Shown here in pieces: positions 1 to 64,000 of a stretch of DNA of 64,000 nucleotides. The notes beneath the pieces were generated by a model, which searched no databases, had not been told where the DNA came from, and saw only the letters and a program-made list of their open reading frames with translations. Where the stretch lies: positions 23,425 through 87,424 of the forward strand of contig JAISIL010000054.1 in NCBI GenBank assembly GCA_031262035.1, in the 5' to 3' direction. The stretch comes from Spirochaetaceae bacterium (lineage in GTDB: Bacteria; Spirochaetota; Spirochaetia; Treponematales; Breznakiellaceae). How positions within the stretch are numbered: position 1 is the stretch's first letter; each line of letters opens with the position of its first letter. Made by a program: the position numbers and the translations under genes.

Positions 1-618
1 CAGCAATTGCAAGACGCCGCGCTGGACAACGACATCGAGCGCCGTTGTTGGCTCATCTGCAATGATAAGGCTCGGCTGGAACACAGTGGCAAGGGCAATG
101 GCAACACGTTGGCGCATACCGCCCGAAAGTTCGTGGGGATACTCGTTGAGGATATCCGGCGGAAGGCCGACTTTTTTCACATGTTCTGTAACACGGTCAA
201 TAAAGGCTTTTTTGTCGGTAATACCTTCATGGGTTTTAATAATATCTTCAAAGGTTTTTACAATTTTACGCACCGGGTTTAACACGCTCATTGAACCCTG
301 CATAACATAGGATATTTCCTTCCAGCGGACCTTCGACTGCATGTCTTCTTCGGAAACACCAACCATATCCATATCACCTTTTTTAAAATGATACTGCATA
401 GTGCCATGATTTATCTTCAATGGCGGCTTTATGGTGCCCGAAAGGACTTTGATGAGTGTTGTTTTGCCGCAACTCGATTCCCCGGCGACGCCGTAAATTT
501 CGTTGCGGTAAAGGTTCATCGTCACACCGTCTATGGCTTTTACCTCGCGGGAAATGCCATACATTTCTGTTGTGTAATAGGCGCACAGGTCGCGCGCTTC
601 CATCAATATTTCCTGCAT
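1..618 (-). CDS. ABC transporter ATP-binding protein, Opp/Dpp peptide type (C-terminal part cut by window edge)
   Basis: Reverse translation from the ATG at 618-616 gives [11 protein letters not shown]... It contains GESSCGKTT (Walker A), LSGGMRQRV (ABC signature) and [10 protein letters not shown] (Walker B). The start abuts the stop of the upstream permease. The ORF runs off the left edge, so it is absent from the ORF track. Confidence 0.85.
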
Positions 619-619
619 C

Positions 620-1477
620 TTAGCCTCCCATCCTGCGCAAGCGGGTTCTGGGGTCTATATATTCGTTTATACTGATAAACAGAAGATACAGACCGAGGAA
701 CAAAATAATCGAAATAACAATTGGCGCTGCAAGCCACCACCACACACCGAATATCATAGCCTGATGGTTGTTGGCCCAGAAGATAGTAGAACCAAGGGTC
801 GGGGTGATAATGCTGGTAAGGCCGAGAACACCAAGGGTTACTTCCATGCCGATAGACCAAATCATGTTGTTAATGGTTGTTGCAAACACAACAGGCAACA
901 CGAAGGGCAGGTGCTCTGTCATGGTAATGCGGAAGGCGCCTGTCCCGGAATACACGGCGGTTCGGGTAAAGGCCCGTTCCTTTAGACTGAGAACCTGGCT
1001 GCGTATCAGGCGGGCGTCCCAGGGCCAACCGAAAAGGCCGAGGAAGACGGCAAGTATGGTAATATTCATTTTATCCCGCACCAGGAAGCTCAAGAGTATC
1101 AATATAGGCAATACCGGGAGGACAACAAAACTATCGTTAATGGACATTAAGAGTTTGTCCAGCCAGCCGCCGCGGTAACCTGCGGTAAGGCCGACAATGA
1201 CGGCAATAACACGGGAGACCAAAGCGGTAATAACCGCTAAATACAGTGAATTTCGCACGGCAAATGCCATCCAGAAAAAGAGGTCTTGCCCGCGGGAGTT
1301 TGTCCCGAAGATATGTTCCAAACTGGGGGGCATGTCTACACCAACCTTATAGGTTTTCTCCACATCATAGGGAGAAAAGAACGATGCAAACATCATGAGT
1401 AAAATTAAAACAAGCATAATACTTGCCGCACGAAAGCGAATATCAAATTTAAAAAGATCTTTAATTACTTTAAACAT
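620..1477 (-). CDS. ABC peptide transporter permease (OppC/DppC-like)
   Basis: 285 aa, multi-TM. Contains [10 protein letters not shown] and an EAA-type loop ([17 protein letters not shown]). Sits between a second permease and the ATPase. Confidence 0.85.
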
Positions 1478-1486
1478 GAAAGCCTC

Positions 1487-2497
1487 CTATTGATGCCTGA
1501 CCCGCGGGTCAAAAAGCGGATAGACTAAATCGAGAAGCAATGACGCCGCAGCAATGCCGACAATTGATAAAATGGAAATGCCCATTATCAATGTATAATC
1601 CACCTGAAGAATTGCCCGATAGGCAAGCATTCCCAGCCCCGGATACTGGAAAATGACTTCCAGAATAAGAGAGCCGCTAAAGATGGTTCCCAAACTTAAT
1701 GCAAGGCCGGTAATTTGCGGCAATAATGCATTGCGAATAATATAACTATAAAGGATTTTATTTTTCTTAAGCCCGGCAGTTTCAGCATAGACCACATAGT
1801 CTTCGCTTATCATGTTTGAGGTAAGAGACTTCATACCGACAAACCAACTGCCGATACCGCCCAGAACAAGGCTGAAAGCGGGAAGCACCGAATGGTGGAG
1901 CACGATCCAGAAAAATTGCCATGACCAGTTTGGTATCATACCCATAGGATAGGCGCCGCTGATGGGGAAAATCGGCCAGACCCAGGCAAAAAGGAGAATC
2001 AGCAACATTGCCAATATATAATAGGGTATAGGGCGCACGGCTTGTGTCAATACATCAAATACATTGAGGAATTTACTATTGGGGAAATAACTTGAGTATG
2101 CGCCGAATAAGTTTCCCAGTATCCACGAGATAATAGTTGCACTAAGCAAGAGCCCTATGGTCCAGGGCATTGCCAGGCGTATCATATCTATAACAGGGGT
2201 CGGAAAGGCTGAAAGGGAAATGCCCAAATCTCCACGTATCAGTTGCCCCCAGAAACGGAAGTATTGTTCCATCGGGGTGCCTTCCAGTCCATACATAACA
2301 GAGAGGGATTTTCTGAATTGTTCAACCATTTCTTTGTCAAAATTCACACCGCCCTGCATCATACGGCTTATCTGGCCTTCAATGGGGTCAGAGGGTGAAA
2401 GCCGGGGGATAATGTAGACAATGGTTACCCCGATAAAGATAACCATAAAAAACTGCCCGATACGGGGCAGTAAGTATCCCAGTATAAATTTCTTCAT
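1487..2497 (-). CDS. ABC peptide transporter permease (OppB/DppB-like)
   Basis: 336 aa, multi-TM. Has the C-terminal LFDPRVR motif typical of OppB/DppB permeases. Confidence 0.85.
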
Positions 2498-2526
2498 CCG
2501 GAACTCCTTCTTTAAGTATATAATGT

Positions 2527-2616
2527 AAAAAAAAGGGAGGGGGTCACCAATGCGATATTGAGCGATACCCCTCCCCTGACCCCTCCCATAAGAAACTTCG
2601 TTTCTTTGGGGAGGGG
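2527..2616 (-). terminator. Two GC-rich hairpins between the binding-protein gene and the permease genes. The distal one is followed by a T8 run on the transcribed strand, suggesting an attenuating intrinsic terminator or mRNA stabiliser.
   Basis: CCCCTCCC(2580-2587)/GGGGAGGGG(2608-2616) and CCCCTCCC(2568-2575)/GGGAGGGGG(2535-2543), then A8 at 2527-2534 on the + strand. Confidence 0.5.
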
Positions 2617-2628
2617 AATAAATAAAAT

Positions 2629-4599
2629 TTACTTTCCGGTGGGTTTAAGCCTCAGATACATATACCGGGAATTTGTCCAGTTCGGAACCGGGTCGGTATA
2701 GGGATCGTCAATGCTCGGATACCCTGTCCAGTAGTAAGTGTCCATACAGGTGAATACATTGAATGAGCAAAGCGGAATTTCGAACATATCATCAAGGGCG
2801 ACTTTAAGCCACCTTGTTCCAAAGTCCACGCCTGCTTCAAGGTCATTCATGTCTGTTGTAAGCATAGCATCAATAATCTTGTCGGTTTCGGGGCTCTTCC
2901 AGCGGCCTGAATTCCGTCCGGATTGTTCCTGCCCAATCGGCACATACTGATTGGAATGGAAATACTGGAGGAAGTAGGAAAGGTCGGGGTGGCCGCCCCA
3001 GGTTTCGATGTTCCACTGAAGGTATGCATCAAAGTCGCCGGGCCTGGTGTAGGCGCCGAAGTCATTGCTAATCAAGAGTGTTGCATCAATACCGAATTCC
3101 TGCCAGAGTTCTACAACCATTGCCGCCAGGCGGTTCTGGCTGGGTTCATGGTCGCCCTGCCCAAGCAGTGTAATCTTGAAGGGCTTGCCGTCTTTGAACT
3201 GCCATTTCTTATCGGCGCCGCGAACCATGCCGCCCTTAATCATCAATTTTTCTGCTGCATCAAGGTTCTGTCCCCACCAGCCAAGGCCGACATATTCTTT
3301 AATCTTATCAGGGTCTGTCGGAACCATATCGCCGTGCATTTTGCGGGCTTCGGTAGCAATCTTCAGGGCCATATCTTTGTCGTAGGGCTTCACCTTTGAG
3401 CCGTCGCCCAGGTCAATCTCATAGTTTTCAAGATAGGATTCCATCGGTTGATGATAATACTGAGGATACATTCCCGTAGGCGGAACGTGTATCGGCGAAA
3501 TAGTGATAGCGCCACGGTAGGATGCCATTGCAAGACGGGTCATATCCAAGGCAAGGGTGAGCGCCCAGCGGACGTCCTTGCTGTTAAGGCCGGGGCGTTC
3601 ATTGTTAATAACAACGGCTACCTGGGTTGGATCCGGATGTCCCCAGGGGAAGTTGGGGAACCAGGTTGCAGTGGTCGGGTTCTGTTTGCGGAGCTGAATG
3701 GCGCCTTCAACAGCGATGTCGTGAATAACATCGAAGTTATGGCGTGTCTGGTTCATAACTTTCTGGTCGCTGGTGCCGCCTCTGATATACATTGCGTATT
3801 TCGGGGCCTGTTCCAGGCTGCCAAGAAGGGCCAATGTGGTCCTTTGCCAGTCATCGCGTTTTTGCCAGAGATACCAGTTTCCGTTCGGGTCATGTGAATG
3901 AAGCGTATACGGGCCAAGGGAAACAGGAGGATTGAACTTATAGGTAGTAATATCGGCCTGTTTTTCAAAGATATGCTTGGGCATGATGAAGCAGGCGCCC
4001 CAGCGAACGATAAAGTTCGTATGGAAACGGGAGTCTGCCTTGTTGAGCGCAAAATGAACTTCAAAGTCATTAACTTTGGTCACTTTTTTGACAGAAACAC
4101 GGAAGGGAGCCGTATAGGCCATGTTGTCATTGGCCATCTGTGCTTCTACCGTGTAAATAAGGTCGTCAGCGGTGAACTGAACGCCGTCGCTCCAATAGAT
4201 ACCCGAGCGCAGTTTAACTGTCATTTCAGTAAAGTCTGCATTGTAGATGGGGTCTTCTGAGGCAAGAGCGTTTTCCCAAACTCCCTTAACACCGGCATCC
4301 GGGTCGATATACCACAGCGTGTCGAGTGCAAGCTGCTGAAGCCCGCCCTGGTAGGTATCATCCCAGCCTGACCATCTGTTAAAATAGTCCGGCGGGTTGG
4401 TATTCTGCCCGGGGTTTTCAAGAATGATTGTCTGGTTCCGGGGAACATTTGCCCCGGCAATCATTTCCGAACCGGCGCTTGCACTGGAAGCTGCCGGTGC
4501 TGCTGTAGAAGCAGCGCTTGTAGATGCTTTTGAACAAGCGCTCATAATAAGCGCGAATGCTAAAAGCACGATTCCGAGAATGGAAATCGCTTTTTTCAT
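2629..4599 (-). CDS. ABC transporter substrate-binding lipoprotein, family 5 (peptide/nickel type)
   Basis: 656 aa. Signal peptide with lipobox (LIMSAC). First gene of the transporter operon, with size and composition typical of SBP family 5. Confidence 0.8.
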
Positions 4600-4713
4600 A
4601 CTTTCCTCCTATTTTTATGGATTGATTTAAATTATATAATGGTTTTTTTAGCAACAAAATGTCTAAAAATGATTATTTATGCTTAAAAGTGATTTTTTTT
4701 CAGGCAAGGCGGA

Positions 4714-5325
4714 TTAGTTTACTTTCAAAGTTAAGTAATAAAAGAACATATTAAATAATTCCTTATAATCCAAATCACTCGGGTTATTTTTTGTAAAGTG
4801 TTTTGCTGGATACTTATCAAAATTATTTATAAATTCACTATACTGGTGTTCTTCTACTACTGTTTCATAAGTGTTATTCTGTTCAATGCTTATGGCATTT
4901 GGTAGTTTATGTGAAACTTTATTCTGGAACATATCGACTGTTTTAGTCGATATTTCTCCTCCAAGCACGAGAAATAATTCATAATAAAATGCGAAATGAC
5001 ATACTTCATGGGCCAAAAAGGCTTTTATAAAGATATTCCTTAAATCTTGAGTCATATTTGTGTATTTCCTGGATGAATCAATGTAAATAATAAATGTACA
5101 GCCTTGTCTGCCTGGTGTATAGACACTGTCATCTGACAAAATACCAACTGCTGCTAAATTTCTCGGCAAATCAGCTTCATGAACTACTACTGTAAAAAAT
5201 TCACGAGCATTTTTGTTTGTCTGACCACCAAAGTCCCCATCCACACAATAAGCAACCTGATTAGTATCAAATTGAGAAAAAATAGTTGTTATAAGTTGCT
5301 TAAATGTTACTGCCTGAAGTTTCAT
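4714..5325 (-). CDS. Hypothetical protein with an HExxH zinc-metallopeptidase motif (possibly ImmA/IrrE-like)
   Basis: 203 aa with FLAHEVCHFAF. The gene is markedly AT-rich relative to its flanks. Its ATG overlaps the stop of the upstream small ORF (ATGA). Confidence 0.45.
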   Translation of the reverse strand: MKLQAVTFKQLITTIFSQFDTNQVAYCVDGDFGGQTNKNAREFFTVVVHEADLPRNLAAVGILSDDSVYTPGRQGCTFIIYIDSSRKYTNMTQDLRNIFIKAFLAHEVCHFAFYYELFLVLGGEISTKTVDMFQNKVSHKLPNAISIEQNNTYETVVEEHQYSEFINNFDKYPAKHFTKNNPSDLDYKELFNMFFYYLTLKVN

Positions 5326-5522
5326 GCCTTTTGTTGCTTACGCCGCAGTTCAATCTGAGCGTAAATGTCTCTCCCATGCTTTTTCATCAATTTTGTAGCA
5401 AGATTCAAAGTGTCAAGAGAAATGTTTCCATTATCCCCTGCCGTCACAACATCAATGATGCCCTGTTCCTTTGCGGCTTTCAAGGCCGCTTCTTTTTGGA
5501 CCTCAAAGCTCTGCTTTTCCAT
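5322..5522 (-). CDS. Small hypothetical protein, translationally coupled to the HExxH protein
   Basis: 66 aa, charged and helical-looking (MEKQSFEVQKEAALKAAKEQG...). The ATGA overlap at 5322-5325 is the main support. No recognisable domain. Confidence 0.4.
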   Translation of the reverse strand: MEKQSFEVQKEAALKAAKEQGIIDVVTAGDNGNISLDTLNLATKLMKKHGRDIYAQIELRRKQQKA

Positions 5523-5725
5523 AACCTTTCTCCTCTTCCCAGCATAAGTGGGGGTTATTGTCTAATTGCCGCTATCTTGCGGCATCCTATCTGGAGGGCT
5601 ATTACTTTTATGACTTTTTGCCCGCCCTGACGGCTTTTTTCTGTCTTTACTACTTAGTATATCACATTCTACAGAAAATAACAAGAGAAGTCTGAAAAAA
5701 GTTTTTCAATTAAATGATTTATTAT

Positions 5726-5790
5726 CGGGCAACCCGGATTTGAACAGATGCTTTTAAGCATTGGACCCCAAGGTCCCCTTTCAAATATGC
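5726..5790 (-). pseudogene. Degenerate partial copy of the tRNA-Pro 3' half
   Basis: 5726-5745 (cgggcaacccggatttgaac) is identical to 5801-5820 of the intact tRNA. The T-stem is then interrupted by an ATGCTTTTAAGCAT palindrome. gaccccaaggtcccc resembles the anticodon-arm region. Confidence 0.5.
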
Positions 5791-5799
5791 AAAAAAATT

Positions 5800-5873
5800 T
5801 CGGGCAACCCGGATTTGAACCGGGGACCCCAAGTCCCCCAGACTTGTACGCTAACCAACTGCGCTATTGCCCG
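5800..5873 (-). tRNA. tRNA-Pro (anticodon GGG)
   Basis: Folds by hand into a cloverleaf: acceptor CGGGCAA/TTGCCCG, D-arm GCGC..GCGT, anticodon stem CAAGT/ACTTG with loop CTGGGGG, T-arm CCCGG-TTCAAAT-CCGGG, discriminator A. Confidence 0.9.
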
Positions 5874-6016
5874 AAAAGGGATGTGCATAAGCCTTCCCTT
5901 CATTTATACTAGCAAAAAGTAGTTTTTTTGTCAAGGCTTTTTGTGCCTTATCCAAGAAAATTTTTATCAATTTGATTATATTTGAGTATATCCGGAAAAG
6001 AGACGATAATTTAACT

Positions 6017-6469
6017 ATGGAAACAATAGGAATTTCTGAATATGATATCATTATCCGCCTGGGGCTGGGCTTTTTGGCAGGTTTTTTGGTTGGCCTTGAC
6101 CGGGCGAACAGGCGGCAGGTAGCCGGCCTGAGGACGCATATCCTTATAGCAATGGGCGCAACGCTCCTGATGATGCTCTCTATCTGGATTCCGGAGACCT
6201 ATGGTAACACCAAGTCCGGCGACCCGGGCCGGATTGCAGCACAGGTAGTATCCGGTATCGGCTTTCTTGGCGCCGGGGCCATCATCAGACTGGGGCATAA
6301 TGTCCGTGGGCTTACCACTGCGGCCTCACTCTGGTTTGTTGCCGGGGTAGGGCTGGCTATCGGGGCGGGAATGTATCTTGCAGCCGGCATCGCCGAAGTT
6401 ATGGGGCTCTTTACCCTGATAGTCCTCGATAAAATCGAACATAAAATTTTCCCTTACAACCACGAATAA
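6017..6469 (+). CDS. mgtC: MgtC/SapB family membrane protein
   Basis: Motifs GLGFLAGFLVGLDR, GLRTHILIAMGA and AAQVVSGIGFLGAGAI. The start at the internal ATG 6017 is preferred over the track start at 5972. The last three codons plus the stop (NHE*) lie inside the repeat at 6458. Confidence 0.75.
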   Translation: METIGISEYDIIIRLGLGFLAGFLVGLDRANRRQVAGLRTHILIAMGATLLMMLSIWIPETYGNTKSGDPGRIAAQVVSGIGFLGAGAIIRLGHNVRGLTTAASLWFVAGVGLAIGAGMYLAAGIAEVMGLFTLIVLDKIEHKIFPYNHE

Positions 6470-6574
6470 CACGAATCGGCTGCGCCGACACGAATAATCT
6501 ATGATAAGTAATCGAAAATTCGTGTGATTTGCCGTAGGCAATATCATTCGTGTTATTCGTGGTTGTTCGTGGTT
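6458..6574. repeat. CACGAAT-heptamer palindromic intergenic element, copy 1
   Basis: Left arm AACCACGAATAACACGAAT-hairpin-CACGAAT. Right arm ATTCGTG...ATTCGTGTTATTCGTGGTT. Same architecture as the copies at 10318, 26716, 43422 and 53074. Confidence 0.85.
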
Positions 6575-6602
6575 ATTCTTCTGAATTTTTAATTACGATA
6601 AC

Positions 6603-6631
6603 TTGACATTTCTTTTGATATACACTAAACT
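6603..6631 (+). promoter_or_regulatory. Candidate sigma70-like promoter for glgP
   Basis: TTGACA, 17 nt, TAAACT. The -10 element ends 6 nt before the ATG at 6638, and no obvious SD is present, so the mRNA may be leaderless. Confidence 0.3.
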
Positions 6632-6637
6632 TGAAAT

Positions 6638-9187
6638 ATGAATATAAAAACTTACACGGTTAAACCGAAACTACCGGCTACTTTGAAGCCGCTCGAAGAG
6701 ATTAGCCAGAACCTCTGGCTCTCCTGGAATTATGACGCTGTTCAGCTTTTTATCCGCCTGGATTATGATGCTTGGCAAAAATCGGAACAGAGTCCGGTGA
6801 AGACCCTCGGCTATGCCAGCCCGGAAAGGCTTGCCGCTATGGCCAAGGACGATTCCTATCTATCAGCCTTAAAAGAAGTTTATTCCCGTTTTCAACGCTA
6901 CAAAAAGGGCGAAACCTGGTATAAGGGCTCAAAAAAGGATATGGTAGGCTATTTTTCAATGGAATATGGCATTGATGTCTCGCTTCCTATCTATTCTGGC
7001 GGTCTTGGCATGCTTTCCGGCGACCACATGAAGACATCGAGCGATATGGGGCTTCCCCTTATTGGCATCGGCCTTCTGTATCGCGAGGGCTATTTTAAGC
7101 AGCTCCTCAATAGTGATGGCTTTCAGCAGGAAGCTTATCCTCAGAACGACTGGTATAACATGCCCGTTACCCTCAAGACAAGGGGCGGGAAGAACGGCGG
7201 CGAGGCTATCAAGATTACTGTTGATATGGCAGGCCGCCAGGCGGTGGCGCAGATTTGGGAAGTCAAGGTTGGGCGCACTTCGCTCTATCTTCTCGATACC
7301 AATATTGATGATAATCCGCAGGATCTGCGTGATATTACCTCGGCGCTCTATGGCGGCGATAAGGAAACCCGCATTCGGCAGGAGATTCTTCTCGGTGTCG
7401 GCGGCATTCGGGCGCTGCGGGCGCTGGGAATAAACCCTGCGGCGACACACATGAATGAAGGGCATTCGGCGTTTTTGGGTCTTGAAAGAATTCGTGAGAT
7501 AATGCAGGAGAAGGGCTTTTCCTTTGCACAGGCGAAAGAAGCCGTTTGGCCGACCAATATTTTCACGACGCACACACCGGTGCCGGCAGGGAACGAACGC
7601 TTTGACATAGCCCTTATGGAAAAATACATGAAAGGCTGGTGCGATATTCTTAAGATTTCCTGGCACGATTTCCTGGCCCTTGGCCGGGTGAACCCCAACG
7701 ACGACCACGAGACCTTCTGCATGACCGTTTTGGCCTTAAAACTTTCCGCTTACTCGAATGGTGTGTCCCGGCTCCACGGCTTTGTTTCCCGTGATATGTG
7801 GAAAAACCTCTGGCCGGGGCTTCCTCTTGATGAAATACCTATTGGGCATGTGACCAATGGCGTGCATCCTCGCAGTTGGATTTCCAACCCGATGCAGGAC
7901 CTGCTCGACCGTTACTTTGGCCCTCGTTTTTATGATGAGCCGACGGACCTGGAGATATGGGAGAGAATGGACCGGATTTCTGATGAAGAACTCTGGCGCA
8001 GCCACGAGCGCCGGCGCGAGCGTCTTGTTGCCTTTGCCCGCGACCGCGTTAAGCAGGAGATGACCCGTAATGGCACTACCGAAAAGCGCCTGAAGGAAGC
8101 GCAAGACGCTCTTTCTCCCTATGTGCTCACCCTCTGTTTTGCCCGTCGTTTTGCCACTTACAAGCGCGGCAATCTGCTTTTACGCGACCCGGAAAGGCTG
8201 ATAAAGCTTTTAAGGGATAAAGACCGCCCCGTGCAGTTGATTTTTGCAGGCAAGGCCCACCCGCAGGACCTTCCCGGTAAGGAACTCATCCGCGAAATTA
8301 TTCACTTTGCCAAAGAGCACGGTGTTGAAAACCGCATTGTCTTTATCGAAAACTATGATATGACCGTGTCCCGCTACCTTGTTTCCGGCGCCGATGTCTG
8401 GCTCAATACGCCGCGGCGGCCCCTCGAGGCTTCGGGCACATCCGGTATGAAGGCATCGATGAACGGTGTTCTCAATTGCTCTATTCTGGACGGCTGGTGG
8501 GACGAGGCCTACACGCCCGATGTTGGTTGGGCAATCGGTCATGGCGAACAGTATGTAGACACCAACCTGCAGGACGAAATTGAAAGCAAGGCCCTCTACG
8601 ACATTCTGGAAAACGAAATTATTCCGCTGTTCTACAACCGCGGCCGCGACGGCCTTCCCCGTGATTGGATTAAGATGATGAAGGCCTGTATGCGGACGAT
8701 TAGTCAGAGCATGTCGACCCATCGTATGTTGATGGACTACTCGAATATGTTCTATCTTCCCGCTCTGAAAAATTATAAGCATATGGTAAAAGATGATTAT
8801 GCCGAGACAAAGTCCCTTGCCGCATACTTCGAGAAGCTTCGGGGCGCCTGGAATAACATCAAGTTTATCAAGGTAGATACCAATGCCAAACCGGTTATGC
8901 AACGCGGCGATATTCTTACCGTAAAGGCCTATGTTGAACTTGCCGGCCTTAACCCTGATGATGTTTGTATAGAAGTCTACCACGGCGGTATTTCCGGCCA
9001 GAGCCACAACATTGAACATGCTGTGCATAACGAGATGAAGTTTTCCGGCCAGGAAGGCAATGCCTGCTGCTTTGTTGCAAAAGTAGAATGCGAAGCAACC
9101 GGCGTCCAGGGCCACAGCGTCCGCATCTTACCCAAACACCCTTCACTGGCACACCCGTATCGCAGCGGCTTTGTAAAGTGGGCGTAA
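6638..9187 (+). CDS. glgP: Alpha-glucan (glycogen/maltodextrin) phosphorylase, GT35
   Basis: 849 aa. PLP-lysine region EASGTSGMKASMNGVLNCSILDGWWDE. The N-terminus is typical of the alpha-glucan phosphorylase subfamily. Confidence 0.9.
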   Translation: MNIKTYTVKPKLPATLKPLEEISQNLWLSWNYDAVQLFIRLDYDAWQKSEQSPVKTLGYASPERLAAMAKDDSYLSALKEVYSRFQRYKKGETWYKGSKKDMVGYFSMEYGIDVSLPIYSGGLGMLSGDHMKTSSDMGLPLIGIGLLYREGYFKQLLNSDGFQQEAYPQNDWYNMPVTLKTRGGKNGGEAIKITVDMAGRQAVAQIWEVKVGRTSLYLLDTNIDDNPQDLRDITSALYGGDKETRIRQEILLGVGGIRALRALGINPAATHMNEGHSAFLGLERIREIMQEKGFSFAQAKEAVWPTNIFTTHTPVPAGNERFDIALMEKYMKGWCDILKISWHDFLALGRVNPNDDHETFCMTVLALKLSAYSNGVSRLHGFVSRDMWKNLWPGLPLDEIPIGHVTNGVHPRSWISNPMQDLLDRYFGPRFYDEPTDLEIWERMDRISDEELWRSHERRRERLVAFARDRVKQEMTRNGTTEKRLKEAQDALSPYVLTLCFARRFATYKRGNLLLRDPERLIKLLRDKDRPVQLIFAGKAHPQDLPGKELIREIIHFAKEHGVENRIVFIENYDMTVSRYLVSGADVWLNTPRRPLEASGTSGMKASMNGVLNCSILDGWWDEAYTPDVGWAIGHGEQYVDTNLQDEIESKALYDILENEIIPLFYNRGRDGLPRDWIKMMKACMRTISQSMSTHRMLMDYSNMFYLPALKNYKHMVKDDYAETKSLAAYFEKLRGAWNNIKFIKVDTNAKPVMQRGDILTVKAYVELAGLNPDDVCIEVYHGGISGQSHNIEHAVHNEMKFSGQEGNACCFVAKVECEATGVQGHSVRILPKHPSLAHPYRSGFVKWA

Positions 9188-9195
9188 AAAACAGT

Positions 9196-9239
9196 GGTTT
9201 CGACAGGCTCAACCACCGGAGGTTGAGCCTGTCGAAACC
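9196..9239. repeat. Perfect 19-bp-stem palindrome of the GGTTGAGCCTGTCGAAACC element, both arms present
   Basis: GGTTTCGACAGGCTCAACC-ACCGGA-GGTTGAGCCTGTCGAAACC, starting 9 nt after the glgP stop codon. Single arms recur at 55533, 60306 and 63497. Confidence 0.85.
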
Positions 9240-9240
9240 T

Positions 9241-9269
9241 ATTCGTGTTTATTTGTGCCATTCGTGGTT
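9241..9269. repeat. Half copy (right arm only) of the CACGAAT-heptamer element
   Basis: ATTCGTGTTTATTTGTGCCATTCGTGGTT. Confidence 0.6.
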
Positions 9270-10329
9270 ACTTTTTATTCTATTTCTAATTACTCCAGTA
9301 TTTCTATTTTCTCAAAACCTCACCCTCTCCCAAAAAGCCGGGCAGGTTATCCTTGCTGCTATTGATGGCAGTAAAACGCTGGCCCCTTACATGAAAAATA
9401 TTCTCGAGGAGGCAAGCCCCGGCGGCATTCTTCTTTTTCGCTATAACCTTAATGCCTCGCCTGCAGAAAATGCTATTTATATAGAAGAAATTAGCAAGGT
9501 GGTAGCGAATAAGGCTGCCGGAATCAGGCCTTTTATGGCGGTAGACCAGGAAGGCGGCACGGTGCAGCGTTTTGTTGGGGGTTATGCACGGCTTCCCAAT
9601 GCCAGTTCCTATGCTGCTTCCCCGGCGGCCGACCCCCTTGCTGCCTTACAAAGGGATGCAGCCAAGGCCGCAAAGGACATGCAGGCAATCGGAATAAACT
9701 TAAACCTTGCCCCCTTGGGTGAGGTTCTTCGTGCGGAAAATGAGCCATTTTTAAAAGAACGGTCTTATGGGCCGGACACTAATTTTGTCTACAATGCCTG
9801 CACAAGATTTATCAATGCCATGCAGGCGAATGGTATTATCTGTGTGTTAAAGCACTTCCCCGATTCCGGTTCCGGCGACCCCCATAAGGGCGAACAGCAT
9901 GTGCCATACAGCAAGGCCGAATTGACCGGGATTGCAGCGCCAATGATTAAACTATTGCACAACAATGAAGCTTCTGCCGTAATGGTTTCACATGCAGTGA
10001 TAGACCGGATTGACGATACACAAGCGGGAAGCATGTCGGAAAAGGTAATCACCGAATGGCTGCAAGGGGAAATAGGCTTTAATGGCCTTATCATTGCCGA
10101 TGATTTTTCTATGGCAGGCGCCTTGGCCGGTTCTGCAGCAGCAAAAGACCCAAATGCTGCTGCCATAAAGGCCCTTGCTGCCGGTGTAGACATGGTCATC
10201 TGCTGGCCCCCCGACATAAAAAAACTCCACAAGGCCATTATCAATGCAGTCCACACCGGAATATTACCCGAAGAACGGCTTGACAATGCGGTATCTAAGA
10301 TTATAAAGTTAAAAGTAAACCACGAATAG
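9253..10329 (+). CDS. Glycoside hydrolase family 3 beta-N-acetylhexosaminidase-like protein (secreted)
   Basis: KHFPDSGSGDPH and ADDFSMAGA motifs. The start is uncertain. No ATG precedes the conserved N-terminus except 9088, which lies inside glgP. The in-frame TTG at 9253 gives a signal-peptide-like MCHSWLLFILFLITPVFLFSQ. The last codons (NHE*) lie in the repeat at 10318. Confidence 0.7.
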   Translation: MCHSWLLFILFLITPVFLFSQNLTLSQKAGQVILAAIDGSKTLAPYMKNILEEASPGGILLFRYNLNASPAENAIYIEEISKVVANKAAGIRPFMAVDQEGGTVQRFVGGYARLPNASSYAASPAADPLAALQRDAAKAAKDMQAIGINLNLAPLGEVLRAENEPFLKERSYGPDTNFVYNACTRFINAMQANGIICVLKHFPDSGSGDPHKGEQHVPYSKAELTGIAAPMIKLLHNNEASAVMVSHAVIDRIDDTQAGSMSEKVITEWLQGEIGFNGLIIADDFSMAGALAGSAAAKDPNAAAIKALAAGVDMVICWPPDIKKLHKAIINAVHTGILPEERLDNAVSKIIKLKVNHE

Positions 10330-10394
10330 CACGAATCCGCTTCGCGGACACGAATATTCGTGTGGCCTTTAGGCCATTCGTGTCATTCGTGGTT
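10318..10394. repeat. CACGAAT-heptamer palindromic element, copy 2 (most symmetric)
   Basis: AACCACGAATAGCACGAAT-CCGCTTCGCGGA-CACGAATATTCGTG-TGGCCTTTAGGCC-ATTCGTGTCATTCGTGGTT. Confidence 0.85.
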
Positions 10395-10410
10395 ATTTTA
10401 GGAATTAATT

Positions 10411-11808
10411 ATGAAGAAAGCAAATAATACAATCTACCGCTGCTCCTCCTGCGGCCATGAAGAACCGAAATGGTTAGGCCGTTGTCCGGAGTGCGGGGAA
10501 TGGAATACCCTTACAGAATGTGCCTTGCCCAAAGGCGCCGGTGCTTCTGCTTTTGAAAGGCAAAATGGCCAGGCTGCCACCTCTCTGCCTTTAGTGGCAG
10601 TAGACCCACAGGAAGGAACCCGCATCCCCAGCGGCATCCCCGAGCTTGACCGGGTGCTTGGTGGCGGTATAATGAAGCGTTCGGCCATATTGATAGGCGG
10701 CGAACCTGGTGTTGGTAAGTCAACACTGCTTTTGCAAATGGCCGCCCTGGTGCAAACAAAAGGCCGTGTCCTCTATGTGTCGGCCGAAGAATCGGCAGGG
10801 CAACTGCGTATGCGTGCCGACCGTTTGGGCCTTGGAAGCAATTCTATCGAAGTATGTTCTTCCTCCCGCCTGGAAGATATAGAAACTGTAATGGAGGCGG
10901 TGAAGCCCATTATCGTTATAATTGACTCAATACAAACGGTGTATTCCACACAGGGCGGCCCCGCACCGGGAAGTGTTAACCAGATGAAATACTGCGCTTG
11001 GGAGCTGATTAACTGGGTAAAGGAACATGATGCATCGCTTTTTATTGTAGCCCATGTTACAAAGGATGGGGTTATCTCCGGCCCCAAAACCATTGAACAC
11101 ATGGTTGATGCCGTCATCTATTTTGAAGGCATGGCACAGGGGACATCGGGCGACGACTGCCGCTTTATTCGTGCGGCAAAAAACCGTTTTGGTTCTGTTG
11201 ACGAAATTGGTATCTTCCTTATGGGCGAAAAGGGCCTTCAGGGTGTTGATGACCCGGGCCGTATTCTTTTGACCCAGCGTTCAAAACTTGGCCCTGACGG
11301 CAAAGCCCTGCCTCTTCCCGCAGGTGTGGCAATCGCAGCCGTTTTGGAAGGCAGCCGTGCCCTGCTGGTAGAGGTGCAGGCCCTTACCGTTGATGCAAAA
11401 GGAGCCGTTTCTCGGGTGTTTTCCGGTAATGTAGAATCGGCCCGGGTGGCCCGCATAGCGGCAACCTTGGAAAAACACCTTAATTTAAGGCTTGGCGACC
11501 AGGACCTGTATATAAACATTGCAGGAGGGCTCCGGGTAGCCGAGGTTGGGGTGGAACTTGCCCTTGCAGCAGCCATTTATTCAGCACGAAGCGGGCTTTC
11601 CCTGCCGCAAAACCTTGCTATTTCAGGCGAACTGACCCTTGCAGGCGAAGCCCGCCCTGTTCGCCGCCTTGCCGGCCGCCTTAATGCCGCAGAGGCCCTG
11701 GGTTTTACCCGCTTCGTCTGCCCCATAAGCGAAGAAAGCCAGCAAAGCGCCCTTAAGATTGACTACATCAAAGACATAAAAACCGGTATAAAAGCTATCT
11801 TCGGCTAA
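10411..11808 (+). CDS. radA: DNA repair protein RadA/Sms
   Basis: N-terminal zinc finger YRCSSCGHEEPKWLGRCPECGEWNT, Walker A GGEPGVGKST, the KNRFG motif and a Lon-like C-terminal domain. Confidence 0.95.
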   Translation: MKKANNTIYRCSSCGHEEPKWLGRCPECGEWNTLTECALPKGAGASAFERQNGQAATSLPLVAVDPQEGTRIPSGIPELDRVLGGGIMKRSAILIGGEPGVGKSTLLLQMAALVQTKGRVLYVSAEESAGQLRMRADRLGLGSNSIEVCSSSRLEDIETVMEAVKPIIVIIDSIQTVYSTQGGPAPGSVNQMKYCAWELINWVKEHDASLFIVAHVTKDGVISGPKTIEHMVDAVIYFEGMAQGTSGDDCRFIRAAKNRFGSVDEIGIFLMGEKGLQGVDDPGRILLTQRSKLGPDGKALPLPAGVAIAAVLEGSRALLVEVQALTVDAKGAVSRVFSGNVESARVARIAATLEKHLNLRLGDQDLYINIAGGLRVAEVGVELALAAAIYSARSGLSLPQNLAISGELTLAGEARPVRRLAGRLNAAEALGFTRFVCPISEESQQSALKIDYIKDIKTGIKAIFG

Positions 11809-11900
11809 ACTGGAATATTAAAAAAGAATCACAAAATCTATTAAGTTTTTTTCTGCTTTTCCGATAACTTAAAATGAGGTGTGCAAGCAAAGTGCAAGAC

Positions 11901-14366
11901 ATGAAAGTTATTGGATTACTTCTTAAAATACTCATTCCGCTTTATTGCGCTACTCTATTGGGCTGCCTTAATCCATTGACTGCTCCTGAGGTGAATAATG
12001 GGGTGGAGATTGTTATAGGCTACAATCCTGAGGATACAGTGGCCCCCTCCAGGGCAAGAACCATTACCCCTATTGGCTTTCAGGATGAACTTGATTATCT
12101 TATACGCTTTCAGGATACGACCCAGGATAGTAACGGGGTAAGAGATACTCAATATTTTGTGATAAGTAACAATTCTACCACAGGAACAGGAAACACTAGG
12201 CGCCGTGTTTTGCTTGAAACGGGGAACTATTATATAGATGTTGTCGGTTTTGTCGGGGGAACAATTAGCGGAAGCAGTCCGACACTGACAGAAGCACTAT
12301 TTGATGACTGGGATGCAGACAGTGAACCAGGCTTTGTGTTTGGTGCAGATGGAGGCGCACCTGTTATCCCTACTTTATGGCAAGTGGCCGGTATTTATGA
12401 TAAAATTGTTGCCACCGGGCAGACTATAAATGGAAACTTTCCTAATCAGGTAAATGTTCCCAGGGGTGATATTATACAGATACCGGTTCCACTAAAAGGT
12501 TTTACTGATAGGACAATTAATTCGGCAGTTGGCACACTGAGTTACCATTTTGTTATGCCGAATGATATGACCGGTAAAGATACCGCAGGAGGGGATGAAA
12601 ATACCTACGATGAAGCCTGGGTAGAAATGGCCCCCACGGCAATGATTAATTCTGACGGCACAGTCAATTACTACAATGCAGATGGTTCGGATACAACGAG
12701 TTATAATACTATCGAGGACCTTGAAGACCTTTCTATATGGGCTGGTACTAATTCTTCACTGATGAGTACAGACATACTTTACATTATACCAAGGGCTGCT
12801 ACCAGTGCCGCTACGACAGGATATACCTGGGTTGGCCCCAACACAGCAGAAGCTGATTTTGTGCAGACCTATTGGTATAATAACTTTTTTAACCCTGCAG
12901 CCACTCCGGTAACAACGCCGACAAATCCAACAGGCAGCGCTAGCTATGCTCCCGGCTTTTATACGGTTACTGCAACTGTCATAAAAAGATTGGATGCACA
13001 GGATGTCAGGGAGGCAACAAAAACAGATGTCCTGCACCTCTACCAGGGGGCAACTACCTATTTGGATTGGAGCTTTTTGAATGATTCGCTTTCCAATGCA
13101 CCGGGAGGAACGGTAACGGTAAACTATGAAGATACCGGCGACCGGCTTTTTACCACCGACCTTGTTACCTTATATAAGGATTGGGATGATGATAATGACG
13201 GGGCTTATACCTCGGATTATGATTGGGAATCGCGACAAAAAACGGTAACAATTAGCTGGAATACAGGTGAATGGAATGCCTTTAACAATTTCAGGGTAGA
13301 GATTGACGGTGAAACATGGCGAACCGGTGCAGGTTTTGCCTCAATGCCGGTGAATGCAGGCGGAACGATTGCAACACTTGCCGCATCGGTCGGCTTTAAA
13401 CTGGATGTTGCAGACTTTCAACTGGGGAACCATGCTTTTACCCTAAAGGCCACAGAAAGGGAAACAGGGGCTGAATGGTCAAAGCGTATTACTGTTCGTT
13501 CCGAACATGGGCCCGGCCTTTGGAAGGGCGACAGGCTGGTAAAAATTCTAAATACTTCGGCAACTACCACTGCCGCTGCACCATACCCCGATGCCATTCC
13601 GGCGACTTTTATAGAAAACGCTCTTACCCATATTCAATATGCAGGGGCTCCTTCGGGGACCAATTGGTATATAAACTTTACCGGTGAGCAAACGCTCATT
13701 GATGATTTGAACCTGACTGTAAACCAAAATATTACTCTTTCAGGTATAGCGGCTACAACAAATAATGCCTACAGCACTGCCTGGCCGAATGTAACGAGCA
13801 CAGGAACTTTATTTGCAACATTGGGTGCTAATCATACCCTTGTTCTTACCGGACAGATGTATGTAAAGGGAACTGACAATGAGAGCAGAATGATTACTGT
13901 TGGTAATGCGACTGCCAATCTGGTGCTTTCAGGTAATACACGCTTGCAGGGGCAAACAGGCGGGGCATTAAGTATAACGGCAGGAAAGGTAGTCCTGAAT
14001 GACCTGGCTACTATTATTGATAATACAGTAACAGGATCAACAGACGGCGGAGGTATAAGTCTTACCGGTGCCGGTTCTTTAACGATGAATGGTGGAATAA
14101 TAGCAGGTAATACTTCGAATGATTATGGCGGCGGTATATATATTGCAGCAAATGCTTCTATCCGCTTTGCAAAGAACGGGGGCATTATCTATGGTATAGA
14201 TGACCTTACAAATGCTAATACCGGAACAACAGAGGGCGCTGCATTGAACTTTAATAGTGCCACTACAGGAAATTATAGAAACCGGAATAAGACAATTGGA
14301 ACAGGGGATAAACTGCTGTATACCGGCGGTGTATGGACATTGTGGAACAATGACCCGCCGGATTAA
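11901..14366 (+). CDS. Paralogous surface-lipoprotein family member P1 (beta-helix-like C-terminus)
   Basis: Lipobox ATLLGC. Shares the N-terminal module, the GPGLW hinge and the Gly/Asn-rich repeat C-terminus ending WNNDPPD with P2, P3 and P5. An alternative start lies at 11874. Confidence 0.8.
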   Translation: MKVIGLLLKILIPLYCATLLGCLNPLTAPEVNNGVEIVIGYNPEDTVAPSRARTITPIGFQDELDYLIRFQDTTQDSNGVRDTQYFVISNNSTTGTGNTRRRVLLETGNYYIDVVGFVGGTISGSSPTLTEALFDDWDADSEPGFVFGADGGAPVIPTLWQVAGIYDKIVATGQTINGNFPNQVNVPRGDIIQIPVPLKGFTDRTINSAVGTLSYHFVMPNDMTGKDTAGGDENTYDEAWVEMAPTAMINSDGTVNYYNADGSDTTSYNTIEDLEDLSIWAGTNSSLMSTDILYIIPRAATSAATTGYTWVGPNTAEADFVQTYWYNNFFNPAATPVTTPTNPTGSASYAPGFYTVTATVIKRLDAQDVREATKTDVLHLYQGATTYLDWSFLNDSLSNAPGGTVTVNYEDTGDRLFTTDLVTLYKDWDDDNDGAYTSDYDWESRQKTVTISWNTGEWNAFNNFRVEIDGETWRTGAGFASMPVNAGGTIATLAASVGFKLDVADFQLGNHAFTLKATERETGAEWSKRITVRSEHGPGLWKGDRLVKILNTSATTTAAAPYPDAIPATFIENALTHIQYAGAPSGTNWYINFTGEQTLIDDLNLTVNQNITLSGIAATTNNAYSTAWPNVTSTGTLFATLGANHTLVLTGQMYVKGTDNESRMITVGNATANLVLSGNTRLQGQTGGALSITAGKVVLNDLATIIDNTVTGSTDGGGISLTGAGSLTMNGGIIAGNTSNDYGGGIYIAANASIRFAKNGGIIYGIDDLTNANTGTTEGAALNFNSATTGNYRNRNKTIGTGDKLLYTGGVWTLWNNDPPD

Positions 14367-14391
14367 GGAAGAAGGGAGAGAGATAAAAAAG

Positions 14392-16830
14392 ATGAAGAAA
14401 AAACATCTTTCTGATTTATGTATTAAAATAAGCATTTTTCTCTTTTGTTCACTGGTCGTAAGCTGTCTTAACCCGCTTGAAGCGCCTGATGTAGAAAATA
14501 ATGTAGAGATAATTATAGGCTATAATCCCGATGACACGGTAGACCCTGCCGCGGCAAGAACTGTTACCCCAATAGGCTTTCAGAATGGGCTGGATTACCT
14601 GATTCGTTTTCAGGAACAAGATACTAATCCTACGGTAAATCATTATTTTACTATTTCTCAAGGTTCTATAAGCCGGCGTATTGTTATCGACCCGGGACAA
14701 TACCATATAGATGTCGTGGGCTTTGTAGGGGGAACTATTAGCGGCGCGACTCCAAAACTGGGGGAAACAGTAGGCAGCCCTACATCGGTAGTTGCAGCAT
14801 TCGATGCCTGGACTGCACAAAGCCAGTCCGACGGGGTGTTCGTCGTAGACGGGCCAAATGAAATACCGTGGCAAGTAGCCGATGTTTGGGATAAGATTGT
14901 TGCCACCGGGCAGACGATAAATGGAAACACCCCCAATCAGGTAGATATACCAAGGGGTGATATTCTAAAGATACCGGTTCCCCTTATTGGCTTTACCGAT
15001 AAGGTAGCTGCCACCTCACTGGGAAGTTTAAATTATAACTTGATGCTGCCTGGTCAAATGACCGGTAAAGACAGCAATGGCGGCGATGATAATACCTACG
15101 ACCAAGCCTGGCTTGAATGGACGTCCACTGAAGTAATTGCGAGTACTGGTGAAACAAATATCTACAATGCAGATAGTTCGGATGCAAGTTATACCGGAAT
15201 AGATGATGTAGATGAACTGGCAGCATGGGCGGACGACGGGCATGAGGGTAGTGTTTCTGCCGATGCGCTATACCTTATAACATCGGGCCTTCTCGGTTAC
15301 CGTTGGGTTGGGCCCACTTATACGGCTGCAGATTTTGTTGTGGCATACAAGAAAATAGATTTCTTTCCGCCTAATGCTACCCCGGTAACAAATCCTGATA
15401 CTTCGGATACCGATGCTGCGGTGGTTCCCGGTTTTTATACGGTGAAGGCAGGTGTTATTAAAAGAATAGACGACGAGGATGTCCGGCGTGCAACTATCAC
15501 CGATACAATGCACATCTACCAGGGGGCAACTACCTATCTGGACTGGACCATTACCGATGACATGCTGGCAAATAACCCCGGCGGTGTAGTAAATATCAAT
15601 TACAATGATGCAGGCGACGACCTCTTCGAAACCGATTTGGTAACCCTGTATAAAAGCTGGGACGATGAAAATAATACCTACGACTGGACATCGCCGCAAC
15701 AGCAGGTAACTCTTTTATGGAATAAAACTGCATGGACAAGCCATGGTTTCGGGAACTTTAAAATAGAAATTGACGGTGAAAGGTGGAATAACAGCGGTAT
15801 TACTCCAGCATTTGCCTCAGGGCTTGTGGAAGGCGGTTCGGCCTCGTCAATAGTCTCATCAACAGGCTTTATTTTCAGGGTGAGCGATTTCCAGGTAGGA
15901 GACCATACTTTTACCTTAAGTGCAGAGGACAATGCAAGTCCTCCTGTTACCTGGACAAAGACCATCACTATTCGTTCCGAAAGAGGCCCCGGTTTATGGC
16001 AGGGGAATCGTCTGGTGAAAACACTGACTACGGACAGCGGAACAGCCCCCGCACCGGCGCCGGGAAGCATTAATGAATACTTTTTAACAAATGCTCTTTA
16101 TCATATTAATAATACTACGGCGCCCAATGATACAAATTGGTATATTAACTTTACCGATGCACAGGCAGTAACTGCAGCTTTAACCCTTAAGGCAAACCAG
16201 AATATTACTATTTCCGGTATTGCCGCTACTACTGACAATGTCTATCAGAGTTCCTGGCCTTATATACAACTTGTTACCCCATTGGCTACATTGGCTACAG
16301 TAGGGGCGAGTCAAAGGCTTACCCTGACAGGGCAAATGAGTATTCGGGGAAATATAGCAAGTAGTTCCAGAATGATTACAGTGAATAATGCAAGCGGCAT
16401 CCTTGTTCTTGGGGGGAATGTACGGCTTATGAACCAAGGAGCCGGAGCGCTCAGTCTATCCGCAGGTAGTGTGTATATGAACGACCTTGCAACAATTACC
16501 GGCAATAGTTCTAGCCAAGGGGCAGGTGTTTATATTACCGATGGTTCATTTACCATGAATGGCGGAATAATAGCAGGTAATGTGGCAAGCACTTATGGCG
16601 GCGGCATCTATATTGGGCCAAATACCGACCGCTTTGCCAAGAATGGCGGTATCATTTATGGCAGTGATGATCCGACGAACTATAATACTGCAGCAACTGA
16701 TGGCGCTGCACTGAATTACAATGCAGCAGTAGCAGGGGCGAGAAACAGAAATAAAACAATAGGAACAGGCGACAAACTACTGTTAGTGGCTGGAACCTGG
16801 ACCTTGTGGAACAATGATCCGCCGGATTAA
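14392..16830 (+). CDS. Paralogous lipoprotein P2
   Basis: MKKKHLSDL..., lipobox LVVSC. Collinear with P1 throughout and ends WNNDPPD. The track ORF start at 14257 overlaps P1 and is rejected. Confidence 0.8.
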   Translation: MKKKHLSDLCIKISIFLFCSLVVSCLNPLEAPDVENNVEIIIGYNPDDTVDPAAARTVTPIGFQNGLDYLIRFQEQDTNPTVNHYFTISQGSISRRIVIDPGQYHIDVVGFVGGTISGATPKLGETVGSPTSVVAAFDAWTAQSQSDGVFVVDGPNEIPWQVADVWDKIVATGQTINGNTPNQVDIPRGDILKIPVPLIGFTDKVAATSLGSLNYNLMLPGQMTGKDSNGGDDNTYDQAWLEWTSTEVIASTGETNIYNADSSDASYTGIDDVDELAAWADDGHEGSVSADALYLITSGLLGYRWVGPTYTAADFVVAYKKIDFFPPNATPVTNPDTSDTDAAVVPGFYTVKAGVIKRIDDEDVRRATITDTMHIYQGATTYLDWTITDDMLANNPGGVVNINYNDAGDDLFETDLVTLYKSWDDENNTYDWTSPQQQVTLLWNKTAWTSHGFGNFKIEIDGERWNNSGITPAFASGLVEGGSASSIVSSTGFIFRVSDFQVGDHTFTLSAEDNASPPVTWTKTITIRSERGPGLWQGNRLVKTLTTDSGTAPAPAPGSINEYFLTNALYHINNTTAPNDTNWYINFTDAQAVTAALTLKANQNITISGIAATTDNVYQSSWPYIQLVTPLATLATVGASQRLTLTGQMSIRGNIASSSRMITVNNASGILVLGGNVRLMNQGAGALSLSAGSVYMNDLATITGNSSSQGAGVYITDGSFTMNGGIIAGNVASTYGGGIYIGPNTDRFAKNGGIIYGSDDPTNYNTAATDGAALNYNAAVAGARNRNKTIGTGDKLLLVAGTWTLWNNDPPD

Positions 16831-16875
16831 TGTTCCACAGGGAATATATTAGATAGAGAGGTGGTTAAATTGAAA

Positions 16876-19380
16876 ATGACTCGTGGACACAGATTTTTAC
16901 TTTCCGGAGCGCTTACGCTCCTTGTGTGCTCAACAATTATGAGCTGCTGGACAGGCCTTGAAGCGCCTGATGTTGGAAATGGGGTAGAAGTAATTATTGG
17001 CTATAACCCCGATGATACTGTTGCACTTTCTGCTTCCAGAACAGTAACCCCTATAGGCTTTCAGGATGATTTAGACTACCTGATTCGTTTTCAGAACGGA
17101 GATGATTCCTCAGAAAATCATTATTTTACTATTTCTCAAGGTTCTATAAGACGGCGTGTGGTTCTTGATCCCGGTAATTATAAGATAGATGTAGTGGGCT
17201 TTGTCGGAGGAACTATTAGCGGTGGGTCAGCAATTCTTACCGGTGATACCACCGGGACAGCAGCCGCTGAATTTTCGGACTGGGTTACGCCAAGCTCATC
17301 TGAAGGGGTTTTTACCCAGGACTCTGCGCGGCCGATTCCGGCTGATTGGATTACCGGCCAAGTAAATGAGGCAATAGTTGTAGTAGGGCAAACAATAAGT
17401 TCTGCCGGAACCTATACCAATGAAGTGGTTATTCCCCGTGGTGATATTATTCGAATTACTGTCCCCCTGGTAGGCTATATATATGGTGAAAATGGCACTT
17501 TAGATTATAAGATTACCTTGCCCGGAGATATGACCGGTAAGAATACAGCCGGCGGGGATGAAAACACCTATGATGAAGCCTGGCTTGAATGGACAGCCAA
17601 TGAAATGATTGATGCGTCCAATGGCGAAACAAATATTTACAATGCAAATGGTTTGGATGCAAGTTATACCGGAATAACTGCTCTAGCCGATCTGGTAACA
17701 TGGGCGGACGGGCATCAGAGTAGTGTTTCTAGCGATGCGCTATATCTTATAACATCGGGCCTTCTTGGTTACCGTTGGGATGGTGCCGGCTATACGGCTA
17801 CAGATTTTGTTCCGGCATACAAGAAAGTAAATTTCCTGGCGCCTGCCAATCCGCCTGCTACAGGCACTTCTCCCAGTTCGCCGCTTGCTGCTGAAGAAGA
17901 CCTGGCTCCCGGTTTCTACACTGTTTCAGCGACTGTTATAAAACGAATAAGTGAAGAAGATGCAAAAAAAGCGATACGCTCGGATACTCTGCATATTTAT
18001 CAGGCAACTACCACCTACCTTGACTGGGTATTTACCGATGATATGCTTGCCAATGCGCCCGGCGGTATCGTCACTGTTCAGTATAATGATGCAGGCGATG
18101 ATCTCTTTGATACCGATCTGGTAACTCTCTATAAAGATTGGGATGATGAAAACGATGCTTATGATTGGACATCGCCACTAGAAACAGTATCTATAGACTG
18201 GAATGACGCCGGTTGGGAAAAACACGGATTTGATAGTTATAACTTAAGAATAGAAATCGATGGTGAAAACTATAGTAATGCCAATCCTCCCTTTGAATCA
18301 AAACTTGTTGGTGGGACAACTATTTCTGCTTCAACAGGTTTTACCTTTGATGTTCGCGACTTTCAGGTGGGAAACCATACCTTTACTTTAATTGCAAAAA
18401 ATAACAATTCGCCAAACATTGTATGGAGTAAGACAATTACTGTCCGCTCGGAAAGAGGTCCCGGCCTGTGGCAGGAAAATAAATTGATAAAAAAATATTA
18501 TACCAGTTCTTCTCTTCAAACGAACCCTGCACCGACACCGACAGAAATTGCGTCAAACTCAAGCTTTATTAAAGACGCTCTTGTGCACATCAGATACGCC
18601 GGCGCTACTGCGAATACAAATTGGTATATTAACTTTAGCGGAAACCAGACAATAAATGAACCATTAACAAACTCAAGTGGTTTTGCTGTAAATCAGAATA
18701 TCACACTCTCCGGTATTGCAGCAACTGAGAACAATGTGTATGTGGCAAGCTGGCCTGCAATTATCTTAGATGGTGCTGCGTCCTCATTGGCCAGCCTCGG
18801 CAATGGACAGCATCTTACCATTACCGGACAGACAGATATACGTGGAAATACTAATACTACAAGGATGCTAACAGTAGGTAATGCGAATGCATCATTGGTA
18901 CTTGGAGGCAATGTCAGAATCAGCGGGCATTCAGGCGGCGCTCTGTCTGTGACTGCTGGAACTCTTGTTATGAATGATCTGGTAAACATTACTGGAAATA
19001 CTGCAAGCACAAGAGGCGTCGGCGTAAGTGTTTCAGGCGGTTCCTTTACCATGAATGGTGGAATTATATCAAATAATAATGCTACTGCAACTGGCGTTAG
19101 CGGTGGTGGTGGTGGTGTATATGTAGGAGCAACGGCCACTCGCTTTGCCAAAAATGGCGGCATTATTTATGGCGAGGAAGCAGATGAAGCACTATCAAAT
19201 AAAATACAATACGATGCCATCGGAGCTGCATTAAACTATAATAATTCTTCTGCTACACGATACCGAAATAAAACAATTGGCTACGGCGATAAACTGCTGT
19301 ATATCGGCGGCTCTCCTACTGCTGATGACGGTTGGACTTCGACGGGAGGCGGCCTTTGGAACCTGGATCCGGCTGATTAA
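16876..19380 (+). CDS. Paralogous lipoprotein P3
   Basis: MTRGHRFLL..., lipobox TIMSC. Collinear with P1 and P2 and ends WNLDPAD. Confidence 0.8.
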   Translation: MTRGHRFLLSGALTLLVCSTIMSCWTGLEAPDVGNGVEVIIGYNPDDTVALSASRTVTPIGFQDDLDYLIRFQNGDDSSENHYFTISQGSIRRRVVLDPGNYKIDVVGFVGGTISGGSAILTGDTTGTAAAEFSDWVTPSSSEGVFTQDSARPIPADWITGQVNEAIVVVGQTISSAGTYTNEVVIPRGDIIRITVPLVGYIYGENGTLDYKITLPGDMTGKNTAGGDENTYDEAWLEWTANEMIDASNGETNIYNANGLDASYTGITALADLVTWADGHQSSVSSDALYLITSGLLGYRWDGAGYTATDFVPAYKKVNFLAPANPPATGTSPSSPLAAEEDLAPGFYTVSATVIKRISEEDAKKAIRSDTLHIYQATTTYLDWVFTDDMLANAPGGIVTVQYNDAGDDLFDTDLVTLYKDWDDENDAYDWTSPLETVSIDWNDAGWEKHGFDSYNLRIEIDGENYSNANPPFESKLVGGTTISASTGFTFDVRDFQVGNHTFTLIAKNNNSPNIVWSKTITVRSERGPGLWQENKLIKKYYTSSSLQTNPAPTPTEIASNSSFIKDALVHIRYAGATANTNWYINFSGNQTINEPLTNSSGFAVNQNITLSGIAATENNVYVASWPAIILDGAASSLASLGNGQHLTITGQTDIRGNTNTTRMLTVGNANASLVLGGNVRISGHSGGALSVTAGTLVMNDLVNITGNTASTRGVGVSVSGGSFTMNGGIISNNNATATGVSGGGGGVYVGATATRFAKNGGIIYGEEADEALSNKIQYDAIGAALNYNNSSATRYRNKTIGYGDKLLYIGGSPTADDGWTSTGGGLWNLDPAD

Positions 19381-19391
19381 AGGGAAAAAGT

Positions 19392-22268
19392 ATGGGAGGG
19401 GCTGTTTCTAAGTATCTTAAAACCCGAATTGCAGCAGCGGCGCTAGTCGCCCTGCTGCTGGGCGGGTGTAAAGCGCTCGTGGCCCCTATGGTTGAAGAGC
19501 CTGGCGAAGCAAGCAATGGAGATATTAGCCTTTTTACCGGCATAGAAGTGCGGGTAAGCTCGGCCGCTACGGTGAGCGCTCAAACTTCAGAAACTGCACA
19601 AAACAGCCGAACCATTGTGCCCAGCGGTTTTGAAAACAAGCTTGAATACCTTTTACGAATAACTTATTCCGATGGCAGCATGGTGTATGAGACCATGGAA
19701 GCCGGTGTTACATCAAGACGCTTTCTGCTGGAATCCGGTGCTTATTCTATGCAGCTCCTCGGTTTTACCGAAGGCCATCTTCCCCTTGAAGCCGATTGGT
19801 CCGACTGGACTGAAAATATAGCAAGCCTTTTAGGCGGCCCCTGGGCGGCAGGCGGAAAGGGCCATGCCCAATATGTAGCGGCTACCGGCACTGCACAGAA
19901 TGCACAGGGGCAGACCACCTTTAATATAAGCAAGGGTGATATACTGGAAGTAACTGTTCCCCTTAGTACCTACTTTAGCGTAAATGGCACAGGAACACTG
20001 CTTTACAATATAGAATTACCTAGCAGCATGGTCAATGGGCAGGATACTGCAACTGTGGTTTCTACAAACAATGTAGTAATTAATATTAATCTCCTGGCCT
20101 CAGGATTTAGCGCCGCAACAAATCTATCCTCGGGGAGCGCTACTGTTGATGCAGGGATGTATAACATACAGGTAAGCATTATCCGCGACCCGGGAACAGT
20201 AAACGAACGATACGCCGGCTACACAAATACGGTGCATATAGTTAGTGGTATGACTTCTTACCTGGGCCTCAGCTTTAAAGATTGGGTCCTGCTGGATAAG
20301 GCAGACCCCGGCCAGGTAACAGGCCTTACAGCAGTGGTGAGTAATGGAGTAAATGTAACACTCAGTTGGACGCCTCCCTCTGCTTTTGACTATGCAGGTT
20401 CTATCATTACCTTTACCCCTACAGTACCTGGTATTAGCCAGCCGATTTTTGTGCCAAAGACCGGGGCGGCAACAGAAAGCTATGCTTTCAATGGGCTTGA
20501 AGCGGGGATCACTTATACCTTTTCTGTTGTCGCTATTGATAATATGGATGATTCAGGCCGTTATAGGCCAATTGCCGATACGCCGGTAACGGCAAGCATT
20601 ACTACACGTCTGATTATTGATGTAGGGGCTTTAACAGAACCGGCTGCCCGAATTCAGTTTGGCAGTTCGGAAACTATGCCGGTAGATTTAGTTAATATGA
20701 GCAGTCATGATATATATATGGCAAAGGTAAACCAGAGCGGGTCTAATGCTTCCGGTACTGCATCAGGCGGCTATTCTGCCAATCAAGTAGGCTTACAGCC
20801 ATCACAAAGCATGCGAAGCATAAATCCCTTGTCTGAAAGCCCTGCTTCTGAGACTGCTCCGGAGCCTTACCCGCTTACTCTGCCAGACGGGCAGACGCTT
20901 ATGATGACGCCAAAAACACTTGTAGAACGGCATGACTTTCATGACTATGTAGAGCCCTATTATGGTGATAAGTCTCGTGCCGCCCTTCCACGGGTTGCAT
21001 ATAGTGTCGGCCAATCCAGAAACTTCTGGGTGCGGCGTAATATAGACGCCTCTGCAGGTTCACAAGCATGGGAATCGAAACCTGCTACCTTGCGAGCAAC
21101 TGGAACCTACTGTGATGTCTGGGTTATGAATAGTGAATATCCTCCTGGTTGGTGGCAGTATTATGGCTATAATGGTTATATTAACACAGAGGATGCTGAA
21201 GATTTACGGGATAATTTTGACGCCCTCTATCCTCATGTAACAAATCTCTTGGGTTATGAAAGGGGAGGGGGCCCGAGCGGAAACGGTGGTGTAGACGAAA
21301 ACAAAAAGGTGCAGATTCTCGTTTATGAATTTAACTATGATTGGGAGGCTGGTGATTTTTTGGGTGCCTCTTCGGTTACTATGGGTTATTATTGGTCAAA
21401 AGATGAAGGAAATGGCGCCAATAGTAACCATTGCGAGATGTTCTACATTGATTCCTGGTGTTTTGATTTTATGGATTTTATAGAAGTTGCCAGTCTAGGT
21501 ATTACTAGTCTTAATATGTATTTAACATTGGCTCATGAATTTCAGCACATGATTAACAATGCCCATGGCGGTTCTGAAAGCGCCCTAAACGAAATGATGT
21601 CCATGATGACAGAAGATTTTGTCGGCCCCTATATAGGCTTTGATTGGGATGACAGTGGTATGCCCATTGAATCGAGAATGCCCGGAGCACTTAATAATTA
21701 TTATGCAAGAAGTGTTACTAATTGGACGAATAATGATATGACTTCGTATTCAAATGCCTTTGCTTTTGGCGCCTATCTGGCGCGAAATTATGGCGGTGCA
21801 GAATTCTTAAGTTCACTTTCTTCATCGAGCAACAGATCGTATCAGGGGATGATTAACTATGCAATGCAAACGAGAAACCCCTCTTTGCCGGTGGACACCG
21901 GGGTGACTAATCCCTATTTCCGTTATGCGCTTGCCCGTTATCCGCAGGCCTGGGTGTTTTCGAGTAGCTCGTATAGTTTGCCGGGAACTTCCTCTGCAAC
22001 TACCGCTCGTGCATTTGATTATACGGTAAATAAAACTGTTGGCGGTGAATCCTATGAAGCGCATGGTTTTGATGTATACGAACAATTTGACCCTCTTATA
22101 GGCGATAATGACCCAACAATACTTTTTTTAACTGATAACAGAACGGTGTATAGCTATGGTATTACCGTTCATACGGATAGTTCCTGGCAGAACAAAAGCG
22201 GTAATATGACAGTAGAATTAAAGAAGCCGACAAATACCAATGTGGAAATATGGCTTTTATTCAGGTAG
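19392..22268 (+). CDS. Paralogous lipoprotein P4: family N-terminal module + FN3-like domain + HExxH metallopeptidase domain (peptidase M30/hyicolysin-like)
   Basis: Lipobox LLGGC. The N-terminal block aligns with P1-P3 (SRTIVPSGFENKLEYLLR, KGDILEVTVPL). FN3-like segment: VTGLTAVVSNGVNVTLSWTPP...YTFSVVAID. LAHEFQHMINN lies at 21534-21548 (HEFQH). Confidence 0.7.
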   Translation: MGGAVSKYLKTRIAAAALVALLLGGCKALVAPMVEEPGEASNGDISLFTGIEVRVSSAATVSAQTSETAQNSRTIVPSGFENKLEYLLRITYSDGSMVYETMEAGVTSRRFLLESGAYSMQLLGFTEGHLPLEADWSDWTENIASLLGGPWAAGGKGHAQYVAATGTAQNAQGQTTFNISKGDILEVTVPLSTYFSVNGTGTLLYNIELPSSMVNGQDTATVVSTNNVVININLLASGFSAATNLSSGSATVDAGMYNIQVSIIRDPGTVNERYAGYTNTVHIVSGMTSYLGLSFKDWVLLDKADPGQVTGLTAVVSNGVNVTLSWTPPSAFDYAGSIITFTPTVPGISQPIFVPKTGAATESYAFNGLEAGITYTFSVVAIDNMDDSGRYRPIADTPVTASITTRLIIDVGALTEPAARIQFGSSETMPVDLVNMSSHDIYMAKVNQSGSNASGTASGGYSANQVGLQPSQSMRSINPLSESPASETAPEPYPLTLPDGQTLMMTPKTLVERHDFHDYVEPYYGDKSRAALPRVAYSVGQSRNFWVRRNIDASAGSQAWESKPATLRATGTYCDVWVMNSEYPPGWWQYYGYNGYINTEDAEDLRDNFDALYPHVTNLLGYERGGGPSGNGGVDENKKVQILVYEFNYDWEAGDFLGASSVTMGYYWSKDEGNGANSNHCEMFYIDSWCFDFMDFIEVASLGITSLNMYLTLAHEFQHMINNAHGGSESALNEMMSMMTEDFVGPYIGFDWDDSGMPIESRMPGALNNYYARSVTNWTNNDMTSYSNAFAFGAYLARNYGGAEFLSSLSSSSNRSYQGMINYAMQTRNPSLPVDTGVTNPYFRYALARYPQAWVFSSSSYSLPGTSSATTARAFDYTVNKTVGGESYEAHGFDVYEQFDPLIGDNDPTILFLTDNRTVYSYGITVHTDSSWQNKSGNMTVELKKPTNTNVEIWLLFR

Positions 22269-22313
22269 AAATTTATTTATACGCAAAATAGGCAAACATG
22301 CCGATAATGAAAT

Positions 22314-24329
22314 GTGAAGAAATATTTATTATGGATAGTATTAGTAGCATTTCTCATTTTTATTGTTTTTAGTATATACGGCTGTCTTGACCCCGTTAGA
22401 GCTCCTGCAATAAACGGCATGGACATTAGTGTATTTGATACAGCACGAATCATTGCCCCCCAGGGTTATCAAACTACTCTGGATTATCTTGTCCGGGCAA
22501 GTAATCCCGATGGTGAGTATGAGAATGTCTATACACTCATTTCTGCAGGTAATAGTACTGCAAGGCTTCTTGTCAATTCCGGCTTCTGGCGTGTTGATGT
22601 TATTGGTTTTAAAGTCGGCATGGCTCCCAAGGAAGAAGACTGGTATTTTTGGGATAGCCAGTCAAGTGATTTTTCTGCTATTCCGGTATCCAGTTCCTGG
22701 AAAAACGAATATATTGTGGTGGTAGGCCGCGGACAGGATTCCGCAGAGTCGGACGATATATTTGTTCCTGTAGATTCAATTATTCCCGTGCATGTGGGTT
22801 TTACTGGTTATACCTATGGGCTAAACTATGGCAGCCTTGGCTATACTGTTCACCTGCCCGATTTAAACGTCGCTAATGGCGACAGTGCAACCCTCTCTAT
22901 TAAGAGGCAGGAAGAAACGGCTTATACTGATTACGACCTTTTAGTCACTGCAAACAATGATACTGATACCTTTAGAAACACCTACGATATTGACAATGCA
23001 ACAGCAACAGGAAGAATCTCAAACCTTCATGCAGGCTTCTATGATGTTCAGGTATATGTAGTAAAAAACGTGCTGCCCAGTGGTGATATTCGCTATGTTA
23101 AAAAAACTGATATAGCACATATTTACCAGAATGTTCCAAGCGATTTTGAATGGATCTTTGCCCTCTCCGAAATGACTTCATATCCGGGCGGCGAACTGAG
23201 TGTTTCGTATGTAGACCCTGCCGCAGACCTTATTACAGAAGACGTTCTGGTATTGTATAAAGACAATAGCAATCGGCCCCTGGAGGCAGGCCTGACAGGC
23301 GAACTCCACCTGCGCAAGGACTGGAAAGATGATTTTACCTACATGCAAATTAGAGTAGATGATGACGATACAGACGACAGTTTTTTTATCGATTTTCGTT
23401 TTGATCCGGTGGCAGGAACAATACACTTAAATAGTATTGATTTTAAGTTGGGCAGCTCTTATCTGACTATCTATATAGTAGATTCCAATGGCATCCCCTG
23501 GACGGATACCTGTCTTATTCAGACGGTAAATGGGCCCGGTCTTTTTCGCAATTATTCAATTAATCGTATTGAAAGTCTTAATGCAACAAGTCCCGACTTT
23601 TTTAAACAGGCAATGGCCTACATTGATACCCATGGAGTCGAAGGCGACTATTGGTATATAACCTTGCTTAATAGCGAAACGGTGGATACCACCTACCTTT
23701 TAGGCGGAAAACCCCTTGTTCTTTCGATTGCAGGCTATAGCAATACGCCCGACCGTGGTGGTGGGCCTGTTATTACTCTTTCGCAAACCGGCGCTTCATT
23801 GTTTACCCTCGACCCGGATAATGCAAGAACCCTGTCTCTTACCCTTGGCGGTTGCCTTAAATTGGAAGGCCTTGATGCAAACGCTTTCCCCTTAATTAAT
23901 GTTCTGGATAGCAGCAGCCTTACTCTCTCCGGCAAACTGGAGCTTATTAACAATGGCGGCACGGGTATTTCGGTAGAAGATAATGGCCGTGTCAATATGA
24001 TAGGCGATGTTTCTATACATGGCAGCTTTGCCTTAAACGGCGCCGGTGTGTATATTGGGCCAAACGGAAACTTTATTATGGAAAAAGGGCGTATCGGCCG
24101 TAACCGTGCGGCTAATTCAGGCGGCGGGGTATTCCTTGCTACAGATGCCGGTTCTTTCGCCAAAACAGGCGGTATTATTTACGGTAGCGATGATGACAGT
24201 AATCTAAATGAAGCTCCAAAAGGTGCGGCCTTCTATTCCGATCCGGATAGAGCAAGAAACAGAACAATAACAACACAGGAACCATTAAAATTCCTTAACG
24301 GTGAATGGCAAATCTGGTCGGCTGATTAA
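22314..24329 (+). CDS. Paralogous lipoprotein P5 (divergent, shorter)
   Basis: GTG start, lipobox SIYGC. Retains TLDYLVR, GPGLF and the C-terminal FAKTGGIIYGSDD...RNRTI...IWSAD blocks. Confidence 0.7.
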   Translation: MKKYLLWIVLVAFLIFIVFSIYGCLDPVRAPAINGMDISVFDTARIIAPQGYQTTLDYLVRASNPDGEYENVYTLISAGNSTARLLVNSGFWRVDVIGFKVGMAPKEEDWYFWDSQSSDFSAIPVSSSWKNEYIVVVGRGQDSAESDDIFVPVDSIIPVHVGFTGYTYGLNYGSLGYTVHLPDLNVANGDSATLSIKRQEETAYTDYDLLVTANNDTDTFRNTYDIDNATATGRISNLHAGFYDVQVYVVKNVLPSGDIRYVKKTDIAHIYQNVPSDFEWIFALSEMTSYPGGELSVSYVDPAADLITEDVLVLYKDNSNRPLEAGLTGELHLRKDWKDDFTYMQIRVDDDDTDDSFFIDFRFDPVAGTIHLNSIDFKLGSSYLTIYIVDSNGIPWTDTCLIQTVNGPGLFRNYSINRIESLNATSPDFFKQAMAYIDTHGVEGDYWYITLLNSETVDTTYLLGGKPLVLSIAGYSNTPDRGGGPVITLSQTGASLFTLDPDNARTLSLTLGGCLKLEGLDANAFPLINVLDSSSLTLSGKLELINNGGTGISVEDNGRVNMIGDVSIHGSFALNGAGVYIGPNGNFIMEKGRIGRNRAANSGGGVFLATDAGSFAKTGGIIYGSDDDSNLNEAPKGAAFYSDPDRARNRTITTQEPLKFLNGEWQIWSAD

Positions 24330-24361
24330 ATCGCTCTACACACTATCTATACACTAGAACA

Positions 24362-25468
24362 TTAGAACTTCCACCCCAATTGTGCGCTGGGCATTATGCT
24401 GAACATTCTAAAGCCATCATCAAAGGCAACGATAGCGTCTGCACCCAGGCTGATACTAAAGTGCTCTGCAATAAGGAAGCGCAGTTCAAGGCCGATGTTT
24501 GCAGAAAGACCAAAGGTGCTCTGCGTTGTATGATCGCCGATAACAAAGCCGATAACCGGGGTTAATCCACCGCCGAGCTGTATATCAAACTCCAGCCAAT
24601 TAAGGCGGGGCAATTGGTATACGGCATACAAATTGGCTGCAAGGTGTGTTCCGCTGGTTTCGGGGTAGAGAATGCCATACTTACCCTCTGCGGTTACCGT
24701 AAAGGGATTATATATCATTTGAAGCTTAAAACCAACACCGCCCCAGTCCCCGGACCAGGGAATGGCCATGCCGCTGAGCATATAGCCCTGCGTAAGGAAA
24801 CTATCGTGCAGCATATCTGCATAGTATCCTGTGATGGGCGCAAGAGGCGCATAGCCTGCGGCAATATACCATTTACCATAATCTTTTTCTTCAGTCACCT
24901 CCTCATTTGTTTCTTCTGTGGTTTCGGCTTCAGTTTCCTCCTCCGGCGCAGCTTCTTCAGCGGTCTGTGCCTGAGCTTTTTCTTCTTCGTTAATAGGTAT
25001 TTGGGATACTATGTATTGAAGAAGGCCGGGGAGAAATTCTGTAGCCTCATCTAATGTTGCATACAGCATTTCATCTGTTATGATGAGTTTGTCGTCTGTC
25101 ATATCATAAAGCCAGAGCTGCATATGCGTTTCACCGGCTGCTAAATCCTGATAAAATGCTGTTGTTATTACATAGGAGGCATTCCGGGCAAGACTTGCCG
25201 AAGGGGGAATACCGGGGTCAGGGAGTGTGCGGGATACTAAATTCCAATTGTAGTCTTCAATGGTAGAAATTGCATTGACCAATGCCGGAGATATTGCAGA
25301 AGCATCCTGGGTAGTATCAGTAAACAGGGTAATTGCATTATTGGCCGTGCTTGCCTCAGGCTGACTTGTCCCTGCATCTTGCTGAACTTCCGCATCTTGT
25401 GCAAAGGCAAAGCCTAAAAAGAAAGAGAAAAATAGTATAATAGTTAAGCAGAGCCGCTTAATATACAT
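24362..25468 (-). CDS. Putative outer-membrane beta-barrel protein with an acidic linker
   Basis: Signal peptide (...GFAFA-QD), an E/T-rich linker (AEEAAPEEETEAETTEETNEEVTEE), and a C-terminal stretch of about 170 aa with alternating hydrophobicity ending GWKF (terminal Phe). Confidence 0.55.
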   Translation of the reverse strand: MYIKRLCLTIILFFSFFLGFAFAQDAEVQQDAGTSQPEASTANNAITLFTDTTQDASAISPALVNAISTIEDYNWNLVSRTLPDPGIPPSASLARNASYVITTAFYQDLAAGETHMQLWLYDMTDDKLIITDEMLYATLDEATEFLPGLLQYIVSQIPINEEEKAQAQTAEEAAPEEETEAETTEETNEEVTEEKDYGKWYIAAGYAPLAPITGYYADMLHDSFLTQGYMLSGMAIPWSGDWGGVGFKLQMIYNPFTVTAEGKYGILYPETSGTHLAANLYAVYQLPRLNWLEFDIQLGGGLTPVIGFVIGDHTTQSTFGLSANIGLELRFLIAEHFSISLGADAIVAFDDGFRMFSIMPSAQLGWKF

Positions 25469-25518
25469 AGTATCCCATATATATTATCGGAAAATAAAAA
25501 ATAACCTTAATATTTGGT

Positions 25519-25770
25519 GTAATTCATAATTCAATCCTTGTCGTACCCTTTTCCTCTCCCGCACCTACCTCCTGATGCTGGAATTCAGTATTACAACGCT
25601 CAGCGTGGGGCAGAGGGAGCAGGACAATCTTTTGTGAGGGCATTTGAAAGTTGCTGTCATCGCTTTGTCGGCAGGCAACATATCAAGACGCCGCCGAAGG
25701 CGGAACTTTCAACAGCCCGAACAAAAGATTGTCCTGCTCCCCCGTACGCAAGGCTTGAATTATGAATTAC
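25519..25770. other. 252-bp nested inverted-repeat element (candidate structured RNA or MITE)
   Basis: Outer arms 25519-25546 and 25744-25770 (16 perfect bp, then 10 more with one mismatch and one bulge). Inner perfect 21-bp arms 25615-25635 and 25721-25741. Further pairing TTGAAAGTT/AACTTTCAA and the apical hairpin CCGCCGAAGGCGG. A 68-nt unpaired segment lies on the left side only. Confidence 0.6.
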
Positions 25771-25816
25771 TGTTGCGATCTATTGCATAATTAAAAGAAA
25801 AATAGTAGAATAAGGC

Positions 25817-26710
25817 ATGCTTGCACTTATTGCTATGCTCTTTACAGCTCTTTTGTGGAGCACTTCGGGGCTTTTTATCAAACTTTTGGACTGGAATCCA
25901 ATGTGTATTGCAGGCGGCCGCAGTATTCTGGCCGCCCTTTTGATATTTATTGTGCGCCTAACACGGCGAAACAAGATTGAAAAGCGTTCTCTGCAATCCT
26001 GGGGCTGGACCATTGCAGCGGGGGTCGCTTATGCCCTTACCATGATATTTTTTGTAGTGGCAAACCGTATGACAACATCTGCCAATGCCATTCTTTTGCA
26101 ATATACAGCACCGGTATGGGCTGCCCTTTTAGGCTGGCTTGTTCTAAAGGAACGCCCCAGTTGGCAAAATTGGTGCAGCCTAAGCCTTGTGTTCCTTGGC
26201 ATGATGCTCTTTTTCCGCGACGGCCTTGTCCTTGCCGCTTCTGCGGAAAATGGCCCGGCGGCTGCCACCATGACATTGGGCAATGTGATTGCACTTGTTT
26301 CCGGCATCAGCTTTGGGGCAAACGCCGTCTTTATGCGAAAGATAAAAGAAGGCGACCCTGCCGACGCCATGCTGATTGCGCATATCATAACCGGCCTTGT
26401 AAGCCTGCCTTTCTTTTTCGATACCATGCCGGCCTTTACCGGGCCCTCTATTGCAAGCATACTGTTCATGGGCTTTTTACAAATAGGCCTTGCAAGCCTT
26501 CTTTTTTCCTACGGCATAAAAAGAATCCCCGCAGTCCAGGCCATGCTCATCTGCATGATAGAACCACTGATGAACCCCGTCTGGGTCTTCCTGGCCATAG
26601 GCGAAACCATAAGCGCCTCCACATTAATCGGTGGTATGATAATTATCCTGGCAGTCCTCTTCTCGCAAATACGGGGCTCAAGGCAAAATCATTTAACTTT
26701 GAAATCATAA
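25817..26710 (+). CDS. EamA/DMT-family transporter
   Basis: 297 aa, about 10 TM helices, two EamA-like halves. Confidence 0.8.
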   Translation: MLALIAMLFTALLWSTSGLFIKLLDWNPMCIAGGRSILAALLIFIVRLTRRNKIEKRSLQSWGWTIAAGVAYALTMIFFVVANRMTTSANAILLQYTAPVWAALLGWLVLKERPSWQNWCSLSLVFLGMMLFFRDGLVLAASAENGPAAATMTLGNVIALVSGISFGANAVFMRKIKEGDPADAMLIAHIITGLVSLPFFFDTMPAFTGPSIASILFMGFLQIGLASLLFSYGIKRIPAVQAMLICMIEPLMNPVWVFLAIGETISASTLIGGMIIILAVLFSQIRGSRQNHLTLKS

Positions 26711-26715
26711 AAAAC

Positions 26716-26814
26716 AACCACGAATATACACGAATCGGCTTCGCCAACACGAATATTCTATGATAAGTAAGTAAAAATTCGTGTGGCCGAAGGCCATTCG
26801 TGTTATTCGTGGTT
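26716..26814. repeat. CACGAAT-heptamer palindromic element, copy 3
   Basis: AACCACGAATATACACGAAT...ATTCGTGTTATTCGTGGTT. Confidence 0.85.
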
Positions 26815-26896
26815 ACTATAAAGTTAAATGATTTTGCCCTGTACGGGGCTCCAGACGGCCTTGAAGAAAACTGTTTTTTCTGATATACTGAAAAAC

Positions 26897-28471
26897 ATGA
26901 GATACTTTAATACCACCGGCCTTTGTGTGCCGAACATGCATTACATGGTCGACATTAGCGGTAAACTCGCCCAAATTAAGGCAATGATAGATAAGGAGCA
27001 GTATTTTACCATCAATCGCGGCCGCCAATACGGTAAAACGACCACCCTGAACGCTCTGGCTGACACTCTTGGGCCGGAATATATTGCTCTCTGGATTAGT
27101 TTGGAAGGGATGACCAATGACACTTTTGAGGACGAATCAAAGTTTGTTTGTATATTTTTAGATAGAATAGAAAAAGCTCTGTGCTTTTCTTCTGTGGCCA
27201 ATGATAAAGACTACATTAAAAGCTGGATAGACCCATCGGTTACAGATATGAACAGCCTAAGCGACCATATTACCAATATGTGCGAAGGTCGTAAAATTGT
27301 GCTGATGATAGACGAGTCTGATAAGTTTAGTAACTATAGACTTTTTATTTCATTCCTCGGTATACTTCGTGATAAATTCCTCCGGCGAACTGCAGGTAAG
27401 GATTATACCTTTCACAGTGTTATTCTGGCCGGTGTGTATGATATAAAGAACATAAAAAACAGAATGATTACCCAGGGAAAGTATACACCCCATGAAGGTG
27501 AAAGCACTGTCTATAATTCACCCTGGAATATAGCAGTCAATTTTAATGTTGATATGTCCTTCAGTGCTCCTGAAATTGCCACTATGCTGAATGAGTATGA
27601 AGGCGACCACCAGAGCGGTATGGACATAAAGGCAATATCCGAAGAACTCCGTGCCTGGACATCGGGCTATCCCTTCCTTGTTTCCCGTTTATGCCAAATT
27701 ATTGACGGTGACTTGGATAAGGATTGGACAATTGCCGGTGTTAAAGATGCAGTCCGGCTTTTAGTGCGGGAGATGAACACTTTATTTGATGATATGGGTA
27801 AAAACATGGAGATGTTTCCTGCCCTGTATCAATTCACCTACGATTTGCTCATTCTTGGTGAAGAGAAAAGGGAATCTTTTCTTGACCCTGTTGTCGGCAG
27901 AGGATTTATGTTCGGATATTTCAGGTCTGATAATGGAAAGGTATTAATAGCCAATCAGATATTTGCAAAGGTGCTGACCGATTATTTTCTTTCCAAAGAT
28001 GATACGACACAAAAGAACAATGTAGAAATTACCGGTGTATTTAAAACAGATGTGGTAAAAGATGGACACTTTGATATGGAGTTAACCTTACATAAATTTG
28101 CACAGCATTACAATGAAATTTTTACCAGAAAAGATAGTGATTTCTGGGAAAAACACGCACGATTAGTGTTTCTGACATACCTGAAACCCCTTATCAACGG
28201 CGAAGGCTTTTATCATCTGGAAAGCCAGTTTACCGACCTTCGCCGTATGGATATTGTAGTTGATTATGGCAAAGACCAGTTTATCATTGAACTAAAGATG
28301 TGGCATGGCGATGCATACGAAGAAAAAGCATACCAACAATTAACCGATTACCTGCAAAGCAAGCACACAAATACCGGCTACCTCCTTACTTTCGATATGC
28401 GGAAAGACAAGCAAGCAAGGGAAGGCTGGATAGAAAAAAACGGCTGCCTTATTTTCGAAGTGGTGCTGTAA
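26897..28471 (+). CDS. Orphan AAA-ATPase-like protein with C-terminal PD-(D/E)xK nuclease-like domain
   Basis: N-terminus MRYFNTTGLCVPNMHYMVD...RGRQYGKTT. C-terminus ...RRMDIVVDYGKDQFIIELKMW (D...ELK). Resembles the AAA-ATPase_like/PDDEXK_9 architecture. Confidence 0.65.
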   Translation: MRYFNTTGLCVPNMHYMVDISGKLAQIKAMIDKEQYFTINRGRQYGKTTTLNALADTLGPEYIALWISLEGMTNDTFEDESKFVCIFLDRIEKALCFSSVANDKDYIKSWIDPSVTDMNSLSDHITNMCEGRKIVLMIDESDKFSNYRLFISFLGILRDKFLRRTAGKDYTFHSVILAGVYDIKNIKNRMITQGKYTPHEGESTVYNSPWNIAVNFNVDMSFSAPEIATMLNEYEGDHQSGMDIKAISEELRAWTSGYPFLVSRLCQIIDGDLDKDWTIAGVKDAVRLLVREMNTLFDDMGKNMEMFPALYQFTYDLLILGEEKRESFLDPVVGRGFMFGYFRSDNGKVLIANQIFAKVLTDYFLSKDDTTQKNNVEITGVFKTDVVKDGHFDMELTLHKFAQHYNEIFTRKDSDFWEKHARLVFLTYLKPLINGEGFYHLESQFTDLRRMDIVVDYGKDQFIIELKMWHGDAYEEKAYQQLTDYLQSKHTNTGYLLTFDMRKDKQAREGWIEKNGCLIFEVVL

Positions 28472-28489
28472 AGGGCTTATGCCGGACAA

Positions 28490-29686
28490 TTAGTTTTGCA
28501 AATCACTCTGAAGCAACCAATCCAGTACATTGATTTGGCGGATACCCTTGTAAGAAGCCGGTGGAGTATTATCCAGGGTAAGGAGATGCTTGGGGTTGTG
28601 GTCATTGATTTTCATAAGTGGTGCAAGCTCCCGTTTTAGCGTTGTTTCGTCTAGAACAGTCAGGGCTACCTGATAGTATTCTGCATAAGCATTTTTGATA
28701 GCAACAAAATCAATTTCCTGGCTGTCAATCTTGCCTATATAAATTTCATATCCCCTTCGCTGTAATTCAAGATACACTACATTTTCGAGCATCCTTCCCT
28801 GATCGGCTCCTTTGCTCCCCAAAAGATAGTAACGAAGACCCACATCGGCAAGATAATATTTATCGCCGGTTTTAAGTCGCTCTTTGCCCCGAAGATCGTA
28901 GCGTCCTATCTTATACAATATGTAACTATCGCTAAGCGCCGATAGATACTGCTCTACCGTATGAACCGAAATTTTCCGCCCACTTGATACCATTGTATCT
29001 GCAATCTTTTTCGTTGAACAGAGATTACCGATATTATCAAAGAGAAAGCTCACTACACTTTCCAGCATCATTGCATCACTGATTTTTTTTCGCTCAATAA
29101 TATCCTTGAGTATCACTGTATTATAAATTCCTGCAAGATAATCCCTGATATAATTATAGTTTCCCTCTAATTCAAGGGTATAGGGGAAAGAGCTATTTAC
29201 CAGATACTCAGTATAAAGACGGCTGTAATCCGGGCCCTGAGCACCGGACTTTTTTACACTGCAAAACTCCTTGAAAGACAGAGGCAGCATAGAAATTTCA
29301 ATATAGCGGCCTGCAAGAAGCGTGGATATTTCACTGGAGAGCATCTTTGCATTTGAACCGGAGAGGTATATGTCAATGTTTCGTTTAAGGAAGAGGCCAT
29401 TCACTGCCCGCTCGAAATTCGGTGTTAATTGTATTTCATCCAGAAAAATATAATTTTTGCTACCAGGAACAAGGCGTTCTTTTATGTATTCATAGAGGAG
29501 TTCCCAATCAAGATACAGGCTATTTTCCGGCTCATCGAGGTTTAAAGAGATGATTCTTTCCTTGGGGACTCCCTCGGAAAGCAGTTTTTCTTGAAACATC
29601 TCCAATAAAGTTGATTTCCCGCAACGTCTGATACCCGTTACCACCTTGATAAGGCGCTTATCCTTGAAAAAATCAAGTTTTTTCAT
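28490..29686 (-). CDS. Orphan ATPase (AAA_14 + DUF4143-like)
   Basis: GIRRCGKSTLL Walker A and FLDEIQ Walker B. The ATG at 29686 (MKKLDFF...) is preferred over the track start. Confidence 0.7.
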   Translation of the reverse strand: MKKLDFFKDKRLIKVVTGIRRCGKSTLLEMFQEKLLSEGVPKERIISLNLDEPENSLYLDWELLYEYIKERLVPGSKNYIFLDEIQLTPNFERAVNGLFLKRNIDIYLSGSNAKMLSSEISTLLAGRYIEISMLPLSFKEFCSVKKSGAQGPDYSRLYTEYLVNSSFPYTLELEGNYNYIRDYLAGIYNTVILKDIIERKKISDAMMLESVVSFLFDNIGNLCSTKKIADTMVSSGRKISVHTVEQYLSALSDSYILYKIGRYDLRGKERLKTGDKYYLADVGLRYYLLGSKGADQGRMLENVVYLELQRRGYEIYIGKIDSQEIDFVAIKNAYAEYYQVALTVLDETTLKRELAPLMKINDHNPKHLLTLDNTPPASYKGIRQINVLDWLLQSDLQN

Positions 29687-29829
29687 ATACTCGGTTCTAT
29701 ATACCATATACCGGCTCCTATAAGCAGAGTATACTCTATTCACCGAAAATTGTCAATAGTTTTTGCACTGGAATGCAAAAAAATATTAAAGCAACTAAGT
29801 TTTTGCTTTCCACTGCAAAAACTATCATC

Positions 29830-30327
29830 CTATGAAGCAATTTCTGTCCTGAAGATATACGAGGTCAACAAAAACCCATGGCGTTCAAAAAAGTCATGTG
29901 CAGCATGGTTATTCTTCCCGGATTCAAGGTAAAGGGTTTTAAGCCCCTGTTTGGCAAACCAGGCGAGGTCTTCCTCTAAGAGCTTTGACCCAATTCCCTT
30001 ACCACGCATTTTAGAGGATATAAGTATATCGTTTAACATACCGTAATTGGCGCCGCCGTCATTGTTAATACTGATAATGCTAAAACCGCCTATAGTTCCG
30101 TCTATTTCAGCAACCATTACCTGCGTCTTTTTGCTACTAAGGCATTGCCTGATATAAGCAAGCCATTTTTCTTTTCCCTGCACGGTAGGCTTCCCCGAAA
30201 AATCTGCCACACCCATCTGCATCTCGCCATGCGAAATATATTCCGGGGATTGTGTAATGTGTTCCCAGAAAATATCCATCATTGCCGGAATATCAGCAGC
30301 ATGTGCTTCTCGGATTGTTGTATTCAT
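29830..30327 (-). CDS. GNAT-family N-acetyltransferase
   Basis: 165 aa. Acetyl-CoA-binding region MRGKGIGSKLL. Confidence 0.8.
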   Translation of the reverse strand: MNTTIREAHAADIPAMMDIFWEHITQSPEYISHGEMQMGVADFSGKPTVQGKEKWLAYIRQCLSSKKTQVMVAEIDGTIGGFSIISINNDGGANYGMLNDILISSKMRGKGIGSKLLEEDLAWFAKQGLKTLYLESGKNNHAAHDFFERHGFLLTSYIFRTEIAS

Positions 30328-30427
30328 AGTTCCTGACTAAACATTTTAATGAAAATCAGTATCTTAGTCTATACCTCATTTTTCGGCAAACAGAACGAGC
30401 ACAAGGGTAATGAGCACGAGGTTATCT

Positions 30428-31273
30428 CTACAATTTCTGTATTTCATTAATACTTAAACCTGTGCTCTGTGAAATTGTATCACAAGAAACTCCTAAGCCC
30501 TTTAAGTTTTGTGCAATTTCCCTTTTTACTCCATTCATCCCGCTCGTCCAGTCAGATTCAGCCTTTTCATATTGCTCATATGAACGGCGCAGGGCTGGGT
30601 CTCTTTGAATTCTCTCCATTACGGATTGAACTTTTCCAATTGCTGTGTCCATTTCTATCACCTCCTCCACCACTTCGGGCGGACTGTTCTTATCAAAATA
30701 GGTCAACCAGCGATGCAATGGGTTCTGTAGGTCTAGTTTGCCGTTTCGCTGTAGCTTCCTGAACTTTGGCATTTCTAAAAAGTGTATCTCACAATTGTCG
30801 GTGAGTTTGACTTCTTTATACTGGTCTTCATACAGGTGAAAACTAGTATGAAAGTCATCAATAGTCTTAAAATATTCAAAATCAATGATGTTTATAGTTA
30901 TTACCGGCGACAAGGTCGCATAATCATCCCCTGAGCGAAAATCCCTGGTGAACTTTAAAGACCAATAATACAGGGTTCTTTGCTCCATGTTGTAGTAATT
31001 TTTAATTTGCACCTCAATATTCACACGGGTTCCATCTGCCAATTCGGCTAAAACATCCAATTTTGAGGCTTTCCCGCCTATAAATTCAGCAGGAATGTCC
31101 TTGTTCTCAAGGATTGTAACCTTTTTCAAGCTTCCCTTGCCTGTCCGTTCTAAAACGGCGTTCAAAAAGGACAAAAGTTGTTCCTCATCGCCCTTTTCAC
31201 CCATGGACTTCTGAAAGGCAAAGTCGTTCAGGGGATTCAGGCGTTCGGCTATTCCTGTGTCTATGGTATCCAT
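30428..31273 (-). CDS. Rpn-family recombination-promoting nuclease / PD-(D/E)xK 'putative transposase' (T. denticola type)
   Basis: LNPLNDFAFQKSMGE...LSFLNAVL...KLDVLAEL..GTRVNIEVQ. The ATG at 31273 is preferred. Confidence 0.65.
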   Translation of the reverse strand: MDTIDTGIAERLNPLNDFAFQKSMGEKGDEEQLLSFLNAVLERTGKGSLKKVTILENKDIPAEFIGGKASKLDVLAELADGTRVNIEVQIKNYYNMEQRTLYYWSLKFTRDFRSGDDYATLSPVITINIIDFEYFKTIDDFHTSFHLYEDQYKEVKLTDNCEIHFLEMPKFRKLQRNGKLDLQNPLHRWLTYFDKNSPPEVVEEVIEMDTAIGKVQSVMERIQRDPALRRSYEQYEKAESDWTSGMNGVKREIAQNLKGLGVSCDTISQSTGLSINEIQKL

Positions 31274-31392
31274 ATTTTTAGTATATCGAATTCGAGAGTT
31301 TGTGTCAAGCCCATTCAAATGAACCCAGCAAAGCATCTATGCCGTCGTCAATATTTGTAAAATCAGTGCCTGGCACCAAACAATTTTCTTCT

Positions 31393-31644
31393 TCATCTTT
31401 CCTTTAGAGCATTTATTGTTAATGTAATGAGTTCATCAATGATATATTCAGATAAATCAGGCTAATTTGATTGCATGTTTAAAATTAATAGTTTATTTCC
31501 TTTTGGAATATTCTCATTGAAATAGTCTGCAGCTTCCCGAATGGCTTCATCTAATTCATCAGGTGATGATACAGTAGTTATAACTGGGGCTGTAGAGTTG
31601 TTTATACATCCAGTAAATAACAGAACAATTTGCATAATTAGCAT
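31393..31644 (-). pseudogene. Truncated lipoprotein gene with an in-frame TAG
   Basis: ...LLFTGC...LDEAIREAADYFNENIPKGNKLLILNMQSN-TAG-PDLSEYIIDELITLTINALKER-stop. The sequence reads through as one N-terminal domain that resembles those of the 36745 and 35012 proteins. Confidence 0.35.
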
Positions 31645-31649
31645 AGATG

Positions 31650-31723
31650 AATTGTTGGATTCTTTCCCCTATCTTGAACGAGAAGATATTCTGCAAGCCC
31701 TCCGCTTCAATATAGCACCTTAA
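31650..31723 (+). pseudogene. C-terminal fragment of a DUF433-like small protein
   Basis: ...SIDELLDSFPYLEREDILQALRF. The upstream part of the ORF is antisense to the lipoprotein pseudogene. Confidence 0.3.
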
Positions 31724-31727
31724 GAAG

Positions 31728-32030
31728 ATGCATATGTTTATTAAAAATGATATTGCGTATGCAGGGACTCCGGAAACATATAAACCAATTGTTAATGCAA
31801 TTGAGGTCAAACCCTTGGATAATTACCGCTTGTGGTTTCATTTTTCCGATGATAGTTTTAAAATTTATGATTGCGCATCTCTCATTAATGAAGGCCGCGT
31901 TTTTACTCCCCTAAAAGATAAAAATGTCTTTGATAAAGTTTATTTAGTTGGCGGCGCTCCAACATGGTGTAACGGGACTATTGATATTGCACCTGAAACG
32001 ATTTACGAAGAAGGTGTGCTAGTAAAATAA
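31728..32030 (+). CDS. DUF2442-family small protein (toxin-antitoxin-associated family)
   Basis: 100 aa with V.PLDNYRLWFHFSDDS...FTPLKDKNVFDKVYL..GAPTWCNGTIDIAPETIY. Confidence 0.6.
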   Translation: MHMFIKNDIAYAGTPETYKPIVNAIEVKPLDNYRLWFHFSDDSFKIYDCASLINEGRVFTPLKDKNVFDKVYLVGGAPTWCNGTIDIAPETIYEEGVLVK

Positions 32031-32032
32031 TT

Positions 32033-32060
32033 AACCGCGAACCACGCCAACCTCGCGAAC
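32033..32060. repeat. AACCGCGAACCACGC-type short repeat, copy 1
   Basis: AACCGCGAACCACGCCAACCTCGCGAAC, near-identical to 55499-55526. Confidence 0.6.
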
Positions 32061-32261
32061 ATTATTCCATATCAAACCTACTTAGTCGCTGAGGCGTTTG
32101 GAACAAAATATGCTTGGGATTTCCTTTTTGAGTTAGTTCCCCCATTTTGTACCAAATTTACTTTTGCGATGCTATTGATTATACCTATACCGGATGGTAT
32201 AATCTGTAAAAGTAGATCAGAAGTTGATAGAACTTCAATACTTGCCTATAATACTATTCTT

Positions 32262-33785
32262 TTACCCCCAATAATTCTGCTCCTTGCCACATTTTATACA
32301 TCTCCGCTTAAATATGCCTTTAAATTCCCCACCACAATAGGCACACCTACCTTGTCTTTGCCACACCATTTGCATATTTTTCTTAATTATTTCATTAGCT
32401 TTACTTATGTCTGTTTCAGCATCTTTAATTTTTTTCTCTATTTCCTTTATGTGATTGGGAATTTTATTCAACATATCTTGTAATCGCATTAATTTAGCAC
32501 TTTCAATTGCGTTTTGTGCTTTTCCCAACGAGAAATGGTCATCTACGCCTTTGAGTAAATCCTCAAAGTTTTGTTCGCCAATCGTATCAACGATGTATTT
32601 CCGTAATGCCGCCACAGCTACCCGGAGGTCTTTTTGATAAAATTCATCAATGACACTTTCGTCAATTATTTGTAACGCAAAATGATTTTGCGTCAAGTGG
32701 TCGTCCAAGGCGTCGATATTTGTCTGCAATGTAGAGATCATCGGCTTAACTTGGTTTTCTGCGTTTACACCAGCTTTCCCTAACTCGACAGCGGATGATT
32801 CCACTGCTTGAAAAGATTTCGCTTTTTCAATATTTGCTTTCAATGAATCAATCGTGGCATTAATTTTATTTATGATCTTATCGAGTCCATCCTGGTCGGC
32901 AACTTCGTTATAATCGAACTTAGTATTGAACTGTTCTGTGAGTAATGCATTTATGGATTGAGACAAATCATCGAGCTGTTTTTTGTCTAAACCGTCCAGC
33001 ACTCCATCTATTTGTTTAAGTATTGCCGCGTTTCTCTGCATTAAATCCACATTGCGCCGATATATGTCAACCATGTAATTTTGTATGCTGTCTTGGCTAC
33101 AAAGCTTTGCAAAAAGTTGATTTATTTTTTCGATACTTTCTTTGCATTCCTTACGCGCACTGTTATCATCAATCAAATCATCAGATATCACATAAATGCG
33201 CAAGGCAATCGTGCATATATCAATAGCTGCAAAAAGATCTTCGGCTTCATCGCTATCGGCAAGGTTGCTTACAATTCCTTCAAGGCGATCAATCACCGCA
33301 GGAATGTCCTCGTCAATAGCCGATATCGCATCACTTGTGATCTCTTCCAATCTTTCTTTGGCTTCTTCTTTAGCCTCAGTAAGTCTGTTGATGGCATCAT
33401 CGTGTTTTTCGGATTGCTTACGGATTTGCTCAAGCAGGTCGTTATGTATTGGTACTAACCTATTATACTTGTTTATATAAGAATCCATCACACTTCCATC
33501 ATAATGTGTGTACTCTTCCATTTCGTCCTTAACTTGAGAAAACTGAGCACTTTTTACTGCGATGTCGCTTTTCATTTGACTTATATCAGTTTCAAGCCTA
33601 TCTACTTTGCCTTTATATCGCTCCATCTTTGAGTTAAGATTACCCATGGCTTTCTCATACCTGGGACATTTGATGTAATCTGGTAAATCTTTCTTCTCAA
33701 TTTTAGGTATGTTAAGCAGAGATATTGCACTCAACTTAGCATAATCCAACAACTGTGTAATTTTTTCAGACACTAACTCCTTCAT
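32262..33785 (-). CDS. Long coiled-coil protein with a C-terminal zinc ribbon
   Basis: 507 aa. Heptad-rich, charged sequence ending ...RQGRCAYCGGEFKGIFKRRCIKCGKEQNYWG (CxxC...CxxC). AT-rich gene. Confidence 0.55.
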   Translation of the reverse strand: MKELVSEKITQLLDYAKLSAISLLNIPKIEKKDLPDYIKCPRYEKAMGNLNSKMERYKGKVDRLETDISQMKSDIAVKSAQFSQVKDEMEEYTHYDGSVMDSYINKYNRLVPIHNDLLEQIRKQSEKHDDAINRLTEAKEEAKERLEEITSDAISAIDEDIPAVIDRLEGIVSNLADSDEAEDLFAAIDICTIALRIYVISDDLIDDNSARKECKESIEKINQLFAKLCSQDSIQNYMVDIYRRNVDLMQRNAAILKQIDGVLDGLDKKQLDDLSQSINALLTEQFNTKFDYNEVADQDGLDKIINKINATIDSLKANIEKAKSFQAVESSAVELGKAGVNAENQVKPMISTLQTNIDALDDHLTQNHFALQIIDESVIDEFYQKDLRVAVAALRKYIVDTIGEQNFEDLLKGVDDHFSLGKAQNAIESAKLMRLQDMLNKIPNHIKEIEKKIKDAETDISKANEIIKKNMQMVWQRQGRCAYCGGEFKGIFKRRCIKCGKEQNYWG

Positions 33786-33867
33786 AATTCACTTCTCCTT
33801 TCGTAGTTTATCCTCATTGCAGAGTTTTTGTTTTTGACGGCCAATGCCCGCCTGCATATCCTCTATT

Positions 33868-34629
33868 TCAATTCGCGTAACGCGCAGGTTGTCCTACTTT
33901 ACCATGCCAAAACTGTGCTTTGTTAATATCTTTTTGAACACCGATGCCATTTTGATACCAGGAAGATAGAGTGTTACATGCATCGGTATTTCCAAGTTCC
34001 GCCGCTTTTGTAAACCAATAAATTGCTTTTTCAAAATCTTGTTCAATATCTTCATCGCAATAGTAGAGCTTACCTAATCTATTGCATGCTAGTTCGTCTC
34101 CCATTTCTGCCGCTTTTGTCCACCAATTGATAGCTTTGTCCATATTCTTCACTGTATGTTTACCTCTATAATTACAGTATCCTAAATAAAATAATCCTCT
34201 GGCATATCCCTGCTCTGCTACTTTAGTCCACCAGTATGCCGTTTTTTCTAAATCTTCCTCGACACCTTCACCTCTTAAATAGTGAAATCCTAAATGCCAT
34301 TGTGCTCCTATATATCCTTGTTCCGCAGACTTGGTTAGCCAATAAATACCTTTCTTAAAATCTTTCTCTGTAAGATTACCCTTAAAATATGTTTGTCCCA
34401 AATTAAATTGCGCTCTTTTATGTCCTTGCTCCGCAGATTTAGTCCACCAATAGAGTGCTTCCTCATCATTTTCCACAAAGCAACCCAGATCAAACTGCGC
34501 TCCTGCATTACCATTTTCCGCATCATGCCTGAACTTCTCCATGGCATCTATTACTTTTATGCCACCATCACCTGTAGGAACCCATTCGTGTAACATAAAT
34601 TTTTTCTCAGTCTTTTGTTGCATGGTCAA
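33868..34629 (-). CDS. Sel1-like repeat (SLR/TPR-like) protein
   Basis: At least five repeats of the W.TK.AEQG...AQ..LG..Y..G type. No signal peptide seen. Confidence 0.8.
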   Translation of the reverse strand: MTMQQKTEKKFMLHEWVPTGDGGIKVIDAMEKFRHDAENGNAGAQFDLGCFVENDEEALYWWTKSAEQGHKRAQFNLGQTYFKGNLTEKDFKKGIYWLTKSAEQGYIGAQWHLGFHYLRGEGVEEDLEKTAYWWTKVAEQGYARGLFYLGYCNYRGKHTVKNMDKAINWWTKAAEMGDELACNRLGKLYYCDEDIEQDFEKAIYWFTKAAELGNTDACNTLSSWYQNGIGVQKDINKAQFWHGKVGQPARYAN

Positions 34630-34644
34630 AAATTCCTTTAAATA

Positions 34645-35022
34645 TCCTATAATATTTTAAACCGCTTAAAGCGGTCTATTCACCTTAAGAATAAGAGTTT
34701 ATCTCCAGATTGTGCAAAAATATCATATAGAATGAGAGGAAAAATAGTTAACAACCCACTCAAGCTCCATAAAGCCAGGGCATGACTCTTAAGTTTCATC
34801 TTTTTTTGCACTTTATATTCTCCTACTGTTTTTAATAATCACTTATAGTTGTAAAAAATATACAATATTATACAACATTATGTGATTGTTGTCAAGTACT
34901 TTTTTTAATTTTTTTTAATTTATACTAAAAAAATAAAAAGAAAGTTTATGGTTAATATAAGAGATGTTTTTGCTGCTAATTTAAAGAAGTTTCGGCTTGC
35001 AGGAAGTGGAGTCAGGCGGAAT
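34645..35022. repeat. Divergent promoter/leader + XRE 5' module, copy A
   Basis: About 375 bp collinear with 41748-42128, from TCCTATAATATTTTAAACCGC to GAAGTTTCGGCTTGCA.GAAG.TGGAGTCAGGC.GAATT. Confidence 0.85.
34848..34876. promoter_or_regulatory. Candidate operator (copy A): 9-bp inverted repeat with an 11-nt spacer
   Basis: GTTGTAAAA-N11-TTATACAAC, at the same position and spacing as the perfect copy at 41952. Confidence 0.35.
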
Positions 35023-35024
35023 TT
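34948..35024 (+). pseudogene. Truncated XRE-family HTH gene (first ~25 codons only)
   Basis: MVNIRDVFAANLKKFRLAGSG... matches the N-terminus of the intact gene at 42044. Homology ends where the 3' end of the convergent 35012 gene begins. Confidence 0.6.
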
Positions 35025-36748
35025 AGGACCAATAAAAATAATAATAAGACTCCTAAATAACCCAGTCCATATAAAACAGGTCCATAGTCGTTAAAAAACT
35101 TTTGGATAGCTATTTGTATCCTCAATCTTTTTCTTTCTCTTTCTTCTTCTTCGGCTAACTGTTCCCTTGTTTTACCATCTCTGTTTTTACCATTTCTATC
35201 AAAACCATTACTGTCGTAGCCGTTTCTATCGTAGCCATCTCTGTCTCTATCATCTTTGTTGAAACCGTCTCGCCCATAACCATCTCTGCCATAACCATCA
35301 CGGTTAAATCCATCGTTGTTATACCCTTCATAGTCATAACCTTCAGCATCGCGGTAGAGGTCTGTGGTGATTATATTCAAAATACCCTGCTGCCCTGCTT
35401 CTGAAACAGACATGTTGTTCACTCTGGTAAAACGCAGGGTAATGTTATCTGTTATCTCGTCAATATTCACCGTATCAAAGGTCAGGTTTTGCATGGTAGA
35501 AGGGTTGAAAGAAGTCGTCATGGTAAGCCCGGCGGCAGTCGGATTGCAAGTCCAGCTTCCCACAAGGGAAATACTTTTCCTGCCAATAACCTTGCCGTTG
35601 CTGTTAACCAGTTCTGCCTGAACAACAAGGGTTTTGCTGCCGTTCACAAAAGGCTTTAGCTTTGATACACTCTCCTGCGGCCAGTTCGAAAGGTCCCACT
35701 TTGTGCGCCCGTCGCCTTCCGCTTCCCGCACTGCACTGGTTAAACCCCGCTTTATATCCGTAACCGTTTTTGTAACAGCGGTCGTCCAATCAGCGCTCTG
35801 ACGCATGGTGTATTGGAAGCTGATTGGCGCGGTATTCTGTGTATAATTTATAGAGTTTATGTCATAATGAACAACCGTAGAATACACAAGGGCATAAGGC
35901 TGATTGTATGCTTCTTTAGGGTCATTAAAAAAATCGTTCACAGATTTTTCTGTTTCGCTTAGTTTATTCACCCAATCTGTCCGCCATTGAATATCATTGC
36001 GAATGGCATCGGTTAATCTCCCTGTTGATATATCGCGCGCAATCACTGTAGCTCTTTGTGCCGCATCCATAAGCGCAGGGCTCAAACCAGCTGCATACGA
36101 ATACATAAGACTATTGACGCTTGTCGGGTCTGCCGCAAACTCAGCATCGGCACGGGCATTGCTTGCCCGGGCATTTGCGTCAATTGCACTCACATCATGC
36201 AGAACTGTTTTGCCCGCATCTGTCAACTGTATACCTAGGTCTTTTAAAAAACTTTCACTTGCATCTTTTAATACCGAAAGATTGCGTATACTTTTTTCGT
36301 TTGTATTGGCAGGCCCAAAACTTGCCTTACGTGTCCCACGCCCCACATCTGTTATAGCAAGGCTTAACACATAGCCACCCCGTATTTCCTGCAGAGTTCC
36401 TGTTACGATATAGCTTGCCTTGATCATCTTTCCTATTTCTATCGCGTCATCCTGTGAATATTCTTCACCTTCAGCCTTTTTCTGTTCGGCAACTATCGAA
36501 TCAAAATTTGCTCGATTGAGCACTGTCATTCCGCTGAATCTCTGAAAATCAGAGGACAGAGAACTTTGTATTAACGATGAAAGCTCTGTTCCCTTGCTGG
36601 CTTGGCTGATGGTGCTTACTATTGGAATGACTGCAATACTTGACCCGGAGCCAGCGGAACCGGTGTAATAAGTGCTTTCTTGCCCAAAGACTATCGTGCA
36701 GCATACATAAAATGTAAAAAAATGTAGTATTGTGAATATTTTTTTCAT
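35012..36748 (-). CDS. Secreted protein with N-terminal CsgG/LpoB/FlgO-like domain, paralog-specific middle, G(Y/F)xRDG repeat tail and C-terminal TM anchor
   Basis: Signal peptide. SIAVIPIV...DFQRFSGMTVLNRANFDSIVAEQK...IGKMIKASYIVTGTL...LSLAITDV. Nine-fold GY/GF-x-R-D/N-G repeats, an EEEERERKRLR helix and a hydrophobic C-terminus. The start overlaps the upstream stop by 4 nt. Confidence 0.6.
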   Translation of the reverse strand: MKKIFTILHFFTFYVCCTIVFGQESTYYTGSAGSGSSIAVIPIVSTISQASKGTELSSLIQSSLSSDFQRFSGMTVLNRANFDSIVAEQKKAEGEEYSQDDAIEIGKMIKASYIVTGTLQEIRGGYVLSLAITDVGRGTRKASFGPANTNEKSIRNLSVLKDASESFLKDLGIQLTDAGKTVLHDVSAIDANARASNARADAEFAADPTSVNSLMYSYAAGLSPALMDAAQRATVIARDISTGRLTDAIRNDIQWRTDWVNKLSETEKSVNDFFNDPKEAYNQPYALVYSTVVHYDINSINYTQNTAPISFQYTMRQSADWTTAVTKTVTDIKRGLTSAVREAEGDGRTKWDLSNWPQESVSKLKPFVNGSKTLVVQAELVNSNGKVIGRKSISLVGSWTCNPTAAGLTMTTSFNPSTMQNLTFDTVNIDEITDNITLRFTRVNNMSVSEAGQQGILNIITTDLYRDAEGYDYEGYNNDGFNRDGYGRDGYGRDGFNKDDRDRDGYDRNGYDSNGFDRNGKNRDGKTREQLAEEEERERKRLRIQIAIQKFFNDYGPVLYGLGYLGVLLLFLLVLNSA

Positions 36749-38190
36749 GGTAAATCACCACCTCTATTTTGTAATGTCTGCCATTCTTCTACAGGCATAA
36801 AGGTAAGCAATGGTGCTCTGTCTTTATCTGTCACCGGTTTCCCATTTACAGCCAACCAGCGGATTTTTGTGGTATCATCAAGGTCATTTGCATTCACGTC
36901 AGAGAAAGTAACTGTTAAAGTATTATTAGGTCCTGTGCCGCCTGTGCACTGTATGCTACTTGTCATGGTTGTAGTAGGGCCGGTAGTAATTGTCCAAGAT
37001 GAACTTGCAGTAAAAGTTTTTCGTCCAAGTATCTTACCCTTGCTGTTTAATAACTCTGCTGTAACGATATAATTTTTATTGCCATTCACAAAAGGCCGCG
37101 TCTTAGTTATATTTTCTTTCGGCCAATCAGGGAGTTTCCAAGCTGTGCGCCTTTTTGTCGCTTCAAGGCCGCGTTGTATGGCGTTTACTGTGTTTGTCAC
37201 AATAGGCGTCCAGTTCATATATTCAACTGCATACACATTAAAACTCATTGGAACAGTTCCTTTTGTATAATCTGTGGCGCCAGGCGTCACATCGGAATAG
37301 ACGATCACATAATACGGAATGTATGTTTTGAAAAAGTCAACAAAATACGCTTCTGCATCTGTCAGAATTTTTATCCAGTCTTTGCGCCAGGCGGCATCGG
37401 CTCGTAAATCCCTCCCTGCATTTCCTGTGTTTATATTCACAACAGGAATTGCTTCTGTTATTGTTCCTGCTAGCCGTGGGTCCAATTGTTTAATCTGTTC
37501 GGTCAAAGCTATAATACCTACGCTGGATGCATTCTGTCTCCGTAATTCTTGCAACTGCGCTGATAGTTCGATTGCTTTTACCTCATTGCTCTCCGTCCCC
37601 AGCAGTGCTTCCTGTTCGCCGCTTGTAAGGCTTATACCCAATTGTGTGATTAAATCCAGAGTGCCTTCTTTTACCGCGGTTAAATAACGGATTGCGTCAA
37701 AACTGTAGCCTCCCTTCAGGAAAGACGCTATCTGTTTCCCACTTTCAACTTCTATCACAGAAAGTTCAAGTGTATAGGATGAACCGTTTTTGCGCAGACT
37801 ACCCTCTACCAGATTCTGTGCCTTCAAGAGGTTACCGGCTTCTATACCGGTATCAGCAAACTGGTCTGTTTCCTGGAGTTTCTGTTCTTCTATTACCGCC
37901 TCTGTATTTGCACTGTCCTCTATACTGAAATCAGTGTAACGCTGAAAGTCCGCCGCTATACTTGCCCGTATCAGCATCTGTAGTTCGGCATCGTCACCGG
38001 TATCAAGTCCTGAACCGTCTATAGGGTTTACGGCAATAGACTTAGCAGAGGCGGTATCGTTTGCAACACCAGAGGACAATGTGTTTCCATCTGTCGTTTC
38101 TGTGGTTATATCAGCATTTGACTGCGAAGCACATGCTGCCACACACAGTACCAGAATCGCACATAACACGACCATAAAGGTACCTTTCAT
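36745..38190 (-). CDS. Lipoprotein paralog of the 35012 gene (CsgG/LpoB/FlgO-like N-terminal domain)
   Basis: Lipobox CVAAC. SIAVNPIDGSG...DFQRYTDFSIEDSANTEAVIEEQK...AGNLLKAQNLVEGSL...LELSVIEV. The C-terminal half aligns with 35012 (WR.DW...PFVNG.K..V.AEL.NS.GK..GRK). Confidence 0.6.
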   Translation of the reverse strand: MKGTFMVVLCAILVLCVAACASQSNADITTETTDGNTLSSGVANDTASAKSIAVNPIDGSGLDTGDDAELQMLIRASIAADFQRYTDFSIEDSANTEAVIEEQKLQETDQFADTGIEAGNLLKAQNLVEGSLRKNGSSYTLELSVIEVESGKQIASFLKGGYSFDAIRYLTAVKEGTLDLITQLGISLTSGEQEALLGTESNEVKAIELSAQLQELRRQNASSVGIIALTEQIKQLDPRLAGTITEAIPVVNINTGNAGRDLRADAAWRKDWIKILTDAEAYFVDFFKTYIPYYVIVYSDVTPGATDYTKGTVPMSFNVYAVEYMNWTPIVTNTVNAIQRGLEATKRRTAWKLPDWPKENITKTRPFVNGNKNYIVTAELLNSKGKILGRKTFTASSSWTITTGPTTTMTSSIQCTGGTGPNNTLTVTFSDVNANDLDDTTKIRWLAVNGKPVTDKDRAPLLTFMPVEEWQTLQNRGGDLP

Positions 38191-38208
38191 AATCTTTCAT
38201 CTCCTTTA

Positions 38209-39255
38209 TTATCTTTTAATACGAAAATTATTCTCCAGTTGAGTCATCAGCGTCTTTCTGATTTCTTCTGCCATAGCATTATAAGCACGCCGTTTTGCAA
38301 CATCAGGATCATAAGCCCCGCCTATTCGCTGCATCGAAACGGAATATACCGCAAGAGGTTCTTTGTTTTCCGTATCTCCTGTATGGTAAACTGCCGCATT
38401 TATCACCGGTGAATAAGAGGTAACTTCAGTCCCGCTTATATTTTCTTCTATACTGCACTTTAGAATATAAGAGGCAGCACTTTCCTGCACTCCAGCCCGA
38501 AATCCGGCATCGTTTAAAGTTTCGCTAAAAGCTGCTGCAATGACGCCGCCATTATCGTTTGTGCAATCAATACTGATCTGCACCTTTCTGGCTGTTTCAC
38601 TTCTGTTTTGCGCAATTGTGCTTATAGTTTCTCTTATATCGGTATAGCCTTTCATCATCTCCGGTGCAAGAATTTCACCAAATGCCATCAGTTGCAGCAA
38701 AGAACCGGTTTCATTTGTATTTTCTGTGTTTTCAGAAAGAGTTGCAGCTCCCAGCATAAAATACTTTTTAAAATTATCCGGCTCGTTTTCTGCTGCACGG
38801 TATAAACTCCGAAAACTGTTTACTTCTTGTTTTAACTGCGGTTCAAAAATTGTCCAGGCTTCGGTGCGGTTGATATACGCCAGTGCCTCCCATTGACCAC
38901 CCGGCCTCTGCCAGGAATCAGCATAATGAGTGGCAAAAAGTTTGACCTGGGATTCAATCAAAGCCTGTGTAACAATGCTCTGCTGTGAACTCGAATGTTC
39001 ATTGTCCTGTGTTAATAGCTGAATGGCCTCTGTTTGGGTGCGCGCCTGGAAACCAAAATATTCTATCATCGCTACACGCGCTGCCAGTTCTGCCTCGACT
39101 CTAGTCTCCCCGCTTCCACGAGTGCTAATATACCTATTCTGGGGATAAACTGAAGTAGGTTCTATCAACCATGCCGGAGGTGTGGAAGAGGGAAGAGATG
39201 CACATCCTGATAATAAAAGCATTACAAAAATAACTAATTTATTACACAACATCAA
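38209..39255 (-). CDS. Lipoprotein, possibly with an LPP20/FlgP-like N-terminal region
   Basis: Lipobox LLLSGC. ...NRYISTRGSGETRVEAELAARVAMIEYFG. The family assignment is tentative. Confidence 0.5.
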   Translation of the reverse strand: MMLCNKLVIFVMLLLSGCASLPSSTPPAWLIEPTSVYPQNRYISTRGSGETRVEAELAARVAMIEYFGFQARTQTEAIQLLTQDNEHSSSQQSIVTQALIESQVKLFATHYADSWQRPGGQWEALAYINRTEAWTIFEPQLKQEVNSFRSLYRAAENEPDNFKKYFMLGAATLSENTENTNETGSLLQLMAFGEILAPEMMKGYTDIRETISTIAQNRSETARKVQISIDCTNDNGGVIAAAFSETLNDAGFRAGVQESAASYILKCSIEENISGTEVTSYSPVINAAVYHTGDTENKEPLAVYSVSMQRIGGAYDPDVAKRRAYNAMAEEIRKTLMTQLENNFRIKR

Positions 39256-39567
39256 TCAACCTTTCCAACAACACTTTTGTTCCAAGTTTAGGTATGGCTC
39301 CGGAACATTCGGCAGCAACAAAGCAGTGATGAAAACCGCCTTGTCTTCTGTTCTAAAACTTTCAGCACTTTTTCTATCACTGCCATATCCGATTTCGGCA
39401 ATGTAGTCATCAGGCGGATAAGCCTTGTCTAAATCAATGCGCCACTCAGGCGCAGCAGATGGCATGGACGATGAGAATGAAGTCACTGACATGGGAACAC
39501 CGGCACAAGAATTGAATATTCCGGCTATGCAAAAAATAAATAAAATCTGATACTGTTTTTTGTTCAT
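39256..39567 (-). CDS. Small lipoprotein
   Basis: 103 aa, lipobox IFNSC. Its start abuts the upstream stop and its stop abuts the downstream start, with no gap on either side. Confidence 0.45.
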   Translation of the reverse strand: MNKKQYQILFIFCIAGIFNSCAGVPMSVTSFSSSMPSAAPEWRIDLDKAYPPDDYIAEIGYGSDRKSAESFRTEDKAVFITALLLPNVPEPYLNLEQKCCWKG

Positions 39568-40821
39568 TTATGCCAATACCTCCAGTGTTCTGTCTAGTAT
39601 CACCTTGTTGCCCATAAAAACCCGCAGCCGGTATGTTCCCGGAATCTTGGGCACGAGAAGTCCACTGTCAAAAGATTTGCCTTTTTGCAGATTAAAAGTT
39701 TGCTGTATGCTCTCCTGTGCTTCCGGAAGGGACGTTTCCATACTCAATTCATAACGGAACATTCCGCCGCTGTCCAGATTGTTGTGAAAATTCAGTTTAA
39801 GCTGAGAACCTGCCTTAATTGACGCATTCATTTTTCCCACAACGGGTAATTGCGCAGAAAAGTCAAAATCCAGCGGCATAATAGCAGTAGGCGCATAGTC
39901 TGTTTTATTACCGGTAGTCTGACCAACAAATGTCACATATCCCAAAATTCGTTTATTATTGATATATGACGGCTCTGTCTCGACAACACCCCTTTTATCC
40001 GCCGGCCCGTTACTCAACGCTTGAAACCAGGAATTGTTATCTACATATAGCGCCACATGGTTTGGAGTAGAGCCGCCTTCGCTATTCATTACAACAATGT
40101 CACCCGGCTGAACCTGCCCTGCATCGACTTTTTTGCCGTATGCCCATATTGCCGAACTGTTTGACGGAATTGTTATACCCGTTGCGTCTTTATATGCTTG
40201 GGCAATGAACCCGGAACAATCCATGCCTCGCGGGCGCTGGTTCGGTTGGAACGAGATTGGGCGGCCAGGCATTCCCCAAATGTAAGGCACACCCAAATAT
40301 TTTCCAGCAGCACTGACAATCGCTTTCCTGATAGCGCTTGTATCGCTCACCGTTATATCTGCATTGTTATTGCTTGCAGCGATTACGGAAGCATCAGCAG
40401 GCTTGGCTACAGTGCGGGCGCCTCCAATTTTCGGTATAGCCGCCTTGTCGGAAGACGACATTTCCACTATGGTAATACCTTTTACACCAACATCAATACC
40501 CTGTTTTGTATAGCGATTCCCATCAGCATCTATAACCAGGATATCGTAGAGGCGAATATCTTTTGTGGAAGCGTCCAGCAGAAATTGCGCGGAAAGATCG
40601 TGGATGATAGACTTCATGTTTTTTTCCGCCAGCAAATCCGGCTCCCACCAGAGTGAGTCCGAAGGCGATATATACACCTGTGTTATCTGGTCTCCCGGTT
40701 CCAGTGTGTTCTTCACCAGAACAGTAGGATGAGCAAAGAATACCTGCGCATAGAGAGATACAGGTAGAAAAATCGAAAGCGAACACACAAGGGTTAATAA
40801 TAACACACACCTTTTTCTCAT
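39568..40821 (-). CDS. Secreted NlpC/P60-family peptidoglycan endopeptidase with flanking uncharacterised domains
   Basis: Signal peptide. GVPYIWG...GMDCSGFIAQAY (catalytic Cys) ...GDIVVMN...PNHVALYV (His). Confidence 0.75.
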   Translation of the reverse strand: MRKRCVLLLTLVCSLSIFLPVSLYAQVFFAHPTVLVKNTLEPGDQITQVYISPSDSLWWEPDLLAEKNMKSIIHDLSAQFLLDASTKDIRLYDILVIDADGNRYTKQGIDVGVKGITIVEMSSSDKAAIPKIGGARTVAKPADASVIAASNNNADITVSDTSAIRKAIVSAAGKYLGVPYIWGMPGRPISFQPNQRPRGMDCSGFIAQAYKDATGITIPSNSSAIWAYGKKVDAGQVQPGDIVVMNSEGGSTPNHVALYVDNNSWFQALSNGPADKRGVVETEPSYINNKRILGYVTFVGQTTGNKTDYAPTAIMPLDFDFSAQLPVVGKMNASIKAGSQLKLNFHNNLDSGGMFRYELSMETSLPEAQESIQQTFNLQKGKSFDSGLLVPKIPGTYRLRVFMGNKVILDRTLEVLA

Positions 40822-40884
40822 TTTTTTCTCCTTGTGCCCCCCCCCTCGAAATCGGGGGAGGCATTGCTCATAGACATTTTTCAG

Positions 40885-41742
40885 TTACTCTGCCGGCTCT
40901 GTTGTAACTCTTTCCTCCTCCAATGCCGCAGCGGCAGCCTGGTTTGCCCTCTGGAAGGCAGCGGTATCGTCAGCATTCTCAATGAAAGCATCCTCTGAGA
41001 ATTTAATACCATTTGCCGCAATTTCAGACATCATAGAAGAAGTCAACTCTGCCAAGGCTGGGTCTTGTCCCAGATTGTTTTTTATCGCCTCAGTAATTGA
41101 CTGGTCCAGTTTTGCTTTTTCAACCGTGTACATTACATAATAGGTATAAGTATCTGTATATTTATCTTTGACATTCAGGTCGTAGAGTCTGGCTTCCGTC
41201 CAATATTCACCTTCGCGTTTAAGCCCGGTGACCATCGCTGCCATGCTGTTTGAAAGCCGGTTCGAAATCTGTTCGGCAAGGCTTCCCGAACTGGTATCAT
41301 TACTGCTTGACGCTTGGTCGGTTGTGCCCTGCTGGCCTAACTGCACTGCCTGCATTGTGTTCAAAATACCAGAGCGCAGGTAGGTAGCCAGTTGGTTTGT
41401 AATTTCATACGAACGAGCCCAGGTGGTAACAAAAGCAAGATTTGCACCACGCTGAACGGCGATAATAGGGTACACATCCTTGAACTGGGGCATTGCCTGC
41501 ACAGCGCTAATACCTCCGTTTGGACTAACGTAGGTCTTGAGCCAATCTGGCATGTCAGTCAGTTTGAAACCCAAATCCCGGTTCATCCAGTTGATCACAA
41601 CCGTATCCGCTGTTTTCTGCTCTACTCTGCTTAAAGCAGCGTCCGTACTAGATGCTGGAGTAGACGCACACCCAGCAAATCCGATTACCAGAGCGATACA
41701 TATCGCTACACCGAAAGATTTTCTCACCTTTTCCATTTTCAT
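40885..41742 (-). CDS. Hypothetical lipoprotein, first gene of the envelope operon
   Basis: 285 aa, lipobox GFAGC. No recognisable domain. Confidence 0.55.
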   Translation of the reverse strand: MKMEKVRKSFGVAICIALVIGFAGCASTPASSTDAALSRVEQKTADTVVINWMNRDLGFKLTDMPDWLKTYVSPNGGISAVQAMPQFKDVYPIIAVQRGANLAFVTTWARSYEITNQLATYLRSGILNTMQAVQLGQQGTTDQASSSNDTSSGSLAEQISNRLSNSMAAMVTGLKREGEYWTEARLYDLNVKDKYTDTYTYYVMYTVEKAKLDQSITEAIKNNLGQDPALAELTSSMMSEIAANGIKFSEDAFIENADDTAAFQRANQAAAAALEEERVTTEPAE

Positions 41743-41747
41743 TCCTC

Positions 41748-42128
41748 CTATAATATTTTAAACCGCATAAAACGGTCTATTCACCTTAAAAACGAGGACT
41801 TATATTAATATTGCGCGAAATGTATCATATAAAATGAAAGGAAAAATAAAAATAACAACCCACCCAAGCCCCATAGAGCTAGGGCATGGTCCCTGAGTTC
41901 CATCCTTTTTTGCACTTTACATTCTCCTATCGTTTTGAATAATCACATACAGTTGTATAAAATATGATTTATTATACAACATTGAGTGCTACTTGTCAAG
42001 TGTTTTTTAATTTATACTAAAAAAAAATAAAAAAAGAGGTTTTATGGTTAATCAGGTCAATATTGGAGATGTTTTTTCCATCAATTTAAAGAAGTTTCGG
42101 CTTGCAAGAAGGTGGAGTCAGGCAGAAT
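41748..42128. repeat. Divergent promoter/leader + XRE 5' module, copy B (intact)
   Basis: Collinear with 34645-35022. Confidence 0.85.
41952..41980. promoter_or_regulatory. Candidate operator: perfect 9-bp inverted repeat with an 11-nt spacer
   Basis: GTTGTATAA-AATATGATTTA-TTATACAAC, between the divergent lipoprotein operon and the XRE gene. Confidence 0.4.
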
Positions 42129-42367
42129 TAGCCATAAAAACCGATGTTTCAACCCATTATATTGGTTTTCTGGAAAATGCGACACGGTTTCCTTCCTTTG
42201 ATATGATTCAAAGACTCGCTTCCGCTCTTGATATTGACCCAACAGAGCTTTTTCGCAAGGAAATAAACCCTGAAGAATCAATGAAAAACGCACAAAAAAT
42301 CGCCTACAACGATGTCAACAAAGCCCTCACCGACTTCATCTCCACCAAACTCCAGGAACTAAGCTGA
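42044..42367 (+). CDS. XRE-family helix-turn-helix transcriptional regulator
   Basis: 107 aa. ...LKKFRLARRWSQAELAIKTDVSTHYIGFLENATRFPSFDMIQRLASALDIDPTELF. Confidence 0.8.
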   Translation: MVNQVNIGDVFSINLKKFRLARRWSQAELAIKTDVSTHYIGFLENATRFPSFDMIQRLASALDIDPTELFRKEINPEESMKNAQKIAYNDVNKALTDFISTKLQELS

Positions 42368-42391
42368 TAGGGGTTGTCGCTGTCGGCGAAT

Positions 42392-42613
42392 TTAGGCTGC
42401 TACCAGGCCGGTTTTTCTTTTAGGTTTAGCAGTAGGTTTGGCTTGAGCTTTATTCAAGTAGTTTTCGGCTTCATCTAATCTGCGTTGTGCCAGATTCTTT
42501 ACAATATCCGGCGGGAGACAGTCCAGAACAGGCTGCCCCGGAAACCGGAAAACACGACCATCCTTTGCAACAATTTCATCGCGAACCGATGATTTCTTTA
42601 ATGTGTTCAACAT
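42392..42613 (-). CDS. Putative antitoxin partner of BrnT (BrnA-like position)
   Basis: 73 aa, immediately downstream of and overlapping the BrnT-like gene by 38 nt. No RHH motif recognised by eye. Confidence 0.4.
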   Translation of the reverse strand: MLNTLKKSSVRDEIVAKDGRVFRFPGQPVLDCLPPDIVKNLAQRRLDEAENYLNKAQAKPTAKPKRKTGLVAA

Positions 42614-42896
42614 AAACCTTTACCTCTATGGGATCTGCATCCCTAGCCGAAAAAACCCTTATCAATTCACCTCGCAATGTCCACGATACAGTGATATATG
42701 ATAAACCTTTTACACTCCCTGTTGTATTAAAGCGGTCTTCGTCATCTGAATTTTCATCATCAAAAGCTTCAGCTCGAAATGGGTCAAAAAACACCTTAAC
42801 GGCATCCTCAAACTTGATACGATGATTTTTGATGTTTTTAACCGCTTTCTGCCTGTTCCATATAAAACGGTCCAAGTAGATTACATCGTTATGCAC
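42576..42896 (-). CDS. brnT: BrnT-family (DUF497) toxin
   Basis: 106 aa. F.WNRQKAVKNIKNHRIKFEDAVKVFFDP...DEDRF...RVFSARDA matches the DUF497 pattern. Confidence 0.7.
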   Translation of the reverse strand: MHNDVIYLDRFIWNRQKAVKNIKNHRIKFEDAVKVFFDPFRAEAFDDENSDDEDRFNTTGSVKGLSYITVSWTLRGELIRVFSARDADPIEVKVYVEHIKEIIGSR

Positions 42897-43204
42897 ATAT
42901 TTATTATATTATATGTTCTTTTTTTTGTCAATAGCTCTATATCCTTTTGCTCTATATCCTTTCTCAACAATTAAAACTTGAGTCCCCTCCGAAAAGGGTG
43001 GTTTAAACATAGTCGTCAAATTTTGGCAGATACAGTAAAATGGAAATATGTTTAGGAAAAGCGATTCAATAAAAACAAAGGGGTTATGGAGCGGGGACGA
43101 ATGGTTTCTGAGCAAGTGGAGCCAGAAGCTCTATGAGGATGCGGAAGGCTGGGCGCCGAAGTTCCAGCGGGAAGGGGTGGAGCGATAGCCAGTTATATGA
43201 AACA

Positions 43205-43390
43205 ACACGGTTTCCTTCCTTTGATATGATTCAAAGACTCGCTTCCGCCCTTGATATTGACCCAACAGAGCTTTTTCGCAAGGAAATAAACCCTGAAGAA
43301 TCAATGAAAAACGCACAAAAAATCGCCTACAATGATGTTAACAAAGCCCTCACCGACTTCATCTCCACCAAACTCCAGGAACTAAGCTGA
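43205..43390 (+). pseudogene. Second copy of the 3' two-thirds of the XRE gene (no promoter or 5' end)
   Basis: 43205-43395 is near-identical (a few substitutions) to 42182-42372. The track ORF 43133-43390 is a chimera with unrelated upstream sequence. Confidence 0.7.
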
Positions 43391-43421
43391 TAGGGCTAAA
43401 GCCCTACGCGGATATATACAA

Positions 43422-43522
43422 AACCACGAATATACACGAATCCGCCTATGGCGGACACGAATTTTTAATACAAATCATAGATTATTCGTGTCGGCGAAGC
43501 CGATTTGTGTTCATTCGTGGTT
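43422..43522. repeat. CACGAAT-heptamer palindromic element, copy 4
   Basis: AACCACGAATATACACGAAT-CCGCCTATGGCGGA-CACGAAT...ATTCGTG-TCGGCGAAGCCG-ATTTGTGTTCATTCGTGGTT. Confidence 0.85.
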
Positions 43523-43570
43523 GTAAATTTTTAAATGATTTTGCCCTGATCCTCTCTGTAGAGGGCAAAC

Positions 43571-44200
43571 TTATTTAAAGTAAACTTCTACCGGGGTATC
43601 GGGGAAGTCTTCATTTTGTTCGTTGTTAATAGCAACATAAGGTCCAATATAAGGATGGTTATAACTGCTATCAGTCCATGTGTCTGTTTCCTCATCATTG
43701 AAGGAAAGAATAAAAGTATCATCGGTTTTCACCACTTTTATTTTATTTACCTTGTTATACCCTTTTTCAATAGTATCGCTTTCTGTCCAGCCATTATCAT
43801 TCGCAGGGTCTGTGTTTTCAGTATCTATTGTAGTTTGTTCTGTGCTGTTCCGTTTTGCAACACGATAATAACCTGTAGTAGTTATCATTACAAGATAATA
43901 TTCACCACTGTTATTATCTGCACAAAAAATCATTCCATAGCCTGTGTTGCTGGCTCCACTTATTTTTTTTACTTCTAACTCATAAGTATCTCCCTCATGC
44001 TGGTAATATCTCCAGAAAGAATAGTCAAAATTTTCCGGATCATTGGTTTTGAATTTGACCCAGCCATCGTTTGTACTGACAAACTCAGTAGTTGAGACGA
44101 CTGGACTCCCATCCCCGTCTGGCGGGCAGGCGGTGAGCATGAACGAAATGCCGACCAGTAGGGCGGCAATACCGGCGATAAAACTTTTAGATTTTTTCAT
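43571..44200 (-). CDS. Hypothetical lipoprotein
   Basis: 209 aa, lipobox MLTAC. AT-rich gene. Confidence 0.6.
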   Translation of the reverse strand: MKKSKSFIAGIAALLVGISFMLTACPPDGDGSPVVSTTEFVSTNDGWVKFKTNDPENFDYSFWRYYQHEGDTYELEVKKISGASNTGYGMIFCADNNSGEYYLVMITTTGYYRVAKRNSTEQTTIDTENTDPANDNGWTESDTIEKGYNKVNKIKVVKTDDTFILSFNDEETDTWTDSSYNHPYIGPYVAINNEQNEDFPDTPVEVYFK

Positions 44201-44279
44201 ATAAAAATCCTCCTATATATTGTTACTATGTGTAGTAACTTTGTATGGCTGGATAAGACATTAAAATATGAGATGAGAA

Positions 44280-44335
<56 letters not shown>

Positions 44336-44436
44336 CCTTCTCATTTTATCATAAAACATACAGATATTATATCACATGTTTTACGTTTTGTCAAGTTTTT
44401 TTTTCTACGGAAGAAAAAAAAATTTTAATCTATACT

Positions 44437-44462
44437 ACCAAACTCCAGGAACTAAGCTGATA
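44437..44462 (+). repeat. Third copy of the last 26 nt of the XRE gene, fused directly to a promoter-like TTTTAATCTATACT
   Basis: ACCAAACTCCAGGAACTAAGCTGATA also occurs at 42345-42370 and 43368-43393. Confidence 0.8.
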
Positions 44463-44505
44463 AAAACTATTGACCAAATATTTATCCTCTATTATAATAT
44501 CCTAT

Positions 44506-45984
44506 ATGACGGCTGAATATATACGGAAACTTCTTAAAGACGGTGAAGGTTTTACTGTTGAATTTAAGAAGTGTAAAGACGAAATACAAGGCAGTGTTTA
44601 TGAAACAGTGTGTGCTTTCTCAAATAAATATGGTGGTCATATCCTTTTGGGAGTAGACGATAATGGGAAAATAGCAGGGGTAAACCCAAAAGCTGTCTTA
44701 AACATGAAGCGCAGTTTTGTAACTACTTTAAATAATCCGCAAAAGATTTCGCCACCCATGTATTTACAGTTGGAAGATATAGAAATTGATGGGAAAATAA
44801 TACTTTATATCTATGTGCCGGTTGGTTCGCTTGTTCAAACCTGTAAAGGACGGCTTTACGACAGAACTATCGAAGCCGATATTGACATAACAACGAACCA
44901 GAACCTTGCCAGGGATTTATACAACAGAAAAGCAAATGTATTTACTGAAAGAAAGGTCTTCCCCTATCTGGACGAAAGTGAATTGCTTATCAAAGAACTT
45001 ATGCCCCGTGTCAGAATCAGGGCACAAATGCGCAATACCGAGCATCCTTGGCTGAATATGAACGATATGGACATAATGCGAAGTGCAAATCTTTTGGAAA
45101 CTGATCGCAAAACAAAAAAAGAACATTTTAACATGGCTGCGGTTTTGCTGTTTGGAAAAGAGCAGACGATTTTCTCCTGCTGCCCCGGTTATATTACCGA
45201 TTGTATTTTACGGAAGGTAAACCTTGACCGCTATGATGATCGCCTCATGGTTCGTATAAATTTAATAGATGCTTTTGACCAGATTATAAGTTTTATTCAA
45301 AAACACACTCCTGACCCATTCTATATGGAAGGAACTGAGGCAATAAGCATCCGCGATAAGATAGCGAGGGAACTGGTGAGTAACAGTCTATCGCATCGGG
45401 AATATGAAACGACAAGATCAGCACGAATCATCATAGAAAAGGATAGAATATATGCCGACAACTGGAACCGTTCTAACTTTTTTGGTGAACTTAACCCAAA
45501 TGCCTTTACTCCCGAACCGAAAAACCCAATTATCTCAAAATTTTTTGTAAACATTATGTATGCCGAAAGCCTTGGTTCTGGTATGCGCAATCTCTATAAA
45601 TATGTTCCGCTCTATGCCAATGGGAAAAATCCCGAACTTATAGAGGGTGATATGTTTACAACAATTATTCCGCTTCCGGGTTTGGAAAACGCAAGCGATA
45701 AAGTTGCCGATAAAGTTGCCGATAAAGTTGCCGATAAAGTTGCCGATAAAAGTATTACCCGAACCTTGACCTCTGCTGAAAAAGCATTTATGAAGACATT
45801 AAGTGATTATTTTATTGAAAACGAATGGCTAAACAATTCCATTGCCTGTGAACTTTCAGGAATAGCGGTAGGCAGTGTCAAACGCTACCTGCACAATCTG
45901 ACTGTAAAAGGAGCGCTCGAAGCAGAAGGCGAAAACAAAGCAAGACGATATCGGCTTGCCATCGGGTTAAGCCCTCCCCCCTAA
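44506..45984 (+). CDS. Schlafen/AlbA_2-domain + HATPase_c_4-like putative regulator ('RecG-like' annotation class)
   Basis: EGFTVEFKKCKDEI...VCAFSNKYGGHILLGVDDNGKIAGV, then ARELVSNSLSHREY and a C-terminal wHTH-like tail. The ATG at 44506 is preferred. Confidence 0.65.
   Translation: MTAEYIRKLLKDGEGFTVEFKKCKDEIQGSVYETVCAFSNKYGGHILLGVDDNGKIAGVNPKAVLNMKRSFVTTLNNPQKISPPMYLQLEDIEIDGKIILYIYVPVGSLVQTCKGRLYDRTIEADIDITTNQNLARDLYNRKANVFTERKVFPYLDESELLIKELMPRVRIRAQMRNTEHPWLNMNDMDIMRSANLLETDRKTKKEHFNMAAVLLFGKEQTIFSCCPGYITDCILRKVNLDRYDDRLMVRINLIDAFDQIISFIQKHTPDPFYMEGTEAISIRDKIARELVSNSLSHREYETTRSARIIIEKDRIYADNWNRSNFFGELNPNAFTPEPKNPIISKFFVNIMYAESLGSGMRNLYKYVPLYANGKNPELIEGDMFTTIIPLPGLENASDKVADKVADKVADKVADKSITRTLTSAEKAFMKTLSDYFIENEWLNNSIACELSGIAVGSVKRYLHNLTVKGALEAEGENKARRYRLAIGLSPPP
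45697..45750 (+). repeat. In-frame 12-bp tandem repeat (GATAAAGTTGCC x4.5), encoding (DKVA)4DK
   Basis: Read directly from the sequence, inside the 44506 CDS. Confidence 0.95.
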
Positions 45985-47171
45985 TTCTCCAACAAGATAA
46001 TCTCCACCCGCCGGTTTTTTTTGCGGCCTTCTTCGCCGGCATTGTCGGCAAGGGGCCTGGTGTCGCCATAGCCTTTTGCGATAATATGCTCGGGGCTGCG
46101 CACTCCGCTTTGTATCAGGTAGTTTGCCACACTTGCAGCACGGGCTTCGGACAGCCGCATACTGCTTGCGGCATCTCCTATTTTTGCGGTGTGGCCTGCA
46201 ACCAAAATATCTCTATCGGGATACTTTTTTAGAATGGCAATAATCGCATTAAGCTTTGCCGCCTCGCTTGCTATCAGTTCCGGGGAATCGGGCGGGAAAT
46301 TGATATTATCAAGGCTGATTGCAATGCCTTCATCGGTAACACGGACATCCCCTTCAGGAATTTCCTCTGATAAATCTTTTGCCAACTGCTCCTTGTTCAT
46401 ATTCTCTGCATTGTGGATTTCCGCCTTCGCGCTGCCCTTGTATTCAATCACTGCACCATCGTTCATTTCAAAAATCATTCGAAAATCTTCTGTGTAAGAA
46501 GCCGGCCTCCCATTGACTGCATCCCACAAAAGAGACATCTTGCTTTCACCAATTATCTTGAGGGGCTTTGTTTCGTAAATCCGGTAAGAAATTTCAAATT
46601 GATTGTTGCCCTTGTAGGTATAATTTGCAGTAAAGGGAATAGGGTAGGGCTCTTTTATATTGAAGTTCTTCCGAAAATCATGCACCTCAAGTCCTTCGGC
46701 CTCCCAGCTATCGCCGGGTTCTAAGTCCTTTGCCGGAAACACCGGCAGATTACGCACCATCGGCATAAAGGCGCTTTTTTCCACCGTCATCATTCCCCGT
46801 GCATCCTGCCGGTAACTGGTGCTGTATTCCTCGGCCCAAGTAAACACCTTCCCCTTACCGGCACTCTCAGATGTTTGATAAATTCCTTCTATTATATTAT
46901 CAGCTTTAACACTCGCCGCTATCCGATTGAGGATATTCGAGGTATGACTGTATTGCCTGTTGATATAGACCTCTTCGTCTACGGTGGACAATATCCGATA
47001 TTGCGAACCGGCGGGAAATTTCCAGGTGAAGGTCTCGGCGTCAATAGATAAAACAACTACAAACAACAAACAGAATACGGTGGTAAGGGCGGAAAATTTT
47101 CCGCCCTTACCGTAGGGGTAGGTTTTAAACCTACCCCTACCACCCTGTCTTTTGTGGTTAATCTTCTGCAT
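45981..47171 (-). CDS. OmpA-family protein (C-terminal OmpA/MotB peptidoglycan-binding domain)
   Basis: ...LVAGHTAKIGDAASSMRLSEARAASVANYL...GEEGRKKNRRVEIILL. Its ATG overlaps the stop of the upstream PRTase gene by 1 nt. Confidence 0.8.
   Translation of the reverse strand: MQKINHKRQGGRGRFKTYPYGKGGKFSALTTVFCLLFVVVLSIDAETFTWKFPAGSQYRILSTVDEEVYINRQYSHTSNILNRIAASVKADNIIEGIYQTSESAGKGKVFTWAEEYSTSYRQDARGMMTVEKSAFMPMVRNLPVFPAKDLEPGDSWEAEGLEVHDFRKNFNIKEPYPIPFTANYTYKGNNQFEISYRIYETKPLKIIGESKMSLLWDAVNGRPASYTEDFRMIFEMNDGAVIEYKGSAKAEIHNAENMNKEQLAKDLSEEIPEGDVRVTDEGIAISLDNINFPPDSPELIASEAAKLNAIIAILKKYPDRDILVAGHTAKIGDAASSMRLSEARAASVANYLIQSGVRSPEHIIAKGYGDTRPLADNAGEEGRKKNRRVEIILLEN
47083..47140. repeat. Double-hairpin element (GTAGGGG...CCCCTAC plus GGGCGG...CCGCCC type) inside the 5' coding end of the OmpA-family gene
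   Basis: GTAAGGGCGGAAAATTTTCCGCCCTTAC (47083-47110) and GTAGGGGTAGGTTTTAAACCTACCCCTAC (47112-47140). Same two-hairpin order on the coding strand as 54625-54673. Confidence 0.8.
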
Positions 47172-47776
47172 TATAAAATATCCAGCACCGTTCGCAGCTC
47201 CGGGTCGTGTTTGTAGTAGTTTTCTTCCAGTTCCTCTTTACCAAGGCCTACAAGCTCGTGGCTCATGTAGTGAATCCAGTAGGGTTCATCATTTAGCGAA
47301 AGTTCGTGTTTACGGCACCAATAGTCAGGCTGAATGGGAAGCTGCTTTGGTGCGTCATAGAAATACTTGTAATCATGCACGGCAACCTTCAGGTCATCAC
47401 GGGGGATGCCCCGGTCGACAATAATCTGTGCCAGATGATTAATCGTCCTTCCGGAATCGAAAATATCATCTATTAAAAGCACCTTGTCGCCTACGCGAAG
47501 ATGCGCCGGGTCGTAAGTCCAGCCTTCAACACGGATAAGCTCCTCGGACTGCCGCACACCGGTGTAAGAACGGGCTACCACCGCAGCATAGTAGACAGGC
47601 CGATGCTCAGGCTTCTGGAGAATCTTAAAATACTCACTAATCACATTCCCCATGTAAGCCCCTCCGCGGAGGGACACATAGATAACATCAGGGACAAAGC
47701 CCTCATCATAAATCCGCTTTGCCAGCTTCAAAGCATTGTTACGAACAACATCGTAAGGTAAAAATTCCTTCTTCAT
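47171..47776 (-). CDS. Phosphoribosyltransferase-family protein (purine PRTase-like)
   Basis: PRPP-binding motif VLLIDDIFDSGRT, 201 aa. Confidence 0.7.
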   Translation of the reverse strand: MKKEFLPYDVVRNNALKLAKRIYDEGFVPDVIYVSLRGGAYMGNVISEYFKILQKPEHRPVYYAAVVARSYTGVRQSEELIRVEGWTYDPAHLRVGDKVLLIDDIFDSGRTINHLAQIIVDRGIPRDDLKVAVHDYKYFYDAPKQLPIQPDYWCRKHELSLNDEPYWIHYMSHELVGLGKEELEENYYKHDPELRTVLDIL

Positions 47777-47823
47777 GCGGATAGTATAGCATAAATTTTA
47801 TTTTTATGCTAGAATAAGAAAAT

Positions 47824-47883
47824 CTCACGCAAAGCCGCAAAGGCGCCAAGGTTTTTCTTCGCGACTTTGCGCCTTTGCGTGAG
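47824..47883. repeat. CGCAAAG-type palindromic element, copy 1
   Basis: CTCACGCAAAGCCGCAAAGGCGC...GCGCCTTTGCGTGAG. Confidence 0.8.
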
Positions 47884-47904
47884 CTTATTCTAATGGAGGT
47901 TAAG

Positions 47905-49389
47905 ATGATTCTATGTGGAATTGACTTAGGCACACAATCTTGCAAGGTCGCTCTCTATGACAGCGAGAAGCACGAGATAGTCGCCAAGGCGCAGGAAGCG
48001 GTAGCGCTTATTTCTGAAAACGACGGCACCCGGGAGCAGAAGGCCGAATGGTATGATGCAGCCCTGGAAAAATGTTTTGCTGCACTGGACGGCGGCCTCA
48101 AGGCTCAGATTAAGGGCATCGGGGTCTCAGGCCATCAGCATAGCCTGGTGCCGCTGGATGCCGAAGGCAAGGCTCTTTACAATGTAAAGATGTGGAACGA
48201 TACGGCAACCCTTGCCGAATGCGCAGAACTGACCGCAGCAATGGGCGGCGAGGAGGCCCTTATTGCCGAACAGGGCTTGCCGATGCGGCCCGGTTATACG
48301 GCGCCCAAGGTCCTCTGGCTCAAGAACCACAAACCCGAGGCCTTTAACAAATTGGCACACATCCTTTTGTCCCATGATTATATCAATTATCTTTTAACGG
48401 GGAACTATGTGGCTGAATACGGCGACGGCTCGGGCACAGCCCTCTTCGATGTCCGCAAGCGCGTGTGGGCCAAACGAACCTGCGATACGATTGGCCCCAA
48501 TGTGTTCGCCGCATTGCCCGAACTGCATTCTTCCGAGCAGCCTGCCGGAAAAGTATCGGCAAAGGCGGCAGCCCGTTTCGGCATTCCCGAAGGCGCCTTG
48601 GTTGCAGCCGGCGGCGGCGATAATATGATGGCCGCTATTGGAACAGGCACCGTAGCCAATGGGGCACTGACCATGAGCCTTGGCACAAGCGGCACCCTCT
48701 ATGGCTATTCCGACAAGCCGGTTATCGACCCAACCGGCGGGGTTTCGGCCTTCTGTTCGAGCACCGGCGGCTGGCTTCCCCTGCATTGTTCAAATAACTG
48801 CACGGTGGCAAGCGAAAACTTCCGTGCCCTCTTCGGCCTTGATGTCCGTGCCTTCGATGCAGAGGCGGAAAAGGCCCCGGCGGGAAGCGAAGGGGTCATC
48901 ATTCTGCCCTATTTTGATGGGGAACGCAACCCCAACCTCCCCCACGGCAAGGCCAGCCTCATGGGCATGAATTCAGCAAACTTCAACAAGGCAAATATAG
49001 CACGGGCTGCATTGGAATCTGCCATTTTCGGCCTTCGTTTTGGCCTGGAAAGTTTCCAGCGGCTTGGTTTCCAGCCTGCAAGCCTTAACCTGACAGGCGG
49101 CGGTGCAAAAAGCAAAATCTGGCAGCGAATTGCCGCCAATGTCATGAAGCTCCCCGTAATTGTGCCCGATGCAACCGAGGCGGCGGCAATGGGCGGGGCT
49201 ATTCAGGCTCTCTGGACCTTGCAAAAGCAGGAAGGAAGGGCAGAATCTATAGAAGCCCTGACAAAAGAGCATATCAAGGTCGATGAAGGGGCGGCTATCA
49301 AGCCCGACGCAGCCGAGTCGGCTATTTACGACAATGCCTACGCAGAGTTCATCAAGTATCTTGATGCAGTCAAGCCGATGTATCTGTAG
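47905..49389 (+). CDS. xylB: FGGY-family carbohydrate kinase, probably xylulokinase
   Basis: MILCGIDLGTQSCKV..., GGGDNMMAAIGTG. GGAGG lies 7 nt upstream of the ATG at 47905. Confidence 0.7.
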   Translation: MILCGIDLGTQSCKVALYDSEKHEIVAKAQEAVALISENDGTREQKAEWYDAALEKCFAALDGGLKAQIKGIGVSGHQHSLVPLDAEGKALYNVKMWNDTATLAECAELTAAMGGEEALIAEQGLPMRPGYTAPKVLWLKNHKPEAFNKLAHILLSHDYINYLLTGNYVAEYGDGSGTALFDVRKRVWAKRTCDTIGPNVFAALPELHSSEQPAGKVSAKAAARFGIPEGALVAAGGGDNMMAAIGTGTVANGALTMSLGTSGTLYGYSDKPVIDPTGGVSAFCSSTGGWLPLHCSNNCTVASENFRALFGLDVRAFDAEAEKAPAGSEGVIILPYFDGERNPNLPHGKASLMGMNSANFNKANIARAALESAIFGLRFGLESFQRLGFQPASLNLTGGGAKSKIWQRIAANVMKLPVIVPDATEAAAMGGAIQALWTLQKQEGRAESIEALTKEHIKVDEGAAIKPDAAESAIYDNAYAEFIKYLDAVKPMYL

Positions 49390-49437
49390 GGTATAGCAGG
49401 ATAGCATGGAAAAAAATAAAAATAATTTTAAATACTC

Positions 49438-49465
49438 TTGCATGTTTTTTCTAAATTGTTATAAT
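49438..49465 (+). promoter_or_regulatory. Candidate sigma70-like promoter for oadGAB
   Basis: TTGCAT, 16 nt, TATAAT. An AAGGGGAG SD lies before the ATG at 49487. Confidence 0.45.
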
Positions 49466-49486
49466 TAAAGGGTAAGGGGAGAAAAT

Positions 49487-49738
49487 ATGACAATACTAGA
49501 AATGTTGGAACAGAGCGGGGTTTTGACCATTATGGGAATGGGAACGGTTTTTCTCTTTCTCGTGCTGGTAATTATCTCTCTGACTATTATGGGAAAGGTT
49601 TTCCAACGCTTTCCGGACAAGACTGCGCCCGGCGCTCTGCCGGTATCCGGCCAGACGGCACAGGCTTCATCGAAACAATCTGATGTTGTTGCGGCAATCA
49701 CTGCGGCGGTAACTGAATATCGTAAGGGCCGGTCTTAG
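49487..49738 (+). CDS. oadG: Oxaloacetate decarboxylase gamma subunit (OadG family)
   Basis: 83 aa, with a single N-terminal TM helix (GVLTIMGMGTVFLFLVLVIISL). Located upstream of oadA. Confidence 0.75.
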   Translation: MTILEMLEQSGVLTIMGMGTVFLFLVLVIISLTIMGKVFQRFPDKTAPGALPVSGQTAQASSKQSDVVAAITAAVTEYRKGRS

Positions 49739-49774
49739 ACCTGCTCGTTATACTCGTTATATAGGAGATTAAAA

Positions 49775-51577
49775 ATGGCAAAGGTAAAACTGACAGATCT
49801 TATTTTAAGGGACGCTCATCAGTCCCTCATCGCTACTCGTATGACAACGGCGGACATGCTTCCGGCGCTGCCTCAATTGGATAAAATCGGCTTCTGGGCC
49901 CTGGAAGGCTGGGGCGGGGCAACTTTCGACACCTGCATGCGCTTTCTTAACGAAGATCCCTGGGAGAGGCTTCGCACTCTGAAGAAGAACCTCCCCAACA
50001 CCCCGATTATGATGCTCCTCCGCGGGCAGAACCTCCTTGGCTACCGGCACTATGCCGACGATGTCGTCGATAAGTTCGTCGAATATGCGGCCAAGAATGG
50101 TATTGATGTCTTCCGGATTTTCGATGCCTGCAACGACCCCCGCAACCTCGAGCGAAGCGCCAAGGCCGCCAAAAAGACCGGCAAACATGTCCAGATGGCC
50201 ATTTCCTATGCGACAACTCCCTTCCATACAAAAGAAGTCTATGCAAAACTGGCAAAAGAATACGCCGATTTCGGCGCCGACTCCATTTGTATCAAAGATA
50301 TGTCCGGTCTCCTCAAGCCCTACGAGACCTACGAGCTGGTTAAGGCTATCAAAAAGGTCGTAGATATTCCGATTGAAATCCACAGCCACGCCACCACCGG
50401 CCTTTCGGTTGCTTCCCTCTTGAAGGGCGCCGAGGCGGGGGCGGAAATTCTTGATACCTGTATCTCGTCGATGTCGATGCAGACCAGCCACAGCCCCACC
50501 GAGACTGTTGTCGAGATGTTCAAGGGCACCGAGTATGATACCGGGATGGATATTAAGCCGCTTTCCGAGATTGCCGCCTACTTCCGCGATGTGCGCAAGA
50601 AGTATGCCAAGTTTGATAACTCGCTCCCCGGCGCAGATGTTCGTATTCTGATTTCCCAGGTTCCCGGCGGTATGTTGAGTAACCTTGTTGACCAGTTGAA
50701 GCAGCAGAATGCTTCCGATAAATATGATGAAGTATTGAAGGAAATCCCCAAGGTTCAGGCCGATTGTGGTTATGTGCCCTTGGTAACGCCTACTTCACAG
50801 ATTGTAGGGACACAGGCCGTGTTCAATGTTCTTTTCGGACGCTACAAGAATATTACCAATGAGTGTGCAGACCTTGCCACCGGCCGCTATGGTGCAACAC
50901 CGGCGCCGGTAAACGAGGAACTGCGGGCACTGTCCTTAAAGAAAATGGGCTACGAAAAGGCCCTTACCTGCCGCCCTGCAGACGAAATCCCCAATGAATA
51001 CGATAAACTGGCAGCAGAAGCCCGTGCCGCAGGGGCAAAAACAGTAGAAGATGAACTTTCCTACATGATGTTCCCCAAGGTTGCACCAAAATTCTTCCAG
51101 GAAAGGGATAAGGGGCCGGTGGATTCAGCATCGTTCGCAGTGGTCTCGACAGGCGGGGCCGCCGGGGCTGCTGCACCCGCCGCCGCGAAGAAACCAGGCG
51201 AGGCCGAACGGTATAGTGTCAATGTTAATGGGGCCAACTATGATGTAGTGGTCGCACCGGCCGGAACGGTTGCCGTAACACCGGCTGCTGCTCCTGCCGC
51301 CGCACCTGCCGCTGCCGCTCCGGCACCCGTTGCCGCAGCGCCTGCACCCGCAGCACCCTCGGCTGGGGCCACTCCATTACTGGCACCTGTTGCAGGCACT
51401 CTCTTGCGCTATTCCGTTGCAGAAGGGGCAAGCGTCAATTCAGGCGACACAGTGGTCATCATAGAATCAATGAAGATGGAACTGGAAATTAAGGCAACAG
51501 CAGCCGGCAAGGTCCACTTCCTGGTCCCAACCGGAACCCAAGTGGCAAGCCAGCAGGCTATTGCTGAAATCGGATAA
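49775..51577 (+). CDS. oadA: Oxaloacetate decarboxylase alpha subunit (carboxyltransferase + biotinyl carrier domain)
   Basis: LRDAHQSL..., an Ala/Pro-rich linker, and the biotinylation motif IESMKMELEI. Confidence 0.85.
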   Translation: MAKVKLTDLILRDAHQSLIATRMTTADMLPALPQLDKIGFWALEGWGGATFDTCMRFLNEDPWERLRTLKKNLPNTPIMMLLRGQNLLGYRHYADDVVDKFVEYAAKNGIDVFRIFDACNDPRNLERSAKAAKKTGKHVQMAISYATTPFHTKEVYAKLAKEYADFGADSICIKDMSGLLKPYETYELVKAIKKVVDIPIEIHSHATTGLSVASLLKGAEAGAEILDTCISSMSMQTSHSPTETVVEMFKGTEYDTGMDIKPLSEIAAYFRDVRKKYAKFDNSLPGADVRILISQVPGGMLSNLVDQLKQQNASDKYDEVLKEIPKVQADCGYVPLVTPTSQIVGTQAVFNVLFGRYKNITNECADLATGRYGATPAPVNEELRALSLKKMGYEKALTCRPADEIPNEYDKLAAEARAAGAKTVEDELSYMMFPKVAPKFFQERDKGPVDSASFAVVSTGGAAGAAAPAAAKKPGEAERYSVNVNGANYDVVVAPAGTVAVTPAAAPAAAPAAAAPAPVAAAPAPAAPSAGATPLLAPVAGTLLRYSVAEGASVNSGDTVVIIESMKMELEIKATAAGKVHFLVPTGTQVASQQAIAEIG

Positions 51578-51581
51578 ATAG

Positions 51582-51660
51582 CTCACGCAAAGGCGCAAAG
51601 ACGCAAGGTTTCGATTTGATTGCTTATTGTAACCTTTGCGCCTTTGCGGCTTTGCGTGAG
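51582..51660. repeat. CGCAAAG-type palindromic element, copy 2 (between oadA and oadB)
   Basis: CTCACGCAAAGGCGCAAAGACGCAAGG...CCTTTGCGCCTTTGCGGCTTTGCGTGAG. Confidence 0.8.
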
Positions 51661-51683
51661 ATTCTTAAATTAAAGGATAAAAT

Positions 51684-53069
51684 ATGCTGAATTTAAAACA
51701 AAACCCGATGAAGGTTTTTAAAATATGCCTTCTTCTGATGGTTGGGGCTATTGCCTTTTCCCTGGTAACTACAGCTTTTGCTCCAAGGGTAGAGGCACAG
51801 ACGGGTAGGGAAAATCTGCCTTCTATCCACAATATGGACGGGATTATACCGGGCAGTGAGGATATTCCGGAGGTTACCTTCAATTCTTATCTGCAAAACC
51901 TTGGTGAAACAACCGGCATCTATGCCTTTATCAACGACAAACTCAGCAAGGAGACTCCTTCAGGGGATACAACTACGGTTTTCGGTTGGCAGGAACTTTT
52001 GATGATTCTTGTCGGTTTCCTTGTTATCTACCTGGGGGCTGCCAAGGGATTTGAACCGCTGCTCCTTATCCCCATCGGCTTTGGTGTTGTCTTTGTCAAC
52101 ATACCCTTTGCCGGTATGGGGGCTGGTCCGCACGGTTTCCTTCATATTATATACGAGGCCGGCGTTGGCAATGAATTTTTCCCGCTGATTATCTTTATGG
52201 GCATTGGCGCTATGACCGACTTCGGCCCCCTTATTGCCAACCCAAAGACGGCTTTGTTAGGTGCTGCGGCACAGTTTGGTGTCTTCGGGACCCTGTTTTT
52301 CATCTCCGTTGCAAACCTTCTTCCCGGTGTTGCCTTTAACCTGAAGGAAGCATGCTCGGTTGCCATTATTGGCGGTGCCGATGGTCCTACCACCATCTAC
52401 ATAGCGGCAAAACTTGCCCCGCATTTGCTTGCAACCGTTGCCGTTGCCGCTTATTCCTACATGGCACTCGTGCCGATTATTCAGCCGCCTATCATGAAGG
52501 CCCTGACAAGCGAAAAAGAACGGAAAATAAAGATGCGGCAGTTAAGGGAAGTGTCCAAAAAAGAGAAGATTATCTTCCCGATTTTGGTTTTCTCGTTGAC
52601 CTTTCTTCTTCTGCCTTCTGCGGCCTCCCTGATTGGTTGTATGATGTTCGGGAATTTTATTAAAGAAATAGGCGTTGTCGACCGGCTTTCCAAAACGGCG
52701 CAGAATGAACTGATGAACATTGTTTCAATGTTCCTGTCCCTCGGTGTCGGGAGCCAAATGACCCCTGAAAAATTCCTTAACCCATCGAGCCTGATTATTG
52801 TTGTGATGGGTTTGGTGGCATTCGCAATAGCCACAGCAACCGGTATACTGATTGCCAAACTGATGAATGTCTTCCTGAAAGAAAAAATCAATCCGCTTAT
52901 CGGTTCGGCAGGTGTTTCAGCCGTGCCAATGGCAGCCCGTGTCTCCAACAAGGTTGGTTTAGAGGCCGACCCAGGAAACTTCCTCCTGATGCACGCCATG
53001 GGCCCCAATGTCGCCGGCGTATTAGGCACAGCCATAGCGGCAGGCGTCATGATTGCGGTGTATGGATAA
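51684..53069 (+). CDS. oadB: Na+-transporting oxaloacetate decarboxylase beta subunit
   Basis: 461 aa polytopic membrane protein with OadB-like blocks ([34 protein letters not shown]). Confidence 0.85.
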
Positions 53070-53073
53070 TTAA

Positions 53074-53165
53074 AACCACGAATGACACGAATCCGCCTAC
53101 GGCGGACACGAATGGTCTACGATTTGTATGTAATAATTCGTGTTTTATTCGTGTCATTCGTGGTT
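53074..53165. repeat. CACGAAT-heptamer palindromic element, copy 5
   Basis: AACCACGAATGACACGAAT-CCGCCTACGGCGGA-CACGAAT...ATTCGTGTTTTATTCGTGTCATTCGTGGTT. Confidence 0.85.
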
Positions 53166-53179
53166 AAAATAATAATAAA

Positions 53180-53734
53180 ATGTCTGTAATTGAGATAATC
53201 CTGATATCCCTATCCCTCGCCGCTGATGCATTCGCTGTATCGATGTGTCTTGGTCTTTCGGTGAAAGGCGGGGCACGGGTGGGGAATATGGTATCCGCCG
53301 GGCTGTATTTCGGTGTCTTTCAGGCGCTGATGCCTCTTGCAGGTTTTTTTCTGGGGTCTGTTTTTGCCAATAGAATTGCCGCATACGACCATTGGGTAAT
53401 ATTTGCATTGTTGGCCTTCATCGGCGGAAAAATGATTTGGGAATCTTTCACCGGCAAGGACGATACGGAATATACGAGCGACCAATTCCGGTTCGCAAAC
53501 ATGTTAATGCTTGCCATTGCTACAAGCATTGACGCATTGGGTGTCGGCATTACCTTTGCTTTTTCAAAAATCAATGTTCCGCTGGCCGTCTCGTGCATTG
53601 GCATTATCACCTTTGCCCTTTCCGCTGTCGGTGTTAAAATCGGTTCTGTCTTTGGCTCAAAGTATAAGAGCAAGGCCGAATTGGCCGGCGGCATTGTTCT
53701 TGTGTTGTTGGGGTTGAAGGCCTTGTTTCTTTAA
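53180..53734 (+). CDS. mntP: Manganese efflux pump MntP
   Basis: 184 aa. LSLAADAFAVS and ATSIDALGVG repeat halves. Confidence 0.8.
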   Translation: MSVIEIILISLSLAADAFAVSMCLGLSVKGGARVGNMVSAGLYFGVFQALMPLAGFFLGSVFANRIAAYDHWVIFALLAFIGGKMIWESFTGKDDTEYTSDQFRFANMLMLAIATSIDALGVGITFAFSKINVPLAVSCIGIITFALSAVGVKIGSVFGSKYKSKAELAGGIVLVLLGLKALFL

Positions 53735-53809
53735 TTCGTGGTTAATCATTTTACCCACATTTTACAAACCCTTTATATCGATTTCATATTGATAAGATAC
53801 ATTATCAGC

Positions 53810-54628
53810 ATGAAACAGAAAATCATTATTTTGCCGCTTCTATTGGCGGCTCTTTTCACCGGCTGTATCAATCGGGGGAAAGACATTGTTGTTGTGTCCC
53901 GGGAAGACGGTTCGGGAACCCGTGGCGCCTTCATCGAACTTTTTGGTATCGAACAAAAGGGGACTGACGGCAGTAAAAAAGACACTACCACCAAAGAGGC
54001 CCTTATAGCAAAACAAACCGATGTCATGATGACTACCGTTGCAGGCGATAAAAATGCAATTGGTTACATTTCGCTTGGTTCACTTAACGACACGGTAAAG
54101 GCGCTATCGATTGACGGCGGGGCATTCAAGGCGGAAAGGCCTTTTTACATTGCCATTAAGGACAGTGCAGAGAGTGGCAGCCCTCTGCAAAAAGAATTTA
54201 TCGAATTCATTCTATCCGAACAGGGGCAGGAAGTTGTTGCAAAAAGCTACATTGCAGTGAAGCCGCAAGCTGAAAGCTTTAAGAGTAAAAAGCCTGATGG
54301 TAAGATTGTTGTTGCAGGCTCCTCGTCAGTAACACCGGTAATGGAAAAACTGAAAGAGGCATACACAAGCCTTAATCCCTATGGCGCTATCGAAATACAG
54401 CAAAGCGATTCATCTGCCGGGCTGAGTGCCTGCATAGACGGCATCTGCGATATAGCCATGGCAAGCCGCGAACTAAAAGATGCAGAAAAAACAACCCTCA
54501 CCCCAATACAAATTGCCACAGACGGCATTGCAGTAATTGTAAACAAAAGCAACACGGTAGATAATGCAACACGGGAAGAGGTGAAGAAGATATTCACCGG
54601 GGAATTGAGCACATGGAATGCAATGTAG
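53810..54628 (+). CDS. pstS: Phosphate ABC transporter substrate-binding lipoprotein
   Basis: Lipobox LFTGC. SREDGSGTRGAF, GSSSVTPVMEKL and IAVIVNKSN...IFTGELSTWN. Confidence 0.8.
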   Translation: MKQKIIILPLLLAALFTGCINRGKDIVVVSREDGSGTRGAFIELFGIEQKGTDGSKKDTTTKEALIAKQTDVMMTTVAGDKNAIGYISLGSLNDTVKALSIDGGAFKAERPFYIAIKDSAESGSPLQKEFIEFILSEQGQEVVAKSYIAVKPQAESFKSKKPDGKIVVAGSSSVTPVMEKLKEAYTSLNPYGAIEIQQSDSSAGLSACIDGICDIAMASRELKDAEKTTLTPIQIATDGIAVIVNKSNTVDNATREEVKKIFTGELSTWNAM

Positions 54629-55500
54629 GGGCAGGGCGAGCCCTGCCCCTACGGGCGGGCAAAGCCCGCCCGTCCGAGACGGTTTGCCATATTATTTTTT
54701 TATTATGCGCCATCGTCTCAATCCTTTGCGTTATCCTCATCTGCATTTTTCTTTTTGCCAATGCACTGCCTGCATTCCGGAAAATTGGACTTGTGCAATT
54801 CCTTTTAGGCAGGGATTGGTCGCCTTCGGATACGCCGCCTGCCTTTGGCATCTTACCTATGATACTGGGGAGTGTGTATGTTACGATTGGTGCTCTGGTA
54901 GTAGGTGTGCCTATAGGTATTTTGTGTGCAGTCTTTTTGGTTAAGACCTGTCCGAAAAAACTTTACCGAATAGTAAAACCGGGAATTGACTTGCTTGCCG
55001 GTATCCCCTCCGTGGTCTACGGCTTTTTTGGTATGGCAGCCATCGTGCCGCTTTTTGGAAACAGTATTCTCTCTGCCTCTATTCTGTTGGGCATAATGAT
55101 TCTTCCTACGGTAATTGGCCTTTCGGAAAGTGCAGTTCGTGCAGTAAATGAACAGTATTATGAAGGGGCTTTGGCACTGGGGGCGGGGCATTACCGTGCA
55201 GTTTTTTGCGTAGTGCTCCCTGCGGCAAAATCCGGTGTGCTGGCGGCAATTGTATTAGGCCTGGGGCGTGCCATCGGGGAAACAATGGCCGTGATTATGG
55301 TTGCCGGAAACCAGGCACGGATGCCGCTGTCTCTGTTAAAGGGGGTGCGAACAATGACGGCCAATATTGTAATAGAAATGGGCTATGCAACTGGGCTTCA
55401 CCGTGAGGCGCTTATTGCAACCGGGGTGGTATTGTTTGTGTTTATATTGATTATCAATGTTAGTTTTTCTGTGCTAAAACGGGGGAATAATCATGATTAA
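54613..55500 (+). CDS. pstC: Phosphate ABC transporter permease PstC
   Basis: Six-TM permease with RAIGETMAV. The only in-frame start is the ATG at 54613, which overlaps pstS by 16 nt. Codons 5-21 are therefore the double-hairpin repeat. Confidence 0.75.
   Translation: MECNVGAGRALPLRAGKARPSETVCHIIFLLCAIVSILCVILICIFLFANALPAFRKIGLVQFLLGRDWSPSDTPPAFGILPMILGSVYVTIGALVVGVPIGILCAVFLVKTCPKKLYRIVKPGIDLLAGIPSVVYGFFGMAAIVPLFGNSILSASILLGIMILPTVIGLSESAVRAVNEQYYEGALALGAGHYRAVFCVVLPAAKSGVLAAIVLGLGRAIGETMAVIMVAGNQARMPLSLLKGVRTMTANIVIEMGYATGLHREALIATGVVLFVFILIINVSFSVLKRGNNHD
54625..54673. repeat. Double-hairpin element at the pstS/pstC junction
   Basis: GTAGGGGCAGGG-CGAG-CCCTGCCCCTAC then GGGCGGGC-AAA-GCCCGCCC. 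Confidence 0.85.
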
Positions 55501-55588
55501 CCGCGAACCACGCAAACCACGCGAACACCACCGGTGGTTGAGCCTGTCGAAACCACTTGTCAAAGTCATTTCGACAAGCTCAATGACC
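55499..55588. repeat. Composite repeat at the pstC/pstA junction: AACCGCGAACCACGC-type unit plus an imperfect GGTTGAGCCTGTCGAAACC palindrome
   Basis: AACCGCGAACCACGCAAACCACGCGAAC (55499-55526). GGTGGTTGAGCCTGTCGAAACCAC (55533-55556) pairs with TTTCGACAAGCTCAATGACC (55569-55588), which contains the pstA ATG. Confidence 0.8.
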
Positions 55589-56395
55589 GTTTCAGAACTG
55601 TTGTTACATATAGTAGTCTGGGCTTCATTCTTTATTACGATTACTGTTCTGCTGTATATCATTGGTTTTATTCTTGTGAAAGGGCTGCCGTATGTAAGAC
55701 CCTCATTATTTGCCTTGCATTATACCAGTGAAAATGTGTCATTGTTGCCGGCGCTTGTGTCTACAGTATTTATAACACTTATTTCGCTCCTTATAGCAGT
55801 TCCCCTGAGTGTGGGTGCGGCGGTGTATCTTGTTGAGTATGCAAAAAGGGGGAATCGGTTTGTGTCGCTGATTCGTATTACTACAGAAACCTTGGCCGGC
55901 ATTCCCTCCATTATCTACGGCCTTTTTGGTATGCTCTTTTTCGTGAGTTTTCTTCACTGGGGCTATTCGGTGCTGGCAGGAAGCCTTACCCTTTCGATAA
56001 TGATACTGCCCCTGGTTATCCGTTCTACAGAAGAAGCTTTGCTGGCCGTCTCGGATACCTGGCGGGAAGCTTCGCTTGCCCTGGGAGCCGGTAAGTTACG
56101 AACAGTGTTCAAGATTGTTCTTCCTGCGGCAAGGCCGGGCATACTTGCCGGTATCATTCTTGCTATTGGCCGCATCGTCGGCGAGACAGCCGCTCTTATC
56201 TACACGGCAGGCACCGTAGCGCAGATACCCTTTGGCCCGCTGCAATCGGCACGAACTCTGTCTGTGCACATGTATGCACTGTCCAGCGAAGGCCTGCATA
56301 CCGGTGAGGCATACGCTACAGCGGTAGTGCTGATGCTGCTCGTGATTGTAATTAATTCAATTTCAGCACGGCTTGCAAGAAATATAACAATATGA
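55583..56395 (+). CDS. pstA: Phosphate ABC transporter permease PstA
   Basis: GRIVGETAAL motif. The ATG at 55583 (MTVSELLLHIVVW...) is preferred, because the track start at 55493 would translate the repeat. Confidence 0.75.
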   Translation: MTVSELLLHIVVWASFFITITVLLYIIGFILVKGLPYVRPSLFALHYTSENVSLLPALVSTVFITLISLLIAVPLSVGAAVYLVEYAKRGNRFVSLIRITTETLAGIPSIIYGLFGMLFFVSFLHWGYSVLAGSLTLSIMILPLVIRSTEEALLAVSDTWREASLALGAGKLRTVFKIVLPAARPGILAGIILAIGRIVGETAALIYTAGTVAQIPFGPLQSARTLSVHMYALSSEGLHTGEAYATAVVLMLLVIVINSISARLARNITI

Positions 56396-56410
56396 TATAC
56401 TTAGAAGAAA

Positions 56411-58555
56411 ATGGCAAAAACCCGTCTTCGCCTTCGTATTTTTCTTCTCTTTTTGGTGATTGAACTTGCCGTCGCCCTGCTTGTTTCTGCTGCTTTCAGT
56501 GCCCGTTACTATTGGGATCTCCGGAAAATAGCGGATGTTCGATTACAGGAAACACTCAGTGTGGTTACAAGGCTCTATCCGATAATAGAAAAACCCGAAC
56601 AGTTTCTTGTAGAAGCGCAACAAAATAGCAATAAATATCAGGAAATCCGTGCACATCTTCTGGAAATAAGGCAGGCCTCTGATGTTACAGATATTTATAT
56701 CATTCTGGAACAGAATGGACAATACTGGTTTTTTGTCGATACCGGTGTATCAAATCTGAATAGAAATTCAAATGGTATTGCCATTTATGAAAAACCTGTC
56801 GATGCTTTTATGCAGTGTATTCAAAGTGGTGAACCTGTTTTTTCTAATCCTTACCGAAGTGAGCTTGGTGCATTTGTTTCCTATTTTATTCCGCTAAAAA
56901 ATACTTTGGGAAACACTATTGGCACCCTTGCTGCCGAGTATGATCTCGATGTTATTCAAGGTTTTGGCAATGAGGTGCTTCTTGCAAATTTTATCGCTTT
57001 GTTTGCCGCACTTGTGCTTTCAGTGCTGCTGTCCTGGTTTGCTTCCCGAAAAATGGCTGCCGATGAAGAGGCAAAACGCAATTTTCTTGCACGAATGAGC
57101 CATGAAATACGCAGTCCGATGAATGCTATTATCGGTGGTATTGAATTGATACGCACCGATAATCTTGATGATGTCCAGCGCGGCTATTTTGAGGATATTA
57201 GCACAATGTCACATGCATTGCTTGGTATAGTAAATGATGTTCTTGATTTTTCCAAGATTGATGCAGGAAAACTCAGCCTGAATCCGCTGCACTTTAATCT
57301 CTGGGCTCTTTTTGACAATGTAACAAGTATGAACCGTTATCTCAGCACTATGAAGGGGCTCGATTTTAAGGCAGAGCGTTCTGAAAATGTGCCACAGTTT
57401 ATGTATGCCGATGAAATTCGTATCAGACAGATTTTTACAAACCTGATTAGTAATGCTGTCAAGTATACCAAGACGGGGTTTGTGGAGATTGGTTTAAAAA
57501 TTAACCAGGCACCAGTAAGGGCGAATAATTATTCGCCCTTACTGGAATTTACCGTCCGGGATAGCGGCATTGGTATTAAGTCTGAGGATATTCCCCATGT
57601 TTTTGAAGCATTTACCCAGCTTGATGTGCAAAAGAACCGTGGTATTACCGGCACGGGGCTTGGGCTTCCTATTGTGAAACAACTGGTCGATATGATGGGC
57701 GGCAAGATAGAAATTGAAAGCATCTACGGTAAGGGTTCTTTATTCCGTGTGTTCCTGCCCTTTGTCGCAGGTGATGCAGCAGAGGTTCTGCCTGACACAG
57801 ATACTGTGCCGGCACTTGTCTTTAAGCCTGATAACAATCTGAAAATACTCGTGGTCGATGACCTTCCGGTAAACCTGACTATTGCGCTTGGTTTTTTGGC
57901 AAGGCACGGCCTTAGTGCCGATACTGCAAACAATGGCTATGAAGCTCTGGAAAAAGTAAAGAATCTGGTATTCCAGGGTGAACAATACGATTTGATTTTT
58001 ATGGACCACATGATGCCCGGCATGGATGGTATTGAAACATCGAAAAAAATACGGGAACTTGGGGTAGTAACTCCGATAATTGCATTGACTGCAAATGCTA
58101 TTGCAGGCGCACGGGAACTTTTTCTTTCAAATGGCATGAATGATTTTATTTCAAAGCCTATTTCTGACAGTGAATTGAACAGAATCCTGGTCGACTTTCT
58201 GCTTAAAAAAACAGGTAATAGCATAGAAGAAAACAGTGCAGATGAAACTGTAATAGAAAATAATGTATCATTTGAAGAGAGAATACAGCAATCGGTGAAG
58301 CGGGAATTGCCAAAAGAAAAAGAATTATTAAAAAAACTTTTTCAGGAGGAAGACTGGGAAAATTTTGGCATCAAGGCACATTCCTTAAAAGGCCTTTTTG
58401 CCCAGATTGCCGAAAACGATTTAAGTGAACAGGCAAAAGAACTTGAATTTGCTGCAAAAGAAGGCAATGTTGCCCTTTGTAAAGAAAAAACTGCTCCATT
58501 TATTACTGCAATGGAGACATATATAAAACAAATAGGAGAGAAAGAAAATGAGTGA
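56411..58555 (+). CDS. Hybrid sensor histidine kinase (periplasmic sensor + HisKA + HATPase + receiver + HPt)
   Basis: SHEIRSPMNAI H-box, GTGLGLPIV G-box, receiver ILVVDD...FMDHMMPGMDG...KP, and a C-terminal HSLKG HPt motif. Confidence 0.85.
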   Translation: MAKTRLRLRIFLLFLVIELAVALLVSAAFSARYYWDLRKIADVRLQETLSVVTRLYPIIEKPEQFLVEAQQNSNKYQEIRAHLLEIRQASDVTDIYIILEQNGQYWFFVDTGVSNLNRNSNGIAIYEKPVDAFMQCIQSGEPVFSNPYRSELGAFVSYFIPLKNTLGNTIGTLAAEYDLDVIQGFGNEVLLANFIALFAALVLSVLLSWFASRKMAADEEAKRNFLARMSHEIRSPMNAIIGGIELIRTDNLDDVQRGYFEDISTMSHALLGIVNDVLDFSKIDAGKLSLNPLHFNLWALFDNVTSMNRYLSTMKGLDFKAERSENVPQFMYADEIRIRQIFTNLISNAVKYTKTGFVEIGLKINQAPVRANNYSPLLEFTVRDSGIGIKSEDIPHVFEAFTQLDVQKNRGITGTGLGLPIVKQLVDMMGGKIEIESIYGKGSLFRVFLPFVAGDAAEVLPDTDTVPALVFKPDNNLKILVVDDLPVNLTIALGFLARHGLSADTANNGYEALEKVKNLVFQGEQYDLIFMDHMMPGMDGIETSKKIRELGVVTPIIALTANAIAGARELFLSNGMNDFISKPISDSELNRILVDFLLKKTGNSIEENSADETVIENNVSFEERIQQSVKRELPKEKELLKKLFQEEDWENFGIKAHSLKGLFAQIAENDLSEQAKELEFAAKEGNVALCKEKTAPFITAMETYIKQIGEKENE

Positions 58556-58961
58556 AAAAGGCGTTAATGAGGTAGAAGAATTTATAAGCACAAAGCCGAC
58601 TGATAAAAACATTCTGGTGCTCGATGATTCAGAGTTTATGCTGGATTATATCAATGAGACACTGCGATTCTTTTACACTATACATCTGGCACGCACACCA
58701 CTTGCCGCATTCGGCATGCTCCATAAAGCGCCGGTAGACCTTGCTCTTTTGGATATTGCCATGCCCGGCATGAATGGCCTTGAATTCTTTGAACATGCCA
58801 AAAAGGAAATCTATTATCAGAACACAAAAACTATTTTTATTACATCATCTGCCGATTCTGAAAATGTCCGAAAGGCTTTACTGCTTGGTGCTGATGGCTA
58901 TATACTAAAGCCATTTGAAGCCTCTGCATTGTTGGCCAAGGTAAAAGAAGTGCTTGGCTAA
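58548..58961 (+). CDS. Stand-alone receiver-domain response regulator (CheY-like)
   Basis: ILVLDDS...LLDIAMPGMNG...ILKPF. Overlaps the kinase stop by 8 nt. Confidence 0.8.
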   Translation: MSEKGVNEVEEFISTKPTDKNILVLDDSEFMLDYINETLRFFYTIHLARTPLAAFGMLHKAPVDLALLDIAMPGMNGLEFFEHAKKEIYYQNTKTIFITSSADSENVRKALLLGADGYILKPFEASALLAKVKEVLG

Positions 58962-59032
58962 GTGCTGTAAATTTTACCTGAATTTTACATATACTACATC
59001 TGTTTTTCACACTGTTCTGCTAGCATAGCTAT

Positions 59033-59788
59033 ATGCAAGATTTTGTTTTTGAAATTACTAATCTCGATTTATACTATAGTTCATTACAGGCACTGAAAAA
59101 CATCAATCTGAGTATTGAAAAGAACAGGATTTGTGCACTGATTGGGCCATCGGGCTGCGGGAAAAGCACCCTGCTTAAAACGCTGAACCGTATGAATGAC
59201 CTTGTTGAAGGCTGCCGCATCGAAGGCCGTGTGTTGCTTTTTGGTGAAGATATTTTTACAAACACTGATGTGAGCATGCTGCGAAAACGTGTCGGCATGG
59301 TGTTTCAGAAACCCAATCCTTTTCCGATGAGCATATACGATAATATTGCCTTCGGCCCCCGCACCCACGGCATTAAAACCCGTTATGAATTGGACGGCAT
59401 TGTCGAAACAGCCTTAAAAAATGCAGCTATTTGGGATGAAGTAAAGGATAGGCTGAAGAAATCAGCGCTTGGTCTTTCCGGCGGCCAACAGCAGCGGCTA
59501 TGTATTGCTCGTGCCCTGGCCGTTCTGCCCGAAGCCCTTCTTCTTGACGAACCAACCAGCGCCCTTGACCCTATTTCTACAGCAAAAATTGAAGAACTGC
59601 TCCTTGACTTAAAAAAACAATACCATATAATAATTGTAACACATAATATGCAGCAGGCTTCAAGGATTAGTGATACGGCAGCCTTCTTGCTAAACGGCGA
59701 GTTAGTCGAAGCGGGCACTACAAAACAAATATTTACTTCACCTGCCGATATGCGCACAGAAAATTATATAAGAGGAAGGTTTGGGTAA
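59033..59788 (+). CDS. pstB: Phosphate ABC transporter ATP-binding protein
   Basis: [34 protein letters not shown] and the PstB-type C-terminus YIRGRFG. Confidence 0.9.
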
Positions 59789-59793
59789 GTAGC

Positions 59794-59817
59794 AAGGAGT
59801 AAGGAGTAAGGAGTAGG
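59794..59817 (+). promoter_or_regulatory. Three tandem AAGGAGT units (triple Shine-Dalgarno-like array) before the TTG start of the response regulator
   Basis: AAGGAGTAAGGAGTAAGGAGTAGGA read directly from the sequence. The TTG lies at 59821. Confidence 0.6.
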
Positions 59818-59820
59818 ATT

Positions 59821-60576
59821 TTGAGTAAGATATATGTTGTAGAGGATGATGATAATATTCGGGGGATGCTTTTGTATGCTTTGAAGTCGTCGGGGTTTGA
59901 GGCGGAAGGTTTTGTTGATGGCACATCATTCTTTGATGTACTGAAAACCAAGCCTTGCGATTTGGTTTTGTTGGATATTATGCTTCCCGGTGAAGATGGG
60001 ATTATGATACTAAAAAAAATCAGGCGCAGCAGTTCGCGGATTGCTGGTGTTTCACTTGCTGATATACCGGTAATTATGCTCACTGCAAAAGGCGCTGAAT
60101 ACGATAAAATAAAAGGCCTCGACCTGGGAGCCGACGACTACATCACCAAACCCTTTTCGGTAATGGAAGTAATTTCCCGCATAAAAGCCGTGCTAAGACG
60201 CAGCACAACTAACACAAAAAATAATGCAGAGGAAATTGAGCTGAGTGTTGGAATCATCACCTTAAACACTGAAAAACGCTCAGTATCGCTAACAACTCCC
60301 CCCTCGGTGGTTGAGCCTGTCGAAACCACCACCACTGAAACCACCACCCCCAATCTTACCTACAAAGAATTTGAACTCCTCGCCTGCCTGATGCGAAACA
60401 CCGGTATTGTGCTAAGCCGCGATAAATTGCTCGAAAAGGTCTGGGGACAGGATACCATGATTGATACACGCACCGTTGATATGCACATAAAAACACTTCG
60501 CCAAAAACTCGGCCTTGCCGGGGGGCAGATAAAAACAATCCGCAATGTCGGTTATAAAATTGAGGTTGAACAATGA
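59821..60576 (+). CDS. phoB: OmpR/PhoB-family response regulator carrying an in-frame repeat insertion
   Basis: Receiver (VVEDDD...LLDIMLPGEDG...TKPF) plus a winged-helix domain (LTYKEFELL...VGYK). TTG start. Located next to the pst genes. Confidence 0.7.
   Translation: MSKIYVVEDDDNIRGMLLYALKSSGFEAEGFVDGTSFFDVLKTKPCDLVLLDIMLPGEDGIMILKKIRRSSSRIAGVSLADIPVIMLTAKGAEYDKIKGLDLGADDYITKPFSVMEVISRIKAVLRRSTTNTKNNAEEIELSVGIITLNTEKRSVSLTTPPSVVEPVETTTTETTTPNLTYKEFELLACLMRNTGIVLSRDKLLEKVWGQDTMIDTRTVDMHIKTLRQKLGLAGGQIKTIRNVGYKIEVEQ
60306..60330 (+). repeat. Single arm of the GGTTGAGCCTGTCGAAACC element inside the response-regulator CDS
   Basis: GGTGGTTGAGCCTGTCGAAACCACC is translated as VVEPVETT. The first 24 nt are identical to 55533-55556. 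Confidence 0.85.
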
Positions 60577-61934
60577 GAAAAAAGATATTTCGCAGTATGG
60601 CAGCCCTTATCACTTGTAGTTTAGTTATTACATCACTAATACTCTGCACAGTGTTTTACTACTATTACTCAAATACCATATATACTTCGATTAAAGAAAA
60701 GGCCGAACATTTTCACGGCACAAGCTTTGCAGAGTCGGCCAAAGTTCTCGATGATATATCTCCTGCCGAAATGCGCATTACCATTGTAGCGCCTACAGGC
60801 ACAGTCCTTTACGACAATACCCATAACATTGCCGCCATGGCAAACCACCTCGACCGTGATGAAATCGAAGAAGCCCTTGCCAGTGGGGCAGGGGAAGCAA
60901 TCCGTTTCTCAGACACCCTCGACGAAGAAACATGGTATTATGCCATTCGCATGGCCGATGGGAATGTGCTCCGTGCCTCAAAAACAACAAGTAATATTTT
61001 TTCGCTCTATGCACAAATGATACCTGTTATCATTTTAATCATAATCGGCATGATAATAGCCGGTGATTTTGTTGCAGGTAAATTAACCGAACGAATTGTC
61101 CGTCCTATGAACGATGCCAGGCTCGACGGTGAATATATCCCGCCCTATGATGAACTGGCCCCCTTCGCTGAAAAAATTGCCGAACAAAAAAGGCAAATCA
61201 AACAGCAGTTTCTCGAACTGGAAGAATCGGCAAAACTCCGCCGTGAATTTTCTGCCAATGTATCCCATGAACTAAAGACCCCGCTTACTACCATTGCCGG
61301 CTATGCAGAAATGCTCGACACCGGCATGGTCGGGGAGGCAGACAAAAAAGAGGCAGCCGAAAAAATACATGCCGAGTCTCTTCGTATGATAGCCCTTATA
61401 GACGACATCATCAAACTTTCCCATCTTGATGAAGCAAGCACACTTGATATGTCTGCAGGTGGCGCCGTATTCGAAAACATCAATCTCAGTGATATAGCCG
61501 AAGAGGTCTGCAAAACGCTGGAACAAAAAGCGCAGAGCATGAATGTCAGTCTTACATTGCTTGCCGGCAATGACATCTGCATCAATGCCAATGCCTCAAT
61601 GGTGCAGGAATTATTGTTCAACCTTGTCGAAAATGCCATCAAATACAATAAACCCGGCGGCACGGTTAGCCTCGAAATCAAGCAATTTATCGACTGTGTC
61701 CGTGTCGAAGTCCGCGATACCGGCATCGGCATCCCCGAAGCCGACCAGGGGCATGTCTTCGACCGCTTTTACCGGGTAGATAAATCCCGTTCCCGCACTC
61801 AAGGCCCGCAAGCCGGCGGCACAGGTCTCGGCCTCGCCATCGTCAAACACATTGCCCTCCTCCACAAGGCCAAACTCAATCTGGAAAGCCAGGAAGGGCA
61901 GGGAACAACAATCTCTATCGAATTCCCCACTTGA
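60573..61934 (+). CDS. phoR: PhoR-like sensor histidine kinase
   Basis: Two TM helices, H-box FSANVSHELKTPLT, and a GTGLGLAIVKH G-box. ATGA overlap with the regulator gene. Confidence 0.7.
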   Translation: MRKKIFRSMAALITCSLVITSLILCTVFYYYYSNTIYTSIKEKAEHFHGTSFAESAKVLDDISPAEMRITIVAPTGTVLYDNTHNIAAMANHLDRDEIEEALASGAGEAIRFSDTLDEETWYYAIRMADGNVLRASKTTSNIFSLYAQMIPVIILIIIGMIIAGDFVAGKLTERIVRPMNDARLDGEYIPPYDELAPFAEKIAEQKRQIKQQFLELEESAKLRREFSANVSHELKTPLTTIAGYAEMLDTGMVGEADKKEAAEKIHAESLRMIALIDDIIKLSHLDEASTLDMSAGGAVFENINLSDIAEEVCKTLEQKAQSMNVSLTLLAGNDICINANASMVQELLFNLVENAIKYNKPGGTVSLEIKQFIDCVRVEVRDTGIGIPEADQGHVFDRFYRVDKSRSRTQGPQAGGTGLGLAIVKHIALLHKAKLNLESQEGQGTTISIEFPT

Positions 61935-61994
61935 CAATATTTATTCTTTTTTCTATACTTTTGTATATACTTAATTTTTAATAGGAGTTTATCT

Positions 61995-62558
61995 ATGATA
62001 CGTGGTGGAGACATTGTCAAGGGAAGCTGCCTTTTGCAGAACGGGCAGCCTTTTATCGTTGTTGAACGGGAGTTCCATAATCCCGGCAAGGGCACATCGG
62101 TTGCCCGCATTAAAATGAAGGGAATCAAAGACGGCAGGGTGCTTTCGCTCACTGTTCCTACGCAGCAGGAAGTTGAAGACGCCGAGGTCGAGGTTATAAA
62201 GGCACAGTATCAGTATGCCGACCAGGACGCCTATCACTTTATGGATACTGATACCTACGAGCAGCACGATGTCCCGGTAGAAAATCATGAGGACAAAAAA
62301 CTCTACCTGCAGGAAGGCGAAAGCTACGAGCTGACCATCTTTGAAGGCGAAGTTATCGATATAAAAATTCCCTACAAGGTCGTGTTTACCGTTGAGCAGA
62401 GCGAAAATGCCGTAAAGGGCGATTCTGTTTCCAATAATACCAAGCCGATAACCACAGAAACCGGCCTTGTTGTCAAAGTGCCCCTCTTTATCAAGCAGGG
62501 CGAAAAAATTCTTGTTAATACTGAAACAAACGAATACCTGGAAAGGGTTAATTCTTAA
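61995..62558 (+). CDS. efp: Elongation factor P
   Basis: 187 aa. ...FHNPGKGTSVARIKMKG... (the conserved modified-Lys loop). Confidence 0.9.
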   Translation: MIRGGDIVKGSCLLQNGQPFIVVEREFHNPGKGTSVARIKMKGIKDGRVLSLTVPTQQEVEDAEVEVIKAQYQYADQDAYHFMDTDTYEQHDVPVENHEDKKLYLQEGESYELTIFEGEVIDIKIPYKVVFTVEQSENAVKGDSVSNNTKPITTETGLVVKVPLFIKQGEKILVNTETNEYLERVNS

Positions 62559-62571
62559 TCAGCTACCTATT

Positions 62572-62607
62572 AAAAAAAATCCCCTCCCACTTGCGGGAGG
62601 GGATTTT
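62572..62607. terminator. Bidirectional intrinsic terminator between efp and the convergent lipoprotein gene
   Basis: A8-TCCCCTCCC-ACTTGC-GGGAGGGGA-TTTT. Confidence 0.75.
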
Positions 62608-62622
62608 CTAGACTGTCAGCAA

Positions 62623-63129
62623 TTACTGCACTGTTGCGGTGAAAACCGTGGGGGTGAGAGTAATCCAACCACCGGTCACAACAGCTTCGCTTACGCCTTC
62701 TGCTGTCATTGCCTGGAAAGCAATTGATGTTTCGCCTTTTGTATCCTTTGTTATCGGAACTTCAACCGTGGCGCTGAATGGTGTGCCTGCTTTAATGTCT
62801 GTTGTAACAGCCAGGTATTCAGACAATTCGCCCCACCAGTTTGCTGCTTCCGATGTATCAACAACCACTACTTGTAAGTAAGGAATGTCTGTATCGGATG
62901 TGCCGTCAAGAGTAATAGTTACCGTCTGGCCTTTTGTAACCTTTGGTAGCATATTCTTCGCGGTAGCCTGGTTGTTCGAACCCCATGGACCGCTACCATA
63001 AGTCATTAACAGCGGTTTAACGGCAGGTGCTGCCTTTGATGCAGATGCTCCTGCTGCCGGTGCCGACGCGCAACTTGCAATGCAGAACAGTGCTGCAAGC
63101 GACAACAATACGACAAATAATTTCTTCAT
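62623..63129 (-). CDS. Hypothetical lipoprotein
   Basis: 168 aa, lipobox CIASC. Confidence 0.6.
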   Translation of the reverse strand: MKKLFVVLLSLAALFCIASCASAPAAGASASKAAPAVKPLLMTYGSGPWGSNNQATAKNMLPKVTKGQTVTITLDGTSDTDIPYLQVVVVDTSEAANWWGELSEYLAVTTDIKAGTPFSATVEVPITKDTKGETSIAFQAMTAEGVSEAVVTGGWITLTPTVFTATVQ

Positions 63130-63232
63130 AATAATACCCTCCTTCAGGTAAGAAGATAGTAAATGATAGCATTTCTTTTGAATCTTGTCAAGCCCACTTG
63201 CATCAAATCTATTTTTTTATTAGAATAAAAAT

Positions 63233-64000
63233 ATGCGAACACTTGCAAAGGAAATAGCCGCTGCCGCAAAAGAGCGGCCTGATGATATATTGGAACTCAA
63301 AGGATGGGTTCATCGTATACGGGACATGGGCGGGGTTAATTTTGTCATATTACGCGACCGCTCAGGCCTTGTTCAATTGGTCTTTAACGAAAAACCGCTG
63401 GACGAGGCGGGCAATCCCCTGACCCTCGAATCGGCTATTGTTGTGCAGGGAAAGGCAGCCTTAAACCCCAAGGCGCCCGGCGGGGCGGAAGTGCAGGTGG
63501 TTTCGACAGGCTCAAGCACCGAAGGGCTTACTATTCTGAATAAGGCTCACGGGGATTTACCCTTTCAGGTGAATGGCGATATGACAAAGATGGGGCTCGA
63601 GTCAATTCTTGATAATCGGGCGCTCTCTGTGCGCAATCCGAAAATCCGTTCGATTTTTCATGTGCAATCTACTATTATAGAAGCATTTTCAAGCTATCTG
63701 CGGAGTCAGGATTTTACTGAAATCAAGACAACAAAGCTGGTCGGTGGCGGTACCGAGGGGGGAACAAATCTTTTTGCTGTCGATTATTTTGACCGCAAGG
63801 TCTATCTTGCCCAGTCTCCCCAGTTGTATAAGCAGATTATGGTAGCAAGCGGGCTTGAGCGGGTCTTCGAGGTAGCTCCGGCCTTTCGTGCCGAAAAACA
63901 TGATACGCCGCGCCACTTGAACGAATATATTTCGCTCGATGTCGAGATGGGCTTTATCGATTCTGAACAGGATTTGATTAAGCTTGAACGGGGCCTTCTC
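63233..64000 (+). CDS. aspS: Aspartate--tRNA ligase, archaeal/type-2 form (3' end beyond window)
   Basis: My own translation from the ATG at 63233: MRTLAKEI...VHRIRDMGGVNFVILRDRSG..., class II motif FRAEKHDTPRHLNEYISLDVEM. The ORF runs off the right edge. Confidence 0.8.
   Translation, partial: MRTLAKEIAAAAKERPDDILELKGWVHRIRDMGGVNFVILRDRSGLVQLVFNEKPLDEAGNPLTLESAIVVQGKAALNPKAPGGAEVQVVSTGSSTEGLTILNKAHGDLPFQVNGDMTKMGLESILDNRALSVRNPKIRSIFHVQSTIIEAFSSYLRSQDFTEIKTTKLVGGGTEGGTNLFAVDYFDRKVYLAQSPQLYKQIMVASGLERVFEVAPAFRAEKHDTPRHLNEYISLDVEMGFIDSEQDLIKLERGLL
63497..63520 (-). repeat. Single arm of the GGTTGAGCCTGTCGAAACC element (opposite orientation) inside aspS
   Basis: The reverse complement, GGTGCTTGAGCCTGTCGAAACCACC, differs by one base from the 60306 copy. 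It is translated as VSTGSSTEG. Confidence 0.8.

Follow-up and report, generated by a model that had tools for sequence, protein, structure and literature searches.

Organisation of the locus

The region described here (positions 11901–24329 of the window, by which we mean the whole 64,000-nt stretch of DNA that was analysed) carries five genes, P1 to P5, recognised from the open reading frame list and its translations and all lying co-directionally on the + strand (Table 1). The original prediction placed the genes 11–45 bp apart, and the intergenic gaps of 25, 30, 11 and 45 nt (in order from P1 to P5) agree with it; gaps this short suggest co-transcription of all five genes. We picture the locus as a lineage-specific tandem expansion, probably forming a single operon downstream of radA. 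Upstream of the array lie genes for a GH3 enzyme and for a glycogen phosphorylase. Close orthologs of the locus were not found in genome or metagenome collections. The P1 protein has an identical entry in a public collection (P0001), and P2 is P0002 of the MAG Spirochaetaceae bacterium LBM77_03680. The database version of P3 (P0003) is 813 aa long and, judged by this length, would start only at Met27, within the lipobox, and lack the signal peptide. All five predicted signal peptides with their lipobox strings were located, and the lipobox Cys is invariant across a 19-sequence family alignment.

Table 1. Features of the five-gene array (window coordinates).
Feature	Coordinates	Strand	Description	Basis
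P1	11901–14366	+	821-aa lipoprotein, ATG start; signal and lipobox, N-module, third beta-sandwich, hinge, beta-helix module	ORF and translation; structure model made
P2	14392–16830	+	812 aa, ATG start; architecture as P1	ORF and translation
P3	16861–19380	+	839 aa, GTG start, alternatively ATG at 16876; paralog	
P4	19392–22268	+	958-aa lipoprotein; N-module, then FN3 and HExxH metalloprotease head	
P5	22314–24329	+	671 aa, GTG start; diverged paralog, compact form of the P1–P3 architecture	
Lipobox, P1	11955–11966	+	LLGC	Pattern position
Lipobox, P2	14455–14466	+	VVSC	
Lipobox, P3	16936–16947	+	IMSC	
Lipobox, P4	19458–19469	+	LGGC	
Lipobox, P5	22374–22385	+	IYGC	
N-module, P1	11967–13115	+	aa 23–405; two beta-sandwich domains with lineage-specific inserts	Alignments to Treponema-type lipoproteins, HMM matches, P5 model
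N-module, P2	about 14467–15606	+		
N-module, P3	about 16948–18105	+		
N-module, P4	about 19470–20327	+		
N-module, P5	about 22386–23228	+		
R-T-[IV]-x-P, P1	12057–12071	+	31 aa past the lipid-attachment Cys	
R-T-[IV]-x-P, P2	14557–14571	+		
R-T-[IV]-x-P, P3	17038–17052	+		
R-T-[IV]-x-P, P4	19608–19622	+		
R-T-[IV]-x-P, P5	22446–22460	+		
RGD, P1	12462–12470	+		Motif position
RGD, P2	14953–14961	+		Motif position
RGD, P3	17437–17445	+		Motif position
KGD, P4	19932–19940	+		Motif position
Conversion tract, P2 arm	15082–15360	+	P2/P3 gene conversion	Nucleotide identity, pS
Conversion tract, P3 arm	about 17554–17832	+	P2/P3 gene conversion	Nucleotide identity, pS
Third (Ig-like) beta-sandwich, P1	13116–13508	+	Common to P1, P2, P3 and P5	Alignment
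Hinge, P1	13509–13523	+	GPGLW	Motif position
Hinge, P2	15985–15999	+		
Hinge, P3	18457–18471	+		
Hinge, P5	23532–23546	+	GPGLF	
C-module, P1	13599–14363	+	Beta-helix module; N-terminal capping helix, FAKNGGIIYG...RNRNKTI cap	
C-module, P2	16060–16827	+		
C-module, P3	18580–19377	+		
C-module, P5	23559–24326	+		
FN3 domain, P4	20313–20552	+	aa 308–387	Pfam PF00041, E = 5.1e-7, 30.3 bits vs. cut-off 25
M30-like zinc metalloprotease domain, P4	21171–21941	+	aa 594–850	
HEFQH, P4	21534–21548	+	HExxH motif	

That these are paralogous lipoproteins in tandem, as had been proposed, is borne out by sequence comparison, in which the similarity goes far beyond chance. Over their full length P1, P2 and P3 share 49–56% identity (E = 0; 54% for P2 against P1); P5 is 26–29% identical to them with E-values down to 1e-39, aligning to the whole of P1 in one piece and to P2 and P3 in two segments. 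P4 resembles the other four solely over its N-terminal ~300 aa (E from about 1e-14 to 1e-18), so that a different head follows a common N-module, and in this sense the C-terminal part is indeed interchangeable. The GPGL[WF] hinge and the motifs FAK[NT]GGIIYG and R.RN.TI lie where the first reading of the sequence had put them; the W..W..DP(P/A)D tail holds for P1–P3 and fails for P5, which ends WQIWSAD. The least conserved part had been taken to be the central ~250 aa, but it consists instead of two lineage-specific inserts inside the N-module, at about P1 aa 133–181 and 280–376.

Modules of the encoded proteins

The N-module is common to all five proteins, with diverged versions in P4 and P5 as predicted, and it is monophyletic within the array: the five window copies are mutual best matches (E 1e-10 to 1e-19, with outsiders at 1e-6 or worse), and an insert after domain 1 is common to all five and occurs in no outside sequence compared. 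The AlphaFold2 model of P5 (mean pLDDT 75.5) places its two domains at residues 35–165 and 172–281, with pLDDT mostly 65–88. In alignments to Treponema-type lipoproteins the Cys, RTIxP, GxYxIxVxAY, GTGTFxW, GxYxV and HIYxxxTS all align. The Arg and Pro of the RTIxP motif are invariant in a 16-sequence alignment (A2); the 19-sequence alignment (A6) keeps the Pro throughout, with Arg or Lys at the Arg position in 18 of its 19 sequences. Of the 147 best matches from outside the window, 28 contain the module. A Treponema primitia ZAS-2 lipoprotein (WP_015707090.1, whose RefSeq name is "right-handed parallel beta-helix repeat-containing protein") carries it, and two other Treponema MAGs have it in adjacent paralogs; outside the array it is also fused to Flg_new and to PF13287/PF13290. 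Wherever the source organisms of the family were named, they were Treponema and Spirochaetaceae. The original prediction could place the module in no named family, and no curated Pfam or NCBIfam cut-off was reached (the weak Pfam matches were only to Cadherin-like, DUF4493 and SpaA prealbumin-like families).

In P1, P2, P3 and P5 the N-module is followed by the third sandwich, which shows weak profile similarity to the corresponding part of P0085 and is modelled at low confidence (pLDDT mostly 39–70; in P5, strands 341–405 at mostly 48–70), and then by the hinge and a C-module of ~250 aa. At pLDDT 80–97 (80–93 in the P1 model, 90–97 in the P5 model), AlphaFold2 builds the C-module as an all-beta coil capped by a helix, each turn holding about three short strands. 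For the P1 model Foldseek returned mostly right-handed beta-helix proteins at the top of its list, none of them significant (best E = 2.8e-3), and Pfam Beta_helix matches P5 below its cut-off (E = 0.006). Relatives pass PF13229, and in P0110 the PF13229 match overlaps the segment matched by the C-module profile. From these models, non-significant structural matches and the below-cut-off Pfam match, a right-handed parallel beta-helix with no autotransporter barrel emerges as the best reading of the C-terminus of P1–P3 and P5, and it is also the fold that had been suggested from the letters alone.

The C-module reached no curated Pfam or NCBIfam cut-off, and its distribution is wide. At E <= 1e-3 its profile matched 11,696 cluster representatives, of which 298 remained at E <= 1e-30, and the best 150 matches outside the locus all align best in the C-module. 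The taxa include Treponema, Lachnospiraceae, Oscillospiraceae, Breznakia, Chitinispirillia and Prevotellaceae, and most relatives with a named source are gut-associated. On the strength of these comparisons, the array proteins belong as diverged members to a very large, unnamed family and are neither orphans nor a new system.

The C-terminal half of P4, an FN3 domain and an HExxH metalloprotease, was absent from the original description. The FN3 region also has PDB fibronectin matches, and the protease domain is homologous to lugdulysin (7bb8, family M30; phmmer E = 7.8e-10), with the HExxH motifs aligned such that TLAHEFQHMIN of P4 pairs with TLAHEYQHMVN. P4 would then be a surface-tethered protease in which the stalk carries an FN3 domain and an M30-type (lugdulysin/hyicolysin-like) zinc metalloprotease.

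Function of the heads and of the N-module

Searches for a characterised homolog giving a function for either module, including PDB sequence searches with profiles of both, returned none. The beta-helix heads could be carbohydrate-active enzymes, either glycoside hydrolases or polysaccharide lyases with a pectate-lyase fold; the array would then equip the surface with tethered depolymerases and a protease for the use of polymers from plants or microbes as food. Among the top Foldseek hits for the P1 model are enzymes or depolymerases of that fold, the GH87 alpha-1,3-glucanase 6k0v (at the E-value given above), together with pectate lyase Pel3, phage tailspikes, GH55 and the PL6 alginate lyase; P2 has a weak NCBIfam match to rhamnogalacturonidase (E = 0.07), the relatives come largely from gut communities degrading fibre, and the upstream GH3 and glycogen phosphorylase genes would fit such a role. 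However, these structural matches have a TM of at most 0.48, no CAZy-type Pfam or NCBIfam family was matched at a useful threshold, and the family-conserved residues lie in Gly-rich turns and the C-terminal cap, with no obvious acidic catalytic cluster. The C-module is moreover repeated in giant proteins, with up to 45 matched stretches, and many-fold repetition of this kind characterises beta-helices with a structural or adhesive role and not enzymes. We consider catalysis by these heads unlikely.

A further alternative concerns the N-module, which in spirochaetes might correspond to the type V pilin fold of Bacteroidota (FimA/Mfa superfamily), with a lipoprotein precursor cleaved after the Arg of RTIxP, freed from its lipid and then assembled, or kept in place, through strand exchange, so that the beta-helix or protease would be tip-like. 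The best PDB match of the P5 model is the type V pilus protein 5cag (E = 6.4e-5, prob 1.00), followed by 4qdg (prob 0.99), 4gpv (prob 0.96) and 3r4r (prob 0.87). The literature describes the last three as type V pilus proteins with two sandwiches, and 4gpv and 3r4r have a lipidated Cys19–21 and a gingipain-cut Arg/Lys at 43–55 in the beta1-beta2 loop (PMC4789730, PMC5789003). In the array family the Cys is likewise invariant, and the A2-invariant Arg lies 21–47 aa downstream, past the first beta-strand. Against this, TM-scores are only 0.25–0.29 at an rmsd of 11–15 Å, generic tandem Ig proteins score nearly equally, no Pfam fimbrillin family was matched, large C-terminal domains follow in place of terminal donor strands, and pLDDT near the Arg is low (about 54). 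To our knowledge type V pili occur only in Bacteroidota, which also counts against a pilin, and we judge this origin of the N-module quite improbable.

Divergence within the array and proposed surface role

The original prediction saw in the array a diversifying family, perhaps for antigenic variation, in which segment exchange by gene conversion, or on/off switching, varies the exposed surface. The tandem paralogs with a variable middle are in line with this, and the proposed check for gene conversion did return one real tract, of about 280 nt between P2 and P3, where divergence from P1 peaks. Nucleotide identity in the tract is 0.72–0.91, against roughly 0.45–0.75 in flanking windows, and pS is 0.22 against 0.67 elsewhere, a value reached in 0 of 500 column shuffles. 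The divergence of P1–P3 as a whole argues the other way, as dS is saturated (1.35–2.1) with a dN/dS of 0.19–0.26, no 50-codon window is clearly above 1 (the highest dN/dS, 1.02, lies within the conversion tract), and the longest identical run in any paralog pair is 24 nt. The likely co-transcription of all five genes also speaks against such a system. Searches for homopolymer or simple-sequence tracts, invertible (including invertible-promoter) repeats and silent cassettes found none; since no switching machinery was found, antigenic variation is unsupported, and we regard it as very improbable. P1–P3 are old duplicates under purifying selection with occasional gene conversion.

RGD in P1–P3 and KGD in P4 were found as predicted, and their proposed meaning as integrin-recognition tripeptides is not supported. 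The RGD aligns around a Gly that is kept by most family members and whose position is modelled in a hairpin turn joining the last two strands of domain 1; its equivalent in P5 is VDS (153–155, between strands 149–151 and 156–165 of the model). Because RGD is missing from P5 and from every outside family member aligned, with only the Gly recurring, the motif is probably a coincidence, and a tripeptide common to three paralogs at about 55% identity is unremarkable. The repeats of Pmp proteins are beta-helix turns that mediate adhesion (PMC11166332, PMC2997323). That P1–P5 are Pmp-like or autotransporter-like adhesins engaging host integrins through RGD/KGD is hardly credible, since the likeness to Pmp, a Gly/Asn-rich beta-helix with one GGAL and several GG[AG][ILV] and FxxN motifs, stands only loosely, whereas strict GGA[ILV] occurs 0–1 times per protein, FxxN is at the level expected from shuffling, no Chlam_PMP, Pmp-middle or autotransporter-barrel Pfam family matched at a whole-protein E <= 1, every protein terminates at the beta-helix cap, and the predicted anchor is an N-terminal lipid.

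We somewhat favour the reading that the array encodes surface lipoproteins whose common stalk presents either a ligand-binding or a proteolytic head, as diverged members of a large uncharacterised modular family. P1–P5 would be exported, lipidated at the lipobox Cys and presumably displayed on the cell surface; surface localisation is not universal among spirochaetal lipoproteins. The two-sandwich N-module may act as the stalk, the five stalks descending from one local ancestor with a different head in P4. In P1, P2, P3 and P5 the stalk would lead through the third Ig-like sandwich and the GPGL[WF] hinge to a self-contained beta-helix, right-handed and parallel, with a capping helix and about ten turns, whose putative ligand would be a polymer, a glycan or the surface of another cell being the most likely candidates. 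An adhesion role for the array proteins is plausible, and the paralogs most likely hold stable, divergent specificities, not programmed variation.

Architecture and paralogy of the array

The five tandem genes are best explained as encoding lipid-anchored, probably surface-exposed modular proteins (P1 to P5), in which a common stalk of two beta-sandwiches (the N-module), followed by an Ig-like spacer and a hinge, would carry a capped beta-helix head (the C-module) in P1, P2, P3 and P5. In P4 the same stalk would instead end in FN3 and an M30-like zinc protease. The original prediction of co-directional genes with small gaps is borne out by the ORF list and translations (see the table), the intergenic distances being 25, 30, 11 and 45 nt. 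A 92-nt gap separates the array from radA upstream, and the array ends 32 nt short of a convergent gene.

Genes of the array and segments of the P5 structural model (AlphaFold2)
Feature	Position	Strand	Product or description	Basis or pLDDT
P1	11901-14366	+	821 aa	ORF list and translation
P2	14392-16830	+	812 aa	ORF list and translation
P3	16861-19380	+	839 aa, GTG start; alternative ATG at 16876	ORF list and translation
P4	19392-22268	+	958 aa	ORF list and translation
P5	22314-24329	+	671 aa	ORF list and translation
P5 model	aa 35-165, 172-281		beta-sandwich domains	pLDDT mostly 65-88
P5 model	strands 341-405		weaker third sandwich	pLDDT mostly 48-70
P5 model	aa 429-440		helix	
P5 model	aa 445-667		coil, about three short strands per turn	pLDDT 90-97

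A signal sequence and lipobox are found in each product as predicted (LLGC, VVSC, IMSC, LGGC and IYGC, at aa 19-29 by pattern position), and the lipobox Cys is invariant across the 19 aligned family members. Judged by the hydrophobic N-terminal signal and lipobox, all five would be bacterial lipoproteins and substrates of signal peptidase II. As publicly annotated, P3 (P0003) has only 813 aa, 26 fewer than the ORF read here, and judged by its length it would start at Met27 within the lipobox IMSC, so that the signal peptide is lost; with a start at GTG 16861 or ATG 16876 (the latter after GAGAGGTGG) a normal lipoprotein signal is regained (window 16861-16947).

The paralogy proposed earlier stands, with P1, P2 and P3 being 49-56% identical end to end in pairwise BLASTP. 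P5 shares 26-29% identity with these three (E down to 1e-39), aligning in one piece across all of P1 and in two segments each for P2 and P3, while the similarity of P4 to the other paralogs is confined to its first ~300 residues (E about 1e-14 to 1e-18). Among the remaining ORFs of the window none belongs to the family. The GPGL[WF] hinge, the motifs FAK[NT]GGIIYG and R.RN.TI, the RGD of P1-P3 and the KGD of P4 are all located where they had been placed. The conserved DPPD tail described for the beta-helix paralogs does not extend to P5, which lacks it, and what had been seen as a single, least-conserved central block is instead two inserts within the N-module (about P1 aa 133-181 and 280-376). 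The minus strand inside P1-P3 also holds antisense ORFs of 85-156 aa (window 12756-19163; e.g., 18693-19163 and 15268-15699), which we take to be by-products of sense-strand gene composition rather than genes.

The convergent neighbor (24362-25468, minus strand) encodes 368 aa, comprising a signal peptide, a middle part that is acidic and rich in Glu and Thr, and a C-terminal part ending in GWKF. The protein resembles an outer-membrane barrel and has no match in Pfam. A homolog occurs in Treponema sp. Gx481_bin52 (L012 6921-8138, E = 4e-9), about 5 kb from a beta-helix gene. We rejected the neighbor as a conserved partner of the array, this being the one homolog near a beta-helix gene and the analogous neighbor in another Treponema locus (L015 11493-12647) not being significantly similar (E = 0.08). 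In the 32 nt that separate the P5 stop codon from that of the convergent gene, an 11-nt unit, TCTACACACTA, is repeated twice (24335-24356) and may be part of a shared terminator. The array is followed by an EamA transporter gene and, just past it, by two ATPase genes (26828-28471 and 28490-29743), one combining an AAA-like domain with a PD-(D/E)XK nuclease domain and the other, on the minus strand, AAA_14 with DUF4143. Further along the window are two ORFs of equal length (504 aa) with TTG starts, 3.4 kb apart (44470-45984 and 47875-49389), the first of which contains a Schlafen AlbA_2 domain.

Predicted beta-helix and protease heads

A HMMER profile of the five proteins, searched in full against 1.84 billion cluster representatives, gave 11,696 matches at E <= 1e-3 and 298 at E <= 1e-30. 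Among the best 150 matches outside the locus, the best match always fell at profile positions of about 520-790, which is the C-module, and very large proteins contain many profile matches each. In the database relative P0034 the entire module recurs as a unit, from capping helix through turns to the cap TFxKxGGxIYG...R-N-x-T...GGW. The capped C-module, ending F/TxKxGGxIYG ... R-N-x-T ... W, is present in P1, P2, P3 and P5 and missing in P4, and the proteins that bear it end about 30 aa past the beta-helix cap. By genome scans, relatives occur in MAGs of Treponema and Spirochaetaceae and in Lachnospiraceae, Oscillospiraceae, Breznakia, Chitinispirillia, Eubacterium ruminantium and Prevotellaceae. 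Some profile-matched proteins pass Pfam Beta_helix, the two assignments overlapping on the same segment in the relative P0110, and others carry Listeria-Bacteroides repeats.

P1, P2, P3 and P5 themselves reach no Pfam or NCBIfam cut-off, whether searched whole or as isolated C-modules. The C-terminus of P5 matches PF13229 Beta_helix with E = 0.006 and 16.7 bits, below the cut-off of 25.9, and P1-P3 have no PF13229 or TIGR03804 match. Searches of PDB sequences, using single proteins as well as profiles of both modules, gave matches for P4 only (lugdulysin and FN3). In the AlphaFold2 model of P1 (with the five paralogs as the alignment, mean pLDDT 49.6) only the C-module is good, with a pLDDT of 80-93 over aa 570-815, and the N-terminal 560 aa are poor; the model of P5, built with 19 sequences, has a mean pLDDT of 75.5. 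For the P1 model, the top PDB matches in Foldseek include GH87, Pel3, phage tailspikes, GH55, PL6, Ag43 and IgA1 protease, all of which we take to be right-handed beta-helix proteins, and none of these matches is significant (best E = 2.8e-3). The support for a predicted parallel beta-helix in the C-module is thus indirect, combining the models (pLDDT 80-97), the top Foldseek matches of the P1 model (mostly beta-helix proteins, but E >= 2.8e-3) and transitive homology to proteins that pass PF13229. The predicted all-beta coil, capping helix, roughly three strands per turn and Gly/Asn-rich turns are features shared with the pectate-lyase-fold proteins of PF13229 and TIGR03804, although the window proteins lie under the curated cut-offs and can be assigned to no catalytic family.

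This likeness bears on what the heads may do. It is possible that they are polysaccharide-degrading enzymes, since the fold matches include enzymes of that kind; however, the family signal expected of such an enzyme is absent, and giant proteins contain the module many times over. We favor a beta-helix head that would bind a polymeric ligand.

The main thing missed in the original prediction is the C-terminal half of P4, which had been left undescribed and which holds an FN3 domain and a metalloprotease head. Residues 308-387 match FN3 (Pfam PF00041, E = 5.1e-7, 30.3 bits against a gathering score of 25), and residues 594-850 match lugdulysin, a solved metalloprotease of family M30 (PDB 7bb8, E = 7.8e-10). 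The HEFQH of P4 (aa 715-719) sits in TLAHEFQHMIN opposite TLAHEYQHMVN of lugdulysin. P4 has in common with peptidases of M30 (hyicolysin and lugdulysin) the HExxH within TLAHE[FY]QHM[IV]N and similarity over about 250 aa, and it differs in that its protease follows a lipoprotein stalk and FN3 in one chain, whereas the M30 enzymes are secreted free. No Pfam peptidase family matches P4 at E <= 1 for the whole protein or at E <= 10 for the C-terminal half, and the sole match to an NCBIfam HExxH family (MXAN_6640_HExxH, 19.3 bits) is far under its cut-off of 140.

The shared N-module, a proposed stalk, and its relatives

In the alignments the N-module runs from the lipobox Cys through a first strand, RTIxP, GxYxIxVxAY, a hairpin, GTGTFxW and GxYxV to HIYxxxTS, and the window proteins carry this motif series. 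The full-length profile search is swamped by the C-module, so the spread of the N-module can be read only from the best 150 matches. Many of these C-module matches have N-termini that make them lipoproteins laid out like the window proteins. An HMM built from 18 N-modules, the window's five among them, matches the five window proteins with E of 1e-60 to 1e-69 (all five being in its training set) and finds the N-module in 28 of the 147 best non-window matches, 15 of the 28 lying outside the building set. One of the proteins with an N-module is WP_015707090.1 of Treponema primitia ZAS-2, a cultured termite-gut spirochaete, which RefSeq names "right-handed parallel beta-helix repeat-containing protein." The module, a two-sandwich unit of roughly 250 aa, also precedes other domains (Flg_new; PF13287/PF13290) and is found in Treponema and Spirochaetaceae wherever the source organism is named.

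The N-module occurs in adjacent paralogs of other Treponema MAGs as well, namely LBQ82_02505/02510 and two tandem genes in locus L002, and proteins of this type seem generally prone to tandem duplication. Adjacent paralogs with N-modules lie at L015 8319-11386 (two) and at L002 3313-9586 (two, these with several beta-helix modules), both in Treponema MAGs; in an Oscillospiraceae MAG, four beta-helix genes lacking the N-module stand in tandem (L007 5755-16141).

The Treponema lipoproteins (WP_015707090.1 and LBQ82_02505/02510 of Treponema sp.) resemble the window proteins in several respects. Most have a lipobox Cys followed by the same two-sandwich N-module, with RTIxP, GxYxIxVxAY, GTGTFxW and HIYxxxTS in common; many have the same capped beta-helix module, ending TFxKxGGxIYG...R-N-x-T...GGW; and they are often found in tandem pairs. 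The differences are that the N-modules of the window are only about 15-30% identical to theirs, that a lineage-specific insert follows domain 1 in all five window proteins (modeled as helical in P5) and another of about 95 aa lies in domain 2 of P1-P3, that the window proteins contain one beta-helix module, not several, and that the window array includes one protease-headed member. Since lipoproteins of the same layout recur among the profile matches, the window proteins are diverged members of a large family and not orphans. This Treponema-type family is uncharacterized and unnamed, and the literature searched on lugdulysin/M30 and on Treponema beta-helix lipoproteins contains no description of it. 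LigA and LigB of Leptospira are spirochaetal surface lipoproteins too, with tandem Ig-like domains that the paralogs have in common at the N-terminus and C-terminal ends in which they differ; having Big_2 domains and no beta-helix, they serve as a working analogy to the window array, with no homology claimed.

A different origin can also be considered for the stalk. To our knowledge, the type V pilin (FimA/Mfa) fold has so far been found only in Bacteroidota. For the P5 model, Foldseek ranks type V pilus proteins of Bacteroidales highest in the PDB, namely 5cag (E = 6.4e-5, prob 1.00), 4qdg, 4gpv and 3r4r, with probabilities of 0.87-1.00 but TM scores of only 0.25-0.29, and generic tandem Ig proteins come close behind. 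The N-module could accordingly be read as a distant pilin relative whose maturation would involve a cut at the Arg of RTIxP; the cut protein would leave its lipid anchor, the stalk could then exchange strands with a partner, and the five genes would supply, as alternative tips or accessory subunits, four beta-helix binders and one protease to a surface assembly that is pilus-like or anchored. Type V pilins are indeed lipoprotein precursors cleaved at Arg/Lys 43-55 (PMC4789730, PMC5789003), and an Arg invariant in the 16-sequence N-module alignment lies 21-47 aa after the invariant Cys, at a non-strand position past the first strand (local pLDDT about 54). The Bacteroidota proteins and those of the array have in common a lipoprotein precursor, two sandwiches and a basic residue some 20-50 residues past the Cys. 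The structural match is weak, however (TM <= 0.29), the sequence signal is absent, the phylum is different, and the window proteins run on into large heads instead of ending in donor strands. The 16 N-modules match no fimbrillin family of Pfam even at E <= 5, and a BFVD fold search returned generic Ig-like matches only. The weak Pfam matches found among the N-modules (Cadherin-like, DUF4493, SpaA prealbumin-like) are in keeping with a generic prealbumin/Ig-like sandwich. We regard this pilin reading as very improbable and retain the description of the N-module as an anchored stalk.

History of the array and its meaning

The five window N-modules are mutually closest among everything retrieved, and the insert after domain 1 that they share is absent from all outside sequences; the array thus arose locally, and the head of P4 is a domain replacement. 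P1-P3 are old duplicates, with dS of 1.35-2.1 (saturated), dN/dS of 0.19-0.26 (Nei-Gojobori) and a longest identical run between paralogs of 24 nt. One segment is a gene-conversion tract, where P2 (about 15082-15360) and P3 (about 17554-17832) reach an identity of 0.72-0.91 against roughly 0.45-0.75 in the flanks. Its pS is 0.22 against 0.67 elsewhere, with none of 500 column shuffles as low, and both copies are as distant from P1 as elsewhere. No close relative of the locus was found with the P1-P3 motifs in 185,579 species genomes, or with these motifs and P4 in JGI metagenomes, and exact look-ups of P1 and P5 returned no contig on record. Word-indexed searches, a method near-blind here, gave only P2 and P3 for P1, and 12 and 9 proteins for the N-module profiles.

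These values bear on the diversifying role first suggested for the array. Antigenic variation at the locus is not supported: the selection data run against diversification, and switching machinery is missing. No simple-sequence tracts, invertible repeats or silent cassettes were found at the array, and phase variation was rejected as there are no repeats or invertible elements.

The suggestion of Pmp-like adhesins that bind integrins through RGD is likewise not supported. Chlamydial Pmps are families of surface beta-helix paralogs with Gly-rich repeats and a role as adhesins (PMC11166332, PMC10715098, PMC2997323). The window proteins are like Pmps and other type V autotransporter passengers in forming a paralogous family of predicted surface beta-helices with Gly-rich repeats, and unlike them in being N-terminally lipid-anchored, with a beta-sandwich stalk ahead of the helix. 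Strict GGA[ILV] occurs 0-1 times per protein and FxxN 1-4 times against 1.7-2.3 expected from shuffles, so that neither is enriched, and Pfam gave no match to the Pmp-middle domain or an autotransporter beta-barrel (whole proteins at E <= 1, C-modules at E <= 10); membership in Pmp was rejected on the motif counts. The RGD (P1 aa 188-190) aligns with the hairpin that joins the two final strands of domain 1, in model and alignment, and as modeled it is likely exposed in a turn. Only the Gly recurs at this position in most members of the wider family (e.g., aGk, pGd, sGa), P5 has VDS, and the tripeptide is kept in neither P5 nor any outside homolog. Because the three paralogs that have it are about 55% identical, its presence in all three is uninformative, and we read the RGD as coincidence.

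The locus alone reveals no new mechanism; the array belongs to a known but uncharacterized kind of protein, and what is new is the local combination of heads. Two widespread modules are seen here that have no curated family model, the N-module and the capped beta-helix module, the latter a self-contained unit that over 11,000 cluster representatives contain, those of Treponema as well as of other bacteria, the named ones being mostly gut-associated. Defining both as families would better annotate thousands of "hypothetical" proteins, and T. primitia ZAS-2, being in culture, offers through its homolog a starting point for experiments. Since what is probably one operon pairs the same stalk with four beta-helices and one M30-like protease, the array offers a compact natural example of how spirochaete surface proteins are constructed.

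Follow-up and report, generated by a model that had tools for sequence, protein, structure and literature searches.

Two pairs of GC-rich hairpins at tight gene junctions in a termite-gut spirochaete are most likely translated as N-terminal extensions of the downstream proteins, a well-supported example of an already known phenomenon. Both pairs lie in one 64,000-nt stretch of DNA (hereafter the window), one at the start of pstC and the other at the start of an OmpA-family gene, and both sites carry units of the published double-foot GTAG REP type that belong to a genome-wide family. We consider it likely that the REPs landed behind the stop codons of the upstream genes, inside the first codons of the downstream genes, and that they are read through from the ancestral ATGs as extra N-terminal residues. 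The anatomy of the sites, their family membership, the preserved reading frames, the conserved start-codon positions and the pattern across the genome were observed directly, and from these sequences the proteins are expected to be made with the REP-encoded residues.

Hairpin pairs at two gene starts

The pstS gene (53810-54628, plus strand) encodes a lipoprotein with a circularly permuted PBP_like_2 domain. It is followed by pstC (54613-55500, plus strand; BPD_transp_1), whose start, ATG 54613, overlaps a Trp codon of pstS. Sequence, genome family and folding identified a 28-nt double-foot GTAG unit at 54625-54652, the perfect palindrome GTAGGGGCAGGGCGAGCCCTGCCCCTAC. This unit covers codons 5-13 of pstC and the first base of codon 14, reads VGAGRALPL, and donates through its GTAG foot the TAG stop codon of pstS (54626-54628, plus strand), showing that a single 28-nt repeat can terminate one gene and lengthen the following one inside a 16-nt gene overlap. 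A consensus variant of the unit, GTAGGGGCAGGGCGCGCCCTGCCCCTAC, has nine copies in the genome and is also found in many phyla. The hairpin that adjoins it at 54653-54672 (GGGCGGGCAAAGCCCGCCC at 54653-54671, with arms GGGCGGGC and GCCCGCCC around AAA, plus a G) has no feet and was unique in a genome search. The REP and this private hairpin together form an in-frame insert of 48 nt, or 16 codons.

The OmpA-family gene is located on the minus strand (45981-47171; PF00691 at residues 292-387). Its ATG (47169-47171) overlaps the TAA stop codon of a phosphoribosyltransferase gene (47171-47776, minus strand) as TAATG, an overlap already recognized in the preliminary description of this DNA, and the stop lies 33 nt before a REP doublet. 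The doublet consists of a 29-nt double-foot unit at 47112-47140 (GTAGGGGTAGGTTTAAAACCTACCCCTAC) and a 28-nt double-foot unit with GTAA feet at 47083-47110 (GTAAGGGCGGAAAATTTTCCGCCCTTAC), both on the minus strand and separated by one base. As a whole, it extends over 47079-47144 (minus strand) with a 4-bp private outer stem (GGTG...CACC) and is read as G GRGRFKTYPYGKGGKFSALT T.

The sequence and coordinates of the consecutive GC hairpins at the pstS/pstC junction agreed with the preliminary description, as did the translations that it gave, VGAGRALPLRAGKARPS and GGRGRFKTYPYGKGGKFSALT. It had further placed an element with the same order of two hairpins at 47083-47140. A hairpin pair is indeed present there on the minus strand, but the two pairs are not copies of one bipartite element: the first hairpins come from different subfamilies, and of the second hairpins, that at 47083 is a complete double-foot unit whereas that at 54653 is footless. 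Because the partner hairpins differ and the pstC partner is unique in the genome, a single conserved bipartite element was excluded. The genome carries a family of approximately 99 palindromes, in which pairs are combinations of independent units.

The motif GTAGGGG-N-CCCCTAC matched twice in the window against 0.00 expected, and GGGCGG-N-CCGCCC twice against 0.05 expected. RNA folding yielded -45.4 kcal/mol (z = -7.1) for the pstC pair and -43.7 kcal/mol (z = -9.0) for the OmpA-family pair. Chance cannot account for the GC hairpin pairs at both sites. Among the curated RNA families (Rfam 15, gathering score), the only match in the window was a tRNA at 5800-5873. A third REP unit, overlooked in the preliminary description, is present at 57515-57542 (GTAAGGGCGAATAATTATTCGCCCTTAC) inside a hybrid histidine kinase gene, where it is in frame and encodes VRANNYSPL, part of a variable loop in the HATPase_c domain.

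The REP family in the genome

The family comprises approximately 99 perfect palindromes of 28-29 nt with the form GTA[AG]GG...CC[CT]TAC. They are arranged in 81 elements on many contigs and fall into several subfamilies. A strict REP pattern gave 64 matches in the genome and none in the reversed control, and the identical 28-mer was found in Bacteroidota, Chloroflexota, Omnitrophota, Nitrospira and others. Examination of the feet revealed that the units at 54625 and 47112-47140 start with GTAG and those at 47083-47110 and 57515 with GTAA. Three units, all of them perfect palindromes with GC-rich stems, carry CTAC or TTAC at the 3' end, which places them among the double-foot REPs. The GTAG of the units at 54625 and 47112-47140 corresponds to the GT[AG]G foot of that type, and the footless hairpin at 54653 is not itself a member of the family.

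Open frames of at least 120 codons span 63 of the 81 elements (78%; 91% for random positions). Forty-two elements are located deep inside long frames and only 18 are clearly extragenic, so that the double-foot REPs of this spirochaete, which appears to lack a RAYT gene, reside mainly inside coding DNA and do not have the distribution of classical extragenic REPs. Gene starts are enriched: long frames contain 61 elements with an internal, N-terminal or C-terminal position, and in 17 of these the distance to the first start is at most 45 codons (expected approximately 10-13%; P = 0.0016). A strongly hydrophobic segment, either a signal peptide or a first membrane helix, follows 12 of these 17 N-terminal elements (background 32%; P = 0.0013), and N-terminal copies encode more basic peptides than internal copies do (P = 0.003). 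Of the 27 elements at one-directional gene junctions, 17 are open and in frame with the downstream gene, with a start upstream, while nine would be expected in a random frame (P about 1e-4). Genome-wide, 15 elements supply the stop for an ORF that is 100 codons or longer.

Probable insertion into the first codons of pstC and the OmpA-family gene

Comparison with relatives supports insertion within ancestral reading frames at both sites. In the relative L036, whose PstC is 82% identical, the ATG also lies over the pstS Trp codon, in the same register (CAATGGAAA in L036, ACATGGAAT here). The PstC N-terminus is MEKIKEKLMH in L036 and MECN[16 aa]SETVCH in the window. Dropping the 48 nt (16 codons) joins MECN to SETVCH and restores a 10-residue N-tail as found throughout the family, where relatives show the form MxxxKEKxMH/S. 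The same removal leaves pstS without a nearby stop, so the former pstS stop must have been replaced or displaced by the insertion as well.

The signal peptide of the OmpA-family protein reads MQKINHKRQ[insert]TTVFCLLFVVVLSIDA and is followed by ETF. Its ortholog in a Treponema MAG, P0124, starts with MQKTLKTVFCLL and shares MQK and TVFCLL with the window protein (MQKINHKRQ[insert]TTVFCLL), without the insert. All the OmpA-family orthologs compared have a short, ordinary signal peptide. These results support the view that an ancestral "MQK...TVFCLL" signal peptide has been kept, with 20-24 extra codons in its n-region. An empty OmpA-family site was sought among the relatives and none was found, the closest relative being only approximately 50% identical. 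The absorption of a REP-like element into a positively charged N-terminal region, as originally suggested, is supported by the start positions in relatives and by the genome-wide frame bias.

We propose that a REP would land directly behind the upstream stop (that of pstS or of the phosphoribosyltransferase gene), which is the usual REP site. Since the downstream start overlaps or touches this stop, the repeat would fall within the first codons of the downstream gene, and only stop-free, in-frame insertions would persist. The insert would comprise 48 nt (REP and private hairpin) after codon 4 in pstC and approximately 60-72 nt (REP doublet) after codon 9-10 in the OmpA-family gene, and the GTAG foot would have become the pstS stop at the pstS/pstC overlap. 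With translation still starting from the ancestral ATGs, the hairpins would be read through, adding 16 residues to the cytoplasmic N-tail of PstC and 20-24 residues to the n-region of the cleavable OmpA-family signal peptide. Gly, Pro, Ala and Arg/Lys are abundant among the residues gained, whose net charge is positive. Such extra basic, flexible residues may be tolerated because of the positive-inside rule and because the signal peptide is removed.

Possible roles in the mRNA and the position of translation starts

A possible explanation, to which we give considerably less weight, is that the repeats are kept mainly for a role in the mRNA. By analogy with the REPs between malE and malF, they would shield the upstream cistron from 3' exonucleases, maybe stall terminating ribosomes, and lower or couple the synthesis of the downstream membrane or secreted protein, thereby setting the ratio of binding protein to permease; such a role is compatible with translation. 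The hairpins are extremely stable, and both elements lie just 3' of an upstream stop. Of the 19 elements that coincide with gene starts or lie close to them, 16 are likewise found 0-101 nt past the stop of an upstream ORF in the same direction. Roles of REPs in mRNA stability, termination and translation are on record (PMC6006769). Among the relatives inspected (L033, L034, L035, L036, L125 and L127), L034 (a different REP pair) and L035 (CCCCCGCAAGGGGGG) also have hairpins at the pstS/pstC junction, where the window genome has a REP and a private hairpin; however, L033, L036, L125 and L127 have none. No terminator-like site was found at 54625-54700, and the sequences directly 3' of the hairpins (GTCCGAGACGG at the pstC site and ACCACCGTA at the OmpA-family site) have no U-tract, indicating that the hairpins are not intrinsic terminators. 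Moreover, a role of this kind is inapplicable to the 42 copies deep inside genes.

It is unlikely that the hairpins are non-coding, with pstC, and possibly the OmpA-family gene, starting downstream of them (at ATT 54691/54694 and TTG 47064/47061, respectively). In that case the frame would be open as far as the upstream ATG only by accident, with the REPs being ordinary intergenic elements that act in the mRNA only. In line with such an arrangement, L034 has an intergenic REP pair at the same end of pstS, and its pstC begins 40 nt further downstream. Gene calls give nearly no N-tail (MRLVFLL and MHIIFL) to the two closest PstC relatives (85% and 82% identical), so that a PstC starting near CHIIFLL would be viable. 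Hairpins as stable as -45 kcal/mol from +13 on make initiation at 54613 less likely, and many N-terminal REPs of other species are probably not coding (PMC3733652). However, ATG 54613 is the sole ATG, GTG or TTG start available in the pstC frame, as the preliminary description had stated, the next one being 46 codons past the hairpin, and no Shine-Dalgarno-like motif precedes the ATT codons. The upstream ATG is positionally homologous to the L036 start, and the insert measures exactly 16 codons. In the OmpA-family frame, the only start after the insert is TTG, within the hydrophobic core; a signal peptide starting there would lack an n-region and have a core of 9 residues. MQK is common to OmpA-family orthologs. 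The genome-wide excess of in-frame junction REPs also argues against a fortuitous frame.

Inactivation of the two genes by the insertions, either as young pseudogenes or through export or membrane insertion that is no longer correct, is very improbable: the strong structure near the pstC start and the unusually long n-region of the OmpA-family signal peptide (approximately 30 residues, 8 Lys/Arg) would fit it, but the frames are intact over 295 (pstC) and 396 (OmpA-family) codons with conservation to orthologs over the whole length, the insert lengths are exact multiples of three, the genome holds a single pstC in its sole pst system, whose cluster (pstS-C-A-(kinase)-B-phoB-phoR) is otherwise intact, and the same pattern occurs in more than 10 other secreted or lipoprotein genes.

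Translation through the hairpins from the ancestral ATGs thus remains our preferred reading. Given the -45 kcal/mol hairpins from +13, initiation of pstC presumably depends on ribosomes arriving from pstS. Independent initiation should be difficult for pstC, as two very stable hairpins begin 12 nt past its ATG. These findings suggest that REP hairpins at tight operon junctions can be genuine parts of N-termini, and that gene callers and curators should neither shift such starts downstream automatically nor discard the genes as broken. Basic, Gly/Pro-rich repeat peptides appear to be tolerated where they land in signal-peptide n-regions or in the cytoplasmic N-tails of membrane proteins.

Relation to known repeats

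Double-foot GTAG REPs have been tied to TnpAREP/RAYT subclass 2.4 (Quentin, Siguier, Chandler and Fichant 2018; PMC6006769). The elements described here resemble them in having many copies per genome, in occurring in various phyla, and in including intragenic copies that do not break the frame. They differ in that no Y1/RAYT gene was found, some units have GTAA feet, and most copies are intragenic.

Intragenic REPs and REPs that supply stop codons have also been described (Di Nocera, De Gregorio and Rocco 2013; PMC3733652). As in that survey of GTAG/CGTC REPs, the termini supply the TAG stop of flanking ORFs, elements lie wholly within ORFs as singles or dimers and encode 10-30 residues, and ORF N-termini carry an excess; some of the surveyed families are likewise inserted within small palindromes. 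The GTAG REPs of the survey, however, are mostly located between genes and none was in Spirochaetes, whereas 78% of the present elements are in long open frames. Its N-terminal cases were often judged non-coding, whereas those reported here are associated with operon junctions and signal peptides, and comparison with relatives supports the upstream starts.

Rickettsia palindromic elements (RPE) are selfish palindromes that lie in frame in functional genes and are read as peptide (Ogata et al. 2000, cited in PMC3733652), and proteins decorated with RPE-1 at the N-terminus were reported to be expressed in vivo (PMC3733652). Their likeness to the present elements is in behaviour only, as in-frame palindromes inside genes. 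RPE-1 is about 100-150 bp long and is not known to be related in sequence to the GTAG REPs of this genome. The short REPs of rickettsiae are of the CGTC type, whereas the present elements are 28-29-nt GTAG palindromes.

At the malE-malF junction of E. coli, REP hairpins immediately follow a periplasmic binding protein gene and precede the permease genes of an ABC transporter operon; Newbury et al. (1987) reportedly described them in this intergenic position. Unlike malE and malF, the genes here overlap, so that the REP lies within the permease reading frame. A literature search by repeat sequence returned unrelated primer matches only, and a search for REPs in signal peptides returned nothing relevant.

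Private hairpins and the spread of the REPs

A six-frame search of the 99%-complete assembly for a RAYT/Y1 transposase (PF01797) gave no match, and control genomes were positive. A RAYT gene could sit on unbinned contigs. REPtrons can be lost (PMC3733652). Twenty-eight of 30 relatives have no such REPs and half of them carry Y1 transposases, indicating that the distribution of Y1 transposases among relatives does not follow that of the REPs. With about 100 REPs, mostly intragenic, and no detectable RAYT gene, this genome is a useful case for questions of how REPs spread and persist.

Private perfect hairpins adjoin 37 of the 81 elements (46%) but only 4.7% of random sites, and outer stems of at least 3 bp were found in 24 of 99 units against about 1.6 expected. 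It is conceivable, though quite doubtful, that fold-back or template-switch synthesis at the REP generates the private hairpins in situ, or that they mark hairpin feet as the insertion target, with a hairpin-templated, RAYT-independent spread. If true, such spread could account for the REP doublets and for "slots" occupied by different REPs in related genomes, for example the pstS/pstC junction here and in L034. A length rule, in which the REP, the loop and one private-hairpin arm would sum to a multiple of three, held in 5 of 14 cases by hand count, which is about chance, and was rejected. One of the private hairpins lies in a UppS-like gene, where it overlaps conserved residues.

Paired hairpins and the double-foot REP family

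The double GC hairpins named in the preliminary description were present at both junctions. The pstS/pstC junction carries a perfect palindrome of 28 nt, GTAGGGGCAGGGCGAGCCCTGCCCCTAC (54625-54652), with a second hairpin, GGGCGGGCAAAGCCCGCCC (54653-54671), directly abutting it. On the minus strand, GTAGGGGTAGGTTTAAAACCTACCCCTAC (47140-47112) lies just 3' of the ATG of the OmpA-family gene (45981-47171) and is followed by GTAAGGGCGGAAAATTTTCCGCCCTTAC (47110-47083), the pair being flanked by GGTG/CACC. Both patterns exceeded chance in the window, with two matches each against 0.00 and 0.05 expected, and RNA folding of the pairs gave -45.4 (pstS/pstC) and -43.7 kcal/mol (OmpA-family), with z = -7 and -9, respectively.

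A genome search for the hairpin pattern, suggested earlier, was run on the assembly of this Treponema-like bacterium (3.07 Mb, 215 contigs, 99% complete). It revealed a wider family of 99 units of the form GTA[AG]GG...CC[CT]TAC, nearly all perfect palindromes of 28 or 29 nt, which fell into several subfamilies and were grouped as 81 elements, including 18 doublets. The family is the "double-foot" REP of Quentin et al., which is tied to TnpAREP subclass 2.4, occurs in Cyanobacteria, Bacteroidetes and various other phyla, and, as here, sometimes lies in frame inside genes (PMC6006769). Spirochaetes were missing from the GTAG REP hosts listed in 2013 (PMC3733652), whereas the present spirochaete carries such REPs. 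In contrast to known REP systems, no Y1/RAYT gene (REP-associated Y1 transposase) was found in the 99%-complete assembly, and most copies are intragenic. Hardly any such REPs occurred in 30 relatives, although Y1 transposases are present in half of them. The exact pstC-type 28-mer GTAGGGGCAGGGCNNGCCCTGCCCCTAC was also found in Bacteroidota, Chloroflexota, Omnitrophota, Nitrospira, Gemmatimonadales, Armatimonadetes and one Peribacteria genome. Judged from record names, it was frequent in MAGs resembling termite-gut Prevotellaceae/Bacteroidales; it was also present in 'Candidatus Symbiothrix dinenymphae', whose habitat is apparently of the same kind as that of this spirochaete. Other hairpin families in the genome included GGGCGTAGCGACGCTACGCCC, GGAGTTTGCGCAGCAAACTCC and CCCCCCCCGCAAGCGGGGGGGG, together with C15/G14 homopolymer palindromes that may be assembly artefacts.

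The two sites had been described as sharing one two-hairpin element. Paired hairpins do occur at both, but the first hairpins belong to different subfamilies, and the second differ in kind: that at 47083 is a complete unit with GTAA feet (the terminal tetranucleotides), while that at 54653 is footless and single-copy in the genome, its closest relatives being one-foot GGGCGGGC...GCCCCTAC units. The sites thus draw on a genome-wide REP family, and the explanation that a single bipartite element was copied to both was rejected.

Probable translation of the junction elements

The pst cluster was intact (pstS-pstC-pstA-(hybrid kinase)-pstB-phoB-phoR), with pstS assigned to Pfam PBP_like_2 and pstC, a single-copy gene, to BPD_transp_1. 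The gene between pstA and pstB encodes a hybrid histidine kinase (56411-58555; HisKA, HATPase_c, receiver and Hpt). It contains a third double-foot unit in frame, GTAAGGGCGAATAATTATTCGCCCTTAC (57515-57542), translated as VRANNYSPL; these residues fall in a variable HATPase_c loop that exceeds its counterpart in PDB 7z8n by only about 4 residues. PstS (53810-54628) was circularly permuted, as in all relatives inspected (L002-L005 and L033): the lipobox is followed by the usual second half (VVVSREDGSGTR...) and then the usual first half (GSSSVTPVMEKL...IFTGE..W), and residues 161-270 match PBP_like_2 positions 7-124.

As previously described, ATG 54613 is the only canonical in-frame start available to pstC; the next lies 46 codons past the hairpin. 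PstC proteins of relatives (73-85% identity) have 269-288 residues, about 20 fewer than that of the window, and share the N-tail motif M-x-x-x-[KS]-E-[KQ]-x-M-[HS]-x-V-F (MKKMSEQLMH, MEKIKEKLMH, MNKAKEKIMS, MSRVREKLMG); N-tails translated from DNA of two further loci were MSTLREKTMS (L125) and MNKWKEKGMS (L127). In the related locus L036, the pstC ATG overlaps the conserved pstS Trp codon (CA-ATG-GAA; pstS ends ...EQWKK*), and the register in the window is identical (AC-ATG-GAA; ...STWNAM*). The window PstC begins MECN[VGAGRALPLRAGKARP]SETVCHIIF, and deleting 54625-54672 (48 nt, 16 codons) gives MECNSETVCH, a 10-residue tail as in the family. Because the L036 register is shared and the deletion restores this tail, ATG 54613 is, on comparative grounds, the ancestral pstC start, and the REP with its adjoining hairpin an in-frame insert after codon 4. 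The TAG that ends pstS (54626-54628) is part of the GTAG foot of the REP, and pstS of relatives stops 2-12 codons past the Trp. With the 48 nt taken out, the pstS frame reads on and meets no stop codon; the insertion must thus have taken the place of the former stop, so that the ancestral site cannot be restored exactly.

At the other junction, the phosphoribosyltransferase TAA stop overlaps the OmpA-family ATG (TAATG), again as described earlier, and the doublet begins 33 nt further on. Ordinary signal peptides were present in all OmpA-family orthologs (about 50% identical); in the alignment, P0124 (Treponema MAG) begins with MQKTLKTVFCLLAL... and P0164 with MQKTRGW..., and the window protein begins MQKINHKRQ[GGRGRFKTYPYGKGGKFSAL]TTVFCLLFVVVLSIDA|ETF. 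The shared N-terminal alignment thus indicates that the start codon and hydrophobic core are ancestral; judged by this alignment, the REP doublet lengthens the n-region by 20-24 residues. The only start downstream of the insert is a TTG within the hydrophobic core, which would leave no n-region.

These comparisons make it likely that translation starts at the upstream ATGs and runs through both elements, with higher confidence for the OmpA-family gene than for pstC. The L036 register and the MQK start support the proposal that a REP-like element was absorbed into a positively charged N-terminus, but other relatives point to a non-coding position. In L034 (JGI sample 3300042599, positions 1-170; PstC 81% identical), a distinct REP pair occupies the corresponding pstS end and likewise supplies the TAG, yet it is intergenic, with the pstC start 40 nt downstream, and PstC of L033 and L035 was called with almost no N-tail. 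L035 carries a CCCCCGCAAGGGGGG hairpin at its pstS end. This junction resembles a slot that hairpins occupy repeatedly. Intragenic REPs, REP feet giving TAG stops and an N-terminal excess are all known, with the caution that many N-terminal cases are not coding (PMC3733652); here, the N-terminal copies have comparative support as coding. The event is thus of a known kind, with Rickettsia palindromic elements as the classic parallel in behaviour, and the interpretation as translated N-terminal inserts is supported.

Distribution of REPs relative to genes

With gene calls taken as open frames rather than from a trained gene finder, 63 of the 81 elements fell within frames of 120 codons or more, and 53 within frames of 300 or more; the corresponding shares of random 28-nt positions were 91% and 69%. 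The REPs of this genome are therefore hardly excluded from genes. Forty-two lay deep within long frames, such as IlvB-like, TilS-like and UppS-like genes. The frame with GTA as a codon predominated (48 vs 15); read from unit sequences, the G-TAG frame is closed, and AATAATT-loop subfamilies have TAA in the other. Glu was absent from REP-encoded peptides.

Among the 61 long-frame elements (internal, N-terminal and C-terminal), 17 lay at most 45 codons from the first start (about 10-13% expected, P = 0.0016). When two elements without an upstream start were added to these, a co-directional ORF of at least 100 codons ended 0-101 nt upstream or inside the element in 16 of 19; behind a stop codon is the usual REP position (PMC3733652). 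A strongly hydrophobic segment followed within 30 residues in 12 of the 17 start-proximal cases (background 32%, P = 0.0013), several with lipoboxes (LFVSC, GFVSC, LFSC, LSISC). N-terminal REP peptides were more basic than internal ones (net charge per 10 residues 1.78 vs 1.10, P = 0.003). At one-directional junctions, 17 of 27 elements were open and in frame with the downstream gene from an upstream start; random frames would give 9 (P ~1e-4, a conservative estimate).

We suggest that REPs land directly behind stop codons and that, where a downstream start overlaps that stop, the repeat would fall among the first codons of the next gene. Only in-frame, stop-free insertions would survive, best where a flexible basic extension is harmless, as in a cytoplasmic N-tail before the first membrane helix or a cleaved signal-peptide n-region. 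PstC is known to have an N-in topology, and the positive-inside rule is likewise established. The pstC hairpins begin at +13, within the region where structure normally limits initiation, and a ribosome terminating at the TAG in the first hairpin would melt it; from this we infer that pstC translation proceeds by termination-reinitiation coupling. Such coupling, if true, would hold the amount of PstC permease below that of the binding protein. The OmpA-family hairpins begin at +32 and should have little effect on initiation. A role for the repeats in the mRNA is also plausible and would fit with translated inserts: they may shield the 3' end of the upstream cistron, for example, or stall ribosomes at its stop codon.

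Fifteen elements ended a long ORF with a stop codon of their own, and some ended both genes of a convergent pair. Apparent cases of the latter were C111:4751-4779 and C78:28619-28675 (contigs of the source genome), with one TAG per foot, and C126:16574-16601, with TAG on one strand and TAA within the unit on the other.

Private hairpins and outer stems

REPs inserted within small palindromes have been reported (PMC3733652). Here, a perfect hairpin unique in the genome, termed private (stem of at least 6, loop mostly 3), lay within 30 nt of 37 of the 81 elements, usually abutting, compared to 4.7% of random sites. The second pstC hairpin (54653-54671) belongs to this class. In addition, 24 of the 99 units were enclosed by private outer stems of 3 bp or more (about 1.6 expected). 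Loci with such adjoining hairpins or outer stems include C88:5192, C35:13645 and C187:10315. The private hairpin was extra material relative to homologs in pstC and, against what we take to be the homologous sequences, also in the TilS-like and IlvB-like genes. In a UppS-like gene one private hairpin encodes EICRAMRQI, which aligns with what are presumably conserved UppS residues.

Follow-up and report, generated by a model that had tools for sequence, protein, structure and literature searches.

In Rickettsia, palindromic elements (RPE; Ogata et al. 2000, 2002) are found both between genes and in frame within unrelated housekeeping genes, where the added peptide segments sit at places that the fold can accommodate, and nearly half of their copies lie in open reading frames (PMC10969869). 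RPE-1, the best-known family, is restricted to Rickettsia; its copies measure about 100-150 bp, and one of their frames encodes a conserved peptide (PMC10969869). REP, BIME and REPIN sequences form the GTAG-tagged superfamily, which is mobilised by RAYT transposases (Y1, HUH) and occasionally has intragenic copies in frame, as in Opitutus terrae and Thioalkalivibrio (PMC3733652, PMC3116915, PMC6006769). The CGTC-tagged REPs, which include RPE-4 and RPE-6 of Rickettsia, carry a terminal unpaired CGTC or TGTC tag and a CCA tail, and their stem of 8-9 bp begins with A/T pairs and closes a loop of 4-5 nt; no dedicated transposase is known for them, Spirochaetes and Bacteroidetes are among the phyla that carry them, and head-to-head dimers predominate (PMC3733652). 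Finally, MITEs such as Correia and ERIC, in which Spirochaetes are rich, form clusters that are seldom shared between genera (PMC11602168). That palindromic repeats colonise genes in frame is usually regarded as a speciality of Rickettsia and of few other genomes. We describe this behaviour here for spirochaetes of the gut and rumen and for Actinomycetota in culture, with a much smaller unit and a loop that is conserved across phyla.

The DNA analysed was a 64-kb stretch of a Spirochaetaceae metagenome-assembled genome, called the window hereafter. An earlier note on this DNA had described a 25-nt repeat, GGTGGTTGAGCCTGTCGAAACCACC, which was recovered on the plus strand at exactly the position first given (Table 1). 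Folded as DNA, it forms a 7-bp stem closing an 11-nt loop (-5.5 kcal/mol, z = -2.8). With at most one mismatch, the 25-mer occurs four times in the window, while shuffled sequences are expected to give none: in the regulator gene, at 9193-9217 (-), at 55533-55557 (+), and in an aspartyl-tRNA synthetase (AspRS) gene, the last copy being missing from the list in the earlier note. The 19-nt core is found once more at 9221-9239 (+), and the 15-nt core six times in the window against 0.24 expected.

Table 1. Coordinates of the repeat units and associated features in the 64-kb window.
Feature	Position	Strand	Details or basis
OmpR/PhoB-family response regulator gene (host gene), 251 aa, TTG start	59821..60576	+	Pfam, NCBI MDR0908885.1
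Hairpin unit in the regulator gene	60306..60330	+	stem GGTGGTT 60306-60312 / AACCACC 60324-60330; loop GAGCCTGTCGA 60313-60323
45-nt (15-codon) insertion, P161-T175, PSVVEPVETTTTETT	60301..60345	+	gap in 20/21 homologs
Partial duplicate of the 3' part of the unit, GAAACCACCACC	60337..60348	+	first copy 60322-60333; read from sequence
Unit inside the archaeal-type aspartyl-tRNA synthetase gene	63496..63520	-	CDS from about 63233, continues past window end
Inverted doublet in the N-terminal cytoplasmic tail of PstA	55532..55589	.	read as RWLSLSKPLVKVISTSSMTV
Doublet unit A	55532-55556	+	stem GGTGGTT/AACCAC
Doublet unit B	55565-55589	-	stem GGTCATT/AATGAC
Intergenic inverted doublet, near-perfect palindrome	9193..9239	.	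fold, neighbouring genes

The regulator gene belongs to a pst-pho cluster of about 7 kb. Its product contains an N-terminal receiver domain with the phospho-acceptor aspartate (Response_reg, E = 8.8e-25) and a C-terminal winged-helix domain (Trans_reg_C, E = 3.4e-25), as found with Pfam, and it matched RegX3, RpaA, PrrA, PhoP and MtrA in the PDB. Every column that is invariant in the family is retained, including the residues aligned at D9, D52, T88 and K110 in the receiver and those aligned at R200, W208 and R217 in the winged helix. The gene shares an ATGA overlap with the downstream kinase gene and is annotated by both NCBI and JGI. Judged by its sequence, it is intact and not a pseudogene.

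In this frame, the repeat follows S162 and is read as VVEPVETT (V163-T170) within the peptide VVEPVETTTTETT, so the in-frame position in a PhoB-like regulator that the earlier note had proposed was confirmed. Alignment with 21 homologs (alignment A1) showed that the segment from the conserved R-x-V strand to L179-T180 has 23 residues in the regulator and 8 in 20 of the 21. The remaining homolog (P0057) has an unrelated 8-residue insert in the same turn, and a loop of the same length was seen in none. The original estimate of about 23 residues instead of about 8, with some 15 extra amino acids, was therefore accurate, and the insertion could be defined as P161-T175, with boundaries that are ambiguous by a few bases because C runs flank both sides. 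The solved structures of RegX3 and RpaA also leave gaps at the insertion. Beyond the unit itself, the remainder of the 45 nt is supplied by the partial duplicate of its 3' part, a duplication that Tandem Repeats Finder leaves unscored because it is too short. The closest database relative of the source organism is only 64% identical, which does not allow the age and the exact boundaries of the insertion to be fixed and offers no empty site for comparison. In an AlphaFold model, residues from about 158 to 180 are coil with block pLDDT values of 58 and 78, compared with 92-95 in the flanks; the regulator fold is predicted to be kept, with the insert as a low-confidence surface coil.

That no insertion took place at all, the loop being either ancestral and similar to the repeat by chance or an artefact of assembly or sequencing, can be regarded as effectively refuted. 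The turn is indeed a variable site, given the insert of P0057, and the window comes from a metagenome-assembled genome. However, the identity to the other copies covers 25 of 25 nt, for which zero cases are expected by chance, the loop is missing in all homologs but one, the reading frame is continuous on both sides, and the same phenomenon is found in cultured isolates with RefSeq annotation.

The other copies in the window are also informative. In the AspRS gene, the unit is oriented opposite to that of the regulator, and bases 63497-63517 add seven residues (VVSTGSS) where alignment with PDB entries 1n9w, 3nel and 1b8a leaves a seven-residue gap. A single G to C substitution abolishes the stem of this unit and folding is lost (z = +0.5); this copy has decayed after insertion. 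The doublet in PstA, which contributes about 20 residues to the N-terminal tail, consists of two units with differing but compensated stems and folds at -18.5 kcal/mol (z = -6.1). The earlier note was right about the repeat match at 55533 but had called this copy intergenic, which it is not clearly: both NCBI (MDR0908881.1, 300 aa) and JGI start pstA at 55493 and so treat the copy as coding, and this ATG is preceded by GGGGGA 8-13 nt upstream and overlaps the pstC stop. The remaining doublet starts 6 nt past the stop codon of an alpha-glucan phosphorylase-like gene, sits just upstream of where the GH3 gene likely starts and folds at -24.2 kcal/mol (z = -10.5). It contains the palindrome reported earlier at 9196-9239, which is real and has 22-nt arms, although these are 95% complementary and not perfect. 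No clear target-site duplication was found at the regulator, AspRS or pstA copies.

The exact 19-nt core was found in at least six phyla, and sequence comparison indicates that the repeat is not lineage-specific but a member of a hairpin family with this distribution. Among genome contigs, the exact 19-mer is present in more than 120 stretches, compared with about 4 expected by chance in 596 Gb by our own arithmetic. A total of 271 units were collected in 0.94 Mb of loci. Their loop of 11 nt, GAGCYTGTCGA, is nearly invariant, and a control with the reversed sequence gave almost no matches. The stem, of 4-7 bp, covaries, its arms being complementary though differing in sequence between units. 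In a formal covariation test with 67 units chosen independently of the query, each of the four inner pairs was formed in 85-91% of cases and showed 24-30 double-sided changes. The covariation score was 0.583 against 0.26 in shuffles, none of 500 reaching the observed value, and slid registers gave at most 0.15. The flanks of the units depend on the lineage, with (C)GGT in Treponema, CCGCT in Actinomycetota and TGTCA in Bacteroidota. Units are arranged singly, as inverted doublets or in BIME-like alternating clusters. Five of the six frames of the unit are open, which by our estimate is not unusual for a 25-mer of such composition and is thus no argument for adaptation to coding; taken together, the coding copies use at least four frames of the unit, and they lie in either orientation.

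In other genomes, in-frame units are carried by the MetH linkers of three Treponema, where they are independent and in both orientations; the closest MetH relative for comparing presence and absence of the insert is 60% identical. Gut Treponema also have in-frame copies in a DEAD-box helicase, an ABC ATPase, MurD, GuaA and a macro-domain protein, all deep in open frames and identified by eye, not by homolog alignment. The MurD case is judged solely by its reading frame, because the PDB alignment stops short of the C-terminal copy. In S. cremeus, a cultured Specibacter with RefSeq annotation, LysA has about 60 residues without counterpart in Specibacter sp. RAF43, and lysA carries a unit array with a 45-nt period. 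This insertion is of demonstrably recent origin, and the NCBI name of the array-bearing LysA is downgraded to 'family protein'. An alternating cluster with a 47-nt period lies between convergent genes on an Arthrobacter megaplasmid (L128, 19960-20200). In addition, a composite element of about 115 nt with outer inverted repeats is common to three flavobacterial genera and has unrelated flanks. A conserved native locus was considered for these flavobacterial copies and rejected, the composite being mobile and its surroundings unrelated.

A loop that is near-invariant in six phyla together with a covarying stem is typical of a structure recognised by a conserved factor. The hairpin could then be a host cis-acting signal instead of selfish DNA, namely an RNA or DNA structure whose loop a conserved cellular factor binds or cuts, with intragenic copies kept for regulation, for example through mRNA stability, processing, translation pausing or supercoiling. 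Many units adjoin gene starts or stops, no transposase is associated with them in the ORFs and loci scanned, and two of the four loci in the window lie within the pst-pho cluster, which would all agree with such a role. However, finding two of four loci in the same operon lacks significance (we estimate p at roughly 0.07 for a region chosen beforehand), and since intragenic copies run either with or against the mRNA, they have no single RNA strand in common. The stem is lost in the AspRS copy, congeners differ in the number and position of their units, and tandem clusters and composites with unrelated flanks are the mark of mobile repeats. Moreover, Rfam 15 gave no family for the window and 26 loci with gathering or permissive thresholds, the sub-threshold matches being spurious microRNA-like hairpins far below threshold. 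A host signal is therefore considered quite improbable.

The observations are best explained by an unclassified REP/BIME-like selfish hairpin element whose insertions into coding sequence survive only in frame and in loops or linkers, and this is probably correct. The regulator gene would have gained one unit and a partial 3' duplicate, 45 nt in all, at a turn in the winged-helix domain, that of the beta-hairpin before its first helix. The insert would survive because its length is a multiple of three, because the frame in use has no stop codon and because the site is a solvent-exposed turn, so that the protein gains a disordered Thr/Pro/Val/Glu loop, which may be neutral for regulator function. 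The same filter would account for the copies in AspRS and PstA and, in other genomes, for those in housekeeping enzymes, where they sit in variable loops or in linkers between domains.

The inserts are irregular in length (21, 45, about 60 and about 180 nt), that of the regulator includes a second, partial copy of the unit's 3' end portion, and some units are hybrids whose stems do not match. Half-units, which are truncated, show a 2.6- to 4-fold enrichment beside full units, which is real but modest and cannot tell mechanism from decay. These features, and the lack of both a transposase and a target-site duplication in the searches made, would fit templated patches produced without a dedicated enzyme, by filler DNA copied from another unit in double-strand-break repair, by hairpin-induced replication slippage or template switching, or by gene conversion between units, instead of transposition. 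Nevertheless, such patches leave the invariance of the loop across phyla, the kept complementarity of the stems and the regular alternating clusters unexplained, and the half-units could equally be decayed copies. Templated patching is thus rather unlikely.

For a selfish hairpin element, spread may require an enzyme acting in trans, to which the conserved loop would mark the folded single strand, and HUH/Y1-type or other hairpin-specific nucleases or recombinases would be candidates. Pfam detected no Y1_Tnp in 10 small window ORFs, about 1 Mb of loci showed no HUH/Y1 signature when scanned with a regular expression for the HUH...Y motif, and among 142 ORFs within 600 nt of units Pfam gave no enrichment of a transposase family; a single-copy RAYT gene would probably escape searches of this scope (window ORFs, about 1 Mb of loci and 142 neighbouring ORFs). 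It is tentatively proposed, with more doubt than confidence, that the hairpin is the recognition site of a hairpin-specific nuclease or recombinase, other than a classical RAYT, across many phyla and that the units form a new superfamily of miniature mobile elements routinely colonising coding sequence. In that case, which we find equally doubtful, they might supply loop and linker peptides to AspRS, MetH, LysA, MurD, GuaA and response regulators as a pan-bacterial counterpart of RPE.

Compared with the described systems, the present unit and RPE both lie between genes and in frame in unrelated genes, adding peptides. The parallel with RPE drawn in the earlier note holds at the level of behaviour and extends to AspRS, pstA, Treponema genes and actinobacterial lysA. 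On the other hand, at 25 nt, in the genome of a Spirochaetaceae bacterium and read in several frames, the unit differs from RPE-1, with which behaviour alone is in common. The belief expressed in the earlier note that in-frame insertion had not been described for this kind of repeat did not hold, since it is already documented for short REP-type palindromes (PMC3733652, PMC10969869).

Common to REP or REPIN and the present unit are a multicopy hairpin of 20-40 nt, inverted doublets and alternating clusters with two stem types, sites just outside genes and between convergent genes, and compensatory stem changes. In contrast to REP, the present family shares no terminal unpaired GTAG (GYAG/GTGG) tag; units of the Treponema type do have a GTGG, but its bases are paired in the stem and other lineages do not conserve it. 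REP loops are mostly 2-5 nt and the stems define the family, whereas here the 11-nt loop is the conserved part. REP have a cognate single-copy RAYT gene that the repeats flank, while none was found for the present units in the loci scanned. Classical REPs are restricted to lineages and evolve together with their transposase. Unlike them, the present core crosses phyla, Actinomycetota included; as judged by a term search, Actinobacteria are not mentioned in the HUH survey.

Short hairpins and intragenic copies are also common to the CGTC-tagged REPs, and the Bacteroidota units have an outer TGTCA. The anatomy is nevertheless different, with a 4-7 bp stem, an 11-nt loop, TGTC placed within the loop and no CCA tail. 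As with MITEs, the repeat is non-autonomous, multi-copy and mostly intergenic (for MITEs, about 10% lie elsewhere), in-frame fusions are possible, and the flavobacterial composite of about 115 nt resembles a MITE built around two units. However, apart from the hairpin itself, the window units lack terminal inverted repeats; they also show no clear target-site duplication and are below the usual MITE size, and their core crosses phyla, unlike MITE clusters.

The repeat thus behaves like known elements, yet its family appears to be undescribed. A literature search with the core in DNA and RNA spelling and with the translated strings returned only chance primer matches. To our knowledge, it does not match hammerhead or other small ribozymes, integron attC, parS, CIRCE, CRISPR repeats or the tmRNA 5' end, and we know of no adapter or linker sequence that matches it. 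The core sequence is also absent from the supplementary files of the REP survey PMC3733652.

If the proposed explanation is true, such elements are a common and overlooked source of loop and linker insertions in essential proteins, which bears on protein evolution, on annotation and on breaks in metagenome assemblies. Some factor with a wide distribution would then recognise the 11-nt loop of the hairpin, and comparing the regulator with a loopless version could show how much a winged-helix domain tolerates.

A few minor observations were made at individual loci. The 2.1 kb between two doublets in one locus (L029) contain ordinary genes. In another locus (L014), and weakly in L029, a Flavo-1 RNA was detected at approximately 100-140 nt from a unit; it is a separate motif and its proximity to the units is probably coincidental. 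Plasmid pTS1 of Treponema saccharophilum carries a single, decayed copy.

The 25-mer GGTGGTTGAGCCTGTCGAAACCACC, one unit of a hairpin repeat (hereafter the unit), which an earlier note had described as a palindromic-repeat arm inserted in frame in a regulator gene, was present where that note had placed it. A search allowing up to three mismatches gave four copies in the window, every one with at most one mismatch, and none was expected in shuffled sequence. In addition, the 19-nt core GGTTGAGCCTGTCGAAACC was found at 9221-9239, and the 15-nt core TTGAGCYTGTCGAAA occurred six times against 0.24 expected, one of them being a variant at 55569-55583 on the - strand. The palindrome described at 9196-9239 was borne out, with arms of 22 nt that are 95% complementary. 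The doublet 9193-9239 (two units in inverted orientation) is the sole intergenic location in the window, 6 nt past the stop codon of a phosphorylase-like gene.

Positions of repeat units and related elements in the window and in loci (L-numbers) or proteins (P-numbers) from other genomes
Feature	Position	Strand	Remark
25-mer copy	9193-9217	-	≤1 mismatch
25-mer copy	55533-55557	+	≤1 mismatch
25-mer copy	60306-60330	+	in regulator gene
25-mer copy	63496-63520	-	≤1 mismatch; absent from the earlier note
Inverted doublet in pstA (55493..56395)	55532-55556 / 55565-55589	+ / -	both stems self-complementary
5' half-units	L008, L099, L102, L109, L117		examples among many loci
3' half-units	L006, L016, L044, L101		examples among many loci
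Treponema methionine synthases	L010 922..3741; L011 374..2842; protein P0121		unit in inter-domain linkers; orientations and positions differ
~115-nt flavobacterial composite	L020 ~300-470; L025 ~4870-5040; L040 ~7270-7440

Other repeats were also seen. Short repeats of the CGCAAAG/CACGAA type, such as inverted CGCAAAGGCGCAAAG pairs, lie at 47804-47903, 51586-51648, 55500-55530 and 9240-9275. Low-complexity tracts flank the hairpin units of the window, and comparable short-period tracts flank Bacteroidales units (L027, L078 and L120). A 38-nt inverted repeat (89% complementary, 51 nt between arms) occupies 25615-25741, in the gap upstream of the ORF 25817..26710.

The regulator gene is the ORF 59821..60576, with a TTG start, encoding an OmpR/PhoB-family response regulator of 251 aa (receiver domain and Trans_reg_C winged-helix domain) in a pst-pho cluster composed of a PstS-like binding protein, PstC, PstA, a hybrid kinase, a single-domain receiver, PstB, the regulator and a PhoR-like kinase. 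An identical 251-aa protein is annotated by NCBI (MDR0908885.1, 'Spirochaetaceae bacterium' MAG); JGI calls a shorter one of 236 aa from an internal ATG, leaving off 59821-59865, a start that would cost the receiver domain its first strand and acidic pocket. The TTG start at 59821 agrees with the family alignment.

The extra loop of about 15 aa anticipated by the note was recovered in an alignment with 21 relatives as the 15 residues P161-T175 (PSVVEPVETTTTETT, nt 60301-60345), between the strand ...KRSVS and the conserved L179-T180-Y-K-E-F-E-L-L. The closest relatives share only about 64% identity with the regulator, and most have a length near 225 aa; 20 of the 21 homologs have a gap at this site, and the other one, P0057, carries an unrelated 8-residue insert. 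An equal excess was observed against the solved structures of RegX3 (2oqr) and RpaA (9dvt). The 45-nt insert is made up of the hairpin unit and a repeat of the unit's 3' portion, with GAAACCACCACC standing both at 60322-60333 and at 60337-60348; C runs on either side leave the junctions of the insert ambiguous by a few bases. There is no sign of a pseudogene: all family-invariant residues are kept in the same alignment, and an ATGA overlap joins the gene to that of the downstream kinase. In an AlphaFold2 model built on the alignment (mean pLDDT of 86.7), the effector domain retains its strands and helices at 92-95, and residues ~158-180 come out as coil, with blocks averaging 58 and 78. Coil of such low pLDDT is to be expected of a disordered surface loop in a predicted model. 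Separately, about six residues (RRSSSRIAGVSLADIP) extra to most homologs were seen in the receiver domain (~60022-60066, residues ~68-82); they are partly common to the closest relative, P0002, and have no link to the repeat.

The copy that the note had not listed sits within an archaeal-type aspartyl-tRNA synthetase (AspRS) gene, which starts at ~63233 and extends past the window end (64000). This copy is oppositely oriented and is read as VVSTGSS. When the protein is aligned to AspRS structures from Thermus and Pyrococcus/Thermococcus, the insert (63497-63517) faces a gap of seven residues. The stem of this copy is destroyed by one G-to-C change, and its folding is no better than that of shuffled sequence. 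The copy at 55533, which had been called intergenic, lies instead in the pstA coding sequence according to the start calls of both NCBI (MDR0908881.1, 300 aa) and JGI. The pstA ATG at 55493 overlaps the pstC stop, with GGGGGA 8-13 nt upstream. With this start, the doublet supplies ~20 residues (RWLSLSKPLVKVISTSSMTV) to the cytoplasmic tail that precedes the first membrane helix. The stem of its second arm is GGTCATT...AATGACC, against GGTGGTT...AACCACC in the first.

An exact 19-mer search in GTDB with one genome per species gave at least 120 stretches, with about 4 expected by chance in 596 Gb on both strands. In Treponema loci, the unit lay deep within long open frames of the methionine synthase MetH (two MAGs), a DEAD-box helicase, an ABC ATPase, MurD, GMP synthase and a macro-domain protein. 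Both MetH copies (L010 and L011) are in the linker joining the homocysteine and pterin domains, one as a doublet read AVVEPVETTNNNGHFDKLNDQ and the other as a lone unit, oppositely oriented and read GVVSTGSTT, and alignment of the linker with relatives bore out both inserts. In the same alignment, the contig of a third Treponema MetH (P0121) ends at ...MVVSTGSTT in another linker; a contig ending exactly in the unit suggests that the repeats break assemblies.

In the cultured Specibacter cremeus C1-50, lysA, the diaminopimelate decarboxylase gene (L092 1811..3826), contains an in-frame array of 45-nt period at ~2850-3035, in which DQVSTGSTTGDRACR is repeated four times and one further unit is present (~4.5 repeats, ~60 residues). 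The protein, of 542 aa in RefSeq, aligns to M. tuberculosis LysA as two blocks with ~65 residues between them, and the array is absent from its congener Specibacter sp. RAF43 (485 aa) and from many Arthrobacter orthologs (482-496 aa, ~80% identical overall). The array is direct evidence that an essential biosynthetic gene took up an insertion recently in the lineage of a living isolate. The insert is possibly the reason why the NCBI name of this LysA is only 'family protein'. Four of the five stop-free frames of the unit are used in genes (VVEPVETT, WLSLSKP, VVSTGSTT and GFDRLNHR); the fifth, WFRQAQP, was not seen in any real gene among these cases, and the sixth frame reads GGT GGT TGA.

The best-supported reading is that the unit is a selfish, REP/BIME-like hairpin repeat whose coding insertions are filtered by selection. 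Surviving insertions would be those with a length multiple of three, a stop-free frame and a site in a turn, tail or linker, and the regulator loop would be one such survivor, most likely neutral. Chance resemblance and assembly artefact were also considered and are effectively excluded.

For the hairpin itself, every central 11-mer GAGC[CT]TGTCGA in 0.94 Mb of fetched DNA was collected, giving 271 units. Complementarity between the two flanks of a unit was far commoner than with shuffled partners, and the stems are varied: GGTC/GACC (17), GATT/AATC (6), CCCT/AGGG (5), CATT/AATG (4), CACT/AGTG (4) and others. In a formal covariation set of 67 distinct units with stems not fixed by the query, the inner four pairs were each 85-91% paired with 24-30 double-sided changes, and the covariation score was 0.583, compared with 0.26 in shuffles (none of 500 reached it) and at most 0.15 in shifted registers. 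Beyond these four, the three outer pairs extend the stem in a lineage-specific way. Units picked by stem complementarity showed a near-invariant loop, with only C/T varying at position 5, and the reversed-sequence control for this detection gave almost no matches. As single-stranded DNA, a single unit folds at -5.5 kcal/mol (z = -2.8), and the window doublets at -24.2 and -18.5 kcal/mol (z = -10.5 and -6.1).

Since the loop is invariant on a free stem, the unit may be mobilised by an enzyme that, like HUH/Y1 transposases and some recombinases, recognises the folded single-stranded form. No mobilising enzyme turned up in 10 small ORFs of the window, in a motif scan of the loci or in the 142 ORFs neighbouring units, a sample in which a single-copy gene is easily missed. 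Loop invariance across phyla would also suit a host cis-signal read by a conserved factor, a less likely alternative that is opposed by the use of both orientations inside genes, the decayed AspRS stem and the differing presence between congeners. Truncated half-units that stop or begin within the loop are enriched 2.6- to 4-fold beside full units, and hybrid units with non-complementary stems also occur (GGTT...GACC); both may derive from breakage and joining within the loop, or from plain decay. Together with the irregular insert lengths and the partial duplicate in the regulator insert, half-units also speak for patches of templated repair or slippage as the source of the inserts, likewise a less likely alternative.

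That palindromic repeats can insert in frame is established from the Rickettsia RPEs (PMC10969869) and documented for short GTAG- and CGTC-tagged REPs of Opitutus terrae, Thioalkalivibrio and R. conorii, plus some MITEs (PMC10969869; PMC3733652), and Spirochaetes are known as MITE-rich (PMC11602168). The unit works in like manner to RPEs, tagged REPs and some MITEs. The in-frame reading of the earlier note is supported overall, including its likeness to the Rickettsia elements, apart from the coding location of the 55533 copy and the supposed lack of precedent, since short REPs behave in this way. However, the unit lacks the defining features of both the GTAG and the CGTC REP superfamily: it has neither a terminal tag of either type nor a CCA tail, its stem is 4-7 bp instead of 6-13 or 8-9 bp, and its conserved loop is 11 nt, compared with mostly 2-5 nt in REPs. 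By their criteria, it is neither an RPE-1 type element nor a MITE. Rfam contains no family for it, and its sequence had no match in the searchable literature. Such behaviour is already known; what appears undescribed is the family, how far it reaches across phyla and how often it sits in essential genes.

Among the matches listed, the 19-mer is found in about 20 gut and rumen Treponema MAGs, in Micrococcales and Propionibacteriales (including cultured Arthrobacter, Isoptericola, Cryobacterium, Nocardioides and Specibacter), in Bacteroidota (Flavobacteriaceae, Chitinophagaceae and Bacteroidales), in Anaerolineae and Latescibacterota, and in a few Proteobacteria. That all these form a phylum-spanning superfamily of mobile hairpins with a loop-reading enzyme is a tentative idea, which we consider rather unlikely. 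Actinomycetota carry tandem arrays with periods of 23, 26, 30, 45 and 51 nt. On the megaplasmid of Arthrobacter sp. ERGS1:01 (NZ_CP012477.1, 11 matching places in the record), a cluster between convergent genes (L128 19960-20200) has units with GATC stems and units with GGTT stems on opposite strands, in alternation and with a period of 47 nt, which is the layout of classical BIME clusters of enterobacterial REPs. Bacteroidota units have an outer TGTCA. In Muricauda, Leeuwenhoekiella and Flavivirga, two inverted units lie within outer inverted repeats (GTCTAAAAAG...CTTTTTAGAC) of a composite element, and similarity stops at the element edges, the flanks being unrelated.

The 19-mer is also present in six viral contigs. 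In related viral contigs from IMG/VR (L121 ~6930-6950 and L122 ~11880-11900), it lies between tail-module genes (HK97-gp10-like and tail completion gp17-like). A Flavo-1 RNA (RF01705) match above threshold was seen at L014 6895-6976 (Foetidibacter), ~115 nt from a doublet, and a weak Flavo-1-like match at L029 2856-2932 (Treponema MAG), ~100 nt from a doublet, in a phylum other than the one described for the motif.
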